Both the position numbers and the translations under genes were made by a program. From Calditrichia bacterium (lineage in GTDB: Bacteria > Calditrichota > Calditrichia > RBG-13-44-9 > J075), in the NCBI GenBank assembly GCA_050633245.1, contig JBOEGD010000011.1, positions 192,001 to 256,000 on the forward strand: a stretch of DNA of 64,000 bases, read 5' to 3'. The notes under the pieces were generated by a model. The model saw only the letters and a list, made by a program, of their open reading frames with translations. It was not told the origin of the DNA and ran no database searches. This document shows positions 1 to 64,000 of this stretch, one piece after another; the first letter of the stretch is position 1; each line of letters starts with the position of its first letter.

Positions 1-197
1 AACAAGCCGCCCAGCCAGTAACGCAGAGTTAGCCTGACCGAATCTTGCTCGGCGCGATCATTGTACAGCATGGCAAGCCTTGAGGCAGAGTAAGAGATTT
101 CTTCCCACAGAACATCTTGTGCTTTCGCAGTGGTGCCCAAATTAAACAGGGCGAAGAAGCAAAGAATAGCGCTAAGACAGAACGCTGTGCCAGTCAT
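1..197 (-). CDS. Secreted protein, N-terminal part (runs off the window start)
   Basis: Manually translated from ATG at 197: MTGTAFCLSAILCFFALFNLGTTAKAQDVLWEE... This is a Sec-type signal peptide (AKA-Q). The frame is open to the window edge and overlaps the GH3 3' end by 26 nt. Confidence 0.65.
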   Translation of the reverse strand, partial: MTGTAFCLSAILCFFALFNLGTTAKAQDVLWEEISYSASRLAMLYNDRAEQDSVRLTLRYWLGGL

Positions 198-1815
198 TCG
201 GCTGCTCGAGAAAGCGCGGCTTGATGGTTCCGCTAATGGCTGTTTTGGCTCGGAAGGCATAGTAGAGTTTGTCGGCGCCTTTAGGCAGCGCTTGCGCTTG
301 AAAGGCAGCGAGTTGGTAAAGCGATCGGCAGTTCTGATAGTGGTAGTTTTCACAAAGGCCCTTTTCGATATCAAGTGCTAACTTCGCAAAATTATGTTCA
401 ACGTCTGTGGTATAAAACAAGCAGTAGCTGCTAGGTTTTTTTTGCGTGTTTGCCGCGACAAAGTAGAATGAGCTCTGAATGGACTGGTTTCGAAACGCCA
501 CTTCAACTACGTCACGCAGGTGCTGTTCACTGATTTTTTCGCCATATAGATCTGAAATGCCATCCTTTTTCCCGAGAAATTTTAAGCAGGGTGCCTGATG
601 AAAATACCCGGTGCACAAAACTCTGTCGTTTAGGCGGTAGCGATATAACCCGCCAGACGTTGTAATTATCACACTATATTCACCGTTTTCTCTTAGTTCA
701 GTCGCGGTATGAACTGTGCCATTTGCAAGGTTCTCGAACTCGTAAAAATGTGATGTTGCCGTCAAAACATGTTGCGGTGTTTCATCTTTAGTACTCTGTA
801 TTGGAATAGTTACAATACCCTCTGTTGCCAGTAACCCCTTTGGTTGAACCGCGACACCGGGAAATGCTTTTTTAAGTTCTGGAATTGAATTCTTTGCCCA
901 CGCATCAGCCCAACAGCTTATAAGTGCAAGGTTGGGCCAGATTGCACGCCAGTCCCGCGAGGTGACCGCCTGCTGAATTAAGGTGGCTCTTTCCTTTTTT
1001 CCCTTGAAGATGCCTTTTATTTGCTTTAGCTGAACCGATGGCAAAGGTGAGGGGGGCGTTATACTTCCTGAAGCTAAATCTTGGAATAGTGCATCCTGCC
1101 ACAGGATTGCTTTGTCCATAAGAACCAGCAGGGAGGTTGGATTCCAGAGAGAAATAAGTCTTAAATTCTCTTCGCTGAACAGAAAAAGCAAAGATAGATA
1201 TGCATGATTTTCCATGTCTGTTACAGTGGAAAGTACTGGGGGAATCACCATTAATTGTCTTACAAGCTTTCTCTCAACAAAAGACAGGTAATCTGAATCT
1301 GACGCGAACTCAATGGGAATGACGCTCTGTTCAGGTTTGGTAATTGGTGTGGGCGGTGAGACGAACCAGTATGCCCGTCCTGCCATTAATTCCGGATAGG
1401 TAGACATCAAATTGTATATCCATGCTCCAATAGCTTGCTGAAATTCGTTTCTCAGTGTGGGTGTTGAGGGGATGTATTTGCACGCGCTGGCCGTACCGCT
1501 TGTAGGTTCAAATCTTGTAATAGCTGACGCGGTCAGCACATTTTCTTCCCCGGTCATTATGCGCTGAATCTGCTGAGAATAGTCCTGGTAATCTGTAACT
1601 GGCACCTGCTCTTGAAACTCAGCGACCGTGCGAATTCTGGAAAAGTTGTGCTCACTACCAAAACGGGTGTTTTGATTTACATTAAGGATGTTTTCCAGGA
1701 TAGCAGTTTGAGCAGTCCGAACATTTTTGCATGCGTACAAAAAGTTTTTCCAGCTTTTTCGGGAGCTGAATTTCCAAATGGAATTGGCGAGGTAGGGGAT
1801 AGATGGTGAAATCAT
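172..1815 (-). CDS. GH3 family acyl-adenylate/amide-forming ligase
   Basis: GH3 motifs F..QVPVTDY, FEPTSGT (P-loop-like), ATEG, HFYEF and TTSGGLYRYRLNDRV, and GEKISE. The start is placed at ATG 1815 because GTG 1830 lies inside a hairpin. Confidence 0.9.
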   Translation of the reverse strand: MISPSIPYLANSIWKFSSRKSWKNFLYACKNVRTAQTAILENILNVNQNTRFGSEHNFSRIRTVAEFQEQVPVTDYQDYSQQIQRIMTGEENVLTASAITRFEPTSGTASACKYIPSTPTLRNEFQQAIGAWIYNLMSTYPELMAGRAYWFVSPPTPITKPEQSVIPIEFASDSDYLSFVERKLVRQLMVIPPVLSTVTDMENHAYLSLLFLFSEENLRLISLWNPTSLLVLMDKAILWQDALFQDLASGSITPPSPLPSVQLKQIKGIFKGKKERATLIQQAVTSRDWRAIWPNLALISCWADAWAKNSIPELKKAFPGVAVQPKGLLATEGIVTIPIQSTKDETPQHVLTATSHFYEFENLANGTVHTATELRENGEYSVIITTSGGLYRYRLNDRVLCTGYFHQAPCLKFLGKKDGISDLYGEKISEQHLRDVVEVAFRNQSIQSSFYFVAANTQKKPSSYCLFYTTDVEHNFAKLALDIEKGLCENYHYQNCRSLYQLAAFQAQALPKGADKLYYAFRAKTAISGTIKPRFLEQPNDWHSVLS

Positions 1816-1824
1816 AATAATAAA

Positions 1825-1850
1825 CGTCACCTGCCGGAAGGCAGGTGACG
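1825..1850 (-). terminator. Perfect 11-bp hairpin after the TonB receptor stop
   Basis: CGTCACCTGCC-GGAA-GGCAGGTGACG, followed by TTTATTATT on the minus strand. Confidence 0.65.
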
Positions 1851-1864
1851 AGATAATTAATGCT

Positions 1865-4468
1865 TTAGAAGCTGAGGTTTAAGGCGCCAAGAATAACGCG
1901 ACCATTAAAACCAAACTGATTTACTTCCCAGGGGTAGCGGAAGCGTCCACCAAGATCGGTTACGACATCGCCGCCGGTCTCAATTTCGTCCGGATAAGTT
2001 CCGGCAATATTGTTAACAAGCAGGCTAAGTGAAATCTGATTGCTGAACGCATAGCTTGCGTTCAAATCGAATATCGGCTTACCAGCAAAGGTCTGATCCA
2101 GAGTTGGGTCGCTGGCGTGCTGCCAGGTTACTTCACCGAAATAGGTTCCGGAGACGCCAACTGTCAGAGGAACAGCCGCAAGATCGTAACTAACACCCAG
2201 GATTACTTTTTGGTTTGGACGAGCGGAAAGAATACGACTTTGCTCTTTGCGATCGAAGATGTCCGCGCCATCGGCTGCCAGAACGGAAGGTGTATTAATT
2301 TGTCCCTCAATTGAGTGATCGTAAAAAGATGCTGCAGCATTGAAGCGCAGGCCATCTTTTGAATAGTTTCCAACCAAATCAAGACCACGAGTGCGACTAT
2401 TAACAGCGTTGATAAAGAATTTCAGGCTGGTAATAGAGTTCGCATCCAGAATTGCGCCAACTGTTGTCGTGGGATCGCTATTGGCAATCGAGCTAGAGAA
2501 AATAATCCGATCATCAACGTCAATCTGAAAAACATCTGCAGAAATATTCACGTTCTGTGATGGGCGAGCTGCAAAACCAAAGGTAAAGTTGATTGATTCT
2601 TCTTCTTTAAGTTCAGCTACGCCAAGTTCACGGAGAATCGGGCTCGTATTGTCAAATGTTCCCTGGTTACTTACGGTTCCACCGGATACAAGCGTTTGAA
2701 TATTACTTAGATTAATTTGATGCAGAGATGGCGCTCGGAAACCAGTTGAAAATGAGCCGCGAACGCTGAAAGAGTTCAGTGGGCTCTTATAGCGAGCTGC
2801 AGCTTTAAACGTTGTGCTGGTACCAAAATCACTATAGTTCTCGAAGCGTACAGCGCCACCAACATAGAAGTCTGGTGTAACGTCAGCGCCAAGATCCAGA
2901 TAGGCACCAAAGTTGGTGCGAGTGGCATCTACTTCATTCTGTGGCTGAAGTCCTGGAAAAGATTGTGCTCCGCCACCAGTGTAGGATGCTTCTTCGCCCG
3001 CGTTGGCAACGAATTTTTCCTGTCGGAACTCACCACCGACACTGGCAAAAATCTGCTCGCTCAGCTGACGGGAGGCATCAACATTGACGATGTTATTGGC
3101 AAATTCATAACCACCAGCATCGAACTCTGTTGGGCTATCTGCACCCAGAGCCGGATTTAACGTATTGCCAATGTTGTAGTCAACCGAATTCATCCCAAAG
3201 GAATAGCTTAGGTCATAATTCCACCCGGATCTGTTGCCACGATAACCGGCAGAGCCTGAGACATCAAGGACATCGGTGTCGAAGGTCGGCTGGAAGCCTT
3301 GATATTCTGTGCCTGCTTCATGTAGTAGATTATTTGGATCCGGAATCCAGTAGGGTGTGCGATATAGTGCGTAGCTCTCACCTTTGCGTAAAACAACGCC
3401 ACCAAATCCATAAATTTCATCAGTTTCATTTACTTTATAAGCACTGTTCAGGTATCCACTGCCCTTTGTCAGGTTTGGCAGACCAACAGTCATACCAAGA
3501 TCAGGGTTAGCCATAATGAAGGGGTCGGTTCCATCAACACCAAACAGCTGATCATCGCCCGGCTCACCGGCACGGTTTGTTTCTTCCTGATCGGAAAAGC
3601 TTGCTGTGAAGTTGATAAAGCCTTTGTTATCAAAATTTTTGCCCGTATTCAAGTGTGCACCATACTGAAAACCATCGCCTTCTTCTGTGATTCCGGAAAA
3701 AGCGTTTATCGTGGTTTTTTCAGTTTCATCAGCCAGAATAACGTTAATAACACCGGCAATAGCGTCTGAACCGTATTGAGCAGAAGCACCGTCACGCAGA
3801 ACTTCAATGCGTTTTATAGAACCAACCGGAATACTACCCATGTCTACGCCGACGTCACCTTTACCAGGCGTGTCATTGATGTAAACGAGTGAGCTTGCAT
3901 TTTTACGCTTACCGTTAATAAGCACCAACGTACGGCTCGGCCCAAGACCACGCAGGTCAGCCGGATCAAAATGCGCCGTTGCATCAGAAATGGTTTGCTG
4001 GGTAGAATTGAAAGAGGGCACGCTATAATGCATCATTTTGTCAAATGATACCTGTGCGGTTGCTTCCAGTTCACGAATGTCGATGTTGTCAATCGGAACA
4101 GGAGAGGTGATGGATGTGCGTGGGCGGAAACGAGATCCTACAGTAGTAACCGACTCACCTGCAATCGCATCTTCTGCCAGAGTAACATAGACATAACTGT
4201 CATTGGTTGCTGTTACGGATTGTGTTGCGTATCCGACATAAGAAAAAACCAGCGTTGCCGGCAGGCTTGCCACCTTAAAGCTAAATGCTCCATCGCTGTC
4301 TGTTGTCGTTCCGTTCTGCGTACCGGACTCAACAACATTTACACCAGCTAGCAGGCTGCCGTCGGCGCCTTTTACCTGGCCGGTAAGAACGACATCTTGT
4401 GCCACCAAAAAGCCGGTTGCTAAAAGAAGCGTAAATACCGCGGTTAATAAATTGTGACGTTGTTTCAT
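1865..4468 (-). CDS. TonB-dependent outer membrane receptor with an N-terminal carboxypeptidase-regulatory-like domain
   Basis: Signal peptide MKQRHNLL...VAQ after a GGAG RBS. Plug motifs LRGLGPSRTLVLINGKR and IEVLRDGASAQYGSDAIAGVIN, STGFRAPSL, and a C-terminal Phe. Confidence 0.95.
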   Translation of the reverse strand: MKQRHNLLTAVFTLLLATGFLVAQDVVLTGQVKGADGSLLAGVNVVESGTQNGTTTDSDGAFSFKVASLPATLVFSYVGYATQSVTATNDSYVYVTLAEDAIAGESVTTVGSRFRPRTSITSPVPIDNIDIRELEATAQVSFDKMMHYSVPSFNSTQQTISDATAHFDPADLRGLGPSRTLVLINGKRKNASSLVYINDTPGKGDVGVDMGSIPVGSIKRIEVLRDGASAQYGSDAIAGVINVILADETEKTTINAFSGITEEGDGFQYGAHLNTGKNFDNKGFINFTASFSDQEETNRAGEPGDDQLFGVDGTDPFIMANPDLGMTVGLPNLTKGSGYLNSAYKVNETDEIYGFGGVVLRKGESYALYRTPYWIPDPNNLLHEAGTEYQGFQPTFDTDVLDVSGSAGYRGNRSGWNYDLSYSFGMNSVDYNIGNTLNPALGADSPTEFDAGGYEFANNIVNVDASRQLSEQIFASVGGEFRQEKFVANAGEEASYTGGGAQSFPGLQPQNEVDATRTNFGAYLDLGADVTPDFYVGGAVRFENYSDFGTSTTFKAAARYKSPLNSFSVRGSFSTGFRAPSLHQINLSNIQTLVSGGTVSNQGTFDNTSPILRELGVAELKEEESINFTFGFAARPSQNVNISADVFQIDVDDRIIFSSSIANSDPTTTVGAILDANSITSLKFFINAVNSRTRGLDLVGNYSKDGLRFNAAASFYDHSIEGQINTPSVLAADGADIFDRKEQSRILSARPNQKVILGVSYDLAAVPLTVGVSGTYFGEVTWQHASDPTLDQTFAGKPIFDLNASYAFSNQISLSLLVNNIAGTYPDEIETGGDVVTDLGGRFRYPWEVNQFGFNGRVILGALNLSF

Positions 4469-4687
4469 AGAATTTCTCCATGATAAAGGACGTGTAGGAT
4501 GAATTAGGGTGTTTTGTTTATCTTTTTTTTTGAATATATCGGTTTGGAATAACTTACGCAAGAGTGTGTTTTCACATATTTTAGGAAAAAGTAAATGACG
4601 AATCATCGATCGAAATGTCCAAAACTTAACACATTTCAGCGAGACGTCAAAAAAGCTGCCTAACAGCATTTTAATATTAACGGGATT

Positions 4688-5422
4688 CTATTCCGCAAGT
4701 TGCAGTGGGGGAGTGTCATCGACATGTTTTTTTAGCTGACGTTTAATAAAAGGCGTAATATTTTCTTCACCAAGTGGGGCAATGCAAACGAGTTCACTGC
4801 CTGTATCTACGTGCGGATTTCTTTCATAAAAATAGTCTACGTGTGGATTGGTACGGCCGCGTAAATCAAACTCTGCTTTTAAAGCCTGTGAAGAGGTCGT
4901 GCCATTAATGAGTCCTGATTGAGGGTCATAGCGATCCGGATAGCGCTTGTGCCCCAGGCTATTAATAAGGTCTGCTTCCCACTTGGGCGTAGGTTTTTCG
5001 TGCCGGGGATAAAACTCATGAAAAAATATTGGAAGAAATCGATATGTTCGAACGCCTTTTGAAATTAACATCCAGTATAATTTCTCCCCCGGGTTGGCTT
5101 TTTTTAATGAAAGCATCAGGTTGCCCCAGGCGATCGGAAGCGCGAAGCTTCCCCAGTAGGTTGAATCGATTACGGTGTCACCGGAAAAAAGAATGAGCAA
5201 TTTCTCGTCGCGAAGGCGATGCTCAAACAGCAATTGCGTCGAGAATCCACAAATTTCATTCTCTTCGTTTCTCAGTAAAATAACCCAATCTTTTTCTGAT
5301 AGATCGGCAGTGAAATTGTGTTCATCGACATTTCGATAATGTCGCTGCATTAACGTCAGCATCTGATGTTGTTCCTGCCTGGTAATTTCGCTGACCGAAA
5401 TGGTTTTTCCTGTAAGTGCCAT
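4688..5422 (-). CDS. GNAT-like protein (putative N-acyltransferase)
   Basis: ICGFSTQ beta strand and GDTVIDSTYWGS resembling GNAT motif A. Starts 1 nt after the upstream stop. Confidence 0.6.
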   Translation of the reverse strand: MALTGKTISVSEITRQEQHQMLTLMQRHYRNVDEHNFTADLSEKDWVILLRNEENEICGFSTQLLFEHRLRDEKLLILFSGDTVIDSTYWGSFALPIAWGNLMLSLKKANPGEKLYWMLISKGVRTYRFLPIFFHEFYPRHEKPTPKWEADLINSLGHKRYPDRYDPQSGLINGTTSSQALKAEFDLRGRTNPHVDYFYERNPHVDTGSELVCIAPLGEENITPFIKRQLKKHVDDTPPLQLAE

Positions 5423-5423
5423 G

Positions 5424-6524
5424 TTACAATGCTCCTAATTCCAGATATGGCGTACGCCCATCCGGAGTTGGGTGAACTGAGTTGTCCCAATAAACATAAT
5501 ACAATCGGCTCAGATATGGAATATGCGGTAGCCCTCTTGCAGCAGATAACAATGCGTCTGTCTCGTGTAATCCCAATAAAACAGAATGTAAATTCTTGTT
5601 TGCTGAAAGAACGGTTTTTAAAAGCTGTATAAAGATATCCTGCTGGTCGTTTAGAATACAGCATAGTGCACAACTTCCATAGTCGAGTTCGCCTTTCGCC
5701 GGCAGGATGGGTTTCCCATAGATCTTGTGCAATAAATTGTAGAGCGGTTTTGCGATGTGAACACTCCGGCTATATGTTTCGATGACAGTTTGCCGAAAGG
5801 ATTTCTGGTTCCATAAAGCCAGCGTACCGAGAATGCGATTAGCCGACTCTGCGATGTAGATATCATGATGTGTTAAGCCGCGGAGAATTCCGGTTGCAGA
5901 TCGAAGGTGAGTTTCCGTGTAGTGAGGGAATAGTTGGCGCTTGCGTCCATTCGTATTTAGAAAGTCTATAATTGCGGGAATGTCTTCCTCTGTTGCTCTT
6001 CGGATACTTGTATGTGTCTTTGGTTCAGAAGCTCTTGCTCGATAGGCTAAAGTAATATACTGCCCGCCGTCGACATATCTTGGTAATCCCGCTTTACCCG
6101 ATGTTAATAGTCGCTTTGCGAGAATATTGTCCTCCACAATCGTGGTGAAATAGTAACGTACCTTTTCAGCATTATGGATTTGCCGTAGATGTTTGTAGCC
6201 TCTGGCAACCGCTAAGCCATTTCGATAGCTCTCTTCGAGGCGTAATCCACTTAAGTAGCCAACTGCGGTTATTTTATCATTTAAATAGCAGTTTTTAACA
6301 GACCGGGTTCCAAAGCCAACAATTTTTTTCGTTTGCTTATCCTTTGCCGTTACAACGTGCGTGCGTTCGCCTTCGACCTGAATTGCCTCAAAAAAGGATG
6401 GCTCACGACGAAAAGAAAGTGAGATTCGTCCCGGCATTGAATTTTCGCGCAGGAGCCGTCTCAGGTCTGCATCATCACTCTGTTTTGCTGAAGCAATGTC
6501 AACGTAGCGCAGTTTATGAGGCAT
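5424..6524 (-). CDS. Tandem-GNAT-fold acyltransferase
   Basis: YLSGLRLEESYRNGL (motif A-like). A second domain begins IRRATEEDIPAI. Overlaps the upstream rSAM stop. Confidence 0.75.
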   Translation of the reverse strand: MPHKLRYVDIASAKQSDDADLRRLLRENSMPGRISLSFRREPSFFEAIQVEGERTHVVTAKDKQTKKIVGFGTRSVKNCYLNDKITAVGYLSGLRLEESYRNGLAVARGYKHLRQIHNAEKVRYYFTTIVEDNILAKRLLTSGKAGLPRYVDGGQYITLAYRARASEPKTHTSIRRATEEDIPAIIDFLNTNGRKRQLFPHYTETHLRSATGILRGLTHHDIYIAESANRILGTLALWNQKSFRQTVIETYSRSVHIAKPLYNLLHKIYGKPILPAKGELDYGSCALCCILNDQQDIFIQLLKTVLSANKNLHSVLLGLHETDALLSAARGLPHIPYLSRLYYVYWDNSVHPTPDGRTPYLELGAL

Positions 6525-7890
6525 GTGCAATTTTTGTGTCAGCAACCTTCAGCAATTCCCCCTTGAAGCGCAGGTCTCCAAGTGGATAGTCTTCACGTTG
6601 CGTAGCCTCCTTGCGCAAGAGTAAATTGATAAACCAATAGGCATGTAGCATAAACAGTCCTCCGGCGTTCGTGCTGTCGAACATGCGATTGACGATAGAC
6701 GGTATGCTGTAAAATGCCTTCCGCGCATTCACGCATTCGCTCTTGATGACATCGGGTGGAATAGCTGTTTTAAACGGTACTTGCCCGTATTGATACCGTT
6801 CATCCATCCACCACTTATCGTAAAGTAACTTTCCTTCTGCTTCGAGCTTCTTGTATAATGGTGTTCCCGGAAAAGGGGTGAGATGATTAAAGGCCGCCAT
6901 ATATATTTTGTGTTTAACACAGAAATCGACGGTTTCCTTAAAAGAATCCATTGTGTCTTCTTCATAGCCAAAGATAAAGGTGGCGTAGAGACGAATGCCA
7001 TATTCCTTGAACTTTGCCAGTGCCGGTTCAAATCCACCCCGCGCAGAGTTGAACTTTTTGTTCATATTTTCAAGATTCTTTTTATTGAGCGACTCGAATC
7101 CGACCAATACCCCCTGGCATCCGCTTTCCTGCATAATCTGAAGAAGTTCTTCATCATAAGACATGGTAATGGATGCCTGGCTTACCCACTTTATGTTGAG
7201 TGGAATCAGCGCGCGATAAAACTCCTTTGCTTCTTTAGGGTAGGATGCAATGTTGTCATCTACAAAGAAGAACAACTTCTTGTCTTGCTTCATTTCCCTT
7301 AACTCGCTAATTATTTCTTCCGTTGTGCGCCGGGTTTGGGTGGCATCGAAGTAACTCGTTACGGCGCAGAACTCACATTTAAAAGTACAGCCCCTTGCCG
7401 CCTCGATGAGGCCCAATTTTAGATAACTCTTGCCTTTGAAAATGCTGCGGTCGGGGCGAATGCGGCTAATGTCGGAGCGTCCTTCAATGCGATAACTACG
7501 CTGCATACAGCCATTTTCAAAATCCTGCAATAGCTGCGGAAAGCTCTGTTCAGCCTCACCGATTACTATTGCCTCGGCATATTCCTGAACTTCCTCGGGA
7601 ATAAGAGTTGTGTGAAATCCGCCCATTACGACGGGAATCCCGCGTCGTCGGTATTCTGTTGCAATCTGGTAGGCGCGCTTGGCAGTATAGGTTTCGACAC
7701 TGATTGCCACTAAATCGGTCGGCTCCTCGTAAGGAATCTCTTCCAGCCTGTCGTCCCAAAAGGCAATGTCCCAATGAGAAGGTCGCAGCGCAGCCAAATA
7801 CGCCGGGGCAAGAGGCTCCATCTGCCAACTTTTAATGTAGGACTTTCCGGGAATTCGTCCGACGCAGGGATGAATAATGGTTAGCTTCAA
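6514..7890 (-). CDS. B12-binding radical SAM protein (copy 4 in transcription order)
   Basis: GGFHTT in the cobalamin-binding domain, RGCTFKCEFC, FVDDN, TPFPGT. TTG start after GAGGTG, with a TTGA overlap on the previous stop. Confidence 0.93.
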   Translation of the reverse strand: MKLTIIHPCVGRIPGKSYIKSWQMEPLAPAYLAALRPSHWDIAFWDDRLEEIPYEEPTDLVAISVETYTAKRAYQIATEYRRRGIPVVMGGFHTTLIPEEVQEYAEAIVIGEAEQSFPQLLQDFENGCMQRSYRIEGRSDISRIRPDRSIFKGKSYLKLGLIEAARGCTFKCEFCAVTSYFDATQTRRTTEEIISELREMKQDKKLFFFVDDNIASYPKEAKEFYRALIPLNIKWVSQASITMSYDEELLQIMQESGCQGVLVGFESLNKKNLENMNKKFNSARGGFEPALAKFKEYGIRLYATFIFGYEEDTMDSFKETVDFCVKHKIYMAAFNHLTPFPGTPLYKKLEAEGKLLYDKWWMDERYQYGQVPFKTAIPPDVIKSECVNARKAFYSIPSIVNRMFDSTNAGGLFMLHAYWFINLLLRKEATQREDYPLGDLRFKGELLKVADTKIAHAS

Positions 7891-9224
7891 AGTGCACCTC
7901 CGAGACAATTGTAAAATGTCGATAAATTTTGAGCATAATAGCGATAGCCGATATTGGCAGCTACGATAACCGGCAATAGTTTTAAGCGATGTTGAAGGCG
8001 ACGTGTATTACGTATGGCCATATTTTTATAACCATAGACATCGCGCCAGATTTTTTCATGGCCGTTTAGCAACTCTGTCGCAGACATTTGTGCTGGTTCA
8101 AAAACAACATGTTGTCCATCGTACAAGCTCCAGTCACGTGAAATAATGCGCTGCTGGGTCTCTAATTGCTTGAATAAGGGTGTTCCGGGAAATGGTGTGA
8201 GTAGAGAGAAGCGTGGCAGATCGATTCCGGTAGACATAACAAAATCCCGAACCTCAGAAAAGCTTTCAAGTGAATCAGAGTCATTGCCAAAAACAAATGT
8301 CCCATTGATGGCAATGCCTAAACGGTGCAGGGTCTCAACAACTGCTGCGTAGGTGTGTGGTCGATTAAAACGCTTGTTCGAGTCTGCCAGCGAACCGGTT
8401 GAAAGACTTTCAAAGCCGATTAGTAATCCTCGACAGCCAGAGCGAGCAAGGAGGTTGAGCAATTCTTCATCTTCAACAATGAGTGTTGTGGCAAGTCCAA
8501 ACCATTTAATTCGCAATGGGATCAACGCAGTAAACAGCTGCTTTGCATAGCGCCGATCGGCAATTATGTTGAGATCGTAGAAAACCAGATGCTTCGCACC
8601 AAGCTGCCGAATATCTTCCACTACATGCTGCACGGGCTTCAAGAATGGCTTTCTGCCCCAAGCTGACGGCACCACGCAGAAGTCGCACTTGTGTACGCAC
8701 CCGCGCGTGGCTTCAAATGTGTTCATAGACTTAAAAGCGCGCTTGTCTAACATGTCTCGTTTGGCAAAGGGGATGGATGGCATATTGTTAAAGGAAAAGT
8801 CTGGGGACATATCGTAGCGTGGTTTTAACTGCCCGGATTTATAGTCGTGTAGAAGTAATGGCCAGGACTCTTCGGCATAGCCGGTAACAATACTGTCTGC
8901 ATGTAGCTGCGCTTCCTCGGGTAGCAAGGTGACATGTGGCCCGCCGAGCACAACGGTTTTACCCTCGTTTTGAAATTGCTTTGCAAGCTCATAAGCACGT
9001 GGAGCCGTTCCGGTAATGACCGTCATACCAACCAGATCAGCATCAATGCGTTCTGGAAGATCCTCAATGCCCTCGTCATAGAGGATAATCTCAGCATTGA
9101 GTTTCTCTGGAACCAACGATGCCAAAGTTGTCAGTGTCAACGGGGCAACTCTGAGCGACTTGCGAAAAATGCCGGTCCGATGACGATAGAGCGGTCCCTT
9201 TGGGGATATGAGTGCTATTTTCAT
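7887..9224 (-). CDS. B12-binding radical SAM protein (copy 3, the most divergent)
   Basis: GGPHVT, RGCVHKCDFC, FYDLN, TPFPGT. Confidence 0.93.
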   Translation of the reverse strand: MKIALISPKGPLYRHRTGIFRKSLRVAPLTLTTLASLVPEKLNAEIILYDEGIEDLPERIDADLVGMTVITGTAPRAYELAKQFQNEGKTVVLGGPHVTLLPEEAQLHADSIVTGYAEESWPLLLHDYKSGQLKPRYDMSPDFSFNNMPSIPFAKRDMLDKRAFKSMNTFEATRGCVHKCDFCVVPSAWGRKPFLKPVQHVVEDIRQLGAKHLVFYDLNIIADRRYAKQLFTALIPLRIKWFGLATTLIVEDEELLNLLARSGCRGLLIGFESLSTGSLADSNKRFNRPHTYAAVVETLHRLGIAINGTFVFGNDSDSLESFSEVRDFVMSTGIDLPRFSLLTPFPGTPLFKQLETQQRIISRDWSLYDGQHVVFEPAQMSATELLNGHEKIWRDVYGYKNMAIRNTRRLQHRLKLLPVIVAANIGYRYYAQNLSTFYNCLGGAL

Positions 9225-9243
9225 TGCAAAACCTGCGGTTTTG

Positions 9244-9354
9244 AGTTCAAAGTTCAAGGTTCAAAGTTCAGAGTTAGACTAAAAAACTTGTGTCGAACAG
9301 AAGCTTATCAAGCTATCCAATGAATAAACGTTGAACTCTGAACGCTGAGCTTTG
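9244..9354. repeat. Heptamer tandem repeats (AGTTCAA-like) with a degenerate inverted array
   Basis: AGTTCAA AGTTCAA GGTTCAA AGTTCAG at 9244-9271, and TTGAACT CTGAACG CTGAGCT at about 9331-9351. Confidence 0.75.
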
Positions 9355-9357
9355 TTT

Positions 9358-10689
9358 TTAGTGTAGCCCGAAACGCATTCCCTGTTTTTTAAATGTCTCT
9401 TTGCGATAGAGCGGTGTATATCGCAGGTAGACAGCCATCTTATATAAAGAACTCATATTCGTACTGAAATCGAATGCTCGCCGGATGATTGCCCCTACCC
9501 GATTGTAATCTGATCGCAGTTGAAAGCAAGCTTCCGTTAATTCAGCAGGGGTCATGTTCTTTGGTTTGAACGTTGCGTGATTGAAGCGATATTCGGGATG
9601 CAGCCACCACTTATTATTATACAAGAGCCGTCCTTCTTTCTTCATGCGTTCGTAAAGTGGCGTTCCCGGATATTGAACAAGTATGTTAAAAGCGGCAAAG
9701 GTAAACTTGTTCTCCTGTGCAAACTGACCGGTTGCCATAATGGATTCCAGCGTATCATGATCATGCCCAAGAGTAAAGGCAGCCCAGGTTTGCAGCTTAT
9801 GCTTACGCAGAACTTCAAGCTGTGCCGAATACGTGTCAAATTGCTTGGTAAGGTTCGGGCCCTTTTTCATCCACTGCAGGCTGCCGGGATCGAGAGACTC
9901 AAAACCAATCACATTGCCAACACACCCGCTGGCGGCCATCAGCTCCATCAACTCGGGATCACGCGTCATATCTATACTGGCTTGAGAAACCCAGTGAACC
10001 TTTAGAGGGATCAACGCTCGGAACAACTCTTTGGCTGCTGCCTGGTCGGATACAATGTTGTCATCAACAAAAAAGATCAGTTTGCGCTCCGATTCCTGAA
10101 TTTCGCGAACCAATTCCGGGATATTGCGGGTATAGTGCTTGCGGCTAAAAAAAGAACTGACTGCACAAAAGGTACAGGCAAAGCGACAGCCGCGGGTAAA
10201 CTGCATCAGCTTGATAGGAAGATAACCCTTGCCCTTAAAAATATCTCTGCGCGTCATAACGCCTGGCTGCGGGACACCCACATTCGCTTTATAGACTGGC
10301 TTCAGTTTGCCTTTCTCGGCGTCGGCTATCATTTCTGCCCACCGAAACTCGGCATCGCCAATATAGATAGAGTCTGCATGTGCCTGAACTTCTTCAGGTA
10401 TCAGCGTCGGCTGCATTCCGCCCATAATCACCTGAACACCGCGCTTGCGGTATTCCGCGCCTATCTCATACGCTCGGCGTGCGGTATAGGTCTCTACGGT
10501 AATAGCAACAAGGTCGGTTTTCTCATCATAGGGAATCTCTTCACAGCGATCATCGTACATCACAACTTCAACATCCGGCGGGGTTAACGCGGCAAGAACG
10601 CCAAGCTGAAGCGGCTCCATACGACCTTCATCAACGTAGAGGCTGTGTTCCATGCGTCCAATATTGGGCTTTATAAGCGTCAATTTCAT
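9358..10689 (-). CDS. B12-binding radical SAM protein (copy 2)
   Basis: GGMQPT, RGCRFACTFC, FVDDN, QYPGT. GAGG RBS. Confidence 0.93.
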   Translation of the reverse strand: MKLTLIKPNIGRMEHSLYVDEGRMEPLQLGVLAALTPPDVEVVMYDDRCEEIPYDEKTDLVAITVETYTARRAYEIGAEYRKRGVQVIMGGMQPTLIPEEVQAHADSIYIGDAEFRWAEMIADAEKGKLKPVYKANVGVPQPGVMTRRDIFKGKGYLPIKLMQFTRGCRFACTFCAVSSFFSRKHYTRNIPELVREIQESERKLIFFVDDNIVSDQAAAKELFRALIPLKVHWVSQASIDMTRDPELMELMAASGCVGNVIGFESLDPGSLQWMKKGPNLTKQFDTYSAQLEVLRKHKLQTWAAFTLGHDHDTLESIMATGQFAQENKFTFAAFNILVQYPGTPLYERMKKEGRLLYNNKWWLHPEYRFNHATFKPKNMTPAELTEACFQLRSDYNRVGAIIRRAFDFSTNMSSLYKMAVYLRYTPLYRKETFKKQGMRFGLH

Positions 10690-10701
10690 ATCAACCTCTT
10701 G

Positions 10702-12018
10702 TTATGCCGGTGAACAGCCACCCAGCGTGCGGCCTTGTTTATCTAAAATCTCCCAGCGTGCAACCACATTCGATGCCAGGAAGATGCCCAGGCGATAAGG
10801 ATTAAACCAGTTGTCCCGATAACTGAATGCGCGACGAAAAATACTGTTGTAGTAATTGAATTCCTTGCGAGCCATAAAGCAGCCATCGGTTAACTGTTTG
10901 GCGGTCATGTTCTTCGGCTGAAAGGTTGCATCGCCATAACGATAGCTCTCGGCAAGCCACCACTTGTCATATAGCAATCGACCCTCTTTCTCAAGGCGAT
11001 CATAAAGCCCGGCTCCCGGGGTTGGCATAAGAGGATTAAAGTTAGCCAGAAAGAAGTTATGTCTAAGGGCAAAGTCTAACGTGGTGCGAAAACTATCTGG
11101 AGTATCATGGTCATAGCCAAATACAAAGGTGCCGTAGAGCATAATGCCAAGGCTCTTTAGCTTCTTAATAGCTACTTCATAGTCGCCATACTTCACGTTC
11201 CACTTTTTCTTCATTTGCGCAAGATTGTCTTCATTAAGCGATTCGAAACCTATAAGGGCAGATATGCAGCCGCTGCGTCGCATAAGACGCAGTACGTCTT
11301 CATGGCGGGTAATATCTATGCTTACCTGACAAGACCAGGTGATCTTAAGTGGAATGAGTGCCTCGAAGAGAGCGCGAGCTTTATCTAAATCGACAAATAA
11401 ATTGTCATCAACCAGGAAGACGTGGTGCGGGCTTAGTGCCTTTATTTCGGCAATGACCTCTGGAATGTCGCGCTGACGGAGATCTTTGCCGTAAAAGGCA
11501 TGGATCGAGCAAAAGTCGCAGGCGAAGCGACAGCCGCGTCCATATTGAACCGGTGTGGCAGGGCGATAGCGTTTTCCCCTAAATATGCTGCGATCATAGT
11601 TCAGCTGCTTCAATCCGGGGTGAACATCTTGCCTGTATATCTTTTGAAGTGAGTTTGTTCGGGTGTCCTCAACGACCATTTCCCAGAGACCTTCGGCATC
11701 GCCAATTACTACGGCGTCTGCATGCTCCAGCGCCTCATCGGGCAGAAAGGTTGCATGATATCCACCCATGACGACTGGCACGCCGCGTTTGCGAAACTCA
11801 TCTGCTATTTGATAAGAACGCCGGGCCGTGAAGGTCTCAACAGTCATTGCGACGAGGTCGGTTGCTTCATTGAAAGGAATAGCTTCCAGGCGCTCATCAT
11901 AAAAGAGGGTTTCTACATCGTCGGGTGTCAGTCCTTTGAGGATGGAAAACACAAGAGGCTGTAGCGCATCCGAAGAGCGCATGTCGTATAGATTCGGGCG
12001 GATAAAAGTGATTCGCAA
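10702..12018 (-). CDS. B12-binding radical SAM protein (copy 1)
   Basis: TTG start at 12018 after GGAGAA. GGYHAT, RGCRFACDFC, LVDDN, MPTPGA. Confidence 0.93.
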   Translation of the reverse strand: MRITFIRPNLYDMRSSDALQPLVFSILKGLTPDDVETLFYDERLEAIPFNEATDLVAMTVETFTARRSYQIADEFRKRGVPVVMGGYHATFLPDEALEHADAVVIGDAEGLWEMVVEDTRTNSLQKIYRQDVHPGLKQLNYDRSIFRGKRYRPATPVQYGRGCRFACDFCSIHAFYGKDLRQRDIPEVIAEIKALSPHHVFLVDDNLFVDLDKARALFEALIPLKITWSCQVSIDITRHEDVLRLMRRSGCISALIGFESLNEDNLAQMKKKWNVKYGDYEVAIKKLKSLGIMLYGTFVFGYDHDTPDSFRTTLDFALRHNFFLANFNPLMPTPGAGLYDRLEKEGRLLYDKWWLAESYRYGDATFQPKNMTAKQLTDGCFMARKEFNYYNSIFRRAFSYRDNWFNPYRLGIFLASNVVARWEILDKQGRTLGGCSPA

Positions 12019-12301
12019 GGTTAATTCTCCAAGTGCGGAATCGTCAGTTATGCAGCTAAAATTGCCGATTGAAAAGTGCAATGAGCGTTATACTCATGTT
12101 ATCGTTTTCAGCTGATATAGGCAATAGTCATTTCATGTGTTTTGCTGATGTTGTCAAAATGCTGAAATTTCGCTGTAGCGTCATGGGTCACGATGTATAC
12201 GTGAAATTATTCATACTATTTGCACAATATTGATCCTGGTTCTATGTTGTGATAATTAATGACATAAGAGGTCGTGACCTGGTGGTCGTGACGCATAATA
12301 A

Positions 12302-15300
12302 ATGATTTTCAGACGATCCTTTAAAATTTCTCTTTTTCTATTCCTCGCTCTTACGGCAAGCTCTGCATCTGCCGAAGAATTGCTGGTGCAATTTAAGAAG
12401 CCTGATCTGATTATTTCGTCAAAGGGTGTCTCTGCCAATTCACTGACTATTCAGGGGGTATTAAATACCTCGCCTCCCCAAGCAGCAAGGCTTCTCTTTC
12501 CGAATAGACAGCACACGCTTCCAAAACCATTGCGAAACATCTACGTTTTGACCTATGCTGCTGGAAAGTCCGGCGTTGCCCATTCTGCTTTGCAAAAGAT
12601 TGATGATGTGGTTTACGTGAAACCTAAGGTTACGCTGAGCATTCGTGGCAAGCAATCCGATCCGCTTTTAGCTGAACAGTGGTATCGGCAGACGTTAAAT
12701 ATTGACGAGGCATGGAATACAACTCGTGGAGATGCGTCAATTGTTGTCGGTATCATTGATACTGGCGTAGATTATCGCCATGAAGACCTTCAGGGGGCAC
12801 TTTGGATAAATAACGCGGAAGATTTGAACGGCAATGGCACACTTGATGCCTCGGATGAAAACGGGATTGATGATGATGGCAATGGCTATGTCGATGACGT
12901 TGTCGGCTGGGATTTTACCGATGCTCCGGCATTTCCAGATCAAGGCGACTATCTCGATCCTGATAATGACCCCGATGACGAGTTCCTTAGTGGACACGGT
13001 ACGCCTGCTGCCGGGCTCATTGCTGCCCAACAAAACGATGTGGGAATCGCCGGAATTGCACCAGGTTTGAGGGTAATGGCATTGCGAGCCGGAACTGCTT
13101 CCGGCTTTTTAGAAGAAGATGATGTTGCTGAGGCCATCCTGTATGCAATTGACAACGGCTGCCGAATTGTTAACATGAGCTTTGGAGACGTGGCTTTTTC
13201 GTATTTGTTGCGCGATGTGATTCGGTATGGCTCAGAAAAAGGACTTATCTTTGTCGCAGCTGCCGGAAATAGTGGTAGCAGCATTCCGAACTATCCAGCC
13301 GCCTATGCAGAAACGATTTCCGTTGGTGCAACGACGATCGAGAATCAACGAGCTTCTTTTTCCAGCTTTGGCAATACGCTGAACCTGGTTATGCCAGGGC
13401 AAGATGTTTTCGCTACGCAGATTGAAAACGGATATGGCAGCTTTAACGGAACGTCCTTTTCTGCTCCGTTAGCCTGCGGCGTGCTCGGACTCATTCTTTC
13501 AGCAAATCCGAACATGACGTCGGAGCAAGCAATTGGTGCCTTATACGGAAGCGTTCAAGATTTAGGGCTTCGCGGATGGGATGAGCGATACGGACATGGT
13601 TTGCCGGACGCAGCACGCGCTGTTACAGCGGGCAAGAATGGTTACGTGGCCATAACGAACCCCGCTGGTGGAGATGGCACTGCTGCTGATTTTGTACCTG
13701 TCATTGGTAGCGCATACTCGCCGTGGATCGATGAGGTTGTCCTGTCATACAGCGTTGGGGAAACGCAGCAGCGTTGGCAGGAAATTGAGCGAATTGATGG
13801 TCGCCAGGTTGTCGATGATACGCTGACTGTCTGGGATACCAGCAGTTTAGACGATGGTCGCTATACATTGGAACTGAGACTGAAGCAGCTTGCACTTGAG
13901 GATGTGGTTGTTCGCCAGAGCATTGAAATTGATCGTTCTCCGGCTGTCATTGATTCGTTCTTTACCACGAAGCTATATGATAAGTCTAAATCTGCGATCC
14001 TGATGCGTTTTCAAACCGATGACGTTACGTTGGCCCGCGCCAGTTTCTTTGATGAAAATGGCGCGCTACTCCTCAACAAAACGTCTACATATCGCAGTCG
14101 TGCACACAGCTTTTTGATTGGCGAGCAAGAACTTCCAACTACATCAAATGTAGTGATCGAATTACAAAATACTTCCGGATTAAATAGCCAGTTTGGCGAC
14201 AATGGGAATACGATCTCTCTTTCAATCCCAAAAGCCGCAAACCCTGAATACCTGCTGGATTTTGTCGGGCTGCTTCCCGTTAACGGATATTTTATGCCAC
14301 ATCCGGTCGACATGAACAATAATGGTGCCGCAGAAATAGTTGTCTCGGAGTTAATTGACGAACGTTTCGGATCGGTTGCGGTTTTGGAAACGGATGGCAG
14401 TAATATAACCCGCCTGTTTGAGACCGCTGAGACAGGTATTCCGCGAGCTGCCGGTGTCTTGCGGAGTAATGGTGGATTCGACTTGGCCCTTGGTCTGGGT
14501 AGCCGCTCAATGATATTGGGAAATGCTTTAACCGATAGTATTCCGAAGGAAGTGGTTTGGCAAGACAGCAGTGATTTTTGGATCAGTCGCATCATCAATA
14601 CAGATGATGACGCGGAAAATGAAGTTCTGGCGCTGCGATTTGGCACCTGGCGGATTTTTGAGGTCGATAATGCCTATCAGCTTTCCGAAAAACAAAAGCT
14701 CTCAACGGTAGGGGAGGGCAGCAATGTATTCGGTGTGCCCAACGCATTGTTTGCTGACTTTAATGGAGATGGAAAAGAATCCATCGTTGTAAGTGATGTT
14801 TCCGGACAATTGATTGTTTACGACCGGGCTGGATCTGAATATCTGCCTGAGTGGACGGCGCAACTTAACGGTCAGGGAGGCGAAAGTCTTTTGGCTGCTG
14901 CGGATGTCGATGGAGATGGCGTTCCGGAAATTGCTGCTGCTGTTAGAAATCAACCAAAAGTATTACTCGAATCAAATGTAAACGATAAGTTCTGGTCCCT
15001 TTCGGTATGGGGTTTTAACGATAGTGGCGAGCTGGTTCAGCTGGCTGAAGATAATATTCTTGGCATCACTGCGCAAAGTGGTATTCACAATGGTTTAAGC
15101 GCGGCAGACCTGGATAATGATGGTTTAGATGAAATTGTATTCCTGCCATTTCCCAACGGTTATGCTTTTGGCTATGAAGCAAATGAATTAAAACTTCGCT
15201 GGTATCAGGAGGGCGTGAATAGCAATGCGGCTCCCTGGGCAGATTTTACCGGTGATGGCCAAAAAGACTTATTGCTCAACACCGAAAACGGCATAGAGCT

Positions 15301-16441
15301 TTGGTCTTCTATTGAAGTCGGCGAACGGCCTGCCAAGCCTTTGGGCCTCAAGGTGTTACCGCTTAATGAGACAGAAATTCAACTATCCTGGCTTGCGGCG
15401 AGAGATGCGGCCTATTACCGGATCTATTCACGGACCGATGATCAATTTATTCTTGCAGATTCTACATCAGCAACCAGCTTTTTGGTTGCGGACTTACAGA
15501 CAGATAGCAGCTTCGCTTATGCAATTACGGCTGTAAATCAGCTTCTGCCACAGGTCGAGAGCCTTTTTAGCCGCACGGTTTTTGCTGTTCCTAACCGTCC
15601 TCCGACAGTCGATAGCCTGGTTGCGAAAAATGATAAACAGCTTCATATCTATTTTAGTGAAGCATTATCTGTTGCCAGTTTTCAAACTAATCGCTACCGC
15701 TTAAACTCTCGAACACCGCTTAGCGTAGCTCGCGGAGAAAATCGCAGTCAGGCTGTTCTTAGTTTTGGAGAATCGTTCGAAGCAAATAACGAGTTGTTAA
15801 TCCTCGCTCTGGAAGATGAACTTGGAACGCGTACGGCAGACTCATTAATTGTTAATTTTCCGTTTTCTGAGGTAATTCCTGACCTATATTTAACTTCTGT
15901 CGAATTGATCAGTAAAACCCGGTTGCGAGTTGTCTATAATTTGCCACTGGAAAATGCAAGTGGCGGCGAGCCTGCGAACTATCAGCTCGAGCCCAATGTC
16001 GAGGTGCTTTCGGCTTCGGTTAATGACAATGTTGCTCTCTTAACGCTTGCAATTCCGAACAGACTTAGCGTAGGCGAACCTCATGTACTTACCATTACTG
16101 ACGTTCGAGGTTTTGATGGCAACACATTGAGTAGCAATGGAAACAGTTTGCAAATTGTTAACAAGGTGCAGGATTTGGAAAAAATGGTGGTCTTTCCAAA
16201 TCCATGGCGCGGGGACAGGCATGATATGTTGCGATTTGCAAACGTGCCTGCAGGAACAGAATTGTTTATCTTTACGGCTACAGGAACAAATGTACGTGCA
16301 TTAAAAAATGATAACCCTTTCGGCTCGGTAGAATGGGATTTGAAAAATGATGCTGGTGATAAAGTCGGTAGCGGCGTATATATCTATGTAGCTCGCTTTG
16401 AGGGAATGGAAAAGACCGGCAAGTTGATGGTAGTAAATTGA
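12302..16441 (+). CDS. Secreted S8 subtilisin-family serine peptidase with FG-GAP repeats, FN3/Ig-like domains and a C-terminal sorting-type domain
   Basis: Signal peptide. Triad IIDTG / HGT / GTSFS and AAAGN. DxNGDG repeats. VFPNPW...GSGVYIY tail. Confidence 0.92.
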   Translation: MIFRRSFKISLFLFLALTASSASAEELLVQFKKPDLIISSKGVSANSLTIQGVLNTSPPQAARLLFPNRQHTLPKPLRNIYVLTYAAGKSGVAHSALQKIDDVVYVKPKVTLSIRGKQSDPLLAEQWYRQTLNIDEAWNTTRGDASIVVGIIDTGVDYRHEDLQGALWINNAEDLNGNGTLDASDENGIDDDGNGYVDDVVGWDFTDAPAFPDQGDYLDPDNDPDDEFLSGHGTPAAGLIAAQQNDVGIAGIAPGLRVMALRAGTASGFLEEDDVAEAILYAIDNGCRIVNMSFGDVAFSYLLRDVIRYGSEKGLIFVAAAGNSGSSIPNYPAAYAETISVGATTIENQRASFSSFGNTLNLVMPGQDVFATQIENGYGSFNGTSFSAPLACGVLGLILSANPNMTSEQAIGALYGSVQDLGLRGWDERYGHGLPDAARAVTAGKNGYVAITNPAGGDGTAADFVPVIGSAYSPWIDEVVLSYSVGETQQRWQEIERIDGRQVVDDTLTVWDTSSLDDGRYTLELRLKQLALEDVVVRQSIEIDRSPAVIDSFFTTKLYDKSKSAILMRFQTDDVTLARASFFDENGALLLNKTSTYRSRAHSFLIGEQELPTTSNVVIELQNTSGLNSQFGDNGNTISLSIPKAANPEYLLDFVGLLPVNGYFMPHPVDMNNNGAAEIVVSELIDERFGSVAVLETDGSNITRLFETAETGIPRAAGVLRSNGGFDLALGLGSRSMILGNALTDSIPKEVVWQDSSDFWISRIINTDDDAENEVLALRFGTWRIFEVDNAYQLSEKQKLSTVGEGSNVFGVPNALFADFNGDGKESIVVSDVSGQLIVYDRAGSEYLPEWTAQLNGQGGESLLAAADVDGDGVPEIAAAVRNQPKVLLESNVNDKFWSLSVWGFNDSGELVQLAEDNILGITAQSGIHNGLSAADLDNDGLDEIVFLPFPNGYAFGYEANELKLRWYQEGVNSNAAPWADFTGDGQKDLLLNTENGIELWSSIEVGERPAKPLGLKVLPLNETEIQLSWLAARDAAYYRIYSRTDDQFILADSTSATSFLVADLQTDSSFAYAITAVNQLLPQVESLFSRTVFAVPNRPPTVDSLVAKNDKQLHIYFSEALSVASFQTNRYRLNSRTPLSVARGENRSQAVLSFGESFEANNELLILALEDELGTRTADSLIVNFPFSEVIPDLYLTSVELISKTRLRVVYNLPLENASGGEPANYQLEPNVEVLSASVNDNVALLTLAIPNRLSVGEPHVLTITDVRGFDGNTLSSNGNSLQIVNKVQDLEKMVVFPNPWRGDRHDMLRFANVPAGTELFIFTATGTNVRALKNDNPFGSVEWDLKNDAGDKVGSGVYIYVARFEGMEKTGKLMVVN

Positions 16442-16457
16442 AACGGAATGGAGCAGC

Positions 16458-17660
16458 ATGGCAGGACGAAAACGAAAGCAAACAGAACATGAAGTTCTTC
16501 TTATTGGGTTAACCGGTGGTATGGGCTGTGGACAATCTACAGTAGCAAAGCACTTTGAGTCTAAAGGCTGTTTAGTTTTAAGTGCAGATAAAATTGCACA
16601 TAAAATACTTGACCGTAATAATGATGTAAAGCAAGAGCTGGGTAAAATATTCGGCAGACGAATATTCTTTCGCAATCGCAGAATCAATCGACGTGTTTTG
16701 GGCGAATTGGCTTTTAAAAGCAAAGAAAAAACACATAAGCTCAACAAAATTGTGCATCCGCGTCTGGTTGAAGAGGTGATCAATCGAGTTGCCAGTGCCC
16801 GTGAATCCCGCAAGTATAAAGTTGTTTGTCTCGATGCAGCTCTTATTTACGAAACGCAGATGGAAAAGATGTTTGACTATGTTGTTGTCGTGGCATCGCG
16901 AATGAAGCTGCGAATAACGCGAATCCAGGAAAGAGATAAGCTGGATGAAATATTGATCAAAGATCGCATGGAAAATCAAATTCCAATAGAAGAGAAGTCT
17001 AAGTGGGGCGATTTTGTTATCCACAACAATGGCACGCTCGAACAGCTTGAGGAAAAATCCGTAAAACTCTATAAGCAGATTTTAGCCAAGCCGGATATAT
17101 TGAAAATCCGGGCCAAGCGAGATGCTGTAAAACCGCGTCGCAGACCACAAACAAAGCTAGTTGAAAAGGAAGCACAAGAGATCGAGGTGGTTGATCAAGC
17201 GTCTGAAAACACAGTTAAACCAGCGAGCGAACCAACTAAGCGAAAGCCCCGTGCACCGCGTAAGCCACGTAAGCAGGTAGCCAAGCCGGAGAACGAAGCC
17301 GCAACTTCTCCCGAAGAAACTATTGAAGCCTCTGCACCAATAGAAGAAACCGGCACTGACACAAAGCCTGTAGAAGAAAAAGCTTCTAAGCCCGCCGGAA
17401 GAAAGCCTCGGGCGAAATCCACAAGAAAGCCAAAACCAAAAGCAGAGGTCGCTGAAGCGGAAAATAAAGAGACGTTGGAACCAGCTGCTATGCCGACGGC
17501 TGAAGTGAAGTCTAAACCTGAGCCTGAAGTAAAGCCCGAAGTAAAAGTGGAGAACGAGGTAAAAGCAGAAACAGAAGCTCCACCTAAACCAAGAGTTCGA
17601 AGTGGACGTCGGCCTCGTCGTATTGGTCCAAAACGAACTAAGCCGCCAACCGAAGGATAA
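16458..17660 (+). CDS. coaE: Dephospho-CoA kinase with a long low-complexity C-terminal extension
   Basis: IGLTGGMGCGQS, ADKIAH, LNKIVHP, DAALIYE, QIPIEEK, IHNNG. Roughly the last 190 aa are K/E/P/R-rich. Confidence 0.88.
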   Translation: MAGRKRKQTEHEVLLIGLTGGMGCGQSTVAKHFESKGCLVLSADKIAHKILDRNNDVKQELGKIFGRRIFFRNRRINRRVLGELAFKSKEKTHKLNKIVHPRLVEEVINRVASARESRKYKVVCLDAALIYETQMEKMFDYVVVVASRMKLRITRIQERDKLDEILIKDRMENQIPIEEKSKWGDFVIHNNGTLEQLEEKSVKLYKQILAKPDILKIRAKRDAVKPRRRPQTKLVEKEAQEIEVVDQASENTVKPASEPTKRKPRAPRKPRKQVAKPENEAATSPEETIEASAPIEETGTDTKPVEEKASKPAGRKPRAKSTRKPKPKAEVAEAENKETLEPAAMPTAEVKSKPEPEVKPEVKVENEVKAETEAPPKPRVRSGRRPRRIGPKRTKPPTEG

Positions 17661-17670
17661 ACGACCGCAA

Positions 17671-19113
17671 ATGTTTGCGATTGTTGATGTTGAAACTACT
17701 GGACTGCGCCCGCGCAGAGATCGGATTATTGAAATCGCCATCATTATTACGGATGGTGATATCATAATCGACTCGTTTAGCACACTGGTCAATCCACAGC
17801 GAGCGCTGCCGGCCGAGATTGCTTCCTTAACCGGCATCAAGGCACAACGGCTGCTTGACGCACCTCAGTTCTTTCAGATAGCCAAAAGGATCGTCGAAAT
17901 GACGACAGAATGTGTGCTGGTTGCGCACAATGCTCGTTTCGACTATTCCTTCCTGAAATATGAGTTTAAGCGACTTGGTTTTCATTTCCAGCGCAAGCAA
18001 ATTTGCACCATGCGCCTCAGTCGCAAGCTGGTTGCCGATCTTCCCAATTATCGGCTCAAGCACATTTGCAAACACCTGAATATCTCCCTCAACGATGCAC
18101 ATCGGGCCGAACGTGATGCTCAAGCCACCTTCGAGCTTTTTCAGCAGCTCAACGCAATTCGCGATGATTATGATGCACCACATGTCGCAGATTGGAAGGA
18201 AACGCGCTTGCCGCCTGGCATTGAGCGTAGACAGGTCGAAGCGCTCCCGGAAGACACCGGGGTTTATTTCTTTCGCGAAGGCGAAAAGTTGCTTTATGTT
18301 GGCAAAAGCATATCAATTCGCAAGCGCGTTATGTCTCATTTCTCGAACGACTTGAAATCGTCTCGCGCATTGGAAATGAAAAATCGCATTCGTGAGATAA
18401 CGTGGCAGGTAACCGGAAGTGAAATAGTGGCTCTCCTTCTGGAATCAGACCTCATTAAAACATTAAAGCCCCGCTATAACCGCAGTCAGCGTCGAACGAA
18501 ATATCGCTATGGTCTTTTTCACGATACTGATGACGCAGGGTATCGCGTTTTTACAATAGAATTGCTTTCAAAAAATAATGATGTGCCGCTAATTTCGTTT
18601 AACAGTAAGCCTCAGGGAGAAGCTTTTGTCACGCGCATGGCAGATCGCTTTGAACTATGTCAAAAACATTGTTCGCTTCAAAAAACGAACGGCGCCTGCT
18701 TTTATTATCACTTAAAAACGTGCAAGGGGGCCTGTATCGGTGAAGAAGCGCCCTCCGATTACAATAGGCGCTTTTTGGAGGCGTACCATCAACTGGACTA
18801 TCCGCTGGCAACGTTCTTTGTTGTTGAGCCGGGAAGAAAGCGTGATGAGCGAACACTTATTCTTGTTGAAAACGGCAGCTATCGTGGATTTGGATTTTGT
18901 CCCAGGCGTGCGCTAAAGCGCGAACCGGAACGATTAAAACGTTATATTGAGCCGCGAGAAGATAACCAGGATGTACGCAGGCTTTTACTTGGTTATTTAA
19001 GGCGCACGAAGCGTGTCGAAGTGCTTCCGTTCGGGCAGGCGTTGGCCGGACTCGAAAATTCGACAAGTGGTTTGAATACACCGAAAAATTTTATAAACTT
19101 AGCATCGCTTTAA
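17671..19113 (+). CDS. DEDD 3'-5' exonuclease (DnaQ-like) fused to a GIY-YIG (UvrC/Cho-like) domain
   Basis: VDVETTG, AHNARFD, HRAERDA, GVYFF...LYVGKS...RV.SHF. Confidence 0.9.
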   Translation: MFAIVDVETTGLRPRRDRIIEIAIIITDGDIIIDSFSTLVNPQRALPAEIASLTGIKAQRLLDAPQFFQIAKRIVEMTTECVLVAHNARFDYSFLKYEFKRLGFHFQRKQICTMRLSRKLVADLPNYRLKHICKHLNISLNDAHRAERDAQATFELFQQLNAIRDDYDAPHVADWKETRLPPGIERRQVEALPEDTGVYFFREGEKLLYVGKSISIRKRVMSHFSNDLKSSRALEMKNRIREITWQVTGSEIVALLLESDLIKTLKPRYNRSQRRTKYRYGLFHDTDDAGYRVFTIELLSKNNDVPLISFNSKPQGEAFVTRMADRFELCQKHCSLQKTNGACFYYHLKTCKGACIGEEAPSDYNRRFLEAYHQLDYPLATFFVVEPGRKRDERTLILVENGSYRGFGFCPRRALKREPERLKRYIEPREDNQDVRRLLLGYLRRTKRVEVLPFGQALAGLENSTSGLNTPKNFINLASL

Positions 19114-19146
19114 GTAGCATGAATTTTACCACGATGAAAGCAGTCG

Positions 19147-20382
19147 ATGATCAATAGAGAATACGAGAAGACTTCCTTACCAAATGGCCTGACGGTAGTG
19201 TCGGAACATGTTCCCGGGGTACGCTCCGTTTCCGTCGGCGTATGGATTAAGACCGGCACCCGGTATGAATCTGAGCAAAACAACGGTGTTGCACATTTTC
19301 TGGAACATATGATGTTTAAGGGAACCGGAAGAAAAACCCCACGCCAGATTGTTCGTAGTATCGAGACTCTTGGTGGCAATCTGAACGCGTTTACAACAAA
19401 AGAGCAAACCTGCTATCTGGTGGACGTCTTAGATGAACACCTCGGTCGCGCGCTGGACGTATTGGGTGATATTCTGAATCGCAGTGGGTTTGAAGAACCG
19501 GAAGTTGAAAAAGAACGCGGTGTAATTCTCGATGAAATCCTTATGGTAGAAGATACCCCGGATGAGATGATCATGGATATGTTTAGTGAGCGTATGTTTC
19601 CCGGGCATGGGCTTGGCTTGCCGATTCTTGGCACACCACACTCTTTAAAAAACCTGAACAAACAGACGCTCCTCAATTTTTATCAGCAGCACTATCGCAA
19701 TGGCAATGTTTTAATTGCGGCAGCTGGGAATGTGAAGCATCATCAGCTTGTAAAAATGTGTGAACGCTATTTTAAATTTGTGCCGGGTGAGACAAGTCCC
19801 GCCCCCTTCCAAAAGGCGGCGATTACTTCCGGTCGATTCGAATTTAAAAAACCGATTAGCCAGGCCCATGTTTGCCTTGGTGTTCCAAGCTTTGAATACA
19901 ATCATCCCAAGCGCTTTGAAGCATTGTTGTTGAATACCATCCTCGGTGGTGGAATGGGCTCACGTCTTTTTCAGAATATTCGTGAGAAGTATGGCATCGC
20001 CTATGGGATTTATTCCTTTCTTGACTTTTACTATGATTATGGTTCATTTGGGATATACCTCGGTACAGATATGAAGAACCTGAATCGCTCGCTGAAACTC
20101 CTTGAAAGGGAGTTCGATAAGCTGCGTCGACGTCCGGTTCCCATGAAGGAGCTTGAGGAGGCTAAGTCACAGCTTCGAGGCAGTCTTGTATTGGCTCTGG
20201 AGAGCGCCTCAGGACGAATGAATCGACTTGCTACGATCGAGATGTATACCGGTATTTACCGAAGTATCGATGCCATAATAGAAGAAATTAATTCAGTAAG
20301 CCGCGAAGCGCTTTACGATACCACGCTGGAGCTGCTAAATCCGGAAAAGTTTCTAACCTTGCTTTTTGTACCCAAAAATTAA
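19147..20382 (+). CDS. M16 family zinc metallopeptidase
   Basis: HFLEHMMFKGT inverted zinc motif, NAFT, SRLFQNIREKYG. Confidence 0.95.
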   Translation: MINREYEKTSLPNGLTVVSEHVPGVRSVSVGVWIKTGTRYESEQNNGVAHFLEHMMFKGTGRKTPRQIVRSIETLGGNLNAFTTKEQTCYLVDVLDEHLGRALDVLGDILNRSGFEEPEVEKERGVILDEILMVEDTPDEMIMDMFSERMFPGHGLGLPILGTPHSLKNLNKQTLLNFYQQHYRNGNVLIAAAGNVKHHQLVKMCERYFKFVPGETSPAPFQKAAITSGRFEFKKPISQAHVCLGVPSFEYNHPKRFEALLLNTILGGGMGSRLFQNIREKYGIAYGIYSFLDFYYDYGSFGIYLGTDMKNLNRSLKLLEREFDKLRRRPVPMKELEEAKSQLRGSLVLALESASGRMNRLATIEMYTGIYRSIDAIIEEINSVSREALYDTTLELLNPEKFLTLLFVPKN

Positions 20383-20445
20383 ACACATCGTTAGTGCAGA
20401 GAATAGTGCTGTCGATATTACAAATGGACGTTGCAGGAGCTACAA

Positions 20446-21558
20446 ATGATTTTTGGTGTACCAATAGAAATACAAAATCACGAAAGCCGGGTGGGCGCAA
20501 CGCCGGAATTGGTGCAGTTTTTGAAAACCCTGGAACACCAGGTTTTTGTCGAAACCAATGCCGGTTTGGCCAGCGGATTTGATGATGACGACTATGTTGA
20601 AGCCGGTGCGACAATTGTCCCTTCCCCCGAAAAGCTCTATGCTCAAGCCGATTTTTTACTTAAAGTGCAGCCACCGATGCCGGTTGAATACGATTTGATT
20701 CGTCCGGAACATACCGTTTTTGCTTACTATCATCTGCTTGGAAACCTGGACATGGCGCGTGCACTCATGGGAAAAGGGTGTAGCTGTTATGCGTATGATC
20801 AGGTAAAGCGAAGTGATGGCTCACGTCCATTTAATGATCTGGCTGGTCGAATTGAAGGGCAATTAGCTGTGCAGCAGGCAGGTGTGCTTCTACAGTCTAA
20901 CAATGAAGGCAAGGGTGTTCTTTTGGCTTCGCTGGCCGGAGCCTCTCCGGCAGAGATCGCAATTGTTGGTGAAACGGCTGCTGCACATAGTGCGGCAATC
21001 TATGCTTCGAATCTTGGATGCCACGTGTCTATTTTGGTTGCAGACGAAGAACGCGTCGAAGCTGTGCGATCCATACTCCCGGATACAATTGATATTTTTG
21101 CTCGCAACGAAGATTCCTTTGCGCAGGTATTACCATCCGCTGATGTTGTTATAAGCGCAGCTAACGAATCGGGGCCCGCAGAAATTGTTGTCGACAAAGC
21201 ATGTGAGACGCTGCTATCCAGCGGTACTGTCATTCTTGACCTTGATATTGCCAGCGGCGGCAGTGTTGAAAGTAGCACGCCGACAACTCATGAAAATCCA
21301 ACTTTTCTTATCGATAAAGTGATTCACTACTGCGTTCCCAATCTTGCAGGCGTTGTTGCAGCTACCGGATCAGTCGCTCTTTCTACAACCCTGCTTGGCC
21401 ATTTTCGACTTTTTCCAGAGCGCGATTTTGAGATTGCCCTAAAGGAAGATGATATCTTCTTTAGCGGACTTGCAACATTCGAGGGACGCGTCGCAGAGGC
21501 CCGGCTTGCCAGTGAACTGTCGATAACCTACTTCGATCTGCGGATTGCCGATGATTGA
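20446..21558 (+). CDS. Alanine dehydrogenase/PNT-like protein with degenerate catalytic motifs
   Basis: MIFGVPIEIQNHESRV, VETNAG, GKGVLL, PTTHENP, HYCVPN. ATG follows a GGAG RBS. Confidence 0.8.
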   Translation: MIFGVPIEIQNHESRVGATPELVQFLKTLEHQVFVETNAGLASGFDDDDYVEAGATIVPSPEKLYAQADFLLKVQPPMPVEYDLIRPEHTVFAYYHLLGNLDMARALMGKGCSCYAYDQVKRSDGSRPFNDLAGRIEGQLAVQQAGVLLQSNNEGKGVLLASLAGASPAEIAIVGETAAAHSAAIYASNLGCHVSILVADEERVEAVRSILPDTIDIFARNEDSFAQVLPSADVVISAANESGPAEIVVDKACETLLSSGTVILDLDIASGGSVESSTPTTHENPTFLIDKVIHYCVPNLAGVVAATGSVALSTTLLGHFRLFPERDFEIALKEDDIFFSGLATFEGRVAEARLASELSITYFDLRIADD

Positions 21559-22369
21559 TGAGGCCGTTGCGAAACCAGATAAAGTAGCTGCCATTCCCAT
21601 CCTGATGTATCACAAAATTGATTCACAAAATGAAGTCGGTATCAACGCCGTATCCCCGTCCTTATTTAAAACGCACATTCAATGGTTGAGAGACAATCAC
21701 TACGCGACAGTTACATTCAACGATCTTGCCGACAACCTGGAGCTGCCGAAAAAACCCATCATACTGACCTTTGATGATGCCTACCAATCTGTTTTTACTC
21801 ATGCCTTTCCGATAATGCAGGAGCTGGAAATGCGTGGTGTTGTTTATGCCCTTAGTGGATTTCTGGGTAAGGAAAACACCTGGGACGTCAATCTCGGCGG
21901 AATTACGTTTAAGCACATGACCGCCGAAGAGTTATGCCTGTTAAATGCGGCAGGTTGGGAAGTCGGTGGGCATTCGGTAACGCATCGCGGATTAACGCTG
22001 TTGCCTGCAAATGAAGTAAAGCGCGAGCTGCTGCAGGATAAGCAGGAGCTTGAAGACGTTCTGGGATGTGAGCTTGTTAGCTTTGCCTATCCGTTTGGCC
22101 TGCACAATAATACGGTTTGTCAACTGGTTCGTGAGGTCGGCTACCAATACGGCTGTCGCAGTTTGCGTGGCGGTTTGCATTCATTAGACAAGTTGCGCCT
22201 TCCGCGAATTCCCATCTACCAGTTTGATGGTCCGACCAGTCTACAGCGTAAGCTGGAAATGCGTCACACATCGTTCGAGTATTTAAAGCTGCTGTTTTTG
22301 AGCGCACCGGCTGTTTTAACTCCATTTTATCAAAAATTATTCAAACGCCATTTATTTCTTGATATGTAG
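21551..22369 (+). CDS. Polysaccharide deacetylase (CE4/NodB)
   Basis: PILMYH, LTFDDAY, HSVTH, FAYPFG. Confidence 0.92.
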   Translation: MIDEAVAKPDKVAAIPILMYHKIDSQNEVGINAVSPSLFKTHIQWLRDNHYATVTFNDLADNLELPKKPIILTFDDAYQSVFTHAFPIMQELEMRGVVYALSGFLGKENTWDVNLGGITFKHMTAEELCLLNAAGWEVGGHSVTHRGLTLLPANEVKRELLQDKQELEDVLGCELVSFAYPFGLHNNTVCQLVREVGYQYGCRSLRGGLHSLDKLRLPRIPIYQFDGPTSLQRKLEMRHTSFEYLKLLFLSAPAVLTPFYQKLFKRHLFLDM

Positions 22370-22453
22370 GAATTTCCTGCTTTTATTGCATAAGTGTAAT
22401 GCAAATACGTAGTTATGCAAATTACCGTCCCACAACACTATCCGAGGCCAGGT

Positions 22454-22795
22454 ATGAGCATCAGGAAACCGCAAAAAAAACTTTATTATTCGCTGCGCCA
22501 GGTAAGCGATATGACCTCTCTTGAATCCAGCGAAGTAAAACGTATGGAAAAAGAGTTTCCAGTCTTGAAACCGATTCGAAATCGTTCGGGAAATCGCTAT
22601 TACTCAGACAAGGAACTCAATCTGCTTTTTCAGATAAAAGATCTTTACTTGATTAAAAAACTACCCATTACCGAGGTAGAGAAGCAGTTGAACGGCTCGC
22701 ATCTCGAATTCGAGATGAACGAAACCATACGTTTAAAGCGAACGCTGGCAGAAGTGCGTCTTGAGCTAAAAGAAATTATGGAGATCTTTGGCTGA
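22454..22795 (+). CDS. MerR-family HTH regulator
   Basis: KLYYS...EKEFPVLKP.RNRSGNRYY. Sits immediately upstream of tRNA-Pro(GGG), a common arrangement. Confidence 0.85.
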   Translation: MSIRKPQKKLYYSLRQVSDMTSLESSEVKRMEKEFPVLKPIRNRSGNRYYSDKELNLLFQIKDLYLIKKLPITEVEKQLNGSHLEFEMNETIRLKRTLAEVRLELKEIMEIFG

Positions 22796-22909
22796 GTTTT
22801 CTGCTTTGGCGTAATGCACTGACCGATTGATGCTATTTTCGCAGTATTACTATCTTTCTCTCAATTTACTTGATTTTACAAAATCCTTAGCGTATTTTTT
22901 TCGCTCCTT

Positions 22910-22984
22910 CGGGGCGTGGCGCAGCCTGGATAGCGCGCTACATTGGGGTTGTAGAGGTCGCTGGTTCAAATCCAGTCGCTCCGA
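22910..22984 (+). tRNA. tRNA-Pro(GGG)
   Basis: Acceptor stem CGGGGCG/CGCTCCG, anticodon arm CTACA-TTGGGGT-TGTAG, T arm GGTTCAAATCC. CCA is not encoded. Confidence 0.95.
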
Positions 22985-22989
22985 CAATC

Positions 22990-23028
22990 AGGCGTCTGTA
23001 TCCCATTTGGATGCAGGCGCCTTTTTTG
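22990..23028 (+). terminator. Rho-independent terminator
   Basis: AGGCGTCTGTATCC...GGATGCAGGCGCCT followed by a T tract. Confidence 0.8.
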
Positions 23029-23182
23029 TTGTGCCCGATTTTGTATTTTATGTTCTGTTGCAATTGATGGGGTGTCTGGTCGCGTGGGTCAAGACCCACG
23101 TTACTGTTTGTGTTTTGTGTTTTGTGTTCTGTCTTTTATCCGTCTTTACCCAATGCATCCATGCTAATTACCCGGTGTTCCC

Positions 23183-23884
23183 ATGTTTGGTATACTCATC
23201 CCAGTTTACAATGCCGATCAGCTCCTGCCCGAGCTTCTAAATGGTATTGCCGAAGCGCAAGCAGACTGCCGGAATACCTTCTGTGTGCAAATTGTCGATG
23301 ATGGCAGTGAACCAGAATTAATGTCACATGTGCATCCGGATCTGGAAGTTGTCCAGATACGACATGATGGGAATCGCGGCAAGGGAGCCGCACTAAAAAG
23401 CGGCATCAGAGAATTGCTAAATGACAAAAAAATTGAAGCAGTGATTACGCTGGATGCAGATTTGCAGCACCCGCCGGAGTATATACCGGCATTTATTGAT
23501 ATATTTGAAAGCCGACAGGTGGATTTAGTCATCGGTCGCCGCCGCCGCGACCCGAAGATTATGCCGCCACATCGTATGGCCTCGAACTATTTGACCTCGC
23601 GTATAGTGTCCTGGATAGGCGGCCAAAGGGTAGAGGATAGTCAATGTGGCTTTCGACTCTACTCGCGCAGGCTGTTGGAAACGGTTCATCCCAAAGAAGA
23701 TCGCTTTCATCTGGAGAGTGAATTTGTGGTACGCACTGCCTGGAAAAAATACTCGATTGGTGCAGTTGATATTCCAACAATTTATAATGGCGCGCCGTCT
23801 GCCATCAGGCATGTGGCAGATACGCTTAACTTTGTCGGCTTAATGGGGCGCTTGTTGAAGGAGAAAATTCGTGGATATGTATAA
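23183..23884 (+). CDS. Glycosyltransferase family 2 (DPM-synthase-like)
   Basis: IPVYN, VDDGS, NRGKGAAL, LDADLQH, DSQCGFR. Confidence 0.93.
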   Translation: MFGILIPVYNADQLLPELLNGIAEAQADCRNTFCVQIVDDGSEPELMSHVHPDLEVVQIRHDGNRGKGAALKSGIRELLNDKKIEAVITLDADLQHPPEYIPAFIDIFESRQVDLVIGRRRRDPKIMPPHRMASNYLTSRIVSWIGGQRVEDSQCGFRLYSRRLLETVHPKEDRFHLESEFVVRTAWKKYSIGAVDIPTIYNGAPSAIRHVADTLNFVGLMGRLLKEKIRGYV

Positions 23885-24515
23885 CCGTCACCGCGAAGAC
23901 ATGGTGCAGCGCTTTGTGATTGGTGCGGGCATCACGGACGAGCGTATTGCCACGGCCATGCGCAAGATCCCGCGTCATCTGTTTGTCGACACGGCCCTTC
24001 GTCATCAAGCCTACATGGACAAGTCCCTGCCAATCGGATTCGGGCAAACGATCTCTCATCCTACTACAGTTGCGTACATGACGCAGATTCTTGATTTAAA
24101 AGGGGATGAGCGCATTCTGGAGATCGGAACCGGTAGCGGTTATCAGGCGGCGGTACTGGCAGAGATTGGCGTTAAGGTTTACTCAATTGAGCGTATCGGC
24201 GACTTAAGTCGCCGCGTGCAGACACTCTTCGATAAGCTGGGATATTATACGGTTGGATTGCGCATCGGTGATGGCACGGTTGGTTGGACCGCTCACGCAC
24301 CTTATGACCGCATTATTGTAACCGCTGGTTCGCCGGAACCACCGAATAATTTGCTAAAGCAGCTTTCCGAAAAAGGACGCATGGTTGTGCCGGTTGGAGG
24401 AAAGACCGGGCAAAAGCTGATGATTATCACACGCAATGCGGACAAATATGATATAATTGAGCACGATTTTCGAGATTTTGTTCCACTGATTGGCAAACGA
24501 GGATGGGATTTATGA
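23871..24515 (+). CDS. pcm: Protein-L-isoaspartate O-methyltransferase
   Basis: PRHLFV, LPIGFGQTIS, LEIGTGSGYQAA, APYDRIIVTA, FVPLIG. Confidence 0.95.
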   Translation: MDMYNRHREDMVQRFVIGAGITDERIATAMRKIPRHLFVDTALRHQAYMDKSLPIGFGQTISHPTTVAYMTQILDLKGDERILEIGTGSGYQAAVLAEIGVKVYSIERIGDLSRRVQTLFDKLGYYTVGLRIGDGTVGWTAHAPYDRIIVTAGSPEPPNNLLKQLSEKGRMVVPVGGKTGQKLMIITRNADKYDIIEHDFRDFVPLIGKRGWDL

Positions 24516-25363
24516 GTTCTGTGATGGTAATGGTGAAGGAACAGCTATTTGCGCTGCTGGCAAAAGGCGGCGTAATTGGCGTAGCGAATATTATCCCCGG
24601 AGTTTCCGGTGGTACCATGGCGGTTGTTCTGGGAATTTACGAGCGACTTATTGAAGCGGTCAGTAATATCGCGACTGATAAAGAACGCCGAATAGAATAT
24701 TTGATTTTTCTTGCAAAGATTGGCGTCGGTGCTGTGGTGGCGGTTGGTGCTTTGTCGCACCTGATGGATTATTTGCTGAGTTATCACGAGCAGCTTACCT
24801 ATCTCTTCTTTGTTGGGTTGATCGCCGGATCGGTTCCCTCCGTTTATCGAGCGCATAAAGAAATGTCGCCATCTTTTGCAGCTGTTTTATCCTTTCTTGC
24901 CGGTGCTGCGCTCATTCTTTCCTTTGCGCTGCTTTTCCCGGAGGTGGAAAAAAGCAAGGACATCAACTTTGAGCTGGATATGTCTTCTGCTGCATTGGGC
25001 ATGCTGTTTATCTCGGGTATTCTTGCTGGCGGCTCGATGATTGTTCCCGGCATTAGCGGTTCATTTATTTTAGTGCTGCTTGGGCAATATCGCGTGGTGA
25101 TTAAGGCAGTAAAAGAATTAAATATTGTGCTGGTCGGAATAATCGGACTTGGCGCGATTGCCGGTATTGTTGGCTTCGCCAAGTTGATAAACATTTGCCT
25201 GAAGAGCTACCCCAAGGAAACTATTTACTTCATTCTGGGCCTGGTGATCGCATCGCTGTATCCAATTTTTCCCGGTCTGCCTGCAGGTGCTTCGGGCGCC
25301 GCTATTGGCATCGGAATGATTCTCGCGGGCGCGGCATTGGCGTTGGTAGCGGACCGGTCGTGA
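24512..25363 (+). CDS. DUF368 membrane protein (undecaprenyl-phosphate translocase family)
   Basis: IPGVSGGTMA and VPGISGS repeats, multiple TM segments. ATGA overlap with pcm. Confidence 0.9.
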   Translation: MSSVMVMVKEQLFALLAKGGVIGVANIIPGVSGGTMAVVLGIYERLIEAVSNIATDKERRIEYLIFLAKIGVGAVVAVGALSHLMDYLLSYHEQLTYLFFVGLIAGSVPSVYRAHKEMSPSFAAVLSFLAGAALILSFALLFPEVEKSKDINFELDMSSAALGMLFISGILAGGSMIVPGISGSFILVLLGQYRVVIKAVKELNIVLVGIIGLGAIAGIVGFAKLINICLKSYPKETIYFILGLVIASLYPIFPGLPAGASGAAIGIGMILAGAALALVADRS

Positions 25364-25428
25364 CGGGGAGAGCGGGAGAAGGGGAGAGCGGGTGAATAGG
25401 CGCTCCCTGAGCGTAGTCGAAGGGGAGC
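25364..25428. repeat. Octamer repeats followed by a REP-like hairpin
   Basis: GGGGAGAG CGGGAGAA GGGGAGAG CGGGTGAA, then GCTCCC-TGAGCGTAGTCGAAG-GGGAGC. The core GAGCGTAGTCGA recurs at 52964-52975. Confidence 0.6.
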
Positions 25429-25630
25429 CGGGCTACTCGGTACTGATTTGGATATTGGGCTCGCTAACTGGAAAAAATGTATTGTTGTGTTATTCCGATA
25501 AGTGAGTGAAACGAACGCCCCATAAGCGAAGCGCCCTATTTCTATCTGTGTTCTGTGCTCTGTGTTCTTTTTTCATCTTTCCTATTGCCATCGAATTAAT
25601 TGCTGTTTATATTTTGTCCCGTTCAAATAT

Positions 25631-25704
25631 CGGGGTGTGGCGCAGCCTGGTAGCGCGCACCGTTCGGGACGGTGAGGCCGGAGGTTCAAATCCTCTCACC
25701 CCGA
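25631..25704 (+). tRNA. tRNA-Pro(CGG)
   Basis: Acceptor stem CGGGGTG/CACCCCG, anticodon arm CACCG-TTCGGGA-CGGTG, T arm GGTTCAAATCC. Confidence 0.95.
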
Positions 25705-25708
25705 CTTT

Positions 25709-25743
25709 AAGGCTCGAAAACGATTCGTTTTCGAGCCTTTTTT
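25709..25743 (+). terminator. Rho-independent terminator of tRNA-Pro(CGG)
   Basis: AAGGCTCGAAAACG-ATT-CGTTTTCGAGCCTT followed by a T tract. Confidence 0.85.
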
Positions 25744-25841
25744 GTTATTAGAAAAGACTATCGTGGACGATCCCTGATCACTATTATTGCAAATGGAGAT
25801 TTTCCTGCCTATATTTTTATTGAACAGACCTGGAGGTAAGA

Positions 25842-26072
25842 ATGACACTTGAAGAGAGAATCACTGTTGATCCACAGATATGCAACGGTAAACCCACTAT
25901 TCGTGGCAAGCGAATTACTGTTCAAACTATATTAGAGTACTTAAGCTCTGGTGACACCGCTGAAGAAATTCTTGAGCAATACCCATCGCTGGAAGCAGAA
26001 GATATCTTTGCCTGTCTTCGATTTGCCAGTAATTTGATGGGGCGTGGGTACGTAATTAAGCAAACAGCCTGA
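25842..26072 (+). CDS. DUF433 antitoxin
   Basis: ITVDPQICNGKPTIRGKRITV...EEILEQYPSLEAEDI. GGAGG RBS. Confidence 0.92.
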   Translation: MTLEERITVDPQICNGKPTIRGKRITVQTILEYLSSGDTAEEILEQYPSLEAEDIFACLRFASNLMGRGYVIKQTA

Positions 26073-26075
26073 TGT

Positions 26076-26432
26076 ATGGCAAAATTTTTGATTGACGCGA
26101 ATCTACCATATCAATTTTCACTCTGGCAAGATTCCGAGTTTCTTCATGTTTACGAGTTGGGAGATGATCTGCCTGATTCTGAAATTTGGACTTTTGCCTT
26201 AAAAAATACCCCCACAATTGTTTCTAAAGATGCAGATTTCACCGACCGTGCTGCCGCCTCGAGAAAGTCTCCAAGAATTATTCACCTCCGTGTCGGTAAT
26301 TTACGACTGAAGGAGCTGTATGATTTCCTCGTTGAAAATTGGTCAGATATCCGATCGCTAAGCGAAGACTTTGAAATAGTGCAGGTATTTACAGATCGCC
26401 TGGAAGGAATCGACATCAGTCGCGATGGCTAA
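26076..26432 (+). CDS. DUF5615 / VapC45-like PIN toxin
   Basis: KFLIDANLP, DSEIW, IVSKDADF, LRVGN. Directly downstream of DUF433. Confidence 0.88.
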   Translation: MAKFLIDANLPYQFSLWQDSEFLHVYELGDDLPDSEIWTFALKNTPTIVSKDADFTDRAAASRKSPRIIHLRVGNLRLKELYDFLVENWSDIRSLSEDFEIVQVFTDRLEGIDISRDG

Positions 26433-26453
26433 GTTTATTGAATCTTGTCATGC

Positions 26454-26518
26454 CCGGAGTTTCAAATCCTCTCACTCCGACTTTAAGGCTCGAAAGCGAT
26501 TCGTTTTCGAGCCTTTTT
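26454..26518 (+). repeat. Degenerate copy of the tRNA-Pro(CGG) 3' end plus terminator (att-like)
   Basis: Matches 25678-25742 with 3 mismatches. Confidence 0.9.
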
Positions 26519-26871
26519 GTTGTCACAGCATATTGTGGGATTAGAGAGCAAGTTTTGATAGTAAAAGTATAAAATGATTCATTTTTAATTATCAATCAGC
26601 AAGTGAGCGAAAGAAAATCGGCTTGAAAGGAATTTTCGCTATGTGACGATGTTATTCATAGATATTAAGCGCCGACGGCAAGTATAGCGATGGTGTTGTC
26701 GTCACGTCTACGCCACCTGTATTCATTTCAAAGATGGATATATGATTGCGACGTATCGCTTGAGAGGACGAGTATTCAACTGCTGCCTGTATAAAAATAG
26801 TAAGTTAATATACCAGTGGGCCACTACTAAAAATCACGTAAAACATTAAATGGAAGAAGCTGTGTAGAATT

Positions 26872-27246
26872 TTAGTCTTCTCTAATTACTGGATTATCAA
26901 GGTCCGCATCATTGATTTTCGTTTCTGGAGTTAATTTTGTCATAAAGTCTGGTTTTAGAACGATCTTCCAAACACCTAGAAGAAGACCGATTACGTCAGC
27001 GAGTAGAGTAGCACCAGCTGAAATGACTACAGATTCAGGAAAGAACTCTTTGTTGAACAAGATATATGTGCATAACAGCAAGACTGCGAACAACAAAAAA
27101 ACAGAAGAATACCCCATAATCAGTCGTAAAATGAACCATCGGGAATCCTGAAGAATTCTTAAGCTAAATATTTCCTGTTCTTGTCTTAATTGCTCCATTG
27201 CTCTTTCAAGTTTAATGGAGAGTTCTGTAATGTTTTCTTGACGCAT
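26872..27246 (-). CDS. Small two-TM membrane protein with an N-terminal coiled coil
   Basis: Two hydrophobic segments. Starts 7 nt after the TIR gene stop. Confidence 0.7.
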   Translation of the reverse strand: MRQENITELSIKLERAMEQLRQEQEIFSLRILQDSRWFILRLIMGYSSVFLLFAVLLLCTYILFNKEFFPESVVISAGATLLADVIGLLLGVWKIVLKPDFMTKLTPETKINDADLDNPVIRED

Positions 27247-27253
27247 AAATAGT

Positions 27254-28015
27254 CTACGATTTATATTTGTTAGAATTTTTATTGCGCAAGATATCTTTTC
27301 TTGTCTTGTAAGAAATCAGGTAATAAGTGAATCCTCCTAGCGCGAGCATAAAAAGTGTATACAGCCCTTGTGATTTTATGTTTTTATCAAAAACATTGTC
27401 CGCAAGGACAAAATATGCTATTCCTAGTACAATAGCGGCGAATGCAGTCAGTATGAAGAATATATAAAACATAGAAAGATATGCTCGCGAAAGTTCAGTA
27501 GATTCTTTTCTCTCTGCACTCAAGTTCTTTCTTCCCTCCAGTATCATTTCTCTTTTAGTCTCAAGATATTTGACAGTATTGTTATCGCCATGTATAAATA
27601 TGGATTGATCGAATTGCTGAAGTGTTTCGAGAATTTTGGAAGATGTAAGCTTAACTTCTACTGGATCTGAGGGGTTTTTCAAGTTAATAGAGTGTAAATC
27701 TTGTAAAAAAAATGGTAGACGATTCACCTCACCAAGAAGAATCGGAATAATAAATTTTTCAGATTCCTCTTGCGACTTTGCTAGTGCGAGCGACAGCTCT
27801 TTCTGAAATGTGCCAGTTCTTTCTGTGCTTGCACTAATAAAAAAGAGGACAGCAAAACTTTCAGATATAGCCTCATTTAAAGCAGTGATCCAATGTTGGC
27901 CGGGTAGAAGGTCTGTTTTGTCAAACCAAACTTTAATTCCGGCTTGCTTGAGGTTCGCCACAATAGACTTAACAATTTTTGAATCTTCTTTTGAAGCACT
28001 TGCAAAAACTTGCAT
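27254..28015 (-). CDS. TIR-domain protein with two C-terminal TM helices
   Basis: QVFASASKED, GIKVWFD..DLLPGQ.W, FQKEL (catalytic-position Glu), IIPILL, and two C-terminal hydrophobic segments. Confidence 0.85.
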   Translation of the reverse strand: MQVFASASKEDSKIVKSIVANLKQAGIKVWFDKTDLLPGQHWITALNEAISESFAVLFFISASTERTGTFQKELSLALAKSQEESEKFIIPILLGEVNRLPFFLQDLHSINLKNPSDPVEVKLTSSKILETLQQFDQSIFIHGDNNTVKYLETKREMILEGRKNLSAERKESTELSRAYLSMFYIFFILTAFAAIVLGIAYFVLADNVFDKNIKSQGLYTLFMLALGGFTYYLISYKTRKDILRNKNSNKYKS

Positions 28016-28138
28016 TTCTTACCACTGTCTTTTTGTAAAATTATTCTTAGAAACTATATCAATATACAGCAATTTCATAGTTTGTCAAATTTCAAAAGCC
28101 TTTAAGCTCTCCAAACTCCCATCTACATTTTCGACTGA

Positions 28139-28609
28139 AGCTCTATCCGTGCAAGGATATCTATCATAGTTCTTAAAAACGAAGTAATATACTCTCCTGA
28201 TCTTCAATTTGCTTGGCCTTTACCTTCTTTACAAAAAGAAGGAGAGTTTGTTGAGGACTGTGCTTTTGAACCTAGGGATGGTTATGAAGTCTTATACCAA
28301 GACGAAAGATAGCACAGGATAAAGCAGATAGTAGTTAAAACTAGCATTCTGGAAAAATCTTTAAGGTCAGAGCTTCAAAAAGAAAGATTGCAAGATGCTG
28401 AAATCTTTTATAGAGCTGGGAACCGTATTTTTGTTACGACCAACGAATCGGATAATAAAATAGTATTCATTGTCAGTGGGGGTGGTGATTCGCAATTTGG
28501 GGCAGTTTTGATAAGAGGCTTTGATAATAAAGGCGTCAGAATTGTTATAGAAAAGTTACTTCCAAGTCCAATTAGGCTCAAAACAGAAGCAATGCAAGTA
28601 GCCAATTAA
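28139..28609 (+). pseudogene. Possible decayed ORF
   Basis: A single frame is open from 28139 to 28609 apart from one TAG at 28310. No clear start and no recognisable motif. Confidence 0.3.
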
Positions 28610-28708
28610 TTGTTAAAATTAACGAAATAGGCTAGACATTATTATCGTGTTCCCTCATAGTTCTCTTGCAAAACCGGAGAAACGCGGAGAATGGCAGAGA
28701 TTCAAATG

Positions 28709-28735
28709 ACATGTCTATATTAAACATAGACATGT
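28709..28735. other. Perfect inverted repeat with 10-bp arms and a 7-bp spacer
   Basis: ACATGTCTAT-ATTAAAC-ATAGACATGT, 23 bp before the att-like repeat. Confidence 0.6.
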
Positions 28736-28758
28736 TAATGAAATGGGAATCTGGTTCT

Positions 28759-28841
28759 GTTCGGGACGGTGAGGCCGGAGGTTCAAATCCTCTCACCCCG
28801 ACTTTAAGGCTCGAGAACGATTCGTTTTCGAGCCTTTTTTG
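28759..28841 (+). repeat. Copy of the tRNA-Pro(CGG) 3' half plus terminator (attR-like)
   Basis: 83 bp matching 25662-25744 with 1 mismatch. Begins just before the anticodon loop. Confidence 0.95.
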
Positions 28842-28856
28842 CGATTTAAGCTTTTG

Positions 28857-30575
28857 CTACTTCATCAAAAGTGCCCTACCAATTTTTATCTTCGAACCAG
28901 CCTGCAATCGAAAAAAGTATACGCCGCTACTCAAGTCTCCAGCATGCCAGTTGTAGACGTGGCGACCGGCAGATAGGTTTTTATTAACGAGTTCTGCAAC
29001 TTCTTCGCCAAGCGGATTGTAAATCTTCAACGATGTAAATGCGTCGCCTGGCAAATAGAATTCAATGTGGGTCGATGGATTGAAGGGATTCGGGTAGTTT
29101 TGTAGGAGCGTAAATTCCTCAAATGTTTTTATACCGTAATTCGAGGAGGCGCGAGAGCTACCATCTTTATACAGAACGTTCGACACAGGAATGGCACCTG
29201 CTGGGATTGTCTGTCGTCGATTTACCTTTGCTGCCCATTTCCTGGCATCATTATCATTCGATACGTTGTTATCCGCCAGCAGATTTGACACATAGGTCAA
29301 TACATCTCCGGCCGTGCGTCCATCTGCTGTTACAATAGTATACTGTCCCACCTTGTTAGACATCAGGTTTAGTACCAGAGCAGCGACCTGTCGGCGAGCA
29401 CGCTTGGTCTTGCTGAAATTGCGCCAAACCCGAACCAGTTTCCACCAGTCTACTAAGCTGCTTTCGCCTGAAAAATGAGTAAAGTGTGGATCATAATGCT
29501 CATGAGATTCAGCGATGTAGAGCAACAAATCTGCTTCGCTAACCTGAGTGTAAACTCCATTGCAGAATAAATGCCGAAAGAGCTGTCGAGACCAATACAC
29601 CGGCGGTTTCGAATTGTTTGCCGTTACCGTTTGTTCAAAAATGAAATCTACCGTGTCTGCATCACCGGCATCCAATGTATCCAGCTGTGGGTTGTCAACC
29701 GCAGAATATCCCAGTGGCTCGATAGCATTTAATAAATAGATGCCTGCCGGCACATCGAGAAAGGCATATTCCCCGTTAACGTTAGTCGCTAGTGTATCGA
29801 CACCACCAACAGGCGCACCGCTGGTATCAAGCAAGGCAACGTGAATTCCTGCTAGTCCGAGACCATTGGCGAATACCGTACCTGTGATATCTCCGGATGT
29901 TTCTACCTCGTCTCCAGCGATACTGACATTGTCCAGGAAGATGGCAGGTGCTTCATTTGTTCCAAATCCAACGCTGCCACTTGTCAACTCATCATCTATC
30001 GTTGTAAGTAAAAAATCCGTACCACTTCCCGGCACATTTCTGAAAGTGAGTTCATTCCCGATAACCGAAAACTCATAGCGCCCGGGTAACAAATTTATTC
30101 CCACCGAAGAAATTAAGCTGCCCTTGGATTCACTTGATATTCCAACAAAGGTTCCAGTACTGCGATTGTCTCTGAACACGACTGCGCGATAGTGGTTTGT
30201 TGGACTTTTGTAGCGCGCGAATACGCTGAGGTGATTGTTGTCGCGGATGAGTGGGCCCCCATCAAAGTCGAACTGTACCGTCACGTCGGTCAGCTCGGGT
30301 CCGGTATGCATTGCGCGGCTTATCCGGGAGAGCTCACAGTTGGCTGGTGATGCCTGTGGTGGGCGCTGGCTGCTGATGTGCAAACGTCCAGTATCAATAA
30401 CGATGGAATCGATACCGCAGGTATCCAGAAGCCAGGCTCCTCCTACATCGCCACGTTCGAAATCGTCGAAGAAACTATAGGATTGCGCATATAGTGAGGT
30501 CGAAACAAAAAACAGGGAGAAAAAAAGGAAATAAAAACTACGTCTGGTATAAAAAGATAACGTTTGGAGAGCCAT
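28857..30575 (-). CDS. Secreted multidomain protein (lectin-like beta-sandwich, SdrD/Cna-B-like domain, C-terminal T9SS type A-like sorting domain)
   Basis: AAGGAG RBS, signal peptide ending LYA-Q, TNVNGEYAF...PAGIY, LLQNYPNPFNPST...LSSGVYF. Confidence 0.85.
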   Translation of the reverse strand: MALQTLSFYTRRSFYFLFFSLFFVSTSLYAQSYSFFDDFERGDVGGAWLLDTCGIDSIVIDTGRLHISSQRPPQASPANCELSRISRAMHTGPELTDVTVQFDFDGGPLIRDNNHLSVFARYKSPTNHYRAVVFRDNRSTGTFVGISSESKGSLISSVGINLLPGRYEFSVIGNELTFRNVPGSGTDFLLTTIDDELTSGSVGFGTNEAPAIFLDNVSIAGDEVETSGDITGTVFANGLGLAGIHVALLDTSGAPVGGVDTLATNVNGEYAFLDVPAGIYLLNAIEPLGYSAVDNPQLDTLDAGDADTVDFIFEQTVTANNSKPPVYWSRQLFRHLFCNGVYTQVSEADLLLYIAESHEHYDPHFTHFSGESSLVDWWKLVRVWRNFSKTKRARRQVAALVLNLMSNKVGQYTIVTADGRTAGDVLTYVSNLLADNNVSNDNDARKWAAKVNRRQTIPAGAIPVSNVLYKDGSSRASSNYGIKTFEEFTLLQNYPNPFNPSTHIEFYLPGDAFTSLKIYNPLGEEVAELVNKNLSAGRHVYNWHAGDLSSGVYFFRLQAGSKIKIGRALLMK

Positions 30576-30908
30576 GGTAACTCCTTTCATGGACGGTGGA
30601 AGTTTACATGAGATGTATACAAACTTTCGCGTCATATGGGGAGTTGTGTGGATAGCTGAACAGGACGTTGGATTGAGATGGTTGATGGACATAGAAATGT
30701 CGGAGTGTCCTATAGTCAAATAATGTACTCTCGGGTTATTTTACAAGCTTAATTATTTTCCGTGCTGTAAGCTTAAACTCTCGCAAGCTGGCAATGATCT
30801 CTAAGCGCGAACCGGGTACGAGTAACGCAATATTAACCCTCTTTCATTTCGCAGCATTCCGTCATAAGTTTTAGCTGTGAACCAGTTAAAAAAATCCGGA
30901 GGTCTACG

Positions 30909-31886
30909 ATGCGAACTACTATTCTAGTGATCGTCTGTTTTGTTTGTTTTGGACTGAGCCTTTCTGCTCAGGAAATTCAGTCTACCGAAAAACTTCCCGA
31001 GGTTGTCATTAGCGGAACTGGTGAGACAACGATGCTGCTAATTGGTTGTATGTCGTGCCGGTGGAATGCCTGGGAGGAGTTTATGGCCCGAAATGAAGAC
31101 CGGTATACCATGTATGCGGTTACGGTTCCCGGCTATGGAGGGACTTCGGCGCCTGATCTGCCTGTAAACACTAAGGGCACACCATGGCGCGATCATTTGC
31201 TTGCCGGGCTCTCTGAGCTGCTGGACAAACATGAGTTAACAGACGTGGTGGTTATGGGACACTCCTGGGGAACGATGGTCGCGGTACAGCTGGCAGATTT
31301 GCGGCAGGATATCATCAGTAAAGTAGTTTCTGTCGATGGAACGATAGAAAGTAGCAGCTGGGTACCGGACAACAAAGTAGAGCAAATTGAGCAGGCCAAC
31401 TCGGTTATTGAGAACTACGGAGAGAAGCTGCAAAATGCTGAAGAGTGGAGTAAATTTAACGGTGCAGCCGTTGGAAATACCTTTGGCAAGACAGATAGCG
31501 TGTCGACAGAACGCATGAACACCCGAATAAAGCTGATAAGCAGCTTTATGGCGACTAACCGGCAGGCGATGCTGCAATACTGGCGGGAAAACCTGCTTGT
31601 CGATCTGTCTGCCAGTTTAATCAGGCTTAAGATCCCGGTGCTTGATATTCAATCCTTTACGGGGGAAGATCAGCTCGCGCAAAAAAAGCAACATTTGGAA
31701 ACGTTACGTCTGGCAAATGCTCCTGACAACGTTCAATCCGTATTTATGTTTGACACCAAACACTTTATTATGTATCATCGCCCGTTGGTTTTGGACAAGT
31801 TCGTTGCTGATTTTATTAAAGATAAACCAATCGCTGACTATGTTGAACCCGGTAGTTTTTTAGAAGAAGATCTGTTGGCGAACTAA
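30909..31886 (+). CDS. Secreted alpha/beta hydrolase
   Basis: Signal peptide, PGYG, GHSWG nucleophile elbow, KHFIM. Confidence 0.85.
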   Translation: MRTTILVIVCFVCFGLSLSAQEIQSTEKLPEVVISGTGETTMLLIGCMSCRWNAWEEFMARNEDRYTMYAVTVPGYGGTSAPDLPVNTKGTPWRDHLLAGLSELLDKHELTDVVVMGHSWGTMVAVQLADLRQDIISKVVSVDGTIESSSWVPDNKVEQIEQANSVIENYGEKLQNAEEWSKFNGAAVGNTFGKTDSVSTERMNTRIKLISSFMATNRQAMLQYWRENLLVDLSASLIRLKIPVLDIQSFTGEDQLAQKKQHLETLRLANAPDNVQSVFMFDTKHFIMYHRPLVLDKFVADFIKDKPIADYVEPGSFLEEDLLAN

Positions 31887-32008
31887 GAGTTTCTTGGTCC
31901 GCTTGTTAGACTTTTGTTATCAAAATGTGATACTTTTGTAAAGACAAATCAGCTTTTGTCGTTACATTGTGGGTCAACCTAAACCCATTACTATTTCAGG
32001 AGAATGAC

Positions 32009-32731
32009 ATGAGACCACTAAAGATGCTAACCGGAATAAGTATTGCCCTTCTTTTCCTCAGTAGCTGCGCTGAAAAGCCCGCTCCGAAAGTCGAGGCTGC
32101 TCCGCTGGTCAGTGCCATTAATTCAAAGGACATTCAAAAAGCTACTTCGCCGCAGGCTGTTGTTGATGACTTGATGGCTGGTAATAAACGCTATATGAAA
32201 AACGATTTAACTGCCCGCGACCTGCCGGCACAAGTTAAGGCAACAACCGGTGGACAGGCACCGAAGGCAATTGTGCTTGCCTGTGTAGATTCACGTGTTC
32301 CTGTTGAAATGGCCTTTGACCAGGGAGTTGGCGATATCTTTGTTGCTCGCGTTGCCGGTAATGCCGAAAACGAGGACATCCTTGGAAGCATTGAGTATGC
32401 CATGGGCGTTGCCGGATCCAAAGTGTTGATGGTTCTTGGTCACGAAAGCTGCGGCGCTGTAAAGTCCGGAATCGATAAGCTGGACGTTGGTAGCAGCAAC
32501 GTAACGCATCTGCTGAATAACTTTGAGCCTGCAATTGCTGCAGTAGACGGCGAGCGCAACTCCAAGAATAAAACTTACATGGCTAACGTTGTGAAGGCAA
32601 ATGTAAAGCAGACCGTCGCCGATATCCGCACCAGAAGCTCGATCATTAAAGGACTCGAAGACAGCGGTAAGGCAAAAATTGTTGGCGCATATTACAGCCT
32701 GCAAGACGGTAGCGTATCCGTTGTAAACTAA
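32009..32731 (+). CDS. Beta-class carbonic anhydrase, lipoprotein
   Basis: Lipobox LSSC, CVDSRV, RVAGN, GHESCGAV. Confidence 0.93.
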   Translation: MRPLKMLTGISIALLFLSSCAEKPAPKVEAAPLVSAINSKDIQKATSPQAVVDDLMAGNKRYMKNDLTARDLPAQVKATTGGQAPKAIVLACVDSRVPVEMAFDQGVGDIFVARVAGNAENEDILGSIEYAMGVAGSKVLMVLGHESCGAVKSGIDKLDVGSSNVTHLLNNFEPAIAAVDGERNSKNKTYMANVVKANVKQTVADIRTRSSIIKGLEDSGKAKIVGAYYSLQDGSVSVVN

Positions 32732-32762
32732 GCTGCTTTTAATATTTGTAATATATCTTTTA

Positions 32763-32797
32763 AGGTCCGGGGACAATTTGTTCTCGGACCTTTTTTC
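32763..32797 (+). terminator. Rho-independent terminator
   Basis: AAGGTCCGGGGACAA...TTGTTCTCGGACCTT followed by a T tract. Confidence 0.8.
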
Positions 32798-32957
32798 TTA
32801 CAGCATTATTCAATCTACCGCATAATCTGTTCACCGTTCACCGTTCAAAAAAATAACGCTAATTTTAATTTCTTTCAGCAAAATTAAAAAAGTGCATAAT
32901 ATCTAAGTATCCTGTGCTGTCCATTATGTTTAGTAAACTTGTTGGAGAGGGATAGAT

Positions 32958-34058
32958 ATGTATGCTTTTATGATAAGAAACAGATGCGTCTATAGCATTT
33001 GGATCTATTGTGCATCTCTTTTTCTGTTCCTTGCTTTAGCCTCATGCTCTGATAATTCTACATCTCCGGTAGGGGAGGATGGCTATAAGCTTGTGCATTA
33101 TTCGGGCGAAATCAACTTTTCCGGCGAGCTAAATCTGTTAGATCCATTTAGTGGAAATACGAAGAAACTTGGTGGTGTTTTCGCTACTGCCCGAAAAGCA
33201 GTGTTCTCGCCTAATGGGGAATTTGTTTTAGCAATTAACACATCACGCCCATCAACTTCAAGCCCGCTTTATGTCTCTGAGCCTTCCGGGGAAAATCCCG
33301 TCGTTGTTCCAGGCAGTGAGGGCGTTTCCCTTGCAAATTTTTCGTCAGACGGAAATTATGTCGCATTTCTTAATCTCTACCAACTCAGCATTCATAATCG
33401 AACTACCGGGGAAACCAATCTGATTGAGTTAGGCACGCTCGATCCGGATATTTTTGATCTGCCCGCCTGGTTTCCTGATCGAAATACATTTGTTGTATTG
33501 GTTACTGAATCACCCTCTTCCTCACTACCGTTTTTTATTGAATATGATCCAGCCACAAAAACCTACGAGCAGATTTCTGACAGCCTTACTTCTTGTTCAG
33601 AAATATCCACCTCACCGGATGGACGCTTCCTGATGTATGTAAGTCGTAGCAGGCTTAATTCTGAAACGCGCTATGCTATCCAACGCTTGAATATTAGTGA
33701 GCGTCAACCACAAGTGTTGTTGGATTGTGGCAAACGCCGCATTTTTAACATAGCGATTTCTCCAAATGGTGAATGGATATCCTTTTTGCATGAGACTAAA
33801 AAAGGATATCGATATTATGAGCTCTTCTTAATGCGTTCTGATGGGACAGAATTGCGACAACTAACCGATCTGACAAGTGACCTGGAACAGCCTGTGTGGC
33901 GTCCCGATAGCGAAGGTATCGCTTATCTAAGTCAGTTTGAACTCGCTGGTAGAAAAATTTATTACTACAATTTGAATACCGGCAGAAACAGCGTGTTGTT
34001 GAATGCCACTTACATTGACTTTCAGACGTGGGTTCCTTTGATTACTGAAGGATTTTAA
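32958..34058 (+). CDS. TolB-like beta-propeller lipoprotein 1
   Basis: Lipobox LASC, repeated SPDG/SPNG/WRPD (PD40) motifs. Confidence 0.85.
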   Translation: MYAFMIRNRCVYSIWIYCASLFLFLALASCSDNSTSPVGEDGYKLVHYSGEINFSGELNLLDPFSGNTKKLGGVFATARKAVFSPNGEFVLAINTSRPSTSSPLYVSEPSGENPVVVPGSEGVSLANFSSDGNYVAFLNLYQLSIHNRTTGETNLIELGTLDPDIFDLPAWFPDRNTFVVLVTESPSSSLPFFIEYDPATKTYEQISDSLTSCSEISTSPDGRFLMYVSRSRLNSETRYAIQRLNISERQPQVLLDCGKRRIFNIAISPNGEWISFLHETKKGYRYYELFLMRSDGTELRQLTDLTSDLEQPVWRPDSEGIAYLSQFELAGRKIYYYNLNTGRNSVLLNATYIDFQTWVPLITEGF

Positions 34059-34075
34059 GAGAGGCCTGGAAAAAC

Positions 34076-35149
34076 ATGAAAAATTACCTTGTTCATTTTG
34101 CACATATTTCTCGGCGTTTTATTCTATGCATAGGCAGCTTGTTGTTAGTCATATCGGTAATTGCTTGCAGCGATAGTGGAACAGAACCTGACAACTCCAT
34201 GTCGTATAAAATTCTGTTTCAAGGAAAGAAAACGACTGATGACCCGTGGCTAACCTATGAATTTAATCCGGCACTGGATACTTTCAGGAAAGTGACAAAG
34301 TCATTCGTCAGCACCCGCTCAGCATCATATTCACCTGACGGCACGCGCTTGCTGATTAATGGTAAAATGAACCTTTCTGAACCGTTGCGTCTATATTTGG
34401 TGAATCGATCAGACTCAGAAGCTCAAGTCGTTGATCAAACCGAAGAGGTGCGATTTCCAGCCTGGTCGCATGATAGCCAGCTAATTAGTTACTATAAACA
34501 GCGATATTTTGTGCACAACCTGGCCTCTGGCGCTGTAGATGAGGTGGCACCAGGCATCGACTATGATCCGGATCCATTTGCATGGAGTCCGCTTGAGAAC
34601 CGTCTTTTATTGAATGGGCTTTCCTTAAACGATCAATATTCCTTTTTGTTTGAATATGATGTGGAAACACAGAGCACGAATCGAATATCAGATACGCTGA
34701 GCTATGGAAGTGATCTTGTCTATTCTCCGGATGGTGGATCTGTAACTTTTGTCCATACATTTAAAAATCTGTGGCAAGTTTTGCAGTTAACAATTGGCCA
34801 GTCGAGTCCGGATACGTTGTTGGGACGTGACGGAATAATTACCGAATTGTCAGACCCTTGCTATTCCCCGGATGGAATTTGGATGGCCTTTACGTTCGGT
34901 GCCAGATCTGGTGATTTGTGGCTTCAGCATGTAACAACCGGAGAAACTCGAAATATCGGAGATCTGCCGGGCTCAGTGTTATACGCTGCCTGGCGCCCTG
35001 ATGGTGCGGGCATTGCCTTTATCGAGAAAGAATTCCTCTCAAAAACGCCACATCTTTATTACTACAGTTTGGCAGACGATACACTGATAAAGTTGTTTTC
35101 TCAATATCAAGTGAGTTCATTCTGCTGGTCGCCTGAGCCCGAGAATTAA
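34076..35149 (+). CDS. TolB-like beta-propeller lipoprotein 2
   Basis: Lipobox-like VIAC, YSPDG three times, WRPDG. Confidence 0.85.
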   Translation: MKNYLVHFAHISRRFILCIGSLLLVISVIACSDSGTEPDNSMSYKILFQGKKTTDDPWLTYEFNPALDTFRKVTKSFVSTRSASYSPDGTRLLINGKMNLSEPLRLYLVNRSDSEAQVVDQTEEVRFPAWSHDSQLISYYKQRYFVHNLASGAVDEVAPGIDYDPDPFAWSPLENRLLLNGLSLNDQYSFLFEYDVETQSTNRISDTLSYGSDLVYSPDGGSVTFVHTFKNLWQVLQLTIGQSSPDTLLGRDGIITELSDPCYSPDGIWMAFTFGARSGDLWLQHVTTGETRNIGDLPGSVLYAAWRPDGAGIAFIEKEFLSKTPHLYYYSLADDTLIKLFSQYQVSSFCWSPEPEN

Positions 35150-35243
35150 CAAAAATGGATACAAGGGTATTTTCTTTTAGCAGGATTTTAGAATTAGAAC
35201 TCTTAGTTGGGAACGCATTTAGACTTTTTAGTGGGAGTGTGAA

Positions 35244-36353
35244 ATGAAGAATCTGTTTAACTGTCTCCTTGTTTTTATTGTGCTCTTTTTAGGATGTTCA
35301 AGCGACCCTCAGAGTCCAACGCCAATGGATCCGGTTGACAATGGTAAAACGTATAAAGTGAGTTTTGTTGGCCGGGACAACTCGCCCGCTGGTGTTATAC
35401 TTCCCTATTTAGGTGATATTACCCTACTTGAACATCAGCTGTTTACCGACGAGTTGCCTTGGGCAAGCACTATGTCTCCGTCACCTGATGGCAATAGGGT
35501 GGCATTCGTAAGTTCTGAAACTTTGGGGTCAGTTTTTCAGATCTATCTGTCTGATGCAAGCGGGACAAATATACTGGCCCTACCCGATTCAGAATACCCA
35601 TCCCGGCATTATTGGAGCCCCAATAGTCAGGAGCTTTTGGTTGGCTTCGGCAATTCTTTGAAGTTATTTAATGCTGCTACCTTAGATTCAAGAACTCTGG
35701 AAAAAGCCGGGTTTGAGCTAATGGGTTTTACTCCGATGGCATGGGGACCTGAGTCAGACAAGATATACCTTAGAGCCAGGCCGGATTCGAACTTTTTTGA
35801 AATAAATATATTCGAACTCGATCTAAACACAGCCGCCTTTATACAATTGACTCGCATAGCTGACTCGAATGTTGGTGAGTTTTGCATTTCTGCTGATGGA
35901 AAATTCCTTTTCTATGTGACGTTCGAAATTTCCGGTGGAATCGATAAGTATACGCTTATCAAAAAGGACATTCTCTTGGGTAATGTCGATACCTTACTCA
36001 CCGCATCGGATGAGCGCGTGGTCCGTAAACCATTAGTATCTCCAGACAACCAACATATCGCATTTCAATATACGGCCAGCATCAATCCAGGTAAGCTTGA
36101 GCTCTACCTAATGAATCTGGATGGGAGCGACCTCTCAAGATTTACGTTCCTGCAAAAACACGCATTTGATCATGCCTGGCGTCCGGATAGCAAAGGTCTG
36201 GCCTTTTTCGGCCAGAAGCCGGGAGAGGAACCGGATGTGTTTTACCAAGCTCTCACGGAGAATGAGGCGGTACGGGTTTCATCAAATATGGAGCAACTCA
36301 GAACGCTCGGCTGGATGCCTTTTAAAACAGCGCCATTCGACTCTAGCGAATAA
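35244..36353 (+). CDS. TolB-like beta-propeller lipoprotein 3
   Basis: Lipobox FLGC, SPDG, WSPN, WRPDS. Confidence 0.85.
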   Translation: MKNLFNCLLVFIVLFLGCSSDPQSPTPMDPVDNGKTYKVSFVGRDNSPAGVILPYLGDITLLEHQLFTDELPWASTMSPSPDGNRVAFVSSETLGSVFQIYLSDASGTNILALPDSEYPSRHYWSPNSQELLVGFGNSLKLFNAATLDSRTLEKAGFELMGFTPMAWGPESDKIYLRARPDSNFFEINIFELDLNTAAFIQLTRIADSNVGEFCISADGKFLFYVTFEISGGIDKYTLIKKDILLGNVDTLLTASDERVVRKPLVSPDNQHIAFQYTASINPGKLELYLMNLDGSDLSRFTFLQKHAFDHAWRPDSKGLAFFGQKPGEEPDVFYQALTENEAVRVSSNMEQLRTLGWMPFKTAPFDSSE

Positions 36354-36447
36354 AACTTGTGGCGTTTAACCTGGCACCACCTTCTCCAAGGCTGCACCGG
36401 GTGGTGTTTTCCATTGCATTCTTCGGTGAAAGAGCTCATCTTTCACT

Positions 36448-37278
36448 ATGAGACCTCTTTATTTCCTGACACCTCCCGATATACAGAAACTGGACTTTAG
36501 TGAACATGTCTCTCTATCACTTGATTGTGGAAAATCCTTCAGAAGTGTTTCTGTAAAAGATAGCCAGATTCGATTCAACGATGTTTCACTTCCCGTTCCG
36601 TCACTGGCACTTACAAATGAGAGAACGATCTTAATTTACAAAGATGGCGAATGGCAAAAGTGGCAACGCTTCGATGAAGAGACGAATAAATTCTACAAAA
36701 TGATCTTCGTACTCGAAGGCAAGCCGCCAACTGTAGAAATCAGCGGGATTAAGATGCACGTGACGATGGATGGACATCCCGGGCTCGATACGGAACGCAA
36801 GCTGCGTGAGCTGGGCAAGATTGAGGGCGGGGTAGTGGACATCTGTTGCGGGCTTGGTTATACCGCGCAGGCATTGGCCAGCAAGCCGGGAGTAGCGCAC
36901 GTTACGGTATTCGAGCGCGATGCAAATATGTTGGCGCTTTGTCGCGAGAACCCCTGGAGCGCCGGCCTTTGGAATAATGAAAAAATCTCGATCCACCACC
37001 AGAGTGCGGTAGATGGAATTCTTACCCTATCCGATAAGAGCTGCGCGGCAATTCTGCACGACCCACCACGCTTTGCCCTGGCCCCGGAACTATATGAGGT
37101 CGACTTTTACCGGGAATGTCGCCGCATTCTTTCAAAACGCGGGCGTATCTATCACTACACCGGAAACCCTAATCAGCATCGAAAAAAGTCGCTGCCGGAA
37201 CGCACCATTGAGCGGTTAACAGAAGCTGGATTTCGCAACGCGCGGGAAGCGTATCAGGGCGTGAAAGCAATGGCATAA
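36448..37278 (+). CDS. Class I SAM-dependent methyltransferase
   Basis: VDICCGLGYTA, FERD, HDPPRF. Confidence 0.85.
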   Translation: MRPLYFLTPPDIQKLDFSEHVSLSLDCGKSFRSVSVKDSQIRFNDVSLPVPSLALTNERTILIYKDGEWQKWQRFDEETNKFYKMIFVLEGKPPTVEISGIKMHVTMDGHPGLDTERKLRELGKIEGGVVDICCGLGYTAQALASKPGVAHVTVFERDANMLALCRENPWSAGLWNNEKISIHHQSAVDGILTLSDKSCAAILHDPPRFALAPELYEVDFYRECRRILSKRGRIYHYTGNPNQHRKKSLPERTIERLTEAGFRNAREAYQGVKAMA

Positions 37279-37348
37279 CGCCCGGCATTATCTCTGTTTC
37301 CAAATATTGCCCGCTTTTATCTACCGTTTTCGATTCTTATATTGCTGC

Positions 37349-39751
37349 ATGTCTGATAATCTCAAGTTCAACTACATACTTCGTGGCGTTGCCGGCATCC
37401 TATTGTCTTCACTGGGACTACTGCTCTTTTATTTCGCTCCGCACAGTAAAGCCATGCGCTTCGATGTTCCTGTAGAGGAACTTGTCGCAAAAGCAGATGC
37501 TGTTTTGAGTAAATCAACTCTTGCTGAATACAACCTCCCACGTCATGTACGTGTCGATCATAATGAAAGCCTTTCTCGCTATGCTCAAGTGCATGATCGC
37601 GACAGCGACAGGCATCAGTATTCGCCAATTCTAATAAGTGTTCTTTACCAGAAAAGCCTGGAAATTGAGTTCGAAGATAGCGGAATTCGAATATCAAGCG
37701 ATACGGATAAAGATGCCAAGCTAAGGCTGACTTACGATGCCAATGGTGTCCTTCGAGGATTCGTTTATCAAAATCCACTTAGTGTCGATTCGTCAAAAGT
37801 GAGCGATGGGGAAGCCCTTGAAATTGCAAACCTCTTTCTACAGCTAAACGGATTCGATTTTCAATTGAATCGGGATCATGAGGAAGTTCGCGATATAAAA
37901 CGCGGCGTGCAGAGCATCAAATACGTTCACGAAATGCCAATTTCTGATGCACTTGTTAGCAAGTATTCCTTAAAGCTAATAGGGAAGAAGGTTGCCAGTT
38001 TTGAGAACAAGGTCTCCATTAGTAATCCTGCGCTAAAAAAAGGTGAGTTGATGGACACTGCCAATACCGGCGTGTTTCTTGTTACACTACTCGTTTGGCT
38101 GTTCTTCTTTGTGGTGATGATGATTCAGTTTTTTCGCCGCATGAAGCACGAAGAAATTGAATTTAGACGAGCATTCTGGGTCGGCTTGCTGTTTGGCCTG
38201 TTTATCTTTCTTGCAATTTATGCCAGCACTGGTTTTGAGTGGGACGGTTTACTAGGAGGTTTCTTTGGTGGTGGCTTCTTTGGTGGATTGGTCATGTTGA
38301 TGTTTGCCGTTTCGGATGCCTATGGCCGCGACCATGATCCCGATAAGATTGCCCTTTCAGATTTATTGCTTCAGGGACATGTCCGGATCCGCGAGACCGG
38401 TTACGCAATTCTTAACGGCCTTTGGATTGCAGGCATTACGTTTCTGGCCGCAGCGCTAGTCGCTTTTATACTCGAACAATTGCAGATTAGTTACTTTGTG
38501 TTTAAGGATGAAGATCAATGGATCTTTGCAGACGGGCTCAATGCATTACAGGCACTTGACGAGTGGCTGCCAAATGCGGCGATGACCACACTCACTGCTC
38601 TTTTGTTTGCACCTCTCTATTTAAGAAACCAGTTGAAGAATTCGAAGGTGCTGACGGCGGTAATAAGTATAGTCTTTGCGCTGCTTGGCCTGCACCTCTT
38701 TCAATACGAGCCAACGTGGATATCTGTTTTAGCGACGCTCCCACTGGCGTGGTATTGGGCAAAACTTGTTTTCAAATACGAGCTGGTTACTCTGTTTGTT
38801 GGGCTGCTAATGACGAGCCTTTACTTCAGTCTTTCTGCCATTCGTTTTGTGCCGGATGGATATTCGAATATCGTCTTTGTCGCTGGAAGTGTTATTGTGG
38901 TGCTCTTGTTTGCAGCCGGTATATTCTTCTCCTTCAGCGATCGCGGCATCAGCGATTATAAACACTACATTCCGCCTTACGTTAGTATGATGGCCGAAAA
39001 GCAGCGCATTTTTAACGAGCTTGAAGTTGCGCGAAATATACAGTCGCGCTTTTTACCGCAGGAAAATCCCAGCGTGCCCGGTCTTGATATTGCCAGTATT
39101 TGTCGTCCCGCGATGGAAGTGGGGGGAGACTACTACGATTTTGTGCATGTCAATAATGATCTTCACGTGATCGTAGGCGACGTGTCGGGTAAAGGCGTGT
39201 CGGCTGCTTTTTATATGACGATGACAAAGGGAATTGTTAAAACACTTGCCAAGTCTATTCGAAATCCCGCTAAAATGTTGAGCGAGATTAACGAAGTCTT
39301 CTACAAAAACACGCCACGCAATATCTTCATTAGTTTACTCTACGGCGTGTTCGATATGGAAAAACGCGAGTTGTGCTTTGCGCGAGGAGGTCATAACCCG
39401 CTGCTGGTCAGAAAAAAAAGTGACGGTAGTACGCTATTTCTTACGCCCGGTGGACTTGCTATTGGGTTGGATAATGGCGACGTATTTAATGAGGTCATTC
39501 AGGAAGAAAGTATTCCTTTCCTTCCGGGAGATCTGTTTGTCTTCTACACGGATGGTATTTCTGAGTCCATGAACGCGCAGGATGAAGAATTCGGCGATGA
39601 GCGTTTATCAGAAGTGCTGAACAAGTGTGTTGCAGAATCCGCCGCTGAAGCAATGGAAAAGATAAATAGCGCAATTGGGGAGTTTACCGGAGACACCGCA
39701 CAGCACGATGATTTTACCATGGTTATCGTTAAAATTGATGAAAAACTTTAA
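37349..39751 (+). CDS. Multi-TM sensor with a C-terminal PP2C/SpoIIE (RsbU-like) phosphatase
   Basis: Many TM helices, ELEVARNIQ, VGGDYYD, GDVSGKG, YTDG, DDFT. Confidence 0.9.
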   Translation: MSDNLKFNYILRGVAGILLSSLGLLLFYFAPHSKAMRFDVPVEELVAKADAVLSKSTLAEYNLPRHVRVDHNESLSRYAQVHDRDSDRHQYSPILISVLYQKSLEIEFEDSGIRISSDTDKDAKLRLTYDANGVLRGFVYQNPLSVDSSKVSDGEALEIANLFLQLNGFDFQLNRDHEEVRDIKRGVQSIKYVHEMPISDALVSKYSLKLIGKKVASFENKVSISNPALKKGELMDTANTGVFLVTLLVWLFFFVVMMIQFFRRMKHEEIEFRRAFWVGLLFGLFIFLAIYASTGFEWDGLLGGFFGGGFFGGLVMLMFAVSDAYGRDHDPDKIALSDLLLQGHVRIRETGYAILNGLWIAGITFLAAALVAFILEQLQISYFVFKDEDQWIFADGLNALQALDEWLPNAAMTTLTALLFAPLYLRNQLKNSKVLTAVISIVFALLGLHLFQYEPTWISVLATLPLAWYWAKLVFKYELVTLFVGLLMTSLYFSLSAIRFVPDGYSNIVFVAGSVIVVLLFAAGIFFSFSDRGISDYKHYIPPYVSMMAEKQRIFNELEVARNIQSRFLPQENPSVPGLDIASICRPAMEVGGDYYDFVHVNNDLHVIVGDVSGKGVSAAFYMTMTKGIVKTLAKSIRNPAKMLSEINEVFYKNTPRNIFISLLYGVFDMEKRELCFARGGHNPLLVRKKSDGSTLFLTPGGLAIGLDNGDVFNEVIQEESIPFLPGDLFVFYTDGISESMNAQDEEFGDERLSEVLNKCVAESAAEAMEKINSAIGEFTGDTAQHDDFTMVIVKIDEKL

Positions 39752-39878
39752 GGTCAAAGGTCAATAATTCCCGACGTGTCGGGACTTCCGCTTCGCTACA
39801 GCTGAGTTGAAAGTTCTGAGTTAAAAGTTTACTGCTCAATAAGCAATTATCACTAATCAATTATCATTCATCAATCAT

Positions 39879-41000
39879 ATGATCTATCTCGATTACAATG
39901 CCACAACACCAATTGACCCACGAGTTGCTGAGGCGATGCGTCCATTTTTGGACTCTCATTTTGGCAATCCATCGAGTGGGCACGCCCTGGGAAAGCAGGC
40001 CAGAGCGGCTGTGGACAATGCGCGTGAGCAGGTAGCAGCCTGTATTGGTGCAAAGCCGGAGGAAATCTATTTTACCGGTGGTGGCAGTGAGTCAAATAAT
40101 CTTGCACTTAAAGGTTCTATTGCAGCATCTGAATATACTAAGCCTCATTTAATAACGTCTGTCTTTGAACATCCCGCGATTAGCGAGGTGTGCGATTATC
40201 TCGAAACGAAAAACGATGTCGACGTTACCCGTGTTGAGGTAGATAAGCATGGAATCGTTGATATAGTTCAGATTGAGCAGGCAATTACGGCAAATACTGT
40301 AGTGATAAGCGTTATGCATGCGAACAATGAAATTGGCTCTGTGCAACCAATTGACGATATTGCAAAGATTGCAAGAGAATGCGATGTCCTGCTGCACAGC
40401 GATGCTGCACAGTCTATCGGAAAAATTGAAGTTGATGTCAACAAACTGGATGTAGACATGTTAACGATTGCCGGGCATAAATTGTATACACACAAGGGTA
40501 TCGGTGCACTGTATGTCCGCACAGGCGTTACGTTGGAAAAACAAATACACGGTGCTTCACACGAGCGAAATCTGCGTGCGGGAACCGAAAATGTGCTGCA
40601 GATTGTTGGGCTGGGAAAAGCGTGCGAGCTGATTCGTCTGGGACAGAATGAAGAGGAGCAGCGTCTTGGAATACTGCGTGATACGCTCTGGCGATTGCTA
40701 AAGCAAAACATTGATGGAATAAAGCGCAATGGGCATCCGGAAGACATCTTGCCGAATACATTGAGTATTATTTTGCCCGGTATAACAGCAGAATCCATGT
40801 TTGCAATGTTGCCGAATATTGCTGCCTCAGCAGGCGCGGCCTGCCATAGCGGCGAAACGGCAATGTCCGATACGCTGAAGGCCATCGGCTTAACTCCCGA
40901 TGAAGCAAGTGGAACCGTGCGTTTTTCGATTGGACGGATGACAACAGAAGACGAGGTGAGTCAAGCAGCTTCAGAAATCATCAAGGCATGGGAAAGATAA
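39879..41000 (+). CDS. Cysteine desulfurase (IscS/NifS group I)
   Basis: YLDYNATTP, GNPSS, ANNEIG, DAAQ, GHK, SAGAACHS. Confidence 0.93.
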   Translation: MIYLDYNATTPIDPRVAEAMRPFLDSHFGNPSSGHALGKQARAAVDNAREQVAACIGAKPEEIYFTGGGSESNNLALKGSIAASEYTKPHLITSVFEHPAISEVCDYLETKNDVDVTRVEVDKHGIVDIVQIEQAITANTVVISVMHANNEIGSVQPIDDIAKIARECDVLLHSDAAQSIGKIEVDVNKLDVDMLTIAGHKLYTHKGIGALYVRTGVTLEKQIHGASHERNLRAGTENVLQIVGLGKACELIRLGQNEEEQRLGILRDTLWRLLKQNIDGIKRNGHPEDILPNTLSIILPGITAESMFAMLPNIAASAGAACHSGETAMSDTLKAIGLTPDEASGTVRFSIGRMTTEDEVSQAASEIIKAWER

Positions 41001-41007
41001 AAACATT

Positions 41008-41679
41008 ATGATTGAAGCTGTAATATTTGATATGGATGGATTGCTAATCGATTCGGAGCCGTTTTGGCAAGATGCCGAGATGAAGGTGTTTAGCGACATT
41101 GGCTTTCAGTTGACGCGTGAGATGTGTAAAGAAACCACCGGACTACGCATTGATGAGGTCGTTGCGCACTATCATCGACAGCAAAGGTGGGATCTCGGTC
41201 GCTGGTCTTTGGCAAGCGTATCGAATGCCATTGTCGATGAAGTTATTGCTGCGGTGAACAATGAGGGACAGCCTTTGCCCGGTGTGCAGCAGGCGATTGA
41301 AATGTGTGTACAGCAGAATAAGCCATTGGCACTGGCGTCTTCCTCAAACTTAAGATTGATTGAAGCCGTGCTGAAGCATTTGAATATTACCGAGTTTTTT
41401 TCTGTTGTTCATTCTGCTGAATTTGAAACCTATGGCAAGCCCCATCCGTCTACCTTTTTAACGACGGCCGAAAAGATGAAAAAACATCCCACGGAGTGTC
41501 TGGTTTTTGAAGATTCTTTAAATGGCGTTATTGCAGCAAAGGCTGCGCGAATGATATGTATTGCAATACCGGAAGCTGAATCACCACATAAAGATAAACT
41601 TTCTGTCGCGGACGTTATTCTTCACTCACTTGAAGAATTCGATGAATCGCTTTGGCAGACATTAAATCAGCACTCTTAA
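41008..41679 (+). CDS. HAD-family sugar phosphatase (HxpB/YniC-like)
   Basis: FDMDGLLIDSEP.W, ASSS, KPHP, FEDS. Confidence 0.88.
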   Translation: MIEAVIFDMDGLLIDSEPFWQDAEMKVFSDIGFQLTREMCKETTGLRIDEVVAHYHRQQRWDLGRWSLASVSNAIVDEVIAAVNNEGQPLPGVQQAIEMCVQQNKPLALASSSNLRLIEAVLKHLNITEFFSVVHSAEFETYGKPHPSTFLTTAEKMKKHPTECLVFEDSLNGVIAAKAARMICIAIPEAESPHKDKLSVADVILHSLEEFDESLWQTLNQHS

Positions 41680-41714
41680 CTCATCAATTATCAATTGTTT
41701 CTTTTGGAGGAGAA

Positions 41715-43604
41715 GTGAAAAAGAGTTCGATACTTTTATCCATGATGTTAATACTGCTGGTTTCAGCATGTGCAGATAAAGCAGCGCAAGTTCCGCCTCT
41801 GCAACAATACAGCATTGACCAGTTCATGAATACCACATCAATATTTGGCAGTTCATTCTCTCCGGATGAATCAAAAATCCTTTTCACAAGTGATGAGTCG
41901 GGCATCTACAATGCCTATACCGTCTCTGTTATGGGAGGTGAAGCAGAACAGGTTACCTTTTCGGATAGCAACTCAATATTTATAACATCTTACTTTCCTG
42001 AGGACGAGCGTTTCCTTTTTCGCAGCGATAAGGGTGGAAATGAAATTTGGCATATCTATCTATATGATAATGGCGATGTGCGTGACCTGACACCGGGAGA
42101 GGAAGCGCGCTCCACTTTTTTTGGTTGGAGTAAGGACAAGAAGAGCTTCTTTTACCAGAGCAATCTGCGCGATGCCCGCTACAACGATTTGTATGAGATG
42201 GAGATTGGATCGCTTGAATCACGCATGATTTTTCAGAATGATGAAGGCTACAATATCTCTGCAATTTCGCACAGCAAGCGACTTTTGGCTTTAAGCAAAA
42301 CAATCACCACGCACAATTCCGACATGTATTTATTCGACCGCGAACGCCTAAGCGTAAAACACCTCTCTCAGCACAAAGGCGATATTAACTATCGCCCGGT
42401 CGGATTTAGTCTCGACAACTCTCTGCTTTATTATCTCACCGATGAAAATAGCGAATTCACTTATCTAAAGAGCTATAGCATCAAAGATGACGTAACGAAA
42501 GCAATCGAGAAAAAAGACTGGGATATTATGTATTCCTACTATTCCAAAAAAGAGAACTACCGAATTAGCGGCATTAATAATGATGCCAGTACCGAGATCA
42601 TTATCACCGATGTGAAGACCGGGGAACCGTTAGCGCTTCCTGAACTTCCCAATGCAGATATCAGGTCGGTGAATATGGCTGAGAGCGAGAGCAAGATGAC
42701 CTTTTACGTCAATGGTTCAGGATCTCCAAGCAATCTGTATATCTACGATCTTAAATCGCGGGAATATCGCAAGTTAACCGACTCCATGAATAAAGATATC
42801 ATTCCAGAGCACTTGGTAGAGTCTACGGTGGTTCGCTATAAATCTTTTGATGGAATGGAAATTCCAGCCGTGCTGTATACGCCGCATCAGGCTACTGATG
42901 GCAAAGTGCCGGCACTTGTTTGGGTTCACGGCGGTCCGGGTGGACAGTCCAGAGTCGGATACAATCCGCTCATTCAGTATTTGGTTAATCATGGCTATGC
43001 GATTTTGGCCGTAAACAACCGCGGCAGTTCTGGCTATGGCCGCACCTTCTACAAGGCGGATGACCTGAACCACGGCCAGGGTGATTTGCAAGACTGTATT
43101 TATGGAAAGAAATATATGATAGAATCCGGCTTGGCTGATGCCGATAAAGTTGGAATTATTGGCGGAAGTTATGGCGGCTATATGGTACTTGCTGCGCTTG
43201 CGTTTCAACCGGAAGCATTTGAGCTCGGCGTCAACATTTTTGGCGTATCCAACTGGCTGCGAACGCTCAAGAGTATTCCACCGTGGTGGGAAGCATTCAG
43301 AGAAGCTCTTTACAAAGAACTCGGTAATCCTGAGACAGATGAAGAATATCTGCGTAGCATTTCGCCGCTATTTCATGCTGATAAGATTCAGCGTCCGCTT
43401 ATGGTTCTGCAAGGGGCCAATGACCCACGAGTGCTGAAAATTGAATCAGATGAAATTGTTGATGCTGTTCGAAAGAACAATGTTCCGGTGGAATATGTGC
43501 TCTTCGATGATGAAGGACATGGTTTCAGCAAGAAAGAGAATAAGATTGAGGCCTACAAAGGGATCCTGGCATTTTTGAACTATCACATGAAAAAAGGTTC
43601 ATAA
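41715..43604 (+). CDS. S9 family peptidase, lipoprotein
   Basis: GTG after GGAGG, lipobox VSAC, HGGP, GGSYGG, DPRV, DEGHG. Confidence 0.93.
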   Translation: MKKSSILLSMMLILLVSACADKAAQVPPLQQYSIDQFMNTTSIFGSSFSPDESKILFTSDESGIYNAYTVSVMGGEAEQVTFSDSNSIFITSYFPEDERFLFRSDKGGNEIWHIYLYDNGDVRDLTPGEEARSTFFGWSKDKKSFFYQSNLRDARYNDLYEMEIGSLESRMIFQNDEGYNISAISHSKRLLALSKTITTHNSDMYLFDRERLSVKHLSQHKGDINYRPVGFSLDNSLLYYLTDENSEFTYLKSYSIKDDVTKAIEKKDWDIMYSYYSKKENYRISGINNDASTEIIITDVKTGEPLALPELPNADIRSVNMAESESKMTFYVNGSGSPSNLYIYDLKSREYRKLTDSMNKDIIPEHLVESTVVRYKSFDGMEIPAVLYTPHQATDGKVPALVWVHGGPGGQSRVGYNPLIQYLVNHGYAILAVNNRGSSGYGRTFYKADDLNHGQGDLQDCIYGKKYMIESGLADADKVGIIGGSYGGYMVLAALAFQPEAFELGVNIFGVSNWLRTLKSIPPWWEAFREALYKELGNPETDEEYLRSISPLFHADKIQRPLMVLQGANDPRVLKIESDEIVDAVRKNNVPVEYVLFDDEGHGFSKKENKIEAYKGILAFLNYHMKKGS

Positions 43605-43626
43605 GAAACTCACCTCAGATAGTTTG

Positions 43627-43659
43627 TCCCGATAGACACATTTCCGTTGTCTATCGGGA
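43627..43659 (+). terminator. Hairpin, probable terminator
   Basis: TCCCGATAGACA...TGTCTATCGGGA followed by a T-rich tract. Confidence 0.7.
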
Positions 43660-43759
43660 TTGATTTTTCCTCCACTTATACTATTTCTGAAAATTATACT
43701 TGACATTTTAGTAAGGATGTTTATATTTCGCACGTCTACTACACTGTAACAGGAGAGGT

Positions 43760-44173
43760 ATGAAAAACAAGCTCGTTAAATTCCCGGCACTTTCACGTGC
43801 TGAATACGATATTCTCAAAGTCCTTTGGAAGCAGGGGCGACAAAGTATTCGTGAAGTTCACGACCGGTTGTCTGCCTCGACCGGCTGGGCTTATACCACA
43901 ACGAAGACTATGATGGATCGCATGGTTGGCAAGTCGCTGCTTAGTCGCGACAACTTTCACGGAGTTTTCTTATATGAAGCAACAATTAATAAACCGACTG
44001 GTTTGGTTCGGTTTGTCGAATTCTTTGCCAATCGGGTATTGGAAACAGACTATGCCGCAGTCGTCTCACTTTTCGCAAAGAACGAATCATTATCTGAAGA
44101 GGAGATACGGGAACTGCGCGGGATGCTCACTGAGCTAGACAGTGAAGCGGTAGACAAGAGGGGAGGGGCTTAA
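43760..44173 (+). CDS. BlaI/MecI/CopY family repressor
   Basis: LSRAEYDILKVLW, WAYTTTKTMMDRMV.K, LSEEEI.EL. Confidence 0.92.
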   Translation: MKNKLVKFPALSRAEYDILKVLWKQGRQSIREVHDRLSASTGWAYTTTKTMMDRMVGKSLLSRDNFHGVFLYEATINKPTGLVRFVEFFANRVLETDYAAVVSLFAKNESLSEEEIRELRGMLTELDSEAVDKRGGA

Positions 44174-44175
44174 TA

Positions 44176-45654
44176 ATGATAATCGAAACAATTCTAACAT
44201 ATTTGGGATGGCAAGCTCTCTATGCAGGAATCGTTGGATGCTTCGTCTGGCCTCTTGTTCAATTTTTCGGAAGACGTTATCCATTATCAGCGGTACTTCT
44301 ATGGTCGCTTGTTTTGCTTCGTCTTGTGGTGCCGGTAGACTTATCCAGCGACTATAGTCTTAGAACATTCGCTGACAGTTTTTTACAGGGAAATGCGGTT
44401 GTCGATGAATCCACGGTCATTCACGAGCCTTATACTCTGGAAAGCGCTTCACTGAGTGACACTTTTGCTGTGCCTGTAAAAAGCTCGAATTCTATACCAG
44501 TGGCTCTTTTCGCACTTTGGCTGGCAGGATTTATAGCCACATTTAGCTTCTTTCAGTGGCTGCGCAGGCGCTATCGCGCTATTGCCTCCGATAGCAAGCC
44601 GGTGCTACAGCCTGACACATTACAGCTGTTACAAACCTGGAAAACGCGCTTGGGAATAATGCGATCGGTTCAATTACGCGTCACCGAAAGCTCGCTTGCA
44701 TTTACCTATGGCATAATTCGTCCGGTTATCATTATACCTCGAGAGTTGTTGACATCTGATACCCAAACGAAGCTGGAATGCGTTATTGCTCATGAAATGC
44801 AGCACATTCGTCACTGGGATGTTTTATGGATGTTTGTGCAGCAGCTGCTTCAGTCTGTGTATTTTTTTCAACCCTTGGTATGGAAGGCAAACGCTGGTAT
44901 TAATCGCTCCCGTGAACGCCTGCGTGATGCTGAGGTATTGCATTCCGGCAAGATTAAGACCCGCGACTATGCTGAAACACTTTTGCTCATGGCAACGGGA
45001 CAGCCTGTTAGCCACAAAGCAGCGGTGCCATTCTTTGCTCTCTATCCGGGGTTTAGTCAGGCACATTCCGAACTCACTCAACGCTTAAAAGAATTAACAT
45101 ATCGAAAGGAACATATTGTGAAAAAGTCTGTTGTTGTTTTTGCTATTATCTTATTTGCTGCTGTCCTGTTACCACTTGCCCCGCAGGTTTCGCATGCTGC
45201 GGCAGCTCCCGCAACATTTGTTAAAGACGCGACGTATTTTGCTCCCATTAAAGAAGGACGAATTACTTCTTCTTTTGGAAAACGCACGAATCCATTTACC
45301 AAGCTACTCCAGGATCATCACGGAGTCGATGTGGGAGCGCCGATCGGAACACCGGTGTTCGCGATAGCTGATGGAGAAGTTATTGCAAGCGAACTGCTGG
45401 AAGGTTATGGGAATCGAATAAAAGTCCTTCATGCAGACGGCCGGGAAAGCTGGTATGCTCAGCTTCATGAACGCAAAGTTGAAGATGGTGCGAAGGTTGT
45501 AAAAGGACAAACCATTGCCACGGTTGGAAGCAGCGGGCGTTCTACCGCACCGCATTTGCACTTTGAACTACGAGTTGAAGGTAAGCCTGTAGACCCCGAA
45601 ATGCATGTGCCGTTCTATCATCTGGAGAAGGGAAAACCTGATGATGATTGTTGA
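44176..45654 (+). CDS. M56 (BlaR1-like) peptidase fused to an M23 peptidase
   Basis: LW.LVLLRLVVP and AHEMQH.RHWD (M56). HHGVD and GRSTAPHLHFE (M23). Confidence 0.92.
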   Translation: MIIETILTYLGWQALYAGIVGCFVWPLVQFFGRRYPLSAVLLWSLVLLRLVVPVDLSSDYSLRTFADSFLQGNAVVDESTVIHEPYTLESASLSDTFAVPVKSSNSIPVALFALWLAGFIATFSFFQWLRRRYRAIASDSKPVLQPDTLQLLQTWKTRLGIMRSVQLRVTESSLAFTYGIIRPVIIIPRELLTSDTQTKLECVIAHEMQHIRHWDVLWMFVQQLLQSVYFFQPLVWKANAGINRSRERLRDAEVLHSGKIKTRDYAETLLLMATGQPVSHKAAVPFFALYPGFSQAHSELTQRLKELTYRKEHIVKKSVVVFAIILFAAVLLPLAPQVSHAAAAPATFVKDATYFAPIKEGRITSSFGKRTNPFTKLLQDHHGVDVGAPIGTPVFAIADGEVIASELLEGYGNRIKVLHADGRESWYAQLHERKVEDGAKVVKGQTIATVGSSGRSTAPHLHFELRVEGKPVDPEMHVPFYHLEKGKPDDDC

Positions 45655-46060
45655 TTTATAGGCAATCGTTCTGATAGCGTTGCTGTATACTGCTGGAATG
45701 CGAGCGATTTAATTCGCATTCCAGCTATGCCACGTTTTTTTAGCAAATCCCAAGTTTTGAAAATAAATGCGAACCTTTTCCTCTCTTTTTAGTATATTGA
45801 TATATAACAGAAAGAAATATTCTTCCCATAGGAAATATTTTTCCGCAAAAAGTGGATACTTCTTTCGGTTCTCAAATTCCCCTGCGCTGTAGCAACACTC
45901 ATAAGTTATTGTTTGTATTGTGGTTCTATTATTGGGACGCAATGTTGGTATTGTTTTTGTAATACCTCTGTTTGCACACTCCCCTTATGGAAACGCGTAC
46001 TGTAATACACATCAATGAATGCAGTGTCCTCCCACTTACTGTATTCTAAAGGGGCGAGGT

Positions 46061-46621
46061 ATGTTTATGAGACGAGAAGAAGGTGGGGAGCGGTTTTTAG
46101 AACTGATTAGTCGCATTCAAAGTGGAGATATGCGAGCCGAGGATGAATTGTTCGAAGCTTTTCAGGTGGTAGAAAGAGTGCAGATGATGATAAACACTCG
46201 AATCCATGCCACAGTTGAAGACAAAAATGATTTAATCGGCGAAGTTTTACAGGCCTTGCTAATCGGTCTGCGCAACGGTCGGTTTCAACCGAACAGAGGT
46301 CCATTCGGTTCGTATTTGTGGGGAATCTCCCGAAATAAGATTCGAGACTATCTGCGTCGCCGAAAGAATCGACAGTTTTCAACCATTTTAGAAGAACCGA
46401 TAGGAAAAATGAAAACGGATGCAAATTTGTTTCAAGTTGAGCAGGACAACACTATCCAGCGCAAGATCAATCGGCTGGAAGACAAATACCGACAGGTTAT
46501 TCTCATGAAATATTTTGAAGAGCTGCCTGTTAAAGAAATTGCTGTTCGGCTAAATCTGATTCCAAAACAGGTGTATAATCGCTTGAATTATTCCATTAAG
46601 CTGTTACGAAATGCATATTGA
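46061..46621 (+). CDS. ECF-type sigma-70 factor
   Basis: Region 2 (DLIGEV...YLWGISRNKIRDYLR) and region 4 (LEDKYRQVILMKYFEELPVKEIA). Confidence 0.88.
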   Translation: MFMRREEGGERFLELISRIQSGDMRAEDELFEAFQVVERVQMMINTRIHATVEDKNDLIGEVLQALLIGLRNGRFQPNRGPFGSYLWGISRNKIRDYLRRRKNRQFSTILEEPIGKMKTDANLFQVEQDNTIQRKINRLEDKYRQVILMKYFEELPVKEIAVRLNLIPKQVYNRLNYSIKLLRNAY

Positions 46622-46655
46622 TACTTAATCCTACGGAGTTAGGATAGAGGTTAAC

Positions 46656-46689
46656 GAAAGAGACCGGCAAACCTTTGTCGGTCTCTTTC
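46656..46689 (+). terminator. Rho-independent terminator
   Basis: GAAAGAGACCGGCAAA...TTTGTCGGTCTCTTTC. Confidence 0.8.
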
Positions 46690-46803
46690 AATTTATACAA
46701 TAGCCCACCGATGAACCTTGATTTATTCCACCCCGAAATCTATATTCTACTACCGATTCTAATGCTCTCAGATGGAGATTAATTTTAGATTAAAGGAGAA
46801 TAT

Positions 46804-47286
46804 ATGGCAATACCCACAAGCAATGCGATTAATGCTCTGCGCGAAACCGCTATCCGGTTAAGCGGGGGAGCCGAATATAAATGGACTCATATGGGAAGCT
46901 GTAACTGTGGGCATCTTGTGCAAACAATAACATCGCTGCCCAAATCAAAAATTCATGCGTACGCTCTTGAAAAAGAAGGTGCCTGGAAAGAGAAATCAAT
47001 AGATTATTGCCCGCAGAGTGGCTATCCAATAGATCATATTATTGGTGCAATACTCGAGCTAGGATTTACTACGGATGATATTCGCCACCTGGAGCGATTG
47101 TCGTCTGCGCGTATTTTGAAACGAATTGGCAAAGAGCATCGCCCGCTTAACTACAAATCAAGAGAACATGTTATTCTGTATCTTAATGCCTGGGCCGATT
47201 TCCTTGAGGAGCAACTTCCACCTGCGGCAGATCCCGTCCTGCAGCAGAATCCGATAGTACCAATTCCTGAAGCCGAGTTGGTTTAA
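46804..47286 (+). CDS. Hypothetical protein with a WxHMGxCNCGH motif
   Basis: AAGGAG RBS and a Cys/His cluster that may bind metal. Confidence 0.75.
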   Translation: MAIPTSNAINALRETAIRLSGGAEYKWTHMGSCNCGHLVQTITSLPKSKIHAYALEKEGAWKEKSIDYCPQSGYPIDHIIGAILELGFTTDDIRHLERLSSARILKRIGKEHRPLNYKSREHVILYLNAWADFLEEQLPPAADPVLQQNPIVPIPEAELV

Positions 47287-47345
47287 TAAGACGTACATTA
47301 AGGCGGCAGAGTGATCTGCCGTTTTTATTCCCGAAAGGAACTGTT

Positions 47346-48998
47346 ATGACGAAGCGAGAGGTTGCGCTGTCAATCTTTTTTCTGATGGTATTGACGGCAA
47401 CATTCGTATATAGCGAGCTAAAAGATGAGCCAATTAAGGCCTCTGACGTAAAGTCTGCACAAAGCATGCTCGATCTTTCATTTACCGATGTGGAAATTGA
47501 CAGTATGATTGAGGGATTGCAGGAGAACCGTCGAAATTATCGCGATATTCGTGGTGTTGAACTGTCCAATAGCGTGATGCCGACGGTTCAGTTTCATCCC
47601 TTGCCGACAGGGTTTAAGTTTGAGAGAGGAGCTTCAACGTTTTCGTTAAAACCAAATTTGCAGATGAAGCGTCCGAAAGATCTAGACGAGTTGGCATTCG
47701 CCTCCATCCGCGATCTGGCAGGATTGATAAAGCAGCGCAAGGTGAGTTCTGTTGAATTGACGACGCTTTATTTAGATCGTCTGAAAAAACACGGTCCAAC
47801 ATTAGAATGCGTTATTTCGTTGATGGAGGAACGTGCCATGGAGCAGGCACGCCTGGTAGATAAAGAGCTGGCAGCAGGTACATATCGTGGATTATTACAC
47901 GGCATTCCTTATGGGGCAAAAGATCTGCTGGCTGCAAAAGGAGCAAAAACGACCTGGGGTGCGGAAGCCTACAAAGACCAAACGATTGATATGGATGCTA
48001 CGGTAATCCGTAAGTTGGAGGATGCTGGTGCCGTTCTCGTTGCAAAGTTAACGCTCGGAGCTCTCGCTTGGGGTGATGTGTGGTTTGGTGGAAAAACTCG
48101 CAACCCCTGGAATCTGGAGCAGGGGAGTAGTGGCTCTTCTGCCGGATCGGCCTCGGCAACATCTGCGGGCCTGGTGCCATTTGCAATTGGTTCAGAAACC
48201 TGGGGATCGATTGTTTCTCCAGCTACGCGGTGTGGAATCAGCGGACTTCGCCCAACCTATGGTCGTGTGAGCAGACATGGTGCAATGGCACTCAGTTGGA
48301 GTATGGATAAGCTGGGTCCGTTAGCGCGCTCGGTCGAGGATTGCGCCATCGTGTTTAACGCTATTTATGGACAGGATGAAGCTGACCCAACATTGTATAA
48401 CGCACCATTTTCCTATGGCAAAAAGGTTGATATTAAGAAGCTGCGCATCGGATATCTAAAAGCCGCTTTTGATGCAGATAGTGCCGGGAAGGCTTACAAT
48501 GATGCTGCACTTAAAACATTGAGTGGACTTGGCGGCAAGCTGATTCCCGTTGAGCTACCGGATTATCCCACCTGGGATATCGGATTTGTTCTTTCAGCAG
48601 AAGCCGCTGCCGCTTTCGATTTGTTGACGCGCAGCAATCGCGACGATTTACTGGTGCGGCAGATTAAAAACGCCTGGCCGAATGTTTTTCGAGCATCGCG
48701 TTTCATCCCGGCGGTAGAGTACATAAATGCAAATCGCGTACGCGGCCTGATCATAAAGGAAATGGCTGAGGTCATGAGCGAAGTCGACGTCTATATCGCA
48801 CCGTCTTTTGGAGAGAATTTACTGCTGACCAATTTAACAGGTCATCCCTGTGTGGTGTTGCAAAATGGATTTGACGATAAGGGGAATCCTGTTAGTATTA
48901 GTTTAACAGGCAGGCTGTTTGACGAAGAAACCCTGCTGCAGGTTGCTCAGGCGTTACAGGAAGCAAACACGCATCATACCAAACACCCGGTGCTGTAA
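47346..48998 (+). CDS. Amidase signature family protein (secreted)
   Basis: GIPYGAKD, SSGSSAGS, GSETWGSI. Confidence 0.93.
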   Translation: MTKREVALSIFFLMVLTATFVYSELKDEPIKASDVKSAQSMLDLSFTDVEIDSMIEGLQENRRNYRDIRGVELSNSVMPTVQFHPLPTGFKFERGASTFSLKPNLQMKRPKDLDELAFASIRDLAGLIKQRKVSSVELTTLYLDRLKKHGPTLECVISLMEERAMEQARLVDKELAAGTYRGLLHGIPYGAKDLLAAKGAKTTWGAEAYKDQTIDMDATVIRKLEDAGAVLVAKLTLGALAWGDVWFGGKTRNPWNLEQGSSGSSAGSASATSAGLVPFAIGSETWGSIVSPATRCGISGLRPTYGRVSRHGAMALSWSMDKLGPLARSVEDCAIVFNAIYGQDEADPTLYNAPFSYGKKVDIKKLRIGYLKAAFDADSAGKAYNDAALKTLSGLGGKLIPVELPDYPTWDIGFVLSAEAAAAFDLLTRSNRDDLLVRQIKNAWPNVFRASRFIPAVEYINANRVRGLIIKEMAEVMSEVDVYIAPSFGENLLLTNLTGHPCVVLQNGFDDKGNPVSISLTGRLFDEETLLQVAQALQEANTHHTKHPVL

Positions 48999-49643
48999 AT
49001 GAAGAAGTTGAGCAAGCAGCAAAAAGCTAATGAAATAGCAGATATCTTGCAGGAGCATTATCCAAACCCTCCCGTCCCGCTCGACCATAACGATGCTTAT
49101 ACACTACTGGTTGCGGTTTTGCTGTCTGCGCAATGTACAGATGAGCGAGTGAATAAGGTGACACCTGCACTGTTCGAGCTGGCCGACAATCCGGCGGAAA
49201 TGGGTAGCAAAGAAGTTGACGCCATTCGTGAAATTATTCGTCCATGTGGTCTGTCTCCGCGCAAGTCGAAGGCGATTTATGATCTGTCAAATATTATCAT
49301 GGATAAGCATGGTGGTAAGGTGCCGCAAAGTTTTGAGGAATTGGAAGCACTGCCGGGGGTCGGACATAAAACAGCGTCGGTTGTAATGGCGCAGGCTTTT
49401 GGCGTCCCTGCTTTTCCGGTTGATACGCATATTCATCGTTTAGCCTGGCGATGGACACTCTCAACGGGTAAGAATGTTGAGCAGACTGAAAAAGATCTGA
49501 AGCGCTTGTTTCCGAAAGACATCTGGAATGACCTGCATTTGCAGATCATTTTTTTTGGTCGGGAATATTGTCCGGCGCGCGGACACGACCCCAATGTCTG
49601 TCCAATATGCAGCAAATATGGACGGCGATCAATGTTTAAATAG
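48999..49643 (+). CDS. nth: Endonuclease III
   Basis: LLSAQCTD, LPGVGHKTA (HhH), PVDTH. Confidence 0.93.
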   Translation: MKKLSKQQKANEIADILQEHYPNPPVPLDHNDAYTLLVAVLLSAQCTDERVNKVTPALFELADNPAEMGSKEVDAIREIIRPCGLSPRKSKAIYDLSNIIMDKHGGKVPQSFEELEALPGVGHKTASVVMAQAFGVPAFPVDTHIHRLAWRWTLSTGKNVEQTEKDLKRLFPKDIWNDLHLQIIFFGREYCPARGHDPNVCPICSKYGRRSMFK

Positions 49644-49698
49644 CGGGCATCGGGTATCGAAAAATACTACACATATTAAAAATACGAATATACACTTT

Positions 49699-49740
49699 TC
49701 ACCAATCACCAATCACCAATCACCAATCACCGATCACCGT
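49699..49740. repeat. Heptamer tandem repeat (TCACCAA)x4 plus two degenerate units
   Basis: Lies between convergent stop codons. Confidence 0.85.
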
Positions 49741-49741
49741 T

Positions 49742-51127
49742 CTACAAATTCAATTCATACCGCGCGCCTTCGGCTGCAACAACCACATCCCAACCATAAC
49801 GTTCGCGAATTTTACCCGCCATTGATTCCGCTGCATCCGGTTCTCCATGAACAAGGAAGGTCTTTTCCGGTGGCTTGTTGAATGCCATAAGCCATGCCAG
49901 AATCTCATTGTAATCGGCATGCCCGGAATAGGCACAGAAGTTCTCGATCTTTGCTTTCGCGGGAATGTAACGTCCGTGAATCTTGACCTTGTCCATGCCG
50001 TCAAGCAGAGTTCGTCCACGCGTACCAGTCGCCTGATAACCCATAAACAACACCGTGTTCTTCGGATCTGGTAATCGCTGTACCAGATGATGCAGAATGC
50101 GACCACCGGTTGCCATGCCACTGGCAGATATGATAATCGCCGGCCCATCGTCATTGTTGATGGACTTAGACTCTTGTCGTGACTTGCAAATTTTTAGCTT
50201 TTGTGGTCGGAAGATTTCTTTGCCCTCAATCGTAAGAACTCTACTTGTCAGGTTTTGATCGGAAATGCGATCGTTAAAAATCTTCGTGGCATCGATGGCC
50301 ATCGGTGAGTCGACATAGACAGGTAAGGCCGGAATCTTTTTCTCCGCTTCCAGCTCACGCAACACATATAAAATAGTTTGGGTGCGTCCTACCGAGAATG
50401 CTGGTATCAGCAACACACCGCCATTGTCTATACTGGCATTAACAACCTTTGCGAGCTCTGCTTTTGCATCAACAGTGGGGTGAAGCCTATTCCCGTAAGT
50501 CGATTCCAGAACAAGATAATCCACATTAAATGCCTGAACCGGATCTTTCAGGATCGGTTTGGATGGCCTGCCTAAATCTCCGCTAAATAGAATTTTGCGC
50601 CCGGAAGTGCGATGTTTGATATCGATATGTGCGGAACCAAGGATGTGACCCGCATCGCGATATTTAGCGCGATAATCGCCCAAATCCAGATTGTCGCCAT
50701 AGTGCAGCGGTTGAAAATGGCTGAGTGCCTTCCTGGCATCCGCAACGGTGTATAGCGGTAGTGCCGGCTTGTGTTTGGAATAGCCTTTCTTGTTGGCCCA
50801 ACGCGCGTCTTCTTCCTGGATATGTGCGCTGTCTGGCAAGAGAATATTGCAGAGATCCTGCGTTGGGTAAGTGCAGTGAATGCTCCCCGAGAAGCCATCA
50901 CGAAAAAGCCGCGGTAAATATCCGGTATGGTCGATATGGGCATGGGTGAGAAGCAGCGTGTCTATCGACTCTGGAGGAACCGGGAATTTATCCCAGTTTT
51001 TTAAGCGATTCTTTTTCCGACCCTGAAAAAGACCACAGTCAATTAATACGCGTTGATCATCTAGGTCGAGAAGGTGCCGGGAACCGGTAACGGTTCCTGC
51101 AGCACCAAGAAAAGTAATATGAGCCAT
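49742..51127 (-). CDS. MBL-fold beta-CASP ribonuclease
   Basis: DCGLFQG, THAHIDH, AGHILG, SGDLG, ESTYG, YSGHAD, LVHGE. Confidence 0.93.
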   Translation of the reverse strand: MAHITFLGAAGTVTGSRHLLDLDDQRVLIDCGLFQGRKKNRLKNWDKFPVPPESIDTLLLTHAHIDHTGYLPRLFRDGFSGSIHCTYPTQDLCNILLPDSAHIQEEDARWANKKGYSKHKPALPLYTVADARKALSHFQPLHYGDNLDLGDYRAKYRDAGHILGSAHIDIKHRTSGRKILFSGDLGRPSKPILKDPVQAFNVDYLVLESTYGNRLHPTVDAKAELAKVVNASIDNGGVLLIPAFSVGRTQTILYVLRELEAEKKIPALPVYVDSPMAIDATKIFNDRISDQNLTSRVLTIEGKEIFRPQKLKICKSRQESKSINNDDGPAIIISASGMATGGRILHHLVQRLPDPKNTVLFMGYQATGTRGRTLLDGMDKVKIHGRYIPAKAKIENFCAYSGHADYNEILAWLMAFNKPPEKTFLVHGEPDAAESMAGKIRERYGWDVVVAAEGARYELNL

Positions 51128-51224
51128 GCCATCTCCTTTGTATACGAAATTTCAGTCATCATCGAGGCTCAGATAACTAACGGCTTCCGGTGCAAAATGT
51201 CAAGCTAAAGCAGGATAAGGGCAT

Positions 51225-51253
51225 AAAAAAACAGGCGCCCGAATGGGCGCCTG
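51225..51253 (-). terminator. Rho-independent terminator
   Basis: CAGGCGCCC-GAAT-GGGCGCCTG with a T tract on the minus strand. Confidence 0.8.
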
Positions 51254-51287
51254 CAGATATGTGTCTCTTAATAAACCGAAGAAAAAC

Positions 51288-51536
51288 TTAGGCTTTTTTG
51301 AACAAACTAACAATAAACATCAACAATCCACCACCAACTGCAGAACCACCGATGTCACCCAGTAAGCCTGCTGACTGCATAACGCCGAGTGCATCCAACA
51401 ATTGACCGCCGATTCCACCACCTAGAACACCAACTATAGTATTCCAGAGTGTACCAAGGCTTTTTGCCTTCATTGCCAAACCAGCCAGGTTTCCACCTAC
51501 GGCACCACTGATAAGTTGCATTAAAATTGCTTCCAT
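51288..51536 (-). CDS. Small Gly-rich membrane protein
   Basis: GGAGG RBS, LISGAVGGN...SLG...N.I.G.LGG.IGGQ. Confidence 0.8.
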   Translation of the reverse strand: MEAILMQLISGAVGGNLAGLAMKAKSLGTLWNTIVGVLGGGIGGQLLDALGVMQSAGLLGDIGGSAVGGGLLMFIVSLFKKA

Positions 51537-51702
51537 ACTAAAATCCTCCAATAATTGGAATTTACCTAATGAGTTAATCAAGGGCGATGTAGTAAAAAGG
51601 TAAGTGTTTTGTCGGATATCGGCAAATTTATGGTAGGATTTTTTTCGATAGAGGATTTCACCGGCTCAGTGAAGACCGAGCCAGTGAAAGAGGAAGTCTA
51701 TT

Positions 51703-52866
51703 CTAATTGGTGCCCAGCTGCTTCTTCAGCCGCTCTACATTCTGGCGATAAATGTCCGTATTGGCGTGATTGGTTTCCTTGGCCAATGTCCATGCCTTTG
51801 TATAACTTTCAAGCGCCAGCTTCGCGTCTCCATTGGCGTCATAAGCATCGCCCAAGCTGTCATATACGTTTGCAGACTCAGGGTATTTTTCGACATTTCG
51901 CTTTAATACTTTGATCGCTTCGGCGTATTCCTCGCTGCCGATGTAGCGATAGCCGAGTTGATTCACAACGCCCTCAGGGGTCGGAATGTCAAACCGGAAT
52001 TGCTTTGAAAGCTTTTTAAAATGAGCATCTATTTGCTTTAGTGTACCTTCGCGGGCTATTTCATTCGGCATTCGCCATCCTTCAAATAACATTGACAGGC
52101 CGTCATAGGTCGTTTTGAAAGGAATACTGCCATGGCTTTCGTCAGGCATGTATTCATATGCCCAGCGAATTTGCTCAGCACCATATTCTTCAAGTGTGTT
52201 TGCAAGGCGCTGTATGGGCTCCAGCATGCGAGGGCCTTCTTCGCCCATAGTCATGTAGAGAAATTTGTCGGTGGTAAGTTCTCTACTGAATTCACGTTCT
52301 GCATCGACAAGTAGACGTTGATTATCCCACCATAAGCTTGGGCTAATGGCAATATAGGCGTCAAACGATTCCGGTTCCGTCAGCAGGGTATTGATAGCAA
52401 AGAGTCCGCCGAAGGAGTGACCAATTAGCAGCTCGAATTTCTCGGTGCGATAGTTATTGTTGATGTGCGGCTTTAGTTCACTATTGATAAACTTTAAAAA
52501 TGCTCTGGCACCGCCACCGGCAGTGCGCGTGGTATCGTACTTCATTTCCGGCGTTAAGTCGCGGGTGCGATCCGTATTGGCAATTGCCACAATAATCATT
52601 TGAGGAGCATTTCCTCGACCAGAGAGAAAATCCAGCGAACCAAGCGTGTGCTTATAGTGTCCGGGGCCGTCCAATAAATAGAGCACCGGATAACGTCGCG
52701 TGCTGTTTTCATAGCCATCGGGATGCGATACCCATATAGTGCGTTCTTCGCCGAGCACTTTAGACGTAATGGTAATTTGTTCGCCACTGACAATTGGCCT
52801 CGGTTCGTTAGCGAAGAGGGGTATTAAAAATAGAAGAACAAAAAAGGTTGTTAACAGCTTTTGCAT
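51703..52866 (-). CDS. Secreted alpha/beta esterase (IroE/Fes-like) with a C-terminal TPR
   Basis: YPVLYLLDG, RTRDLTP, GHSFGG, ISPSLWW, ESH, and TPR-like YPESANVYDSLG. Confidence 0.9.
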   Translation of the reverse strand: MQKLLTTFFVLLFLIPLFANEPRPIVSGEQITITSKVLGEERTIWVSHPDGYENSTRRYPVLYLLDGPGHYKHTLGSLDFLSGRGNAPQMIIVAIANTDRTRDLTPEMKYDTTRTAGGGARAFLKFINSELKPHINNNYRTEKFELLIGHSFGGLFAINTLLTEPESFDAYIAISPSLWWDNQRLLVDAEREFSRELTTDKFLYMTMGEEGPRMLEPIQRLANTLEEYGAEQIRWAYEYMPDESHGSIPFKTTYDGLSMLFEGWRMPNEIAREGTLKQIDAHFKKLSKQFRFDIPTPEGVVNQLGYRYIGSEEYAEAIKVLKRNVEKYPESANVYDSLGDAYDANGDAKLALESYTKAWTLAKETNHANTDIYRQNVERLKKQLGTN

Positions 52867-53101
52867 AATGCCTCCGAATGCAATGATGATTTATGACTGA
52901 TGATTTATTCGTTATACTTGATCTCATTAACGATTCGAAAAGCTCAACGTATTGCGTCACACCGAGCGTAGTCGAGGCGCTGGGACAGACAAATCTTCCC
53001 TGTCCGGCATCTGATTTTAGAATGATAATAGATAATTATACCTCGAGCAATGGAAAACAATAGCAACGAACTCCCCTGGAATGCAAGTAACACAATGAGA
53101 A

Positions 53102-54001
53102 CTACAACGTTGCTAAACTCATGTTTACCATCGCACCTGCAACGTGCCCACTTGAAACGGCAAGTGTAACCGAACGCATGGGGGATGCACAGTCGCCACA
53201 AGCGAATACGCCTTCAAGACTGCTTTGTTGACCCATGTCGACTTCAATATGCCCTGATTCGATCATTGCGCAACCGAGGCTCTCAGGCAGTATACAGTGT
53301 TGAGTTGAAGGGACGGTTGCATACATTGCAGATAAACGTATCTGTTCTCCGTTCTGTAAAATGACGTGATTCATTCGCCCGTTATCATGTTCTATTTTAA
53401 CTACCTCAGACTCCACAATCTCGATATTGTTTCGTTTTAATGCTGCGTGCTGCTCCTCTGAGAACTCAGCTTGCCCATTTGTCAAAAGGACAATGTCTTT
53501 TGATAAGTTGTAAACCAGCATTGCATAATGGAATGCAATTTCTCCGTTTGCCATGATGCCCGTTTTCTGATCACGGACCTCATAGCCATGACAGTATGGG
53601 CAGTGTATTACCGAGATTCCCCAGCATTCGGCAAATCCCGGTATGTTTGGCATCTCATCCTTTACACCGCTGGCAAAAATGAGTCGCTTTCCGCTTAGAA
53701 CGTCCCGGTTTTGCGTCTCAATTTCGAAGCCCTCTTCAATGCTTCTACCTGAAACGACCGTGTCACTTAGAAACGAAATGGACTCGTATTGTGCAACCTG
53801 TTCCTTTGCGAGAGAAGCAATTTCTTTCGGGGGTTTACCATCCTGCGTTAAAAAATTGTGAGAGTACGGGGTCTGGCGATTACAGGGATTCCCGCTATCA
53901 ATTATCAAAGTCTTCCGTAAGGAACGTCCAAGCGTCATCGCTGCAGCGAGCCCGGCATAACTACCTCCGACAATTATGACATCATACTCTTTCTTGCTCA
54001 T
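53102..54001 (-). CDS. Thioredoxin-reductase-like FAD/NAD(P) oxidoreductase
   Basis: IVGGSYAG, HCPYCHG, FACGD. Confidence 0.9.
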   Translation of the reverse strand: MSKKEYDVIIVGGSYAGLAAAMTLGRSLRKTLIIDSGNPCNRQTPYSHNFLTQDGKPPKEIASLAKEQVAQYESISFLSDTVVSGRSIEEGFEIETQNRDVLSGKRLIFASGVKDEMPNIPGFAECWGISVIHCPYCHGYEVRDQKTGIMANGEIAFHYAMLVYNLSKDIVLLTNGQAEFSEEQHAALKRNNIEIVESEVVKIEHDNGRMNHVILQNGEQIRLSAMYATVPSTQHCILPESLGCAMIESGHIEVDMGQQSSLEGVFACGDCASPMRSVTLAVSSGHVAGAMVNMSLATL

Positions 54002-54285
54002 TACTAATCCCTTTATACTTGCCGAATTTTAGTGTGAAAAAGGTAGACAACATTTCTTTTATCAAGACGCTTTAATCTCAGACATATATAAAATTGAAAG
54101 CCATAGATTTTATGCTTCAATAATGAGCAATAAGGCTGGGATATGTATTTGATGAACCTCAAAGTTGTTACGTCTCTTGAGTCTTGGAGGTTTCAACTGC
54201 TAATAGAAACTTTTTCGCTTTTCCGTGGCCCTTGTTTTGTGTGGTATGCAGCCTGAAGTTATGAGAATTGAAGAAATGAACTGTA

Positions 54286-55740
54286 TCAGCTGGATGTCTG
54301 GATCAGGCTTTGGCCAACCTCGCTAATAACCTCAAGCAGGTAATCTGTCGTGGCCTCGGTCTTTCTATGATTGATTAAACATGCTCGTAAAACGAACTCG
54401 CCTTTCAACTTTGTGCCGGTAATGAAAACGCGACCATCTTTTTCCAAGGCCGGAATCAGGTCTTTATTTAGCTGAATAATCTGTTCGGTATTAGTTAATC
54501 CACCGGTGTAACGAAAACAGCTGATTGCCAGCTTCGACATCGCAACAAGCTCGAAGTTATTTGATTTTCTCACCTGTTTGTTCAGGTAATTGGTAAGGTC
54601 GATGTCTTTCTGCATCATGGCTTTAATGCGTCTCATGCCGAATGCCTTGATGCTCATCCATACCTTCAGCGCCTTGGCGCTTCTGGACAATAGGAAGTGA
54701 TGCTCATTAAATTCTAGTCTGCCAGTGCCTTGTTCAAGCGATTTATCCAGATAGGTAGCCTCTTTAAAGTAGGAGCGTTTTAAATGGCTCCAGCTCTTAA
54801 CCAGTAAACATCCTACCTCAAATGGCTGATATAGCCACTTGTGAAAATCGAGCGCAACAGAGTCTGCCAAATCGATTCCCTTATACAGATGTCTTTTCGA
54901 ATCCAGGGATGCAATTAAACCGCCATATGCACCGTCGACGTGAAACCAGAGGTTGTATTCCTTTGCAACGCTTGCTATCGCGGCTAAATCGTCAATTGCC
55001 CCGGTGTTGACCGTTCCGGCATTGCCGATGACGCAAAATGGCTTTAGATCATCTTTAATGTCCTTCCGGATCTGTTCTTGCAGTGCCACAATATTGATCG
55101 TGAAATCGGCATTGCTCGGAATACAACGTAGTTGGTTCGAGCCAATGCCAAGTAGCTGAATGCTTTTGTCTACGCTGTTGTGCGTTTCATCGGAACAGTA
55201 AACGACCATCGGTTTCATTCCAAACATGCCTTTTGCCCGAACTCCGGCATCCTCAAAATAAATATTTCTGGCAACAGTCAGGCCATCCAAGTTTGCCGAA
55301 GATCCGCTGGAACCGATAAATCCACCGATATCTGAGCCAAATCCAATTAATTCCGCCGCCCATTGAATAACGCGCTTATCGATCTCCGTAATGGCTGGGG
55401 ACAGGTGCCATTTGGCCACGTTCTGATTAATGGTTGCCGCAAGCTGATCTGCAACGATTCCCACCTGATTTCCACCCGCCATTACGTAGGCATACATATG
55501 TGGCCCGAGATTGCCGGTTGCCGTATTCAGCACCTTCTCTTCTACCATCTGCAGCAGCTCCTTCACCGGCATGCCGTCTTCCGGCAGACTTTCTTTAAAC
55601 CAGCTTTCTACCTCGGTCTGCTCGAAATAGCGATAGCCTTTTAGGTTCATAACGTCTTCAAAGTGCTTTAATATCAGCTCGTTGCTCTGGTTCAGTAGCG
55701 TCTTGAATTCTTCTTGCGAAAAGTCTAGGGAGTTTTTCAT
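54286..55740 (-). CDS. Group II PLP-dependent decarboxylase
   Basis: AGTVNTGAID, HVDGAYG, DFHKW. Confidence 0.92.
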   Translation of the reverse strand: MKNSLDFSQEEFKTLLNQSNELILKHFEDVMNLKGYRYFEQTEVESWFKESLPEDGMPVKELLQMVEEKVLNTATGNLGPHMYAYVMAGGNQVGIVADQLAATINQNVAKWHLSPAITEIDKRVIQWAAELIGFGSDIGGFIGSSGSSANLDGLTVARNIYFEDAGVRAKGMFGMKPMVVYCSDETHNSVDKSIQLLGIGSNQLRCIPSNADFTINIVALQEQIRKDIKDDLKPFCVIGNAGTVNTGAIDDLAAIASVAKEYNLWFHVDGAYGGLIASLDSKRHLYKGIDLADSVALDFHKWLYQPFEVGCLLVKSWSHLKRSYFKEATYLDKSLEQGTGRLEFNEHHFLLSRSAKALKVWMSIKAFGMRRIKAMMQKDIDLTNYLNKQVRKSNNFELVAMSKLAISCFRYTGGLTNTEQIIQLNKDLIPALEKDGRVFITGTKLKGEFVLRACLINHRKTEATTDYLLEVISEVGQSLIQTSS

Positions 55741-55944
55741 TTGTTGGCTTATTCCATGGCGTTGTTTTGGTTGAACTGTTAAAACATAAGCTGGATTCGG
55801 TTCACTTGCCAGAAATTTGAGATAGATTTAGTTTGGAGGTGGGAGATGGAAATAAAAAAGGCGGAGAAACTAGTAGTTAGAATTGTATACCCAACAAACC
55901 AGAACAATTAATATTAGACACAAACGTTATGAGAAAAACTGTTT

Positions 55945-56493
55945 ATGAGAAAAACCATTTTAATCTTTGCATTTCTTAGTAGTATGCTTTCCATACAGGC
56001 ACAAACAGATGGTGAACAATTAAAAGATAAAAAAGTAACATTAGGCTTGCGTACTGGTTATGAATTTCAAGCTAACAGTAGTAGTCTAAGTTATGAACTT
56101 AAATTACCGTTGATAGGAATTTGGTCCGATTTTAAGTTTAGTGACAATTGGAGTTTACAATTAGAATTAAACCTAAGGTCTGAAAAAAGAGAAAGACTTT
56201 TTAATAATGGTTTTAGAGAATCTATTGATGAGCTTTATTTAACAGGCCCGGTATTGTTAAAATTTCACCTTAACAAAAAGTTTAACATATATACTGGTAC
56301 GCAAGTTTTGTCAGCTTCTTTAGTAAATGATATTTTTGGCATAAAAAAATGGAATGGTATTCTGGGTATAGAATATTTTACAGTAAAAAATATCTTTTTT
56401 GACGCGCGCTTTAGACATGGTTTTGAGGGACAAAGATCCATTAACAACTTTCGAGATAACAGAATAAGTATTGGTATTGGCTATAAATTTTAA
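55945..56493 (+). CDS. Outer-membrane beta-barrel (porin-like) protein
   Basis: Signal peptide, alternating beta strands, C-terminal IGIGYKF. Very AT-rich. Confidence 0.8.
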   Translation: MRKTILIFAFLSSMLSIQAQTDGEQLKDKKVTLGLRTGYEFQANSSSLSYELKLPLIGIWSDFKFSDNWSLQLELNLRSEKRERLFNNGFRESIDELYLTGPVLLKFHLNKKFNIYTGTQVLSASLVNDIFGIKKWNGILGIEYFTVKNIFFDARFRHGFEGQRSINNFRDNRISIGIGYKF

Positions 56494-56789
56494 ACAAAAA
56501 AATAACTTCTATAGCAGGTTTGGTGTTGGGCAATTGTTGGGGAGCCAAAACAAAGAAAAACAACCCTGATAGTAAGTGATGGAAACATTTTTGGTGCCTT
56601 GAAGACCATACAAGCCCTATGGAATTACGTGGGCGGTGACTTTGAATTAAATGGCTACGGCAATGGTGCGGGCAAACTCGGCATCGGTGACGCCGTTGAG
56701 GATACGGGCGATTCCAAACCAGTCTCGTCGGGCAAGTTTCTCTTTGTGTTTTTGTATGTCTTGGATTACCTTTCGCTAAGCTAGTTGTG

Positions 56790-57203
56790 TAGAGCGGTGC
56801 AGTTGAGCCTTCAAAGGGAATTGTGATCAAGAATGTCACAAAATTCAAAGTTAACGCTAATTGGTTGTTGGTAGGTGAGGGATCTATGTTTAACTCCTCC
56901 GAAACGCCGGCCACTGAAATTAAAGATTTCCATCTTCAACTCGAGCCAGCCCTGGCTGAGGAATTAGAAGAGTTGAAGGGTAAGAGTAAGGATGAGTTGG
57001 CGAAAGAGGTCCTGAGGTTGGCTCAGCAGAATGAACAGTTGATTATTGCGATCGATATTCTGAGTCGGCTGAGGTCTCCGCTCGATTATAACCAGGCGAT
57101 TGAGAACCAGGTCGCTGTCTTAACACGAGCGGTAGATTCTCTTATGCAAAAAGATGAGGTGAGAGAGAAAGCAGAAAAGAAATCTGAAAAAGAAACCGCA
57201 TAG
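56790..57203 (+). pseudogene. 5'-truncated XRE/cI-like repressor
   Basis: In frame upstream of ORF 56823: *SGAVEPSKGIV...VNANWLLVGEGSM. This is the typical tail of an XRE HTH, with TAG at 56790 where Glu would be expected. Confidence 0.6.
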
Positions 57204-57399
57204 ATTTTATCACAAGTTCATTTAAATACTTGTTTTAAACCTACCAAATAGAACTTGCTACCAGCAGAAATCAGTTATAGATTAATCGCTATAGTTGTAT
57301 AGTTTTATCTACTCCCCGTTTAGACTGACAATTTATCAAGCTGCAAATTGTTTTAATAACTAAGCAGATGCTAGTTATCTATTCCATTTTGGAGCGATC

Positions 57400-58689
57400 A
57401 TGCGTTTAACGGAAAAGGAAAAAACTGATTACCTTTCTAATTTAGTTGCCATTTCACGAATTGATGGTAAGCTTACCGCTTCCGAGGAAAATCAGCTTGG
57501 CGAGATTCAAAAGCGTATTCGAGCGAAGAAATCCCAACTAAACACAGCAGTGCAAATGGCAGAAAAACAAGGCTTTCAGCCACAAGTTTTCGAGTCATTC
57601 TCGGCTCAAGTGTCAAACTTGGAAGATATGGTTTATATAGCATTTATCGATGGAGACCTAGATGAGGCAGAGAAGAATTTTTTGATGAACTATTCCCAAA
57701 AAATTGGAATAGCTTTGCCCCAATTTAAAGCCATTGTTCAATCTGTTCAGAAGAACCTGGAGGCAGTTAAAGAGGCTAAGGATTGCCCTAAATGTAAATC
57801 TCCAGCCCAAGGCACAGCCAAGTTCTGTGCAAACTGCGGATCCTCTCTTGAAAATATTAGTCGTGACGATCAAGTATTATCTACCACATATCAAATTCCT
57901 AATAACGGTATCACCATAGAATTCGCTGAATCGACCGGTGCTGGATTTCCAAATGCTATTGAAATCTATAACACAGCGCCAATTAAAGCTGAAAGCGTCA
58001 AAGGGAAAAAGACTTGGTACATGGCTTCGTGGCCAAGCAATCAAATGCCGGAAGTGTTAAAGATCGTCGAGGCTCTTTCAGGTCTAAGAAACAGAGCAGT
58101 TTATTTAAATGGTGAAAAAGGCAACTGGACTGACGTATTTAGTTTTTCATACTGCTATAACCGCAGAAATAGTGCGTATAGGCCATTCGAGTACTGCTTT
58201 GGTCTTGGAGAAAAGAGATTGAATATTTGGGGTTGCCAACTTGCTCGGATGGATTGGGCCCATTGGGCGGACTGGTTTTCATATGGAAAGTATGTAGAAT
58301 TAGGTGGTGATAAGGTCAAGTTTGTTTTTGACAAAGACAGAATTAAACATGAATTACAAAACAACTTATTTGGCGCCCGCCTTTGTCCACACATGAATAG
58401 TAAATTAGTAGCTGCAATATTATCGGAATTCCCTGACGAAGTTTTTCCAACTATTAAAGATGGTCCTTGGCACTTTAGAAGAGATTACGCTGATTCTCCA
58501 GGAGCCATAAAAATCACTGTCTCAGAGGGGAGTGGTGACTGGGAGTTCAGAACAGAGTATTATTCCTCAGCGGTAGAACCAGCAGATTCTAGTGTAGGTC
58601 TCAAAATCCTTCGTAACGCTTTAGAAAAAGCTCAAATTGCTAGTGACAACTTTGCTGGAGTATTGCAATACAAAGGAGTAGAGGAATAA
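57400..58689 (+). CDS. TerB-like domain, double zinc ribbon and an unknown Cys-containing C-terminal domain
   Basis: IDGKLTASEE and FIDGDLDEAEK (TerB repeats), CPKC...FCANCG, and later CY..R...CFG...WGC...CP. Confidence 0.8.
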   Translation: MRLTEKEKTDYLSNLVAISRIDGKLTASEENQLGEIQKRIRAKKSQLNTAVQMAEKQGFQPQVFESFSAQVSNLEDMVYIAFIDGDLDEAEKNFLMNYSQKIGIALPQFKAIVQSVQKNLEAVKEAKDCPKCKSPAQGTAKFCANCGSSLENISRDDQVLSTTYQIPNNGITIEFAESTGAGFPNAIEIYNTAPIKAESVKGKKTWYMASWPSNQMPEVLKIVEALSGLRNRAVYLNGEKGNWTDVFSFSYCYNRRNSAYRPFEYCFGLGEKRLNIWGCQLARMDWAHWADWFSYGKYVELGGDKVKFVFDKDRIKHELQNNLFGARLCPHMNSKLVAAILSEFPDEVFPTIKDGPWHFRRDYADSPGAIKITVSEGSGDWEFRTEYYSSAVEPADSSVGLKILRNALEKAQIASDNFAGVLQYKGVEE

Positions 58690-58812
58690 ATCATGAAGAT
58701 TAGTATTAATATCGGTCGCCACCTATAAAATTAAAGGCTATGTGAGCAGTGCGGGGTGGATGTGGTTTACATTTTTACAAAGAATGTGAGTTGGTTGAAT
58801 AAGGAGATTCAG

Positions 58813-59961
58813 GTGGAAAATTGGTTTTATTATCTGATTGCGGGTACAATCATCTATCAGATCGGCAAGTATTCTACAAGCTCACAAATAAGAGATTTGG
58901 GAAAGAAAAAAGAAGCTGCGATGGATGGACTACGAAAAGCCGTGGTCCGAATTGAATATTACAGAGGGTTGTTTGAGTCCGCATTGACAGATTTAAAAAA
59001 AGATTCGGTACTACTACCCCGACTTGCTCATTGGGCTGAAGCCGTCCAAAAACATCATGATGAAGTCCTCGCTGATTTATTAGAGACCAAAAAGCGACCA
59101 GCGTATAAAGCCGCGGATGTGGTTCGAGAAGTCAAATCAGAAGCGAGACTACGAAAAAAAGAGTTGGATGTCGCTTTGAATCGAGTCAGCTTATATGAAT
59201 CACTTGCTCCATGGCTCATCGAGTATACTGACATACCATTGGATGAAATGTTGGACTCCTTGAGGTATGACAAGCGTCAAGAAGAAATGCATGCTTCTTC
59301 CGAGGATCCAGTATCGTTATATGTGCCTAAATCTGAGTGGCAATTGATGTCGGTTGCAGAAAGAGATCAATTAGCTCTAGATCGTTATTGTAATCCATCC
59401 AGGAAAAAAAGTCCTTGGGCAGCAGGAATTGAATATGAACGATATATTGGGTATTTATTTGAGAAAAAAGGTTACCAAGTAAATTATTTTGGTGCAACAA
59501 AGGGCAAGGAAGATCTGGGTATTGACTTAGTTTGCTCAAGTCCTATTCAGATACTTATCATTCAGTGCAAAAGACTCTCAGCCGAGAAGGGGATTCCAGT
59601 AAGAGAAAATGTAATAGCGCAAATCTATGGTAGTGCTATGTATTATAAAATGACACACAAAGTCACCGCTGCGATCAAGCCGGTTTTATTTACAACCTAT
59701 GAGCTTTCTGAGGAAGCCAGAAAGTTTGCAATTTTTCTCGGTGTGCAGGTTAGAGAACATACCGAAATCAAGCCATATCCTATGATTAAATGCAATATTT
59801 CTAAAAGAACCGGTGAAAAGATCTACCACTTGCCCTTTGATCAACAATATGACAAGGTAATTATAGGTGATGTAGATGGTGAATTTTATGCTAATAATAT
59901 CAATGAAGCTCAGAGAGCCGGATTTAGACGTGCTTTCAGATGGAAGGGGGCTGCTGTTTAG
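58813..59961 (+). CDS. Membrane-anchored Mrr-like PD-(D/E)XK (type IV-like) endonuclease
   Basis: GTG after AAGGAG, N-terminal hydrophobic segment, YERYI...GY.V...D.GIDL...IQCK, C-terminal IKCNI...KIYHLP...EA..AGFR domain. Confidence 0.82.
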   Translation: MENWFYYLIAGTIIYQIGKYSTSSQIRDLGKKKEAAMDGLRKAVVRIEYYRGLFESALTDLKKDSVLLPRLAHWAEAVQKHHDEVLADLLETKKRPAYKAADVVREVKSEARLRKKELDVALNRVSLYESLAPWLIEYTDIPLDEMLDSLRYDKRQEEMHASSEDPVSLYVPKSEWQLMSVAERDQLALDRYCNPSRKKSPWAAGIEYERYIGYLFEKKGYQVNYFGATKGKEDLGIDLVCSSPIQILIIQCKRLSAEKGIPVRENVIAQIYGSAMYYKMTHKVTAAIKPVLFTTYELSEEARKFAIFLGVQVREHTEIKPYPMIKCNISKRTGEKIYHLPFDQQYDKVIIGDVDGEFYANNINEAQRAGFRRAFRWKGAAV

Positions 59962-60005
59962 CCACCAGCTTTCGGTTTAAAGAGGAAAACTAAAGAGATT
60001 ATAAT

Positions 60006-60824
60006 ATGCCAATTAAAGAGTTTTTAGAAGAATACCCGCTATATAAAAAATACACAGAGGTCACTATTCCTATTAGTTTCAAAGCACTTGCCAAAGATGC
60101 GGTTAAGATGCATTGTCCAAATTGCAGTGAGAAACATACATTCAATTGGTATTTGGAACATCATTACGGTCACTATTCACATATCAAGACTTTACAAACA
60201 GGTGGACAAATAGTGCGTTGCGTATATCTCTGCACCCATTGCTCAAAATTCAAGAGATACTTTGCCGTTAAAATTGCCGATGATCGAACTTGGTTTATGA
60301 AAGTTGGTCAATTCCCTCCCTGGGATATCTCTGGAAATATAAACATTGAGAACATTTTGGGCGAGTACGCAAACTTTTATAAAAAGGGTCTAATTAATGA
60401 ATCACAAGGATATGGCATAGGCGCTTTCGGCTACTACCGGAGGATCGTTGAAGAAACGATAGACAAATTATTAGACGAAATAACTGAGTTAATTGTTGGA
60501 GATAAACTTGCTGAATACCAGACTGCATTGGATGCAACTAAGAAAACAACCATTACTACTGAGAAAATTAACTTAGTCAAAGATCTTCTGCCACCTATAT
60601 TGAGACCAGATGGAATGAATCCACTTTCAGAACTACACTCGACCTTAAGTGATGGCCTTCATGCAAGATCCGACGATGAGTGTTTGAAATATGCGGCTAC
60701 ATGCCGTGAAATCCTTGTTTTCCTGGTTGATCAAGTTGCAGCAAGCAGAGAAGCAGCAAAGAGCTTCACGCAAAACATGAAAAAGTTATTAGAGAGAAAA
60801 AGCAAAAGGCTCCCGGAGAATTAA
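60006..60824 (+). CDS. Zinc-ribbon plus helical DUF4145/HEPN-like protein
   Basis: CPNC...CTHC, GAFGYYRRIVE, LSDGLH...DECL. Confidence 0.6.
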   Translation: MPIKEFLEEYPLYKKYTEVTIPISFKALAKDAVKMHCPNCSEKHTFNWYLEHHYGHYSHIKTLQTGGQIVRCVYLCTHCSKFKRYFAVKIADDRTWFMKVGQFPPWDISGNINIENILGEYANFYKKGLINESQGYGIGAFGYYRRIVEETIDKLLDEITELIVGDKLAEYQTALDATKKTTITTEKINLVKDLLPPILRPDGMNPLSELHSTLSDGLHARSDDECLKYAATCREILVFLVDQVAASREAAKSFTQNMKKLLERKSKRLPEN

Positions 60825-61001
60825 ATGCGAGCTAGGCTCCGGCTGTCTAGAATTGATGATCGTAGAATCACGAAGTTAAGCACCACCAGAAGTTAAAATC
60901 TCCCCAACATACTCGAGTATCGAGACTATAATACATTTCTATCTACATGTAAAAGGTGATGTTGCTGCTATAGTTACTGGAATCCAACAGGAATATGCGA
61001 T

Positions 61002-63488
61002 ATGAAAAGTGATCTTGAGATTTTAAAGGAGCTTGAGAAAGAGATTGGATCTTCAATAAAGGTTCGCACCTCTAAGAATGAATCGCTAACTATGCTCGAA
61101 AACGATGACAATGTCTTCGGCGATGTGGTGAAACTAGATAAAATTGGGCCTACTAGTCGAGTGGCTATAACCAACAAAAGTCGTCAAGTCATACGTTTAT
61201 ATCTTAATAATTTACATCTTACTGAATTACCATTGGCAATATTTAAGTTGACCGGGTTGGAAATTATTTTTTTCTATGATAACGAACTTGTACTGATTCA
61301 AAAAGAAATTGAAAACTTAGTAAATTTGGTCGGTATATGTATAGCTAGACAGGATCACCTAAAGGAGATACCGAAGGAGCTAATTTACCTCCCGAATCTC
61401 CGACTTTTGTATGTAGAAGCTTTATCCTCACTAGTATATCCCCCCAAGGAAATTGCCAATCAGGGCCTTGAGGCAATCCGTAACTACATCGATTCTTTAG
61501 AGCAAGCAGATGAGGTTGATTACCTCTATGAATCAAAGATGGTTTTGGTGGGAAGAGGATTTGCGGGTAAAACAAGTCTTGTAAAAAAGCTTACTATTCC
61601 AAACTATAAATTAGAGCAAAAGATTGAAAGCACAGAAGGCATAGCTATTGACTCTTGGAATCTAAAGATGCCATTGGAGAATAGTGATCGCTTTAAGTTC
61701 AATATTTGGGATTTCGGTGGACAGGAAAAATATGATGCTACACACCAGTTCTTTATTACTGAACGAACTATATATCTATTTGTTACTGAAGCTCGGCAAG
61801 AAAGCAATTATCTGGATTTTGATTATTGGTTAAATATTATCCAAATGCTTGGAAGAGAGAGTCCTGTAATTATTGTCCAAAATAAGATAGATAAGAGAGA
61901 ACGGGCCATAGCCACTAAGAAGTTTCAATCGCAATTTCCTAATATTGTTGGCTTTGCAAATGTAAGTTGCGTAACTGGTCAGGAAAGAACGATACAAGAA
62001 CTGCGTAAACTTATCAAAGAAGCAGTAAGGAAGCTACCTCAGGTCGGCGATAAACTGCCCGGGGAATGGGTTGATGTTAGAAAAGAACTAGCGGCACTTA
62101 ATGTAGATCATATTACTTACAGTAAGTATTGTAATATTTGTAAAAAACATGGCTTGGATAAGAAGAAAGCTGATTTCTTGAGCCGCTACTTCCATGACTT
62201 GGGAGTTATTGTTCATCATCAAGATGATCCATTGTTAGAAAACTTGGTCGTTTTGAACCCTGATTGGGTTGTAGATGGCGTTTATAGTGTCCTCGACACA
62301 AAAAAAGTAGAACGACAGTTGGGTAGATTTAGTGATGCGGATTTAAAGAGTATATGGAAAAACAAGAAATACACTCGAAAGAGATTAGAACTTCTTGCAT
62401 TAATGAAAAACTATCAAATTTGTTTTGAGTTGCCTGAGAAAGGGAACTACATCGCCCCTGAGCTTCTTTCTGCAGATCCAACTGAGTACGAGCCAATAAA
62501 GACTTCAGGTAAACTGACTTTTATATACAGTTACACCTTTCTTCCAGCAGGATTGATTTCCAGGCTCATTGTAAAAATGCACAACCATCTTGAAAGTGAT
62601 AATTACTGGCGGCATGGTTTATTAGCTACATTCGAAGAAGCTCGTGCTGCTATTCTTGAAGATGACAAGGCGAGACAAATTCGTATTGTTATAGAAGGGC
62701 CTGACGATGCCAAAAGAGATTTGTTAGCTATTATACGAAAAAGCCTCCAGGACATTTATCAACAATTCAATCATAAGATTGAATATAAAGAATTAGTACC
62801 ATGTATTTGTCAAGAGTGTTGTTCTAAATTGGCAGATGTAGATGAACCTCATTTTTTTGACTGGAGTACTCTCCGCCGGTATGCTAGTAAACCCATAGAA
62901 AAAATTCGATGTGAAGTCTCTTTAGATGAGGTGAATGTTGCACAATTAATGGGGCGGATATCCAATCCTCGTAGTTACACTAGTGAATTTGTAGAAACTG
63001 TCTCAGCACCGCCAAGTGGAGAGGGTAATTCGATGGATAACAAAGCTTCACAGCCTCATGTGTTTATATCTTATTGCCATGATGACACCAAAGATGTCGA
63101 ACGCCTGCATTCTTCATTGACCTCAAACGGAATAGATGTATGGTGGGATAAAGAGATAATAGGTGGCCAGGACTGGAAGACGGAAATTCGCAAAGCGATG
63201 AAGAAAAGCACGACTGTTTTACTGTGCCTTTCTGAGAAGGCAATGGAGCGTCAGAAGAGCGGAATCTATCCTGAAGCATATGATGCGATTGCAGCCTACA
63301 GGCAGTATCGACCAGGAGAGATATTCCTGATACCTGTGCGACTGTCCAAGTGTGATATACCAGATATAGAAATTGATGATACAAGAACCCTGGACAGACT
63401 GCAGTATGTGGATTTGTTTCCCGATAGCAAATGGGATGAGAACTTTCAGAAGCTGCTAAAGGCGATTCAGGCGAGTGCGGGACAATAA
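61002..63488 (+). CDS. LRR-Roc-COR-TIR (Roco) protein
   Basis: LRRs (LYLNNLHLTELP), PP.EI..QG, P-loop GRGFAGKTS, STEG, WDFGGQ, NKID, COR (HDLG...P.W), C-terminal TIR (VFISYCHDD, VWWD, YPE, LIPVRL). Confidence 0.93.
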   Translation: MKSDLEILKELEKEIGSSIKVRTSKNESLTMLENDDNVFGDVVKLDKIGPTSRVAITNKSRQVIRLYLNNLHLTELPLAIFKLTGLEIIFFYDNELVLIQKEIENLVNLVGICIARQDHLKEIPKELIYLPNLRLLYVEALSSLVYPPKEIANQGLEAIRNYIDSLEQADEVDYLYESKMVLVGRGFAGKTSLVKKLTIPNYKLEQKIESTEGIAIDSWNLKMPLENSDRFKFNIWDFGGQEKYDATHQFFITERTIYLFVTEARQESNYLDFDYWLNIIQMLGRESPVIIVQNKIDKRERAIATKKFQSQFPNIVGFANVSCVTGQERTIQELRKLIKEAVRKLPQVGDKLPGEWVDVRKELAALNVDHITYSKYCNICKKHGLDKKKADFLSRYFHDLGVIVHHQDDPLLENLVVLNPDWVVDGVYSVLDTKKVERQLGRFSDADLKSIWKNKKYTRKRLELLALMKNYQICFELPEKGNYIAPELLSADPTEYEPIKTSGKLTFIYSYTFLPAGLISRLIVKMHNHLESDNYWRHGLLATFEEARAAILEDDKARQIRIVIEGPDDAKRDLLAIIRKSLQDIYQQFNHKIEYKELVPCICQECCSKLADVDEPHFFDWSTLRRYASKPIEKIRCEVSLDEVNVAQLMGRISNPRSYTSEFVETVSAPPSGEGNSMDNKASQPHVFISYCHDDTKDVERLHSSLTSNGIDVWWDKEIIGGQDWKTEIRKAMKKSTTVLLCLSEKAMERQKSGIYPEAYDAIAAYRQYRPGEIFLIPVRLSKCDIPDIEIDDTRTLDRLQYVDLFPDSKWDENFQKLLKAIQASAGQ

Positions 63489-63602
63489 CGATTGCGATAA
63501 GTGGTGTGGGTGTAGTGGTGGGGAAGAGTGGATAATATTGCCGATATTTTTGCACAATATAAACAAAATTACTTCCAAATGGACCTGAAATGGTGTATGT
63601 AA

Positions 63603-64000
63603 ATGCCTATATCTAATGAAATAGCCGCGCGGATTATCGTAGATATTGAAGATCTATTGGATAAATCATCCTCCGCTCTTTTAGCCTTAGCTGCAAATCA
63701 GTGGAGTGAAGTAACTAATGCAAGAGATCCAATAACATCAAAAAACAATCGAGACAATGAGTTCTTGCTAGATATAACTGTTGGAGCAGTTAGTACTGGC
63801 AATCGAGTAAACAAGATCTTAAAAAAGGTGATTCGGAGAGTAACTAAGGAAGTTGTTGGCAAAAATAGAGATATTAGTACAATCACATTCACATATATAA
63901 CTTTTGAGCTAATTCAATATTTGGAAACAAATTTGGAGTGGGAGTTTCAGCCAGAATATATATTACCTTTGAAGTTATTAGTAGTTCTGATTTATAGAAG
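63603..64000 (+). CDS. Hypothetical protein, partial (runs off the window end)
   Basis: Manually translated MPISNEIAARIIVDIEDLL..., open to the end of the window. Confidence 0.55.
   Translation, partial: MPISNEIAARIIVDIEDLLDKSSSALLALAANQWSEVTNARDPITSKNNRDNEFLLDITVGAVSTGNRVNKILKKVIRRVTKEVVGKNRDISTITFTYITFELIQYLETNLEWEFQPEYILPLKLLVVLIYR

Follow-up and report, generated by a model that had tools for sequence, protein, structure and literature searches.

Seven of the nine co-oriented genes at the beginning of the analysed DNA (the window, 64,000 nucleotides) are a copy of a patchily distributed cassette, whose invariant core is a triad of genes encoding a small GNAT, a GH3 ligase and a tandem GNAT. 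The best reading of this set, to which we give slightly better than an even chance, is an amide-lipid pathway, so far undescribed, in which radical enzymes would tailor the product without oxygen. The two other genes of the row, encoding a TonB-dependent receptor and a signal-peptide protein, are local neighbours and not parts of the system.

Gene row and cassette linkage

The row consists of four B12-type radical SAM (rSAM) enzymes, two GNAT-fold proteins, one TonB-dependent receptor, one GH3 ligase and one signal-peptide protein, arranged as follows.

10702..12081, minus strand: rSAM1, motif CRFACDFC; likely start TTG 12018, preceded by the RBS GGAGA and equal to the end coordinate of the initial annotation
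9358..10689, minus strand: rSAM2, PF04055, motif CRFACTFC
7887..9257, minus strand: rSAM3, motif CVHKCDFC; start TTG 9257 or ATG 9224
6514..7908, minus strand: rSAM4, PF04055 and PF02310, motif CTFKCEFC
5424..6545, minus strand: tandem GNAT (AlphaFold2 fold), likely start ATG 6524
4688..5422, minus strand: small single GNAT (AlphaFold2 fold)
1865..4669, minus strand: TonB-dependent receptor, likely start ATG 4468, preceded by the RBS GGAGA
1825..1850, minus strand: strong terminator-like hairpin, just past the receptor stop and shortly before the GH3 start
172..1830, minus strand: GH3 ligase, likely start ATG 1815
1..374, minus strand: 5' part of the signal-peptide protein, whose ORF extends past the window start

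As the initial annotation had described, all nine ORFs lie on one strand and the enzyme genes are tightly packed: 12 nt separate rSAM1 from rSAM2, rSAM3 overlaps rSAM4, rSAM4 overlaps the tandem GNAT gene, and 1 nt lies between the two GNAT genes, with 100-133 nt at the rSAM2/rSAM3 junction. The junction between the small GNAT gene and the receptor measures about 219 nt with the RBS-supported receptor start, and that between receptor and GH3 measures 34-49 nt and has the strong hairpin inside. The Pfam scan of the nine genes and of the sequence on either side detected no PKS, NRPS or terpene cyclase domains, and the search for a precursor-like ORF found only ORFs of 22-27 aa in the 220-nt leader and none between genes, both in agreement with the earlier reading. 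In the same scan of genes and flanks the cassette contained no fatty-acid-forming or amine-forming enzyme. The seven cassette proteins are devoid of lipid-specific domains and of membrane segments, and the lipid-type accessory genes seen in other genomes are missing from the window.

The order rSAM-A, rSAM-B, tandem GNAT, GNAT, GH3 is kept in eight of the eleven genome loci, which come from at least four phyla, including Calditrichia, Planctomycetota and Verrucomicrobia; among the other three, one is truncated where its contig ends, another has an inverted GH3 gene and the third is rearranged. Since the gene set recurs in identical order in other phyla, its arrangement goes far beyond chance, and the proposal of a stand-alone rSAM-GNAT-GH3 pathway is borne out by this cross-phylum linkage. 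Four metagenome loci were also found, two of them identical and one short, these three with the triad, and a fourth with the GNAT alone.

Most cassettes have two rSAM genes, and the triad also occurs without any, so that the four rSAMs named in the initial annotation do not define the system. Among 20 Planctomycetota loci, cassette rSAMs are present in eight, the triad stands without any rSAM within 20 kb in seven, and only distant tandem-GNAT homologues are found in five (in high-GC loci, genes were called with a heuristic of our own and the Pfam scan took in a part of the ORFs). Five genomes with the triad alone were searched for relatives of rSAM4; the best match has 27-33% identity, with 114-175 bits in four of them and 67.6 in the remaining one, and no such gene adjoins the triad, the nearest being about 28 kb off. 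Within the phylum to which the window belongs, 3 of 86 genomes carry the cassette, as do 25 of 401 sampled Planctomycetota, and it is probably mobile. We found no paper on the seven-gene set in the library searched, and the NCBIfam models of characterised families that were scanned score far below cut-off, both in keeping with the earlier judgement that this is not a characterised cluster.

Receptor and beta-barrel protein

The receptor, which has Plug, beta-barrel and CarboxypepD_reg domains (Pfam), is a separate unit placed between the GNAT and GH3 genes, outside the conserved cassette. The sequence past the window start was inspected, as had been suggested, and the ORF of the signal-peptide protein is complete there (392-451 aa, L002:14019-15374); this protein begins with a stretch resembling a signal peptide and matches no Pfam model, and the Atlas clusters closest to it bear names of outer-membrane beta-barrel proteins. 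The initial annotation had counted both proteins as parts of the system and had considered a metallophore handled by the receptor. The position of the receptor inside the gene row and on the same strand, together with the outer-membrane-type protein encoded by the next gene in the row, would suit a metallophore or another secreted metabolite taken up through this receptor. However, homologues of the receptor and of the beta-barrel protein are missing from all 35 other loci. In addition, the receptor orthologue of G068, the nearest cassette-bearing relative, is 68% identical and is encoded away from the cassette, on a different contig, where its neighbours are unrelated (genes for an AMP-binding enzyme, a formamidase, a PLP decarboxylase and a GNAT), and receptor homologues occur in 10 of 16 family genomes while homologues of the cassette tandem GNAT occur in only three. 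The receptor gene also has its own RBS and is flanked on both sides by terminator-like hairpins, the stronger with 11 pairs, eight of them G-C, followed by a T-rich tail, and a weaker one at 4655-4667 after the GNAT stop. No siderophore-type enzymes were found by Pfam in the gene row, and no cobalamin riboswitch was found at the receptor. With the receptor outside the cassette, the metallophore alternative loses its only support, and we consider it very improbable. Because the strong hairpin parts the GH3 gene from the upstream genes, co-expression within the window is putative.

Core enzymes, radical SAM module and proposed pathway

The GH3 ligase, recognised as such in the initial annotation and the only GH3 gene of its genome, contains all three GH3 domains (PF03321 at 170 bits, GH3_M and GH3_C), and the three nucleotide-binding motifs are conserved in 8-9 of 9 cassette GH3s and agree with those quoted in the excerpted text of PMC12493201. 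Judged by its weak match to model NF052613 (52.2 bits over residues 10-166, cut-off 620), it is not an orthologue of OlsH, a bacterial GH3 that forms N-acyl ornithine with a fatty acid and ATP as substrates and is presented in the same text as the sole characterised bacterial GH3. Its best solved-structure relatives are plant auxin-, jasmonate- and benzoate-conjugating enzymes. Plant GH3 enzymes use small acids, an observation that runs counter to a lipid product.

Neither GNAT matches a Pfam or NCBIfam model, so that the label given to them in the initial annotation is not verifiable by sequence models; it was confirmed by AlphaFold2 structure prediction only. The model of the tandem GNAT (pLDDT 91.3) has two GNAT lobes, and PF00583 was found in 23 of its 120 relatives among the matches listed. 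Foldseek returned N-myristoyltransferases (NMTs) as best matches (E 2e-13), and yeast NMT aligns with a Z of 22.6 and an rmsd of 3.9 over 304 residues (model 10-373 against chain 74-455), reaching both C-termini; FemX-type enzymes reach a Z of only 12.7-13.2, and the acetyl-CoA-using tandem GNATs 7q3a, 4zm6 and 5kf1 lie within 1 Z unit of NMT. The relatives end in YLELGx[L/M] in 118 of 120 cases among the matches listed. In Eis the C-terminal carboxylate has an NMT-like base role. By analogy with NMT, whose catalytic base is the C-terminal carboxylate according to the excerpted text of PMC7048800, the fixed C-terminus of the tandem GNAT fits a base of this kind. The small GNAT (pLDDT 92.3) is predicted to fold as a single GNAT and resembles no Pfam or PDB entry in sequence, and no Pfam domain was found in any of 120 relatives among the matches listed; its structural matches are GNATs with Z 10-12.8, no subfamily being better than another. 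Its family counts 2304 representatives at E<=0.001, the best 150 of which include three GNAT-GH3 fusions of 726-788 aa, two of them sharing 40% identity across 781 aligned columns.

All four rSAMs match PF04055 and have the CxxxCxxC motif in their translations, as the initial annotation had stated, but the N-terminal B12-binding domain that it had assigned to all four exceeds the Pfam cut-off in three only: PF04055 and PF02310 score 57.4 and 34.1 bits in rSAM1, 56 and 41.7 in rSAM3, and 70.8 and 36.9 in rSAM4, whereas rSAM2, with 46.8 bits for PF04055, has 25.3 for PF02310 against a cut-off of 32.1. A quick tree of 36 rSAMs has two deep clades, A and B, and each cassette has one member of each; rSAM3 falls in clade A, rSAM4 in clade B, rSAM1 groups with the paralogues of L008 and L017, and rSAM2 forms its own subclade. 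By this tree the window set comprises one A-type and three B-type enzymes, and the extra rSAM1 and rSAM2 represent old paralogue clades rather than local duplications, their relatives being paralogues of Verrucomicrobia, one delta-proteobacterial locus and one metagenome locus. rSAM2 is 61.6% identical to a Verrucomicrobia cassette paralogue, rSAM3 69% and 63% to its counterparts in L003 and L008, and rSAM4 84% to that in L003. The best NCBIfam match of rSAM4 is the PhpK family (105.8 bits, cut-off 600) and the top model of rSAM1 is BchE; over the window rSAMs, BchE scores 67-100 bits (cut-off 481), HpnJ 74-97 (cut-off 578), HpnR 41-68 (cut-off 650) and the ladderane-type TIGR04072 46-74 (cut-off 360). 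Because the BchE, HpnJ and PhpK models score about equally and all far under cut-off, methylation is only the commonest precedent for these enzymes.

In the preferred reading, fatty-acyl donors and an amine, which may be an amino acid, would be assembled by the triad into a small lipid with several amide bonds: the GH3 ligase would adenylate a carboxylate and couple it to an amine, and the GNATs would acylate free amines with CoA or ACP thioesters as donors, the tandem GNAT with its own C-terminal carboxylate as base, as in NMT, and with an acceptor that is probably a small amine rather than a protein. The rSAMs would be an add-on tailoring module that acts independently of O2 on C-H bonds of the product that are not activated, most likely by methylation and less probably by desaturation or cyclisation. 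In aerobic lineages the triad is accompanied, in place of the rSAMs or along with them, by Rieske oxygenases, fatty-acid hydroxylases and membrane desaturases. The initial suggestion of an acyl-amide continues to be the one we favour, and a lipid is its probable form.

Lipid-type neighbours of the triad in other genomes support this reading. Rieske oxygenases occur in five of the seven triad-only loci, FA_desaturase in three, and FA_hydroxylase with an MMPL/sterol-sensing transporter in two. Six loci carry both rSAMs and oxygen-dependent-type enzymes: FA_desaturase is encoded in the rSAM-bearing L004, L007, L008, L013, L054 and L066, and Rieske proteins in L004, L007 and L066. PAP2 is found in L008, L054 and L066, and L012 has a phosphatidylserine-decarboxylase homologue. 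Rieske/VanA_C, AurF-like and MarR neighbours are present in several loci; a chemistry of aromatic acids would account for these as well.

Less likely, with about one chance in five, is that the cassette makes no membrane lipid but a small acyl-amide that is soluble or diffusible, such as a signal, an antibiotic or a conjugate resembling an osmolyte. Here the GH3 ligase would act like the plant enzymes and link an amino acid with an acid that is small or aromatic, while acetylation would fall to the GNATs and C-methylation to the rSAMs. The plant relatives of the GH3 ligase, the many small-amine acetyltransferases among the matches of both GNATs, the soluble appearance of all core proteins, the Rieske/VanA_C, AurF-like and MarR neighbours, and an EamA transporter with an MFS fragment near the L017 cassette are all in its favour, but FA_desaturase, FA_hydroxylase, PAP2 and the MMPL/sterol-sensing transporter recur beside the triad, the bacterial GH3 characterised in PMC12493201 uses fatty acids, the best match of the tandem GNAT is a long-chain acyl-CoA enzyme, and the cassette has no dedicated exporter conserved alongside it.

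The cassette could also build no lipid from scratch and instead decorate a molecule of the envelope that the cell already has and that bears an amine or carboxyl group; aminated hopanoids, polyamines, amines of lipid A or of glycans, and existing aminolipids are examples. Such a role would suit the patchy spread of the cassette in both groups sampled, its lack of a fatty-acid-forming or amine-forming enzyme of its own, the place of HpnJ among the top rSAM models and the MMPL/sterol-sensing transporter of two loci. We regard this as unlikely, given that HpnJ scores far below its cut-off and that in the loci scanned the cassette is not consistently linked with genes for hopanoids, LPS or polyamines; moreover, the same three core enzymes are kept across phyla with very different envelopes, which argues for universal substrates.

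Less likely still, at less than one chance in ten, is the modification of a peptide or protein (a RiPP, a lipopeptide, or N-terminal protein acylation by the NMT-like enzyme), with the rSAMs methylating the peptide. NMT acylates peptide N-termini, as described in the excerpted text of PMC7048800, the RiPP rSAM model ApyD is among the matches (up to 89.6 bits), and Peptidase_M28 and extra non-B12 rSAM genes (Radical_SAM and Fer4_12) adjoin the cassette in some anaerobe loci. Against this, ApyD lies far under its cut-off of 750, the leader ORFs of the window are not precursor-like, clustering found no small ORF family common to the loci, the triad occurs without any rSAM, and the recurrent neighbours are membrane lipid enzymes.

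Comparison with known systems

The nearest described pathway, OlsH/OlsI of Singulisphaera acidiphila, shares with the window a soluble bacterial GH3, ATP-dependent amide formation and three nucleotide-binding motifs, and is likewise present in Planctomycetota and in bacteria of the FCB group, according to the excerpted text of PMC12493201. In contrast, the window row is without the OlsI alpha/beta-hydrolase and the OlsG methyltransferase, and the partners of its GH3 are two GNAT-fold proteins and class-B rSAMs, partners that do not occur in that text or in the excerpted text of a 2026 review.

The lipid-modifying class-B rSAMs HpnP/HpnR, HpnJ and GrsA/B have the same N-terminal B12 domain and CxxxCxxC core, and the context in the window points to a hydrophobic substrate here too, but the window rSAMs are far under every curated model; none of the systems covered in the excerpted text of the review PMC13459092 has GH3 or GNAT enzymes.

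NMT and the Eis-type tandem GNATs carry two GNAT lobes per chain, like the window protein, which differs from NMT in being bacterial, encoded in a biosynthetic operon and without a Pfam match. The small GNAT shares its fold with the N-acyl amino acid and AHL synthases FeeM (Z 10.3) and LasI (Z 11.1) and, from a reading of the alignment, likewise seems to have no recognisable canonical CoA-pyrophosphate motif, although these matches are no better than those to dozens of acetyltransferases (Z 10-12.8).

BchE and AcsF are a pair of O2-independent and O2-dependent enzymes, and a similar pairing is suggested by the triad, which stands with B12-rSAMs in anaerobic-looking loci and with di-iron/Rieske oxygenases in rSAM-free loci. 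However, as six loci contain both sets, the two are not strict alternatives.

The gene row and its conservation

The initial annotation had proposed a row of nine co-oriented genes, and such a row occupies the first 12.1 kb of the window on the minus strand, with four B12-type (class-B) radical SAM enzymes (rSAM1 to rSAM4) upstream:

10702-12081, minus strand, rSAM1
9358-10689, minus strand, rSAM2
7887-9257, minus strand, rSAM3
6514-7908, minus strand, rSAM4
5424-6545, minus strand, tandem GNAT
4688-5422, minus strand, small GNAT
1865-4669, minus strand, TonB-dependent receptor
172-1830, minus strand, GH3 ligase
1-374, minus strand, secreted protein (signal peptide, beta-barrel-like ORF)
12302-16441, plus strand, S8 subtilase of 1379 aa with FG-GAP repeats and an fn3 domain, divergent neighbour of the cassette

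The upper end first proposed for the row, 12018, is the RBS-supported start of rSAM1; the RBS-supported start of the receptor is 4468 and that of GH3 probably 1815. The last ORF crosses the window start; its remainder was taken from the genome (L002, this locus extended past the window start), where an XPB-type helicase and a DUF790 protein follow it. Since these two genes lie on one side and the divergent S8 peptidase begins at 12302 on the other, the outer limits of the gene row are fixed. The helicase, with ResIII, XPB_DRD and ERCC3 C-terminal domains, adjoins the DUF790 gene (L002:11267-13847) on the same strand as the cassette, and is unrelated to the finding. The tight junctions ascribed to most of the enzyme genes are seen at four of the five among the six upstream enzyme genes, which overlap or are 1-12 nt apart; at rSAM2/rSAM3 the gap is 100-133 nt. 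No difference in base composition stood out between the cassette and its flanks. A search of the gene row for precursor peptides gave no intergenic ORF and, within the leader, only ORFs of 22-27 aa, and clustering of small ORFs with an 80-aa minimum gave no family common to the loci.

Cassette loci were collected by a pattern scan with the tandem GNAT (seven-row alignment, one genome per species), which returned 11 loci in Calditrichia, several Planctomycetota lineages, Verrucomicrobia, a delta-proteobacterial MAG and a bin labelled Nealsonbacteria. At eight of them the order rSAM-A, rSAM-B, tandem GNAT, GNAT, GH3 is kept on one strand; among the other three, one ends with its contig after the GNAT, one has GH3 inverted and one is rearranged, with at least six rSAMs and no GH3 within 21 kb. 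Therefore the objection that rSAM, GNAT and GH3 genes lack conserved linkage in other genomes fails, and the linkage is real. Of four metagenome loci, reached through the small GNAT, two identical records have the triad of small GNAT, GH3 and tandem GNAT beside three convergent rSAMs, a third has the triad at a short contig, and the fourth has a lone GNAT. In L013 (Planctomycetota), one of the eight loci with the kept order, the GH3 sequence is divided between two ORFs (L013:11863-13358), which may reflect a frameshift or a decaying copy, and the small-GNAT homologue at L019 has only unannotated genes around it and is uninformative. A 905-aa frame at L062 was rejected as a tandem-GNAT/rSAM fusion, given that the rSAM is read in a different frame and that this locus, at 73% G+C, has many long frames free of stops.

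The tandem-GNAT profile matched 25 of 401 sampled Planctomycetota genomes, and up to 20 kb was inspected around 20 of the 25 matches. Eight of these loci had cassette-type rSAMs, seven had the triad and no rSAM homologue in the stretch, and five had only distant tandem-GNAT homologues (24-26% identical). In five of the triad-only genomes, rSAM4 had no closer match at any position than one of 27-33% identity (best match 114-175 bits in four, 67.6 in the fifth), and none of these matches adjoined the triad, the nearest being about 28 kb off. Judged by gene content, the triad is the core and the rSAMs are a module. The distribution is patchy, at these 25 of 401 genomes and, by the tandem GNAT, at three of 86 genomes in the window's own phylum, the present genome included, where G068 is the sole close relative with the full cassette. 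The neighbourhood of the cassette differs between the two Calditrichia-type genomes, and mobile-element genes occur at other loci, with an ISL3-family transposase (L006:13835-15040) 360 nt after the cassette GH3 and an integrase-core fragment (L011:4070-4432) upstream of the cassette; both fit mobility of the cassette. On a 1746-nt contig of a genome of the same family (G066, locus L016) we observed a divergent pair, a tandem-GNAT homologue (28%) and an rSAM4-like gene (42%), which may stand for a second type of cassette in this family, one more distantly related.

The TonB receptor and the secreted protein, both counted at first as parts of the system, fared differently from the enzymes: neither has a homologue at any of the 35 other loci. 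The receptor, with Plug, beta-barrel and CarboxypepD_reg domains (Pfam), has homologues in 10 of the 16 genomes of the family, and its orthologue in G068 (68% identical) is unlinked, lying on contig C29 between an AMP-binding enzyme and genes for a formamidase, a PLP decarboxylase and a GNAT, with the cassette on C58. The conserved linkage between receptor and biosynthetic genes that a metallophore cluster would show is thus not seen in these loci, and for the window in particular this does away with the inviting but mistaken association of the enzymes with the adjacent TonB receptor. Within the row, a weak hairpin follows the GNAT stop, an A+T-rich spacer of about 219 nt and an RBS precede the receptor, and past the receptor stop, directly ahead of GH3, comes an 11-bp hairpin (8 GC) ending in a T tail. 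The receptor is also bracketed by an inverted repeat of 28 nt (75% complementary, 1803-1830 and 4454-4481), which overlaps the start regions of GH3 and the receptor and may be due to chance; no target-site duplication was found around the receptor. A role for the receptor as a riboswitch-controlled B12 importer serving the rSAMs is unsupported, as Rfam models, the cobalamin riboswitch included, gave only two chance-level matches (E 0.5-0.9) in positions 1-20000 of the window. The secreted protein, the last gene, resembles Bacteroidota outer-membrane beta-barrel proteins and was found at this genome's locus only; an overlap of about 26 nt with the GH3 stop is possible.

The GNAT-fold proteins and the GH3 ligase

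The label of two GNATs is upheld by the predicted folds and not by sequence models. Neither Pfam, at E<=10 and apart from one spurious match, nor NCBIfam, apart from AAC(6') at E 0.045, recognized the two proteins, and PF00583 was found in 23 of 120 relatives of the tandem GNAT and in none of 120 relatives of the small one. Profile searches of both families against PDB sequences gave 0 matches, and 3 matches at E>=0.32. AlphaFold2 models built on alignments of relatives reached a pLDDT of 91.3 for the larger protein (373 aa) and 92.3 for the smaller (244 aa), and from these models the larger is predicted to be a tandem GNAT and the smaller a single GNAT fold (Z up to 12.8, Foldseek probability 1.00). 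The small GNAT scored Z 10-12.8 against many acetyltransferases, LasI (11.1) and the N-acyl amino acid synthase FeeM (10.3) being no better than the rest. A complex prediction for the two proteins scored 0.00, which says nothing either way.

The top Foldseek matches of the tandem GNAT were N-myristoyltransferases (NMTs; E 2e-13, TM 0.60-0.64), and a search independent of Foldseek ranked yeast NMT top, its chain 74-455 aligning with residues 10-373 of the model (304 residues, Z 22.6, rmsd 3.9). This score is in a statistical tie with those of further tandem GNATs, at Z 21.9 for both 7q3a and another NMT and 21.7 for 4zm6. The aminoacyl-tRNA-dependent FemX enzymes reached only Z 12.7-13.2, and the NMT Pfam models did not match at E<=10. 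The NMT alignments are among the few that run through the tail to the last residue of both proteins, and in 118 of the 120 best relatives the tandem GNAT ends at the same position, ...Y-L-E-L-G-x-L/M, the two exceptions being truncated sequences. Because the catalytic base of NMT is its C-terminal carboxylate (PMC7048800), we propose by analogy that the tandem GNAT may use the same device.

The ligase, the sole GH3 gene of the genome, matched all three GH3 domains (PF03321, PF23571 and PF23572 at 170.1, 60.2 and 26.7 bits, cut-off 23.6 each). Its nucleotide-binding motifs, TSGTASACK at residue 110, LLATEGIV at 333 and GGLYRYRLND at 393, are kept in eight, nine and nine, respectively, of nine aligned cassette GH3s.

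An exhaustive HMMER profile search of cluster representatives recovered 2304 members of the small-GNAT family at E<=0.001, of which 879 at E<=1e-30; these clusters (50% identity) spread over many phyla, mostly uncultured bacteria of sediment, soil and freshwater. Three of the best 150 representatives are fusions of 726-788 aa in which a GNAT domain precedes a complete GH3, superseding a word-indexed search that had given no longer, fused forms. The fusion is maintained in evolution, because two of the three proteins are colinear and 40% identical over 781 columns; the GH3 part is 34% identical to the window GH3. The maintained fusion ties the small GNAT and GH3 to steps that are consecutive or coupled, and the pair fused elsewhere is exactly the one that the receptor gene separates in the window.

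The radical SAM enzymes and accessory genes at other loci

The CxxxCxxC motif noted in all four rSAMs is readable in each translation, and PF04055 was found in four of four. The N-terminal B12-binding domain (PF02310) also attributed to all four scored above the gathering threshold in three, and only rSAM2 fell short (25.3 vs 32.1 bits); this protein is 41-45% identical over its full length to the B-type paralogues of other cassettes. By their sequences the window rSAMs belong to class B, cobalamin binding itself being predicted. No characterised class-B family scanned for with NCBIfam models (BchE, HpnJ, HpnR, PhpK, ladderane-type TIGR04072, ApyD, KedN5 and tryptophan 2-C-methyltransferase) reached its cut-off, the best being PhpK with 105.8 vs 600 bits and the remaining models giving 13-100 bits vs cut-offs of 360-750.

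A quick maximum-likelihood tree of 36 rSAMs separated two deep clades (SH-aLRT 100), each cassette having one member of each (rSAM3 in clade A, rSAM4 in clade B), and placed rSAM1 and rSAM2 in two further subclades within clade B. Because these two group with paralogues of L008 (Verrucomicrobia; 60% and 62% identity), L017 and L012, the four-rSAM state would be, on this quick tree, long established and transferable rather than the outcome of duplication at this locus. Cassette orthologues, for comparison with the 27-33% in triad-only genomes, are 43-84% identical. Between the window and the Calditrichia locus L003, identity is 84% for rSAM4 and 69% for rSAM3, vs 47% for the tandem GNAT, 51% for the small GNAT and 42% for GH3, and the same unevenness recurs against L008. 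This suggests separate histories of the rSAM pair and the triad, by module exchange, or else very different rates.

The neighbours of the triad, for which genes in high-GC loci were called approximately by a GC3-based heuristic, include at the seven rSAM-free loci Rieske/VanA_C oxygenases (five loci), FA_desaturase (three loci, with as many as three copies), an MMPL/Patched/sterol-sensing transporter together with FA_hydroxylase (two loci), and AurF-like di-iron proteins and MarR (two loci). All seven also encode a large FG-GAP protein, accompanied by an ASPIC/UnbV domain either within that ORF or in the neighbouring one, and three show an RnfD-like N-terminal region. Large FG-GAP proteins beside the triad at these Planctomycetota loci, and near it in L055, recall the FG-GAP repeats of the S8 subtilase that adjoins the cassette in the window, a likeness that may reflect no more than the general abundance of such proteins in these phyla.

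Among rSAM-bearing loci, six have FA_desaturase (L004, L007, L008, L013, L054 and L066), five of these with SnoaL/DUF4440 (L007 being the one without it); PAP2 is found in L008, L054 and L066, AurF-like proteins in L008 and L054, and Rieske proteins in L004, L007 and L066. A fusion of FA_desaturase with PAP2 occurs in L066 and also in L072, a triad-only locus. The other rSAM-bearing loci are without neighbours of these types. Extra radical SAM genes of non-B12 type (Radical_SAM + Fer4_12) occur at four loci that look anaerobic (L005:4154-6725, L060:6180-8623, L056:11119-12396 and L011:11907-13598), those of L005 and L011 clustering as one family, and may be a further tailoring module. Other neighbours are Peptidase_M28 (L012, L060), a phosphatidylserine-decarboxylase homologue (L012) and, directly beside the cassette GH3 of a Planctomycetota locus (L056:3812-7088), a pyruvate-formate-lyase-like glycyl-radical enzyme with its activase. 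None of these accessory genes is present in the window; at the other loci they point to a hydrophobic, probably lipid, product.

Proposed product and comparison with known systems

The most likely mechanism, to which we give about an even chance, is that GH3 and the two acyl-transferring GNATs would assemble an amide-linked lipid, whose C-H bonds would then be tailored independently of oxygen by up to four class-B rSAMs. Its chief competitors are a soluble acyl-amide, which we consider unlikely, and decoration of an existing envelope molecule, which seems to us distinctly improbable. A bolder extension of the lipid reading, which we regard as doubtful, is that the triad makes a new class of glycerol-free, multiply amide-linked membrane lipids, transferred between genomes across a dozen phyla, with hydrocarbon parts tailored by interchangeable toolkits, di-iron and Rieske oxygenases with O2 and B12-radical SAM families without it. 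On that view part of the class-B rSAMs, rather than being methylases, would do anaerobically what lipid desaturases or hydroxylases do with oxygen, and the window would hold the fully anaerobic, four-rSAM form.

If the lipid reading is true, a large gene family would stand behind a so far unrecognised bacterial lipid or lipid-like amide, adding one more pathway to the short list for non-phospholipid membrane lipids and a candidate genetic source for orphan environmental lipids, together with as many as four new reactions of class-B radical SAM enzymes, whose small substrate would be tractable. The triad with oxygenases and the triad with rSAMs would also amount to a natural experiment, the same molecule being tailored with and without oxygen.

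The suggestion of an undescribed stand-alone pathway to a radical-tailored acyl-amide was right in outline; its inclusion of the receptor and the secreted protein was wrong, and methylation by the rSAMs is presumptive. In the full-text literature we found no paper on the cassette (subscription-only papers lay outside this scope). The same literature gave nothing relevant on radical SAM/B12 together with GH3, GNAT, acyltransferase, aminolipid or membrane lipid, and on ornithine lipids only work on OlsH. The OlsH paper does not mention 'radical SAM', 'GNAT', 'B12' or 'acetyltransferase' (PMC12493201), and a 2026 ornithine-lipid review does not mention 'radical' or 'cobalamin'. A 2026 review of lipid-modifying radical SAM enzymes lists Tes, Mss, Gms, GrsA/B, Gmm, Cds, HpnH/J/P/R, Jaw5 and ladderane candidates, with no mention of GH3, GNAT, N-acyl, ornithine or aminolipid (PMC13459092).

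OlsH and NMT are among the closest known systems. Plant GH3s and OlsH share, according to the OlsH paper, three nucleotide-binding motifs (SSGTSxGxxK-like, YGSSE-like and GLYRYRLGD-like; PMC12493201), and the window GH3 carries the same three. In contrast to the OlsH/OlsI pathway, the window row has no OlsI-like hydrolase, no alpha/beta-hydrolase domain being found among the nine genes or over the 15 kb that precede the window, and the GH3 was rejected as an OlsH orthologue (NF052613, 52.2 bits vs a cut-off of 620, over residues 10-166 only). The likeness to NMT lies in the predicted fold of the tandem GNAT, which matches at Z 22.6 up to both C-termini, other tandem GNATs being tied with it in Z.
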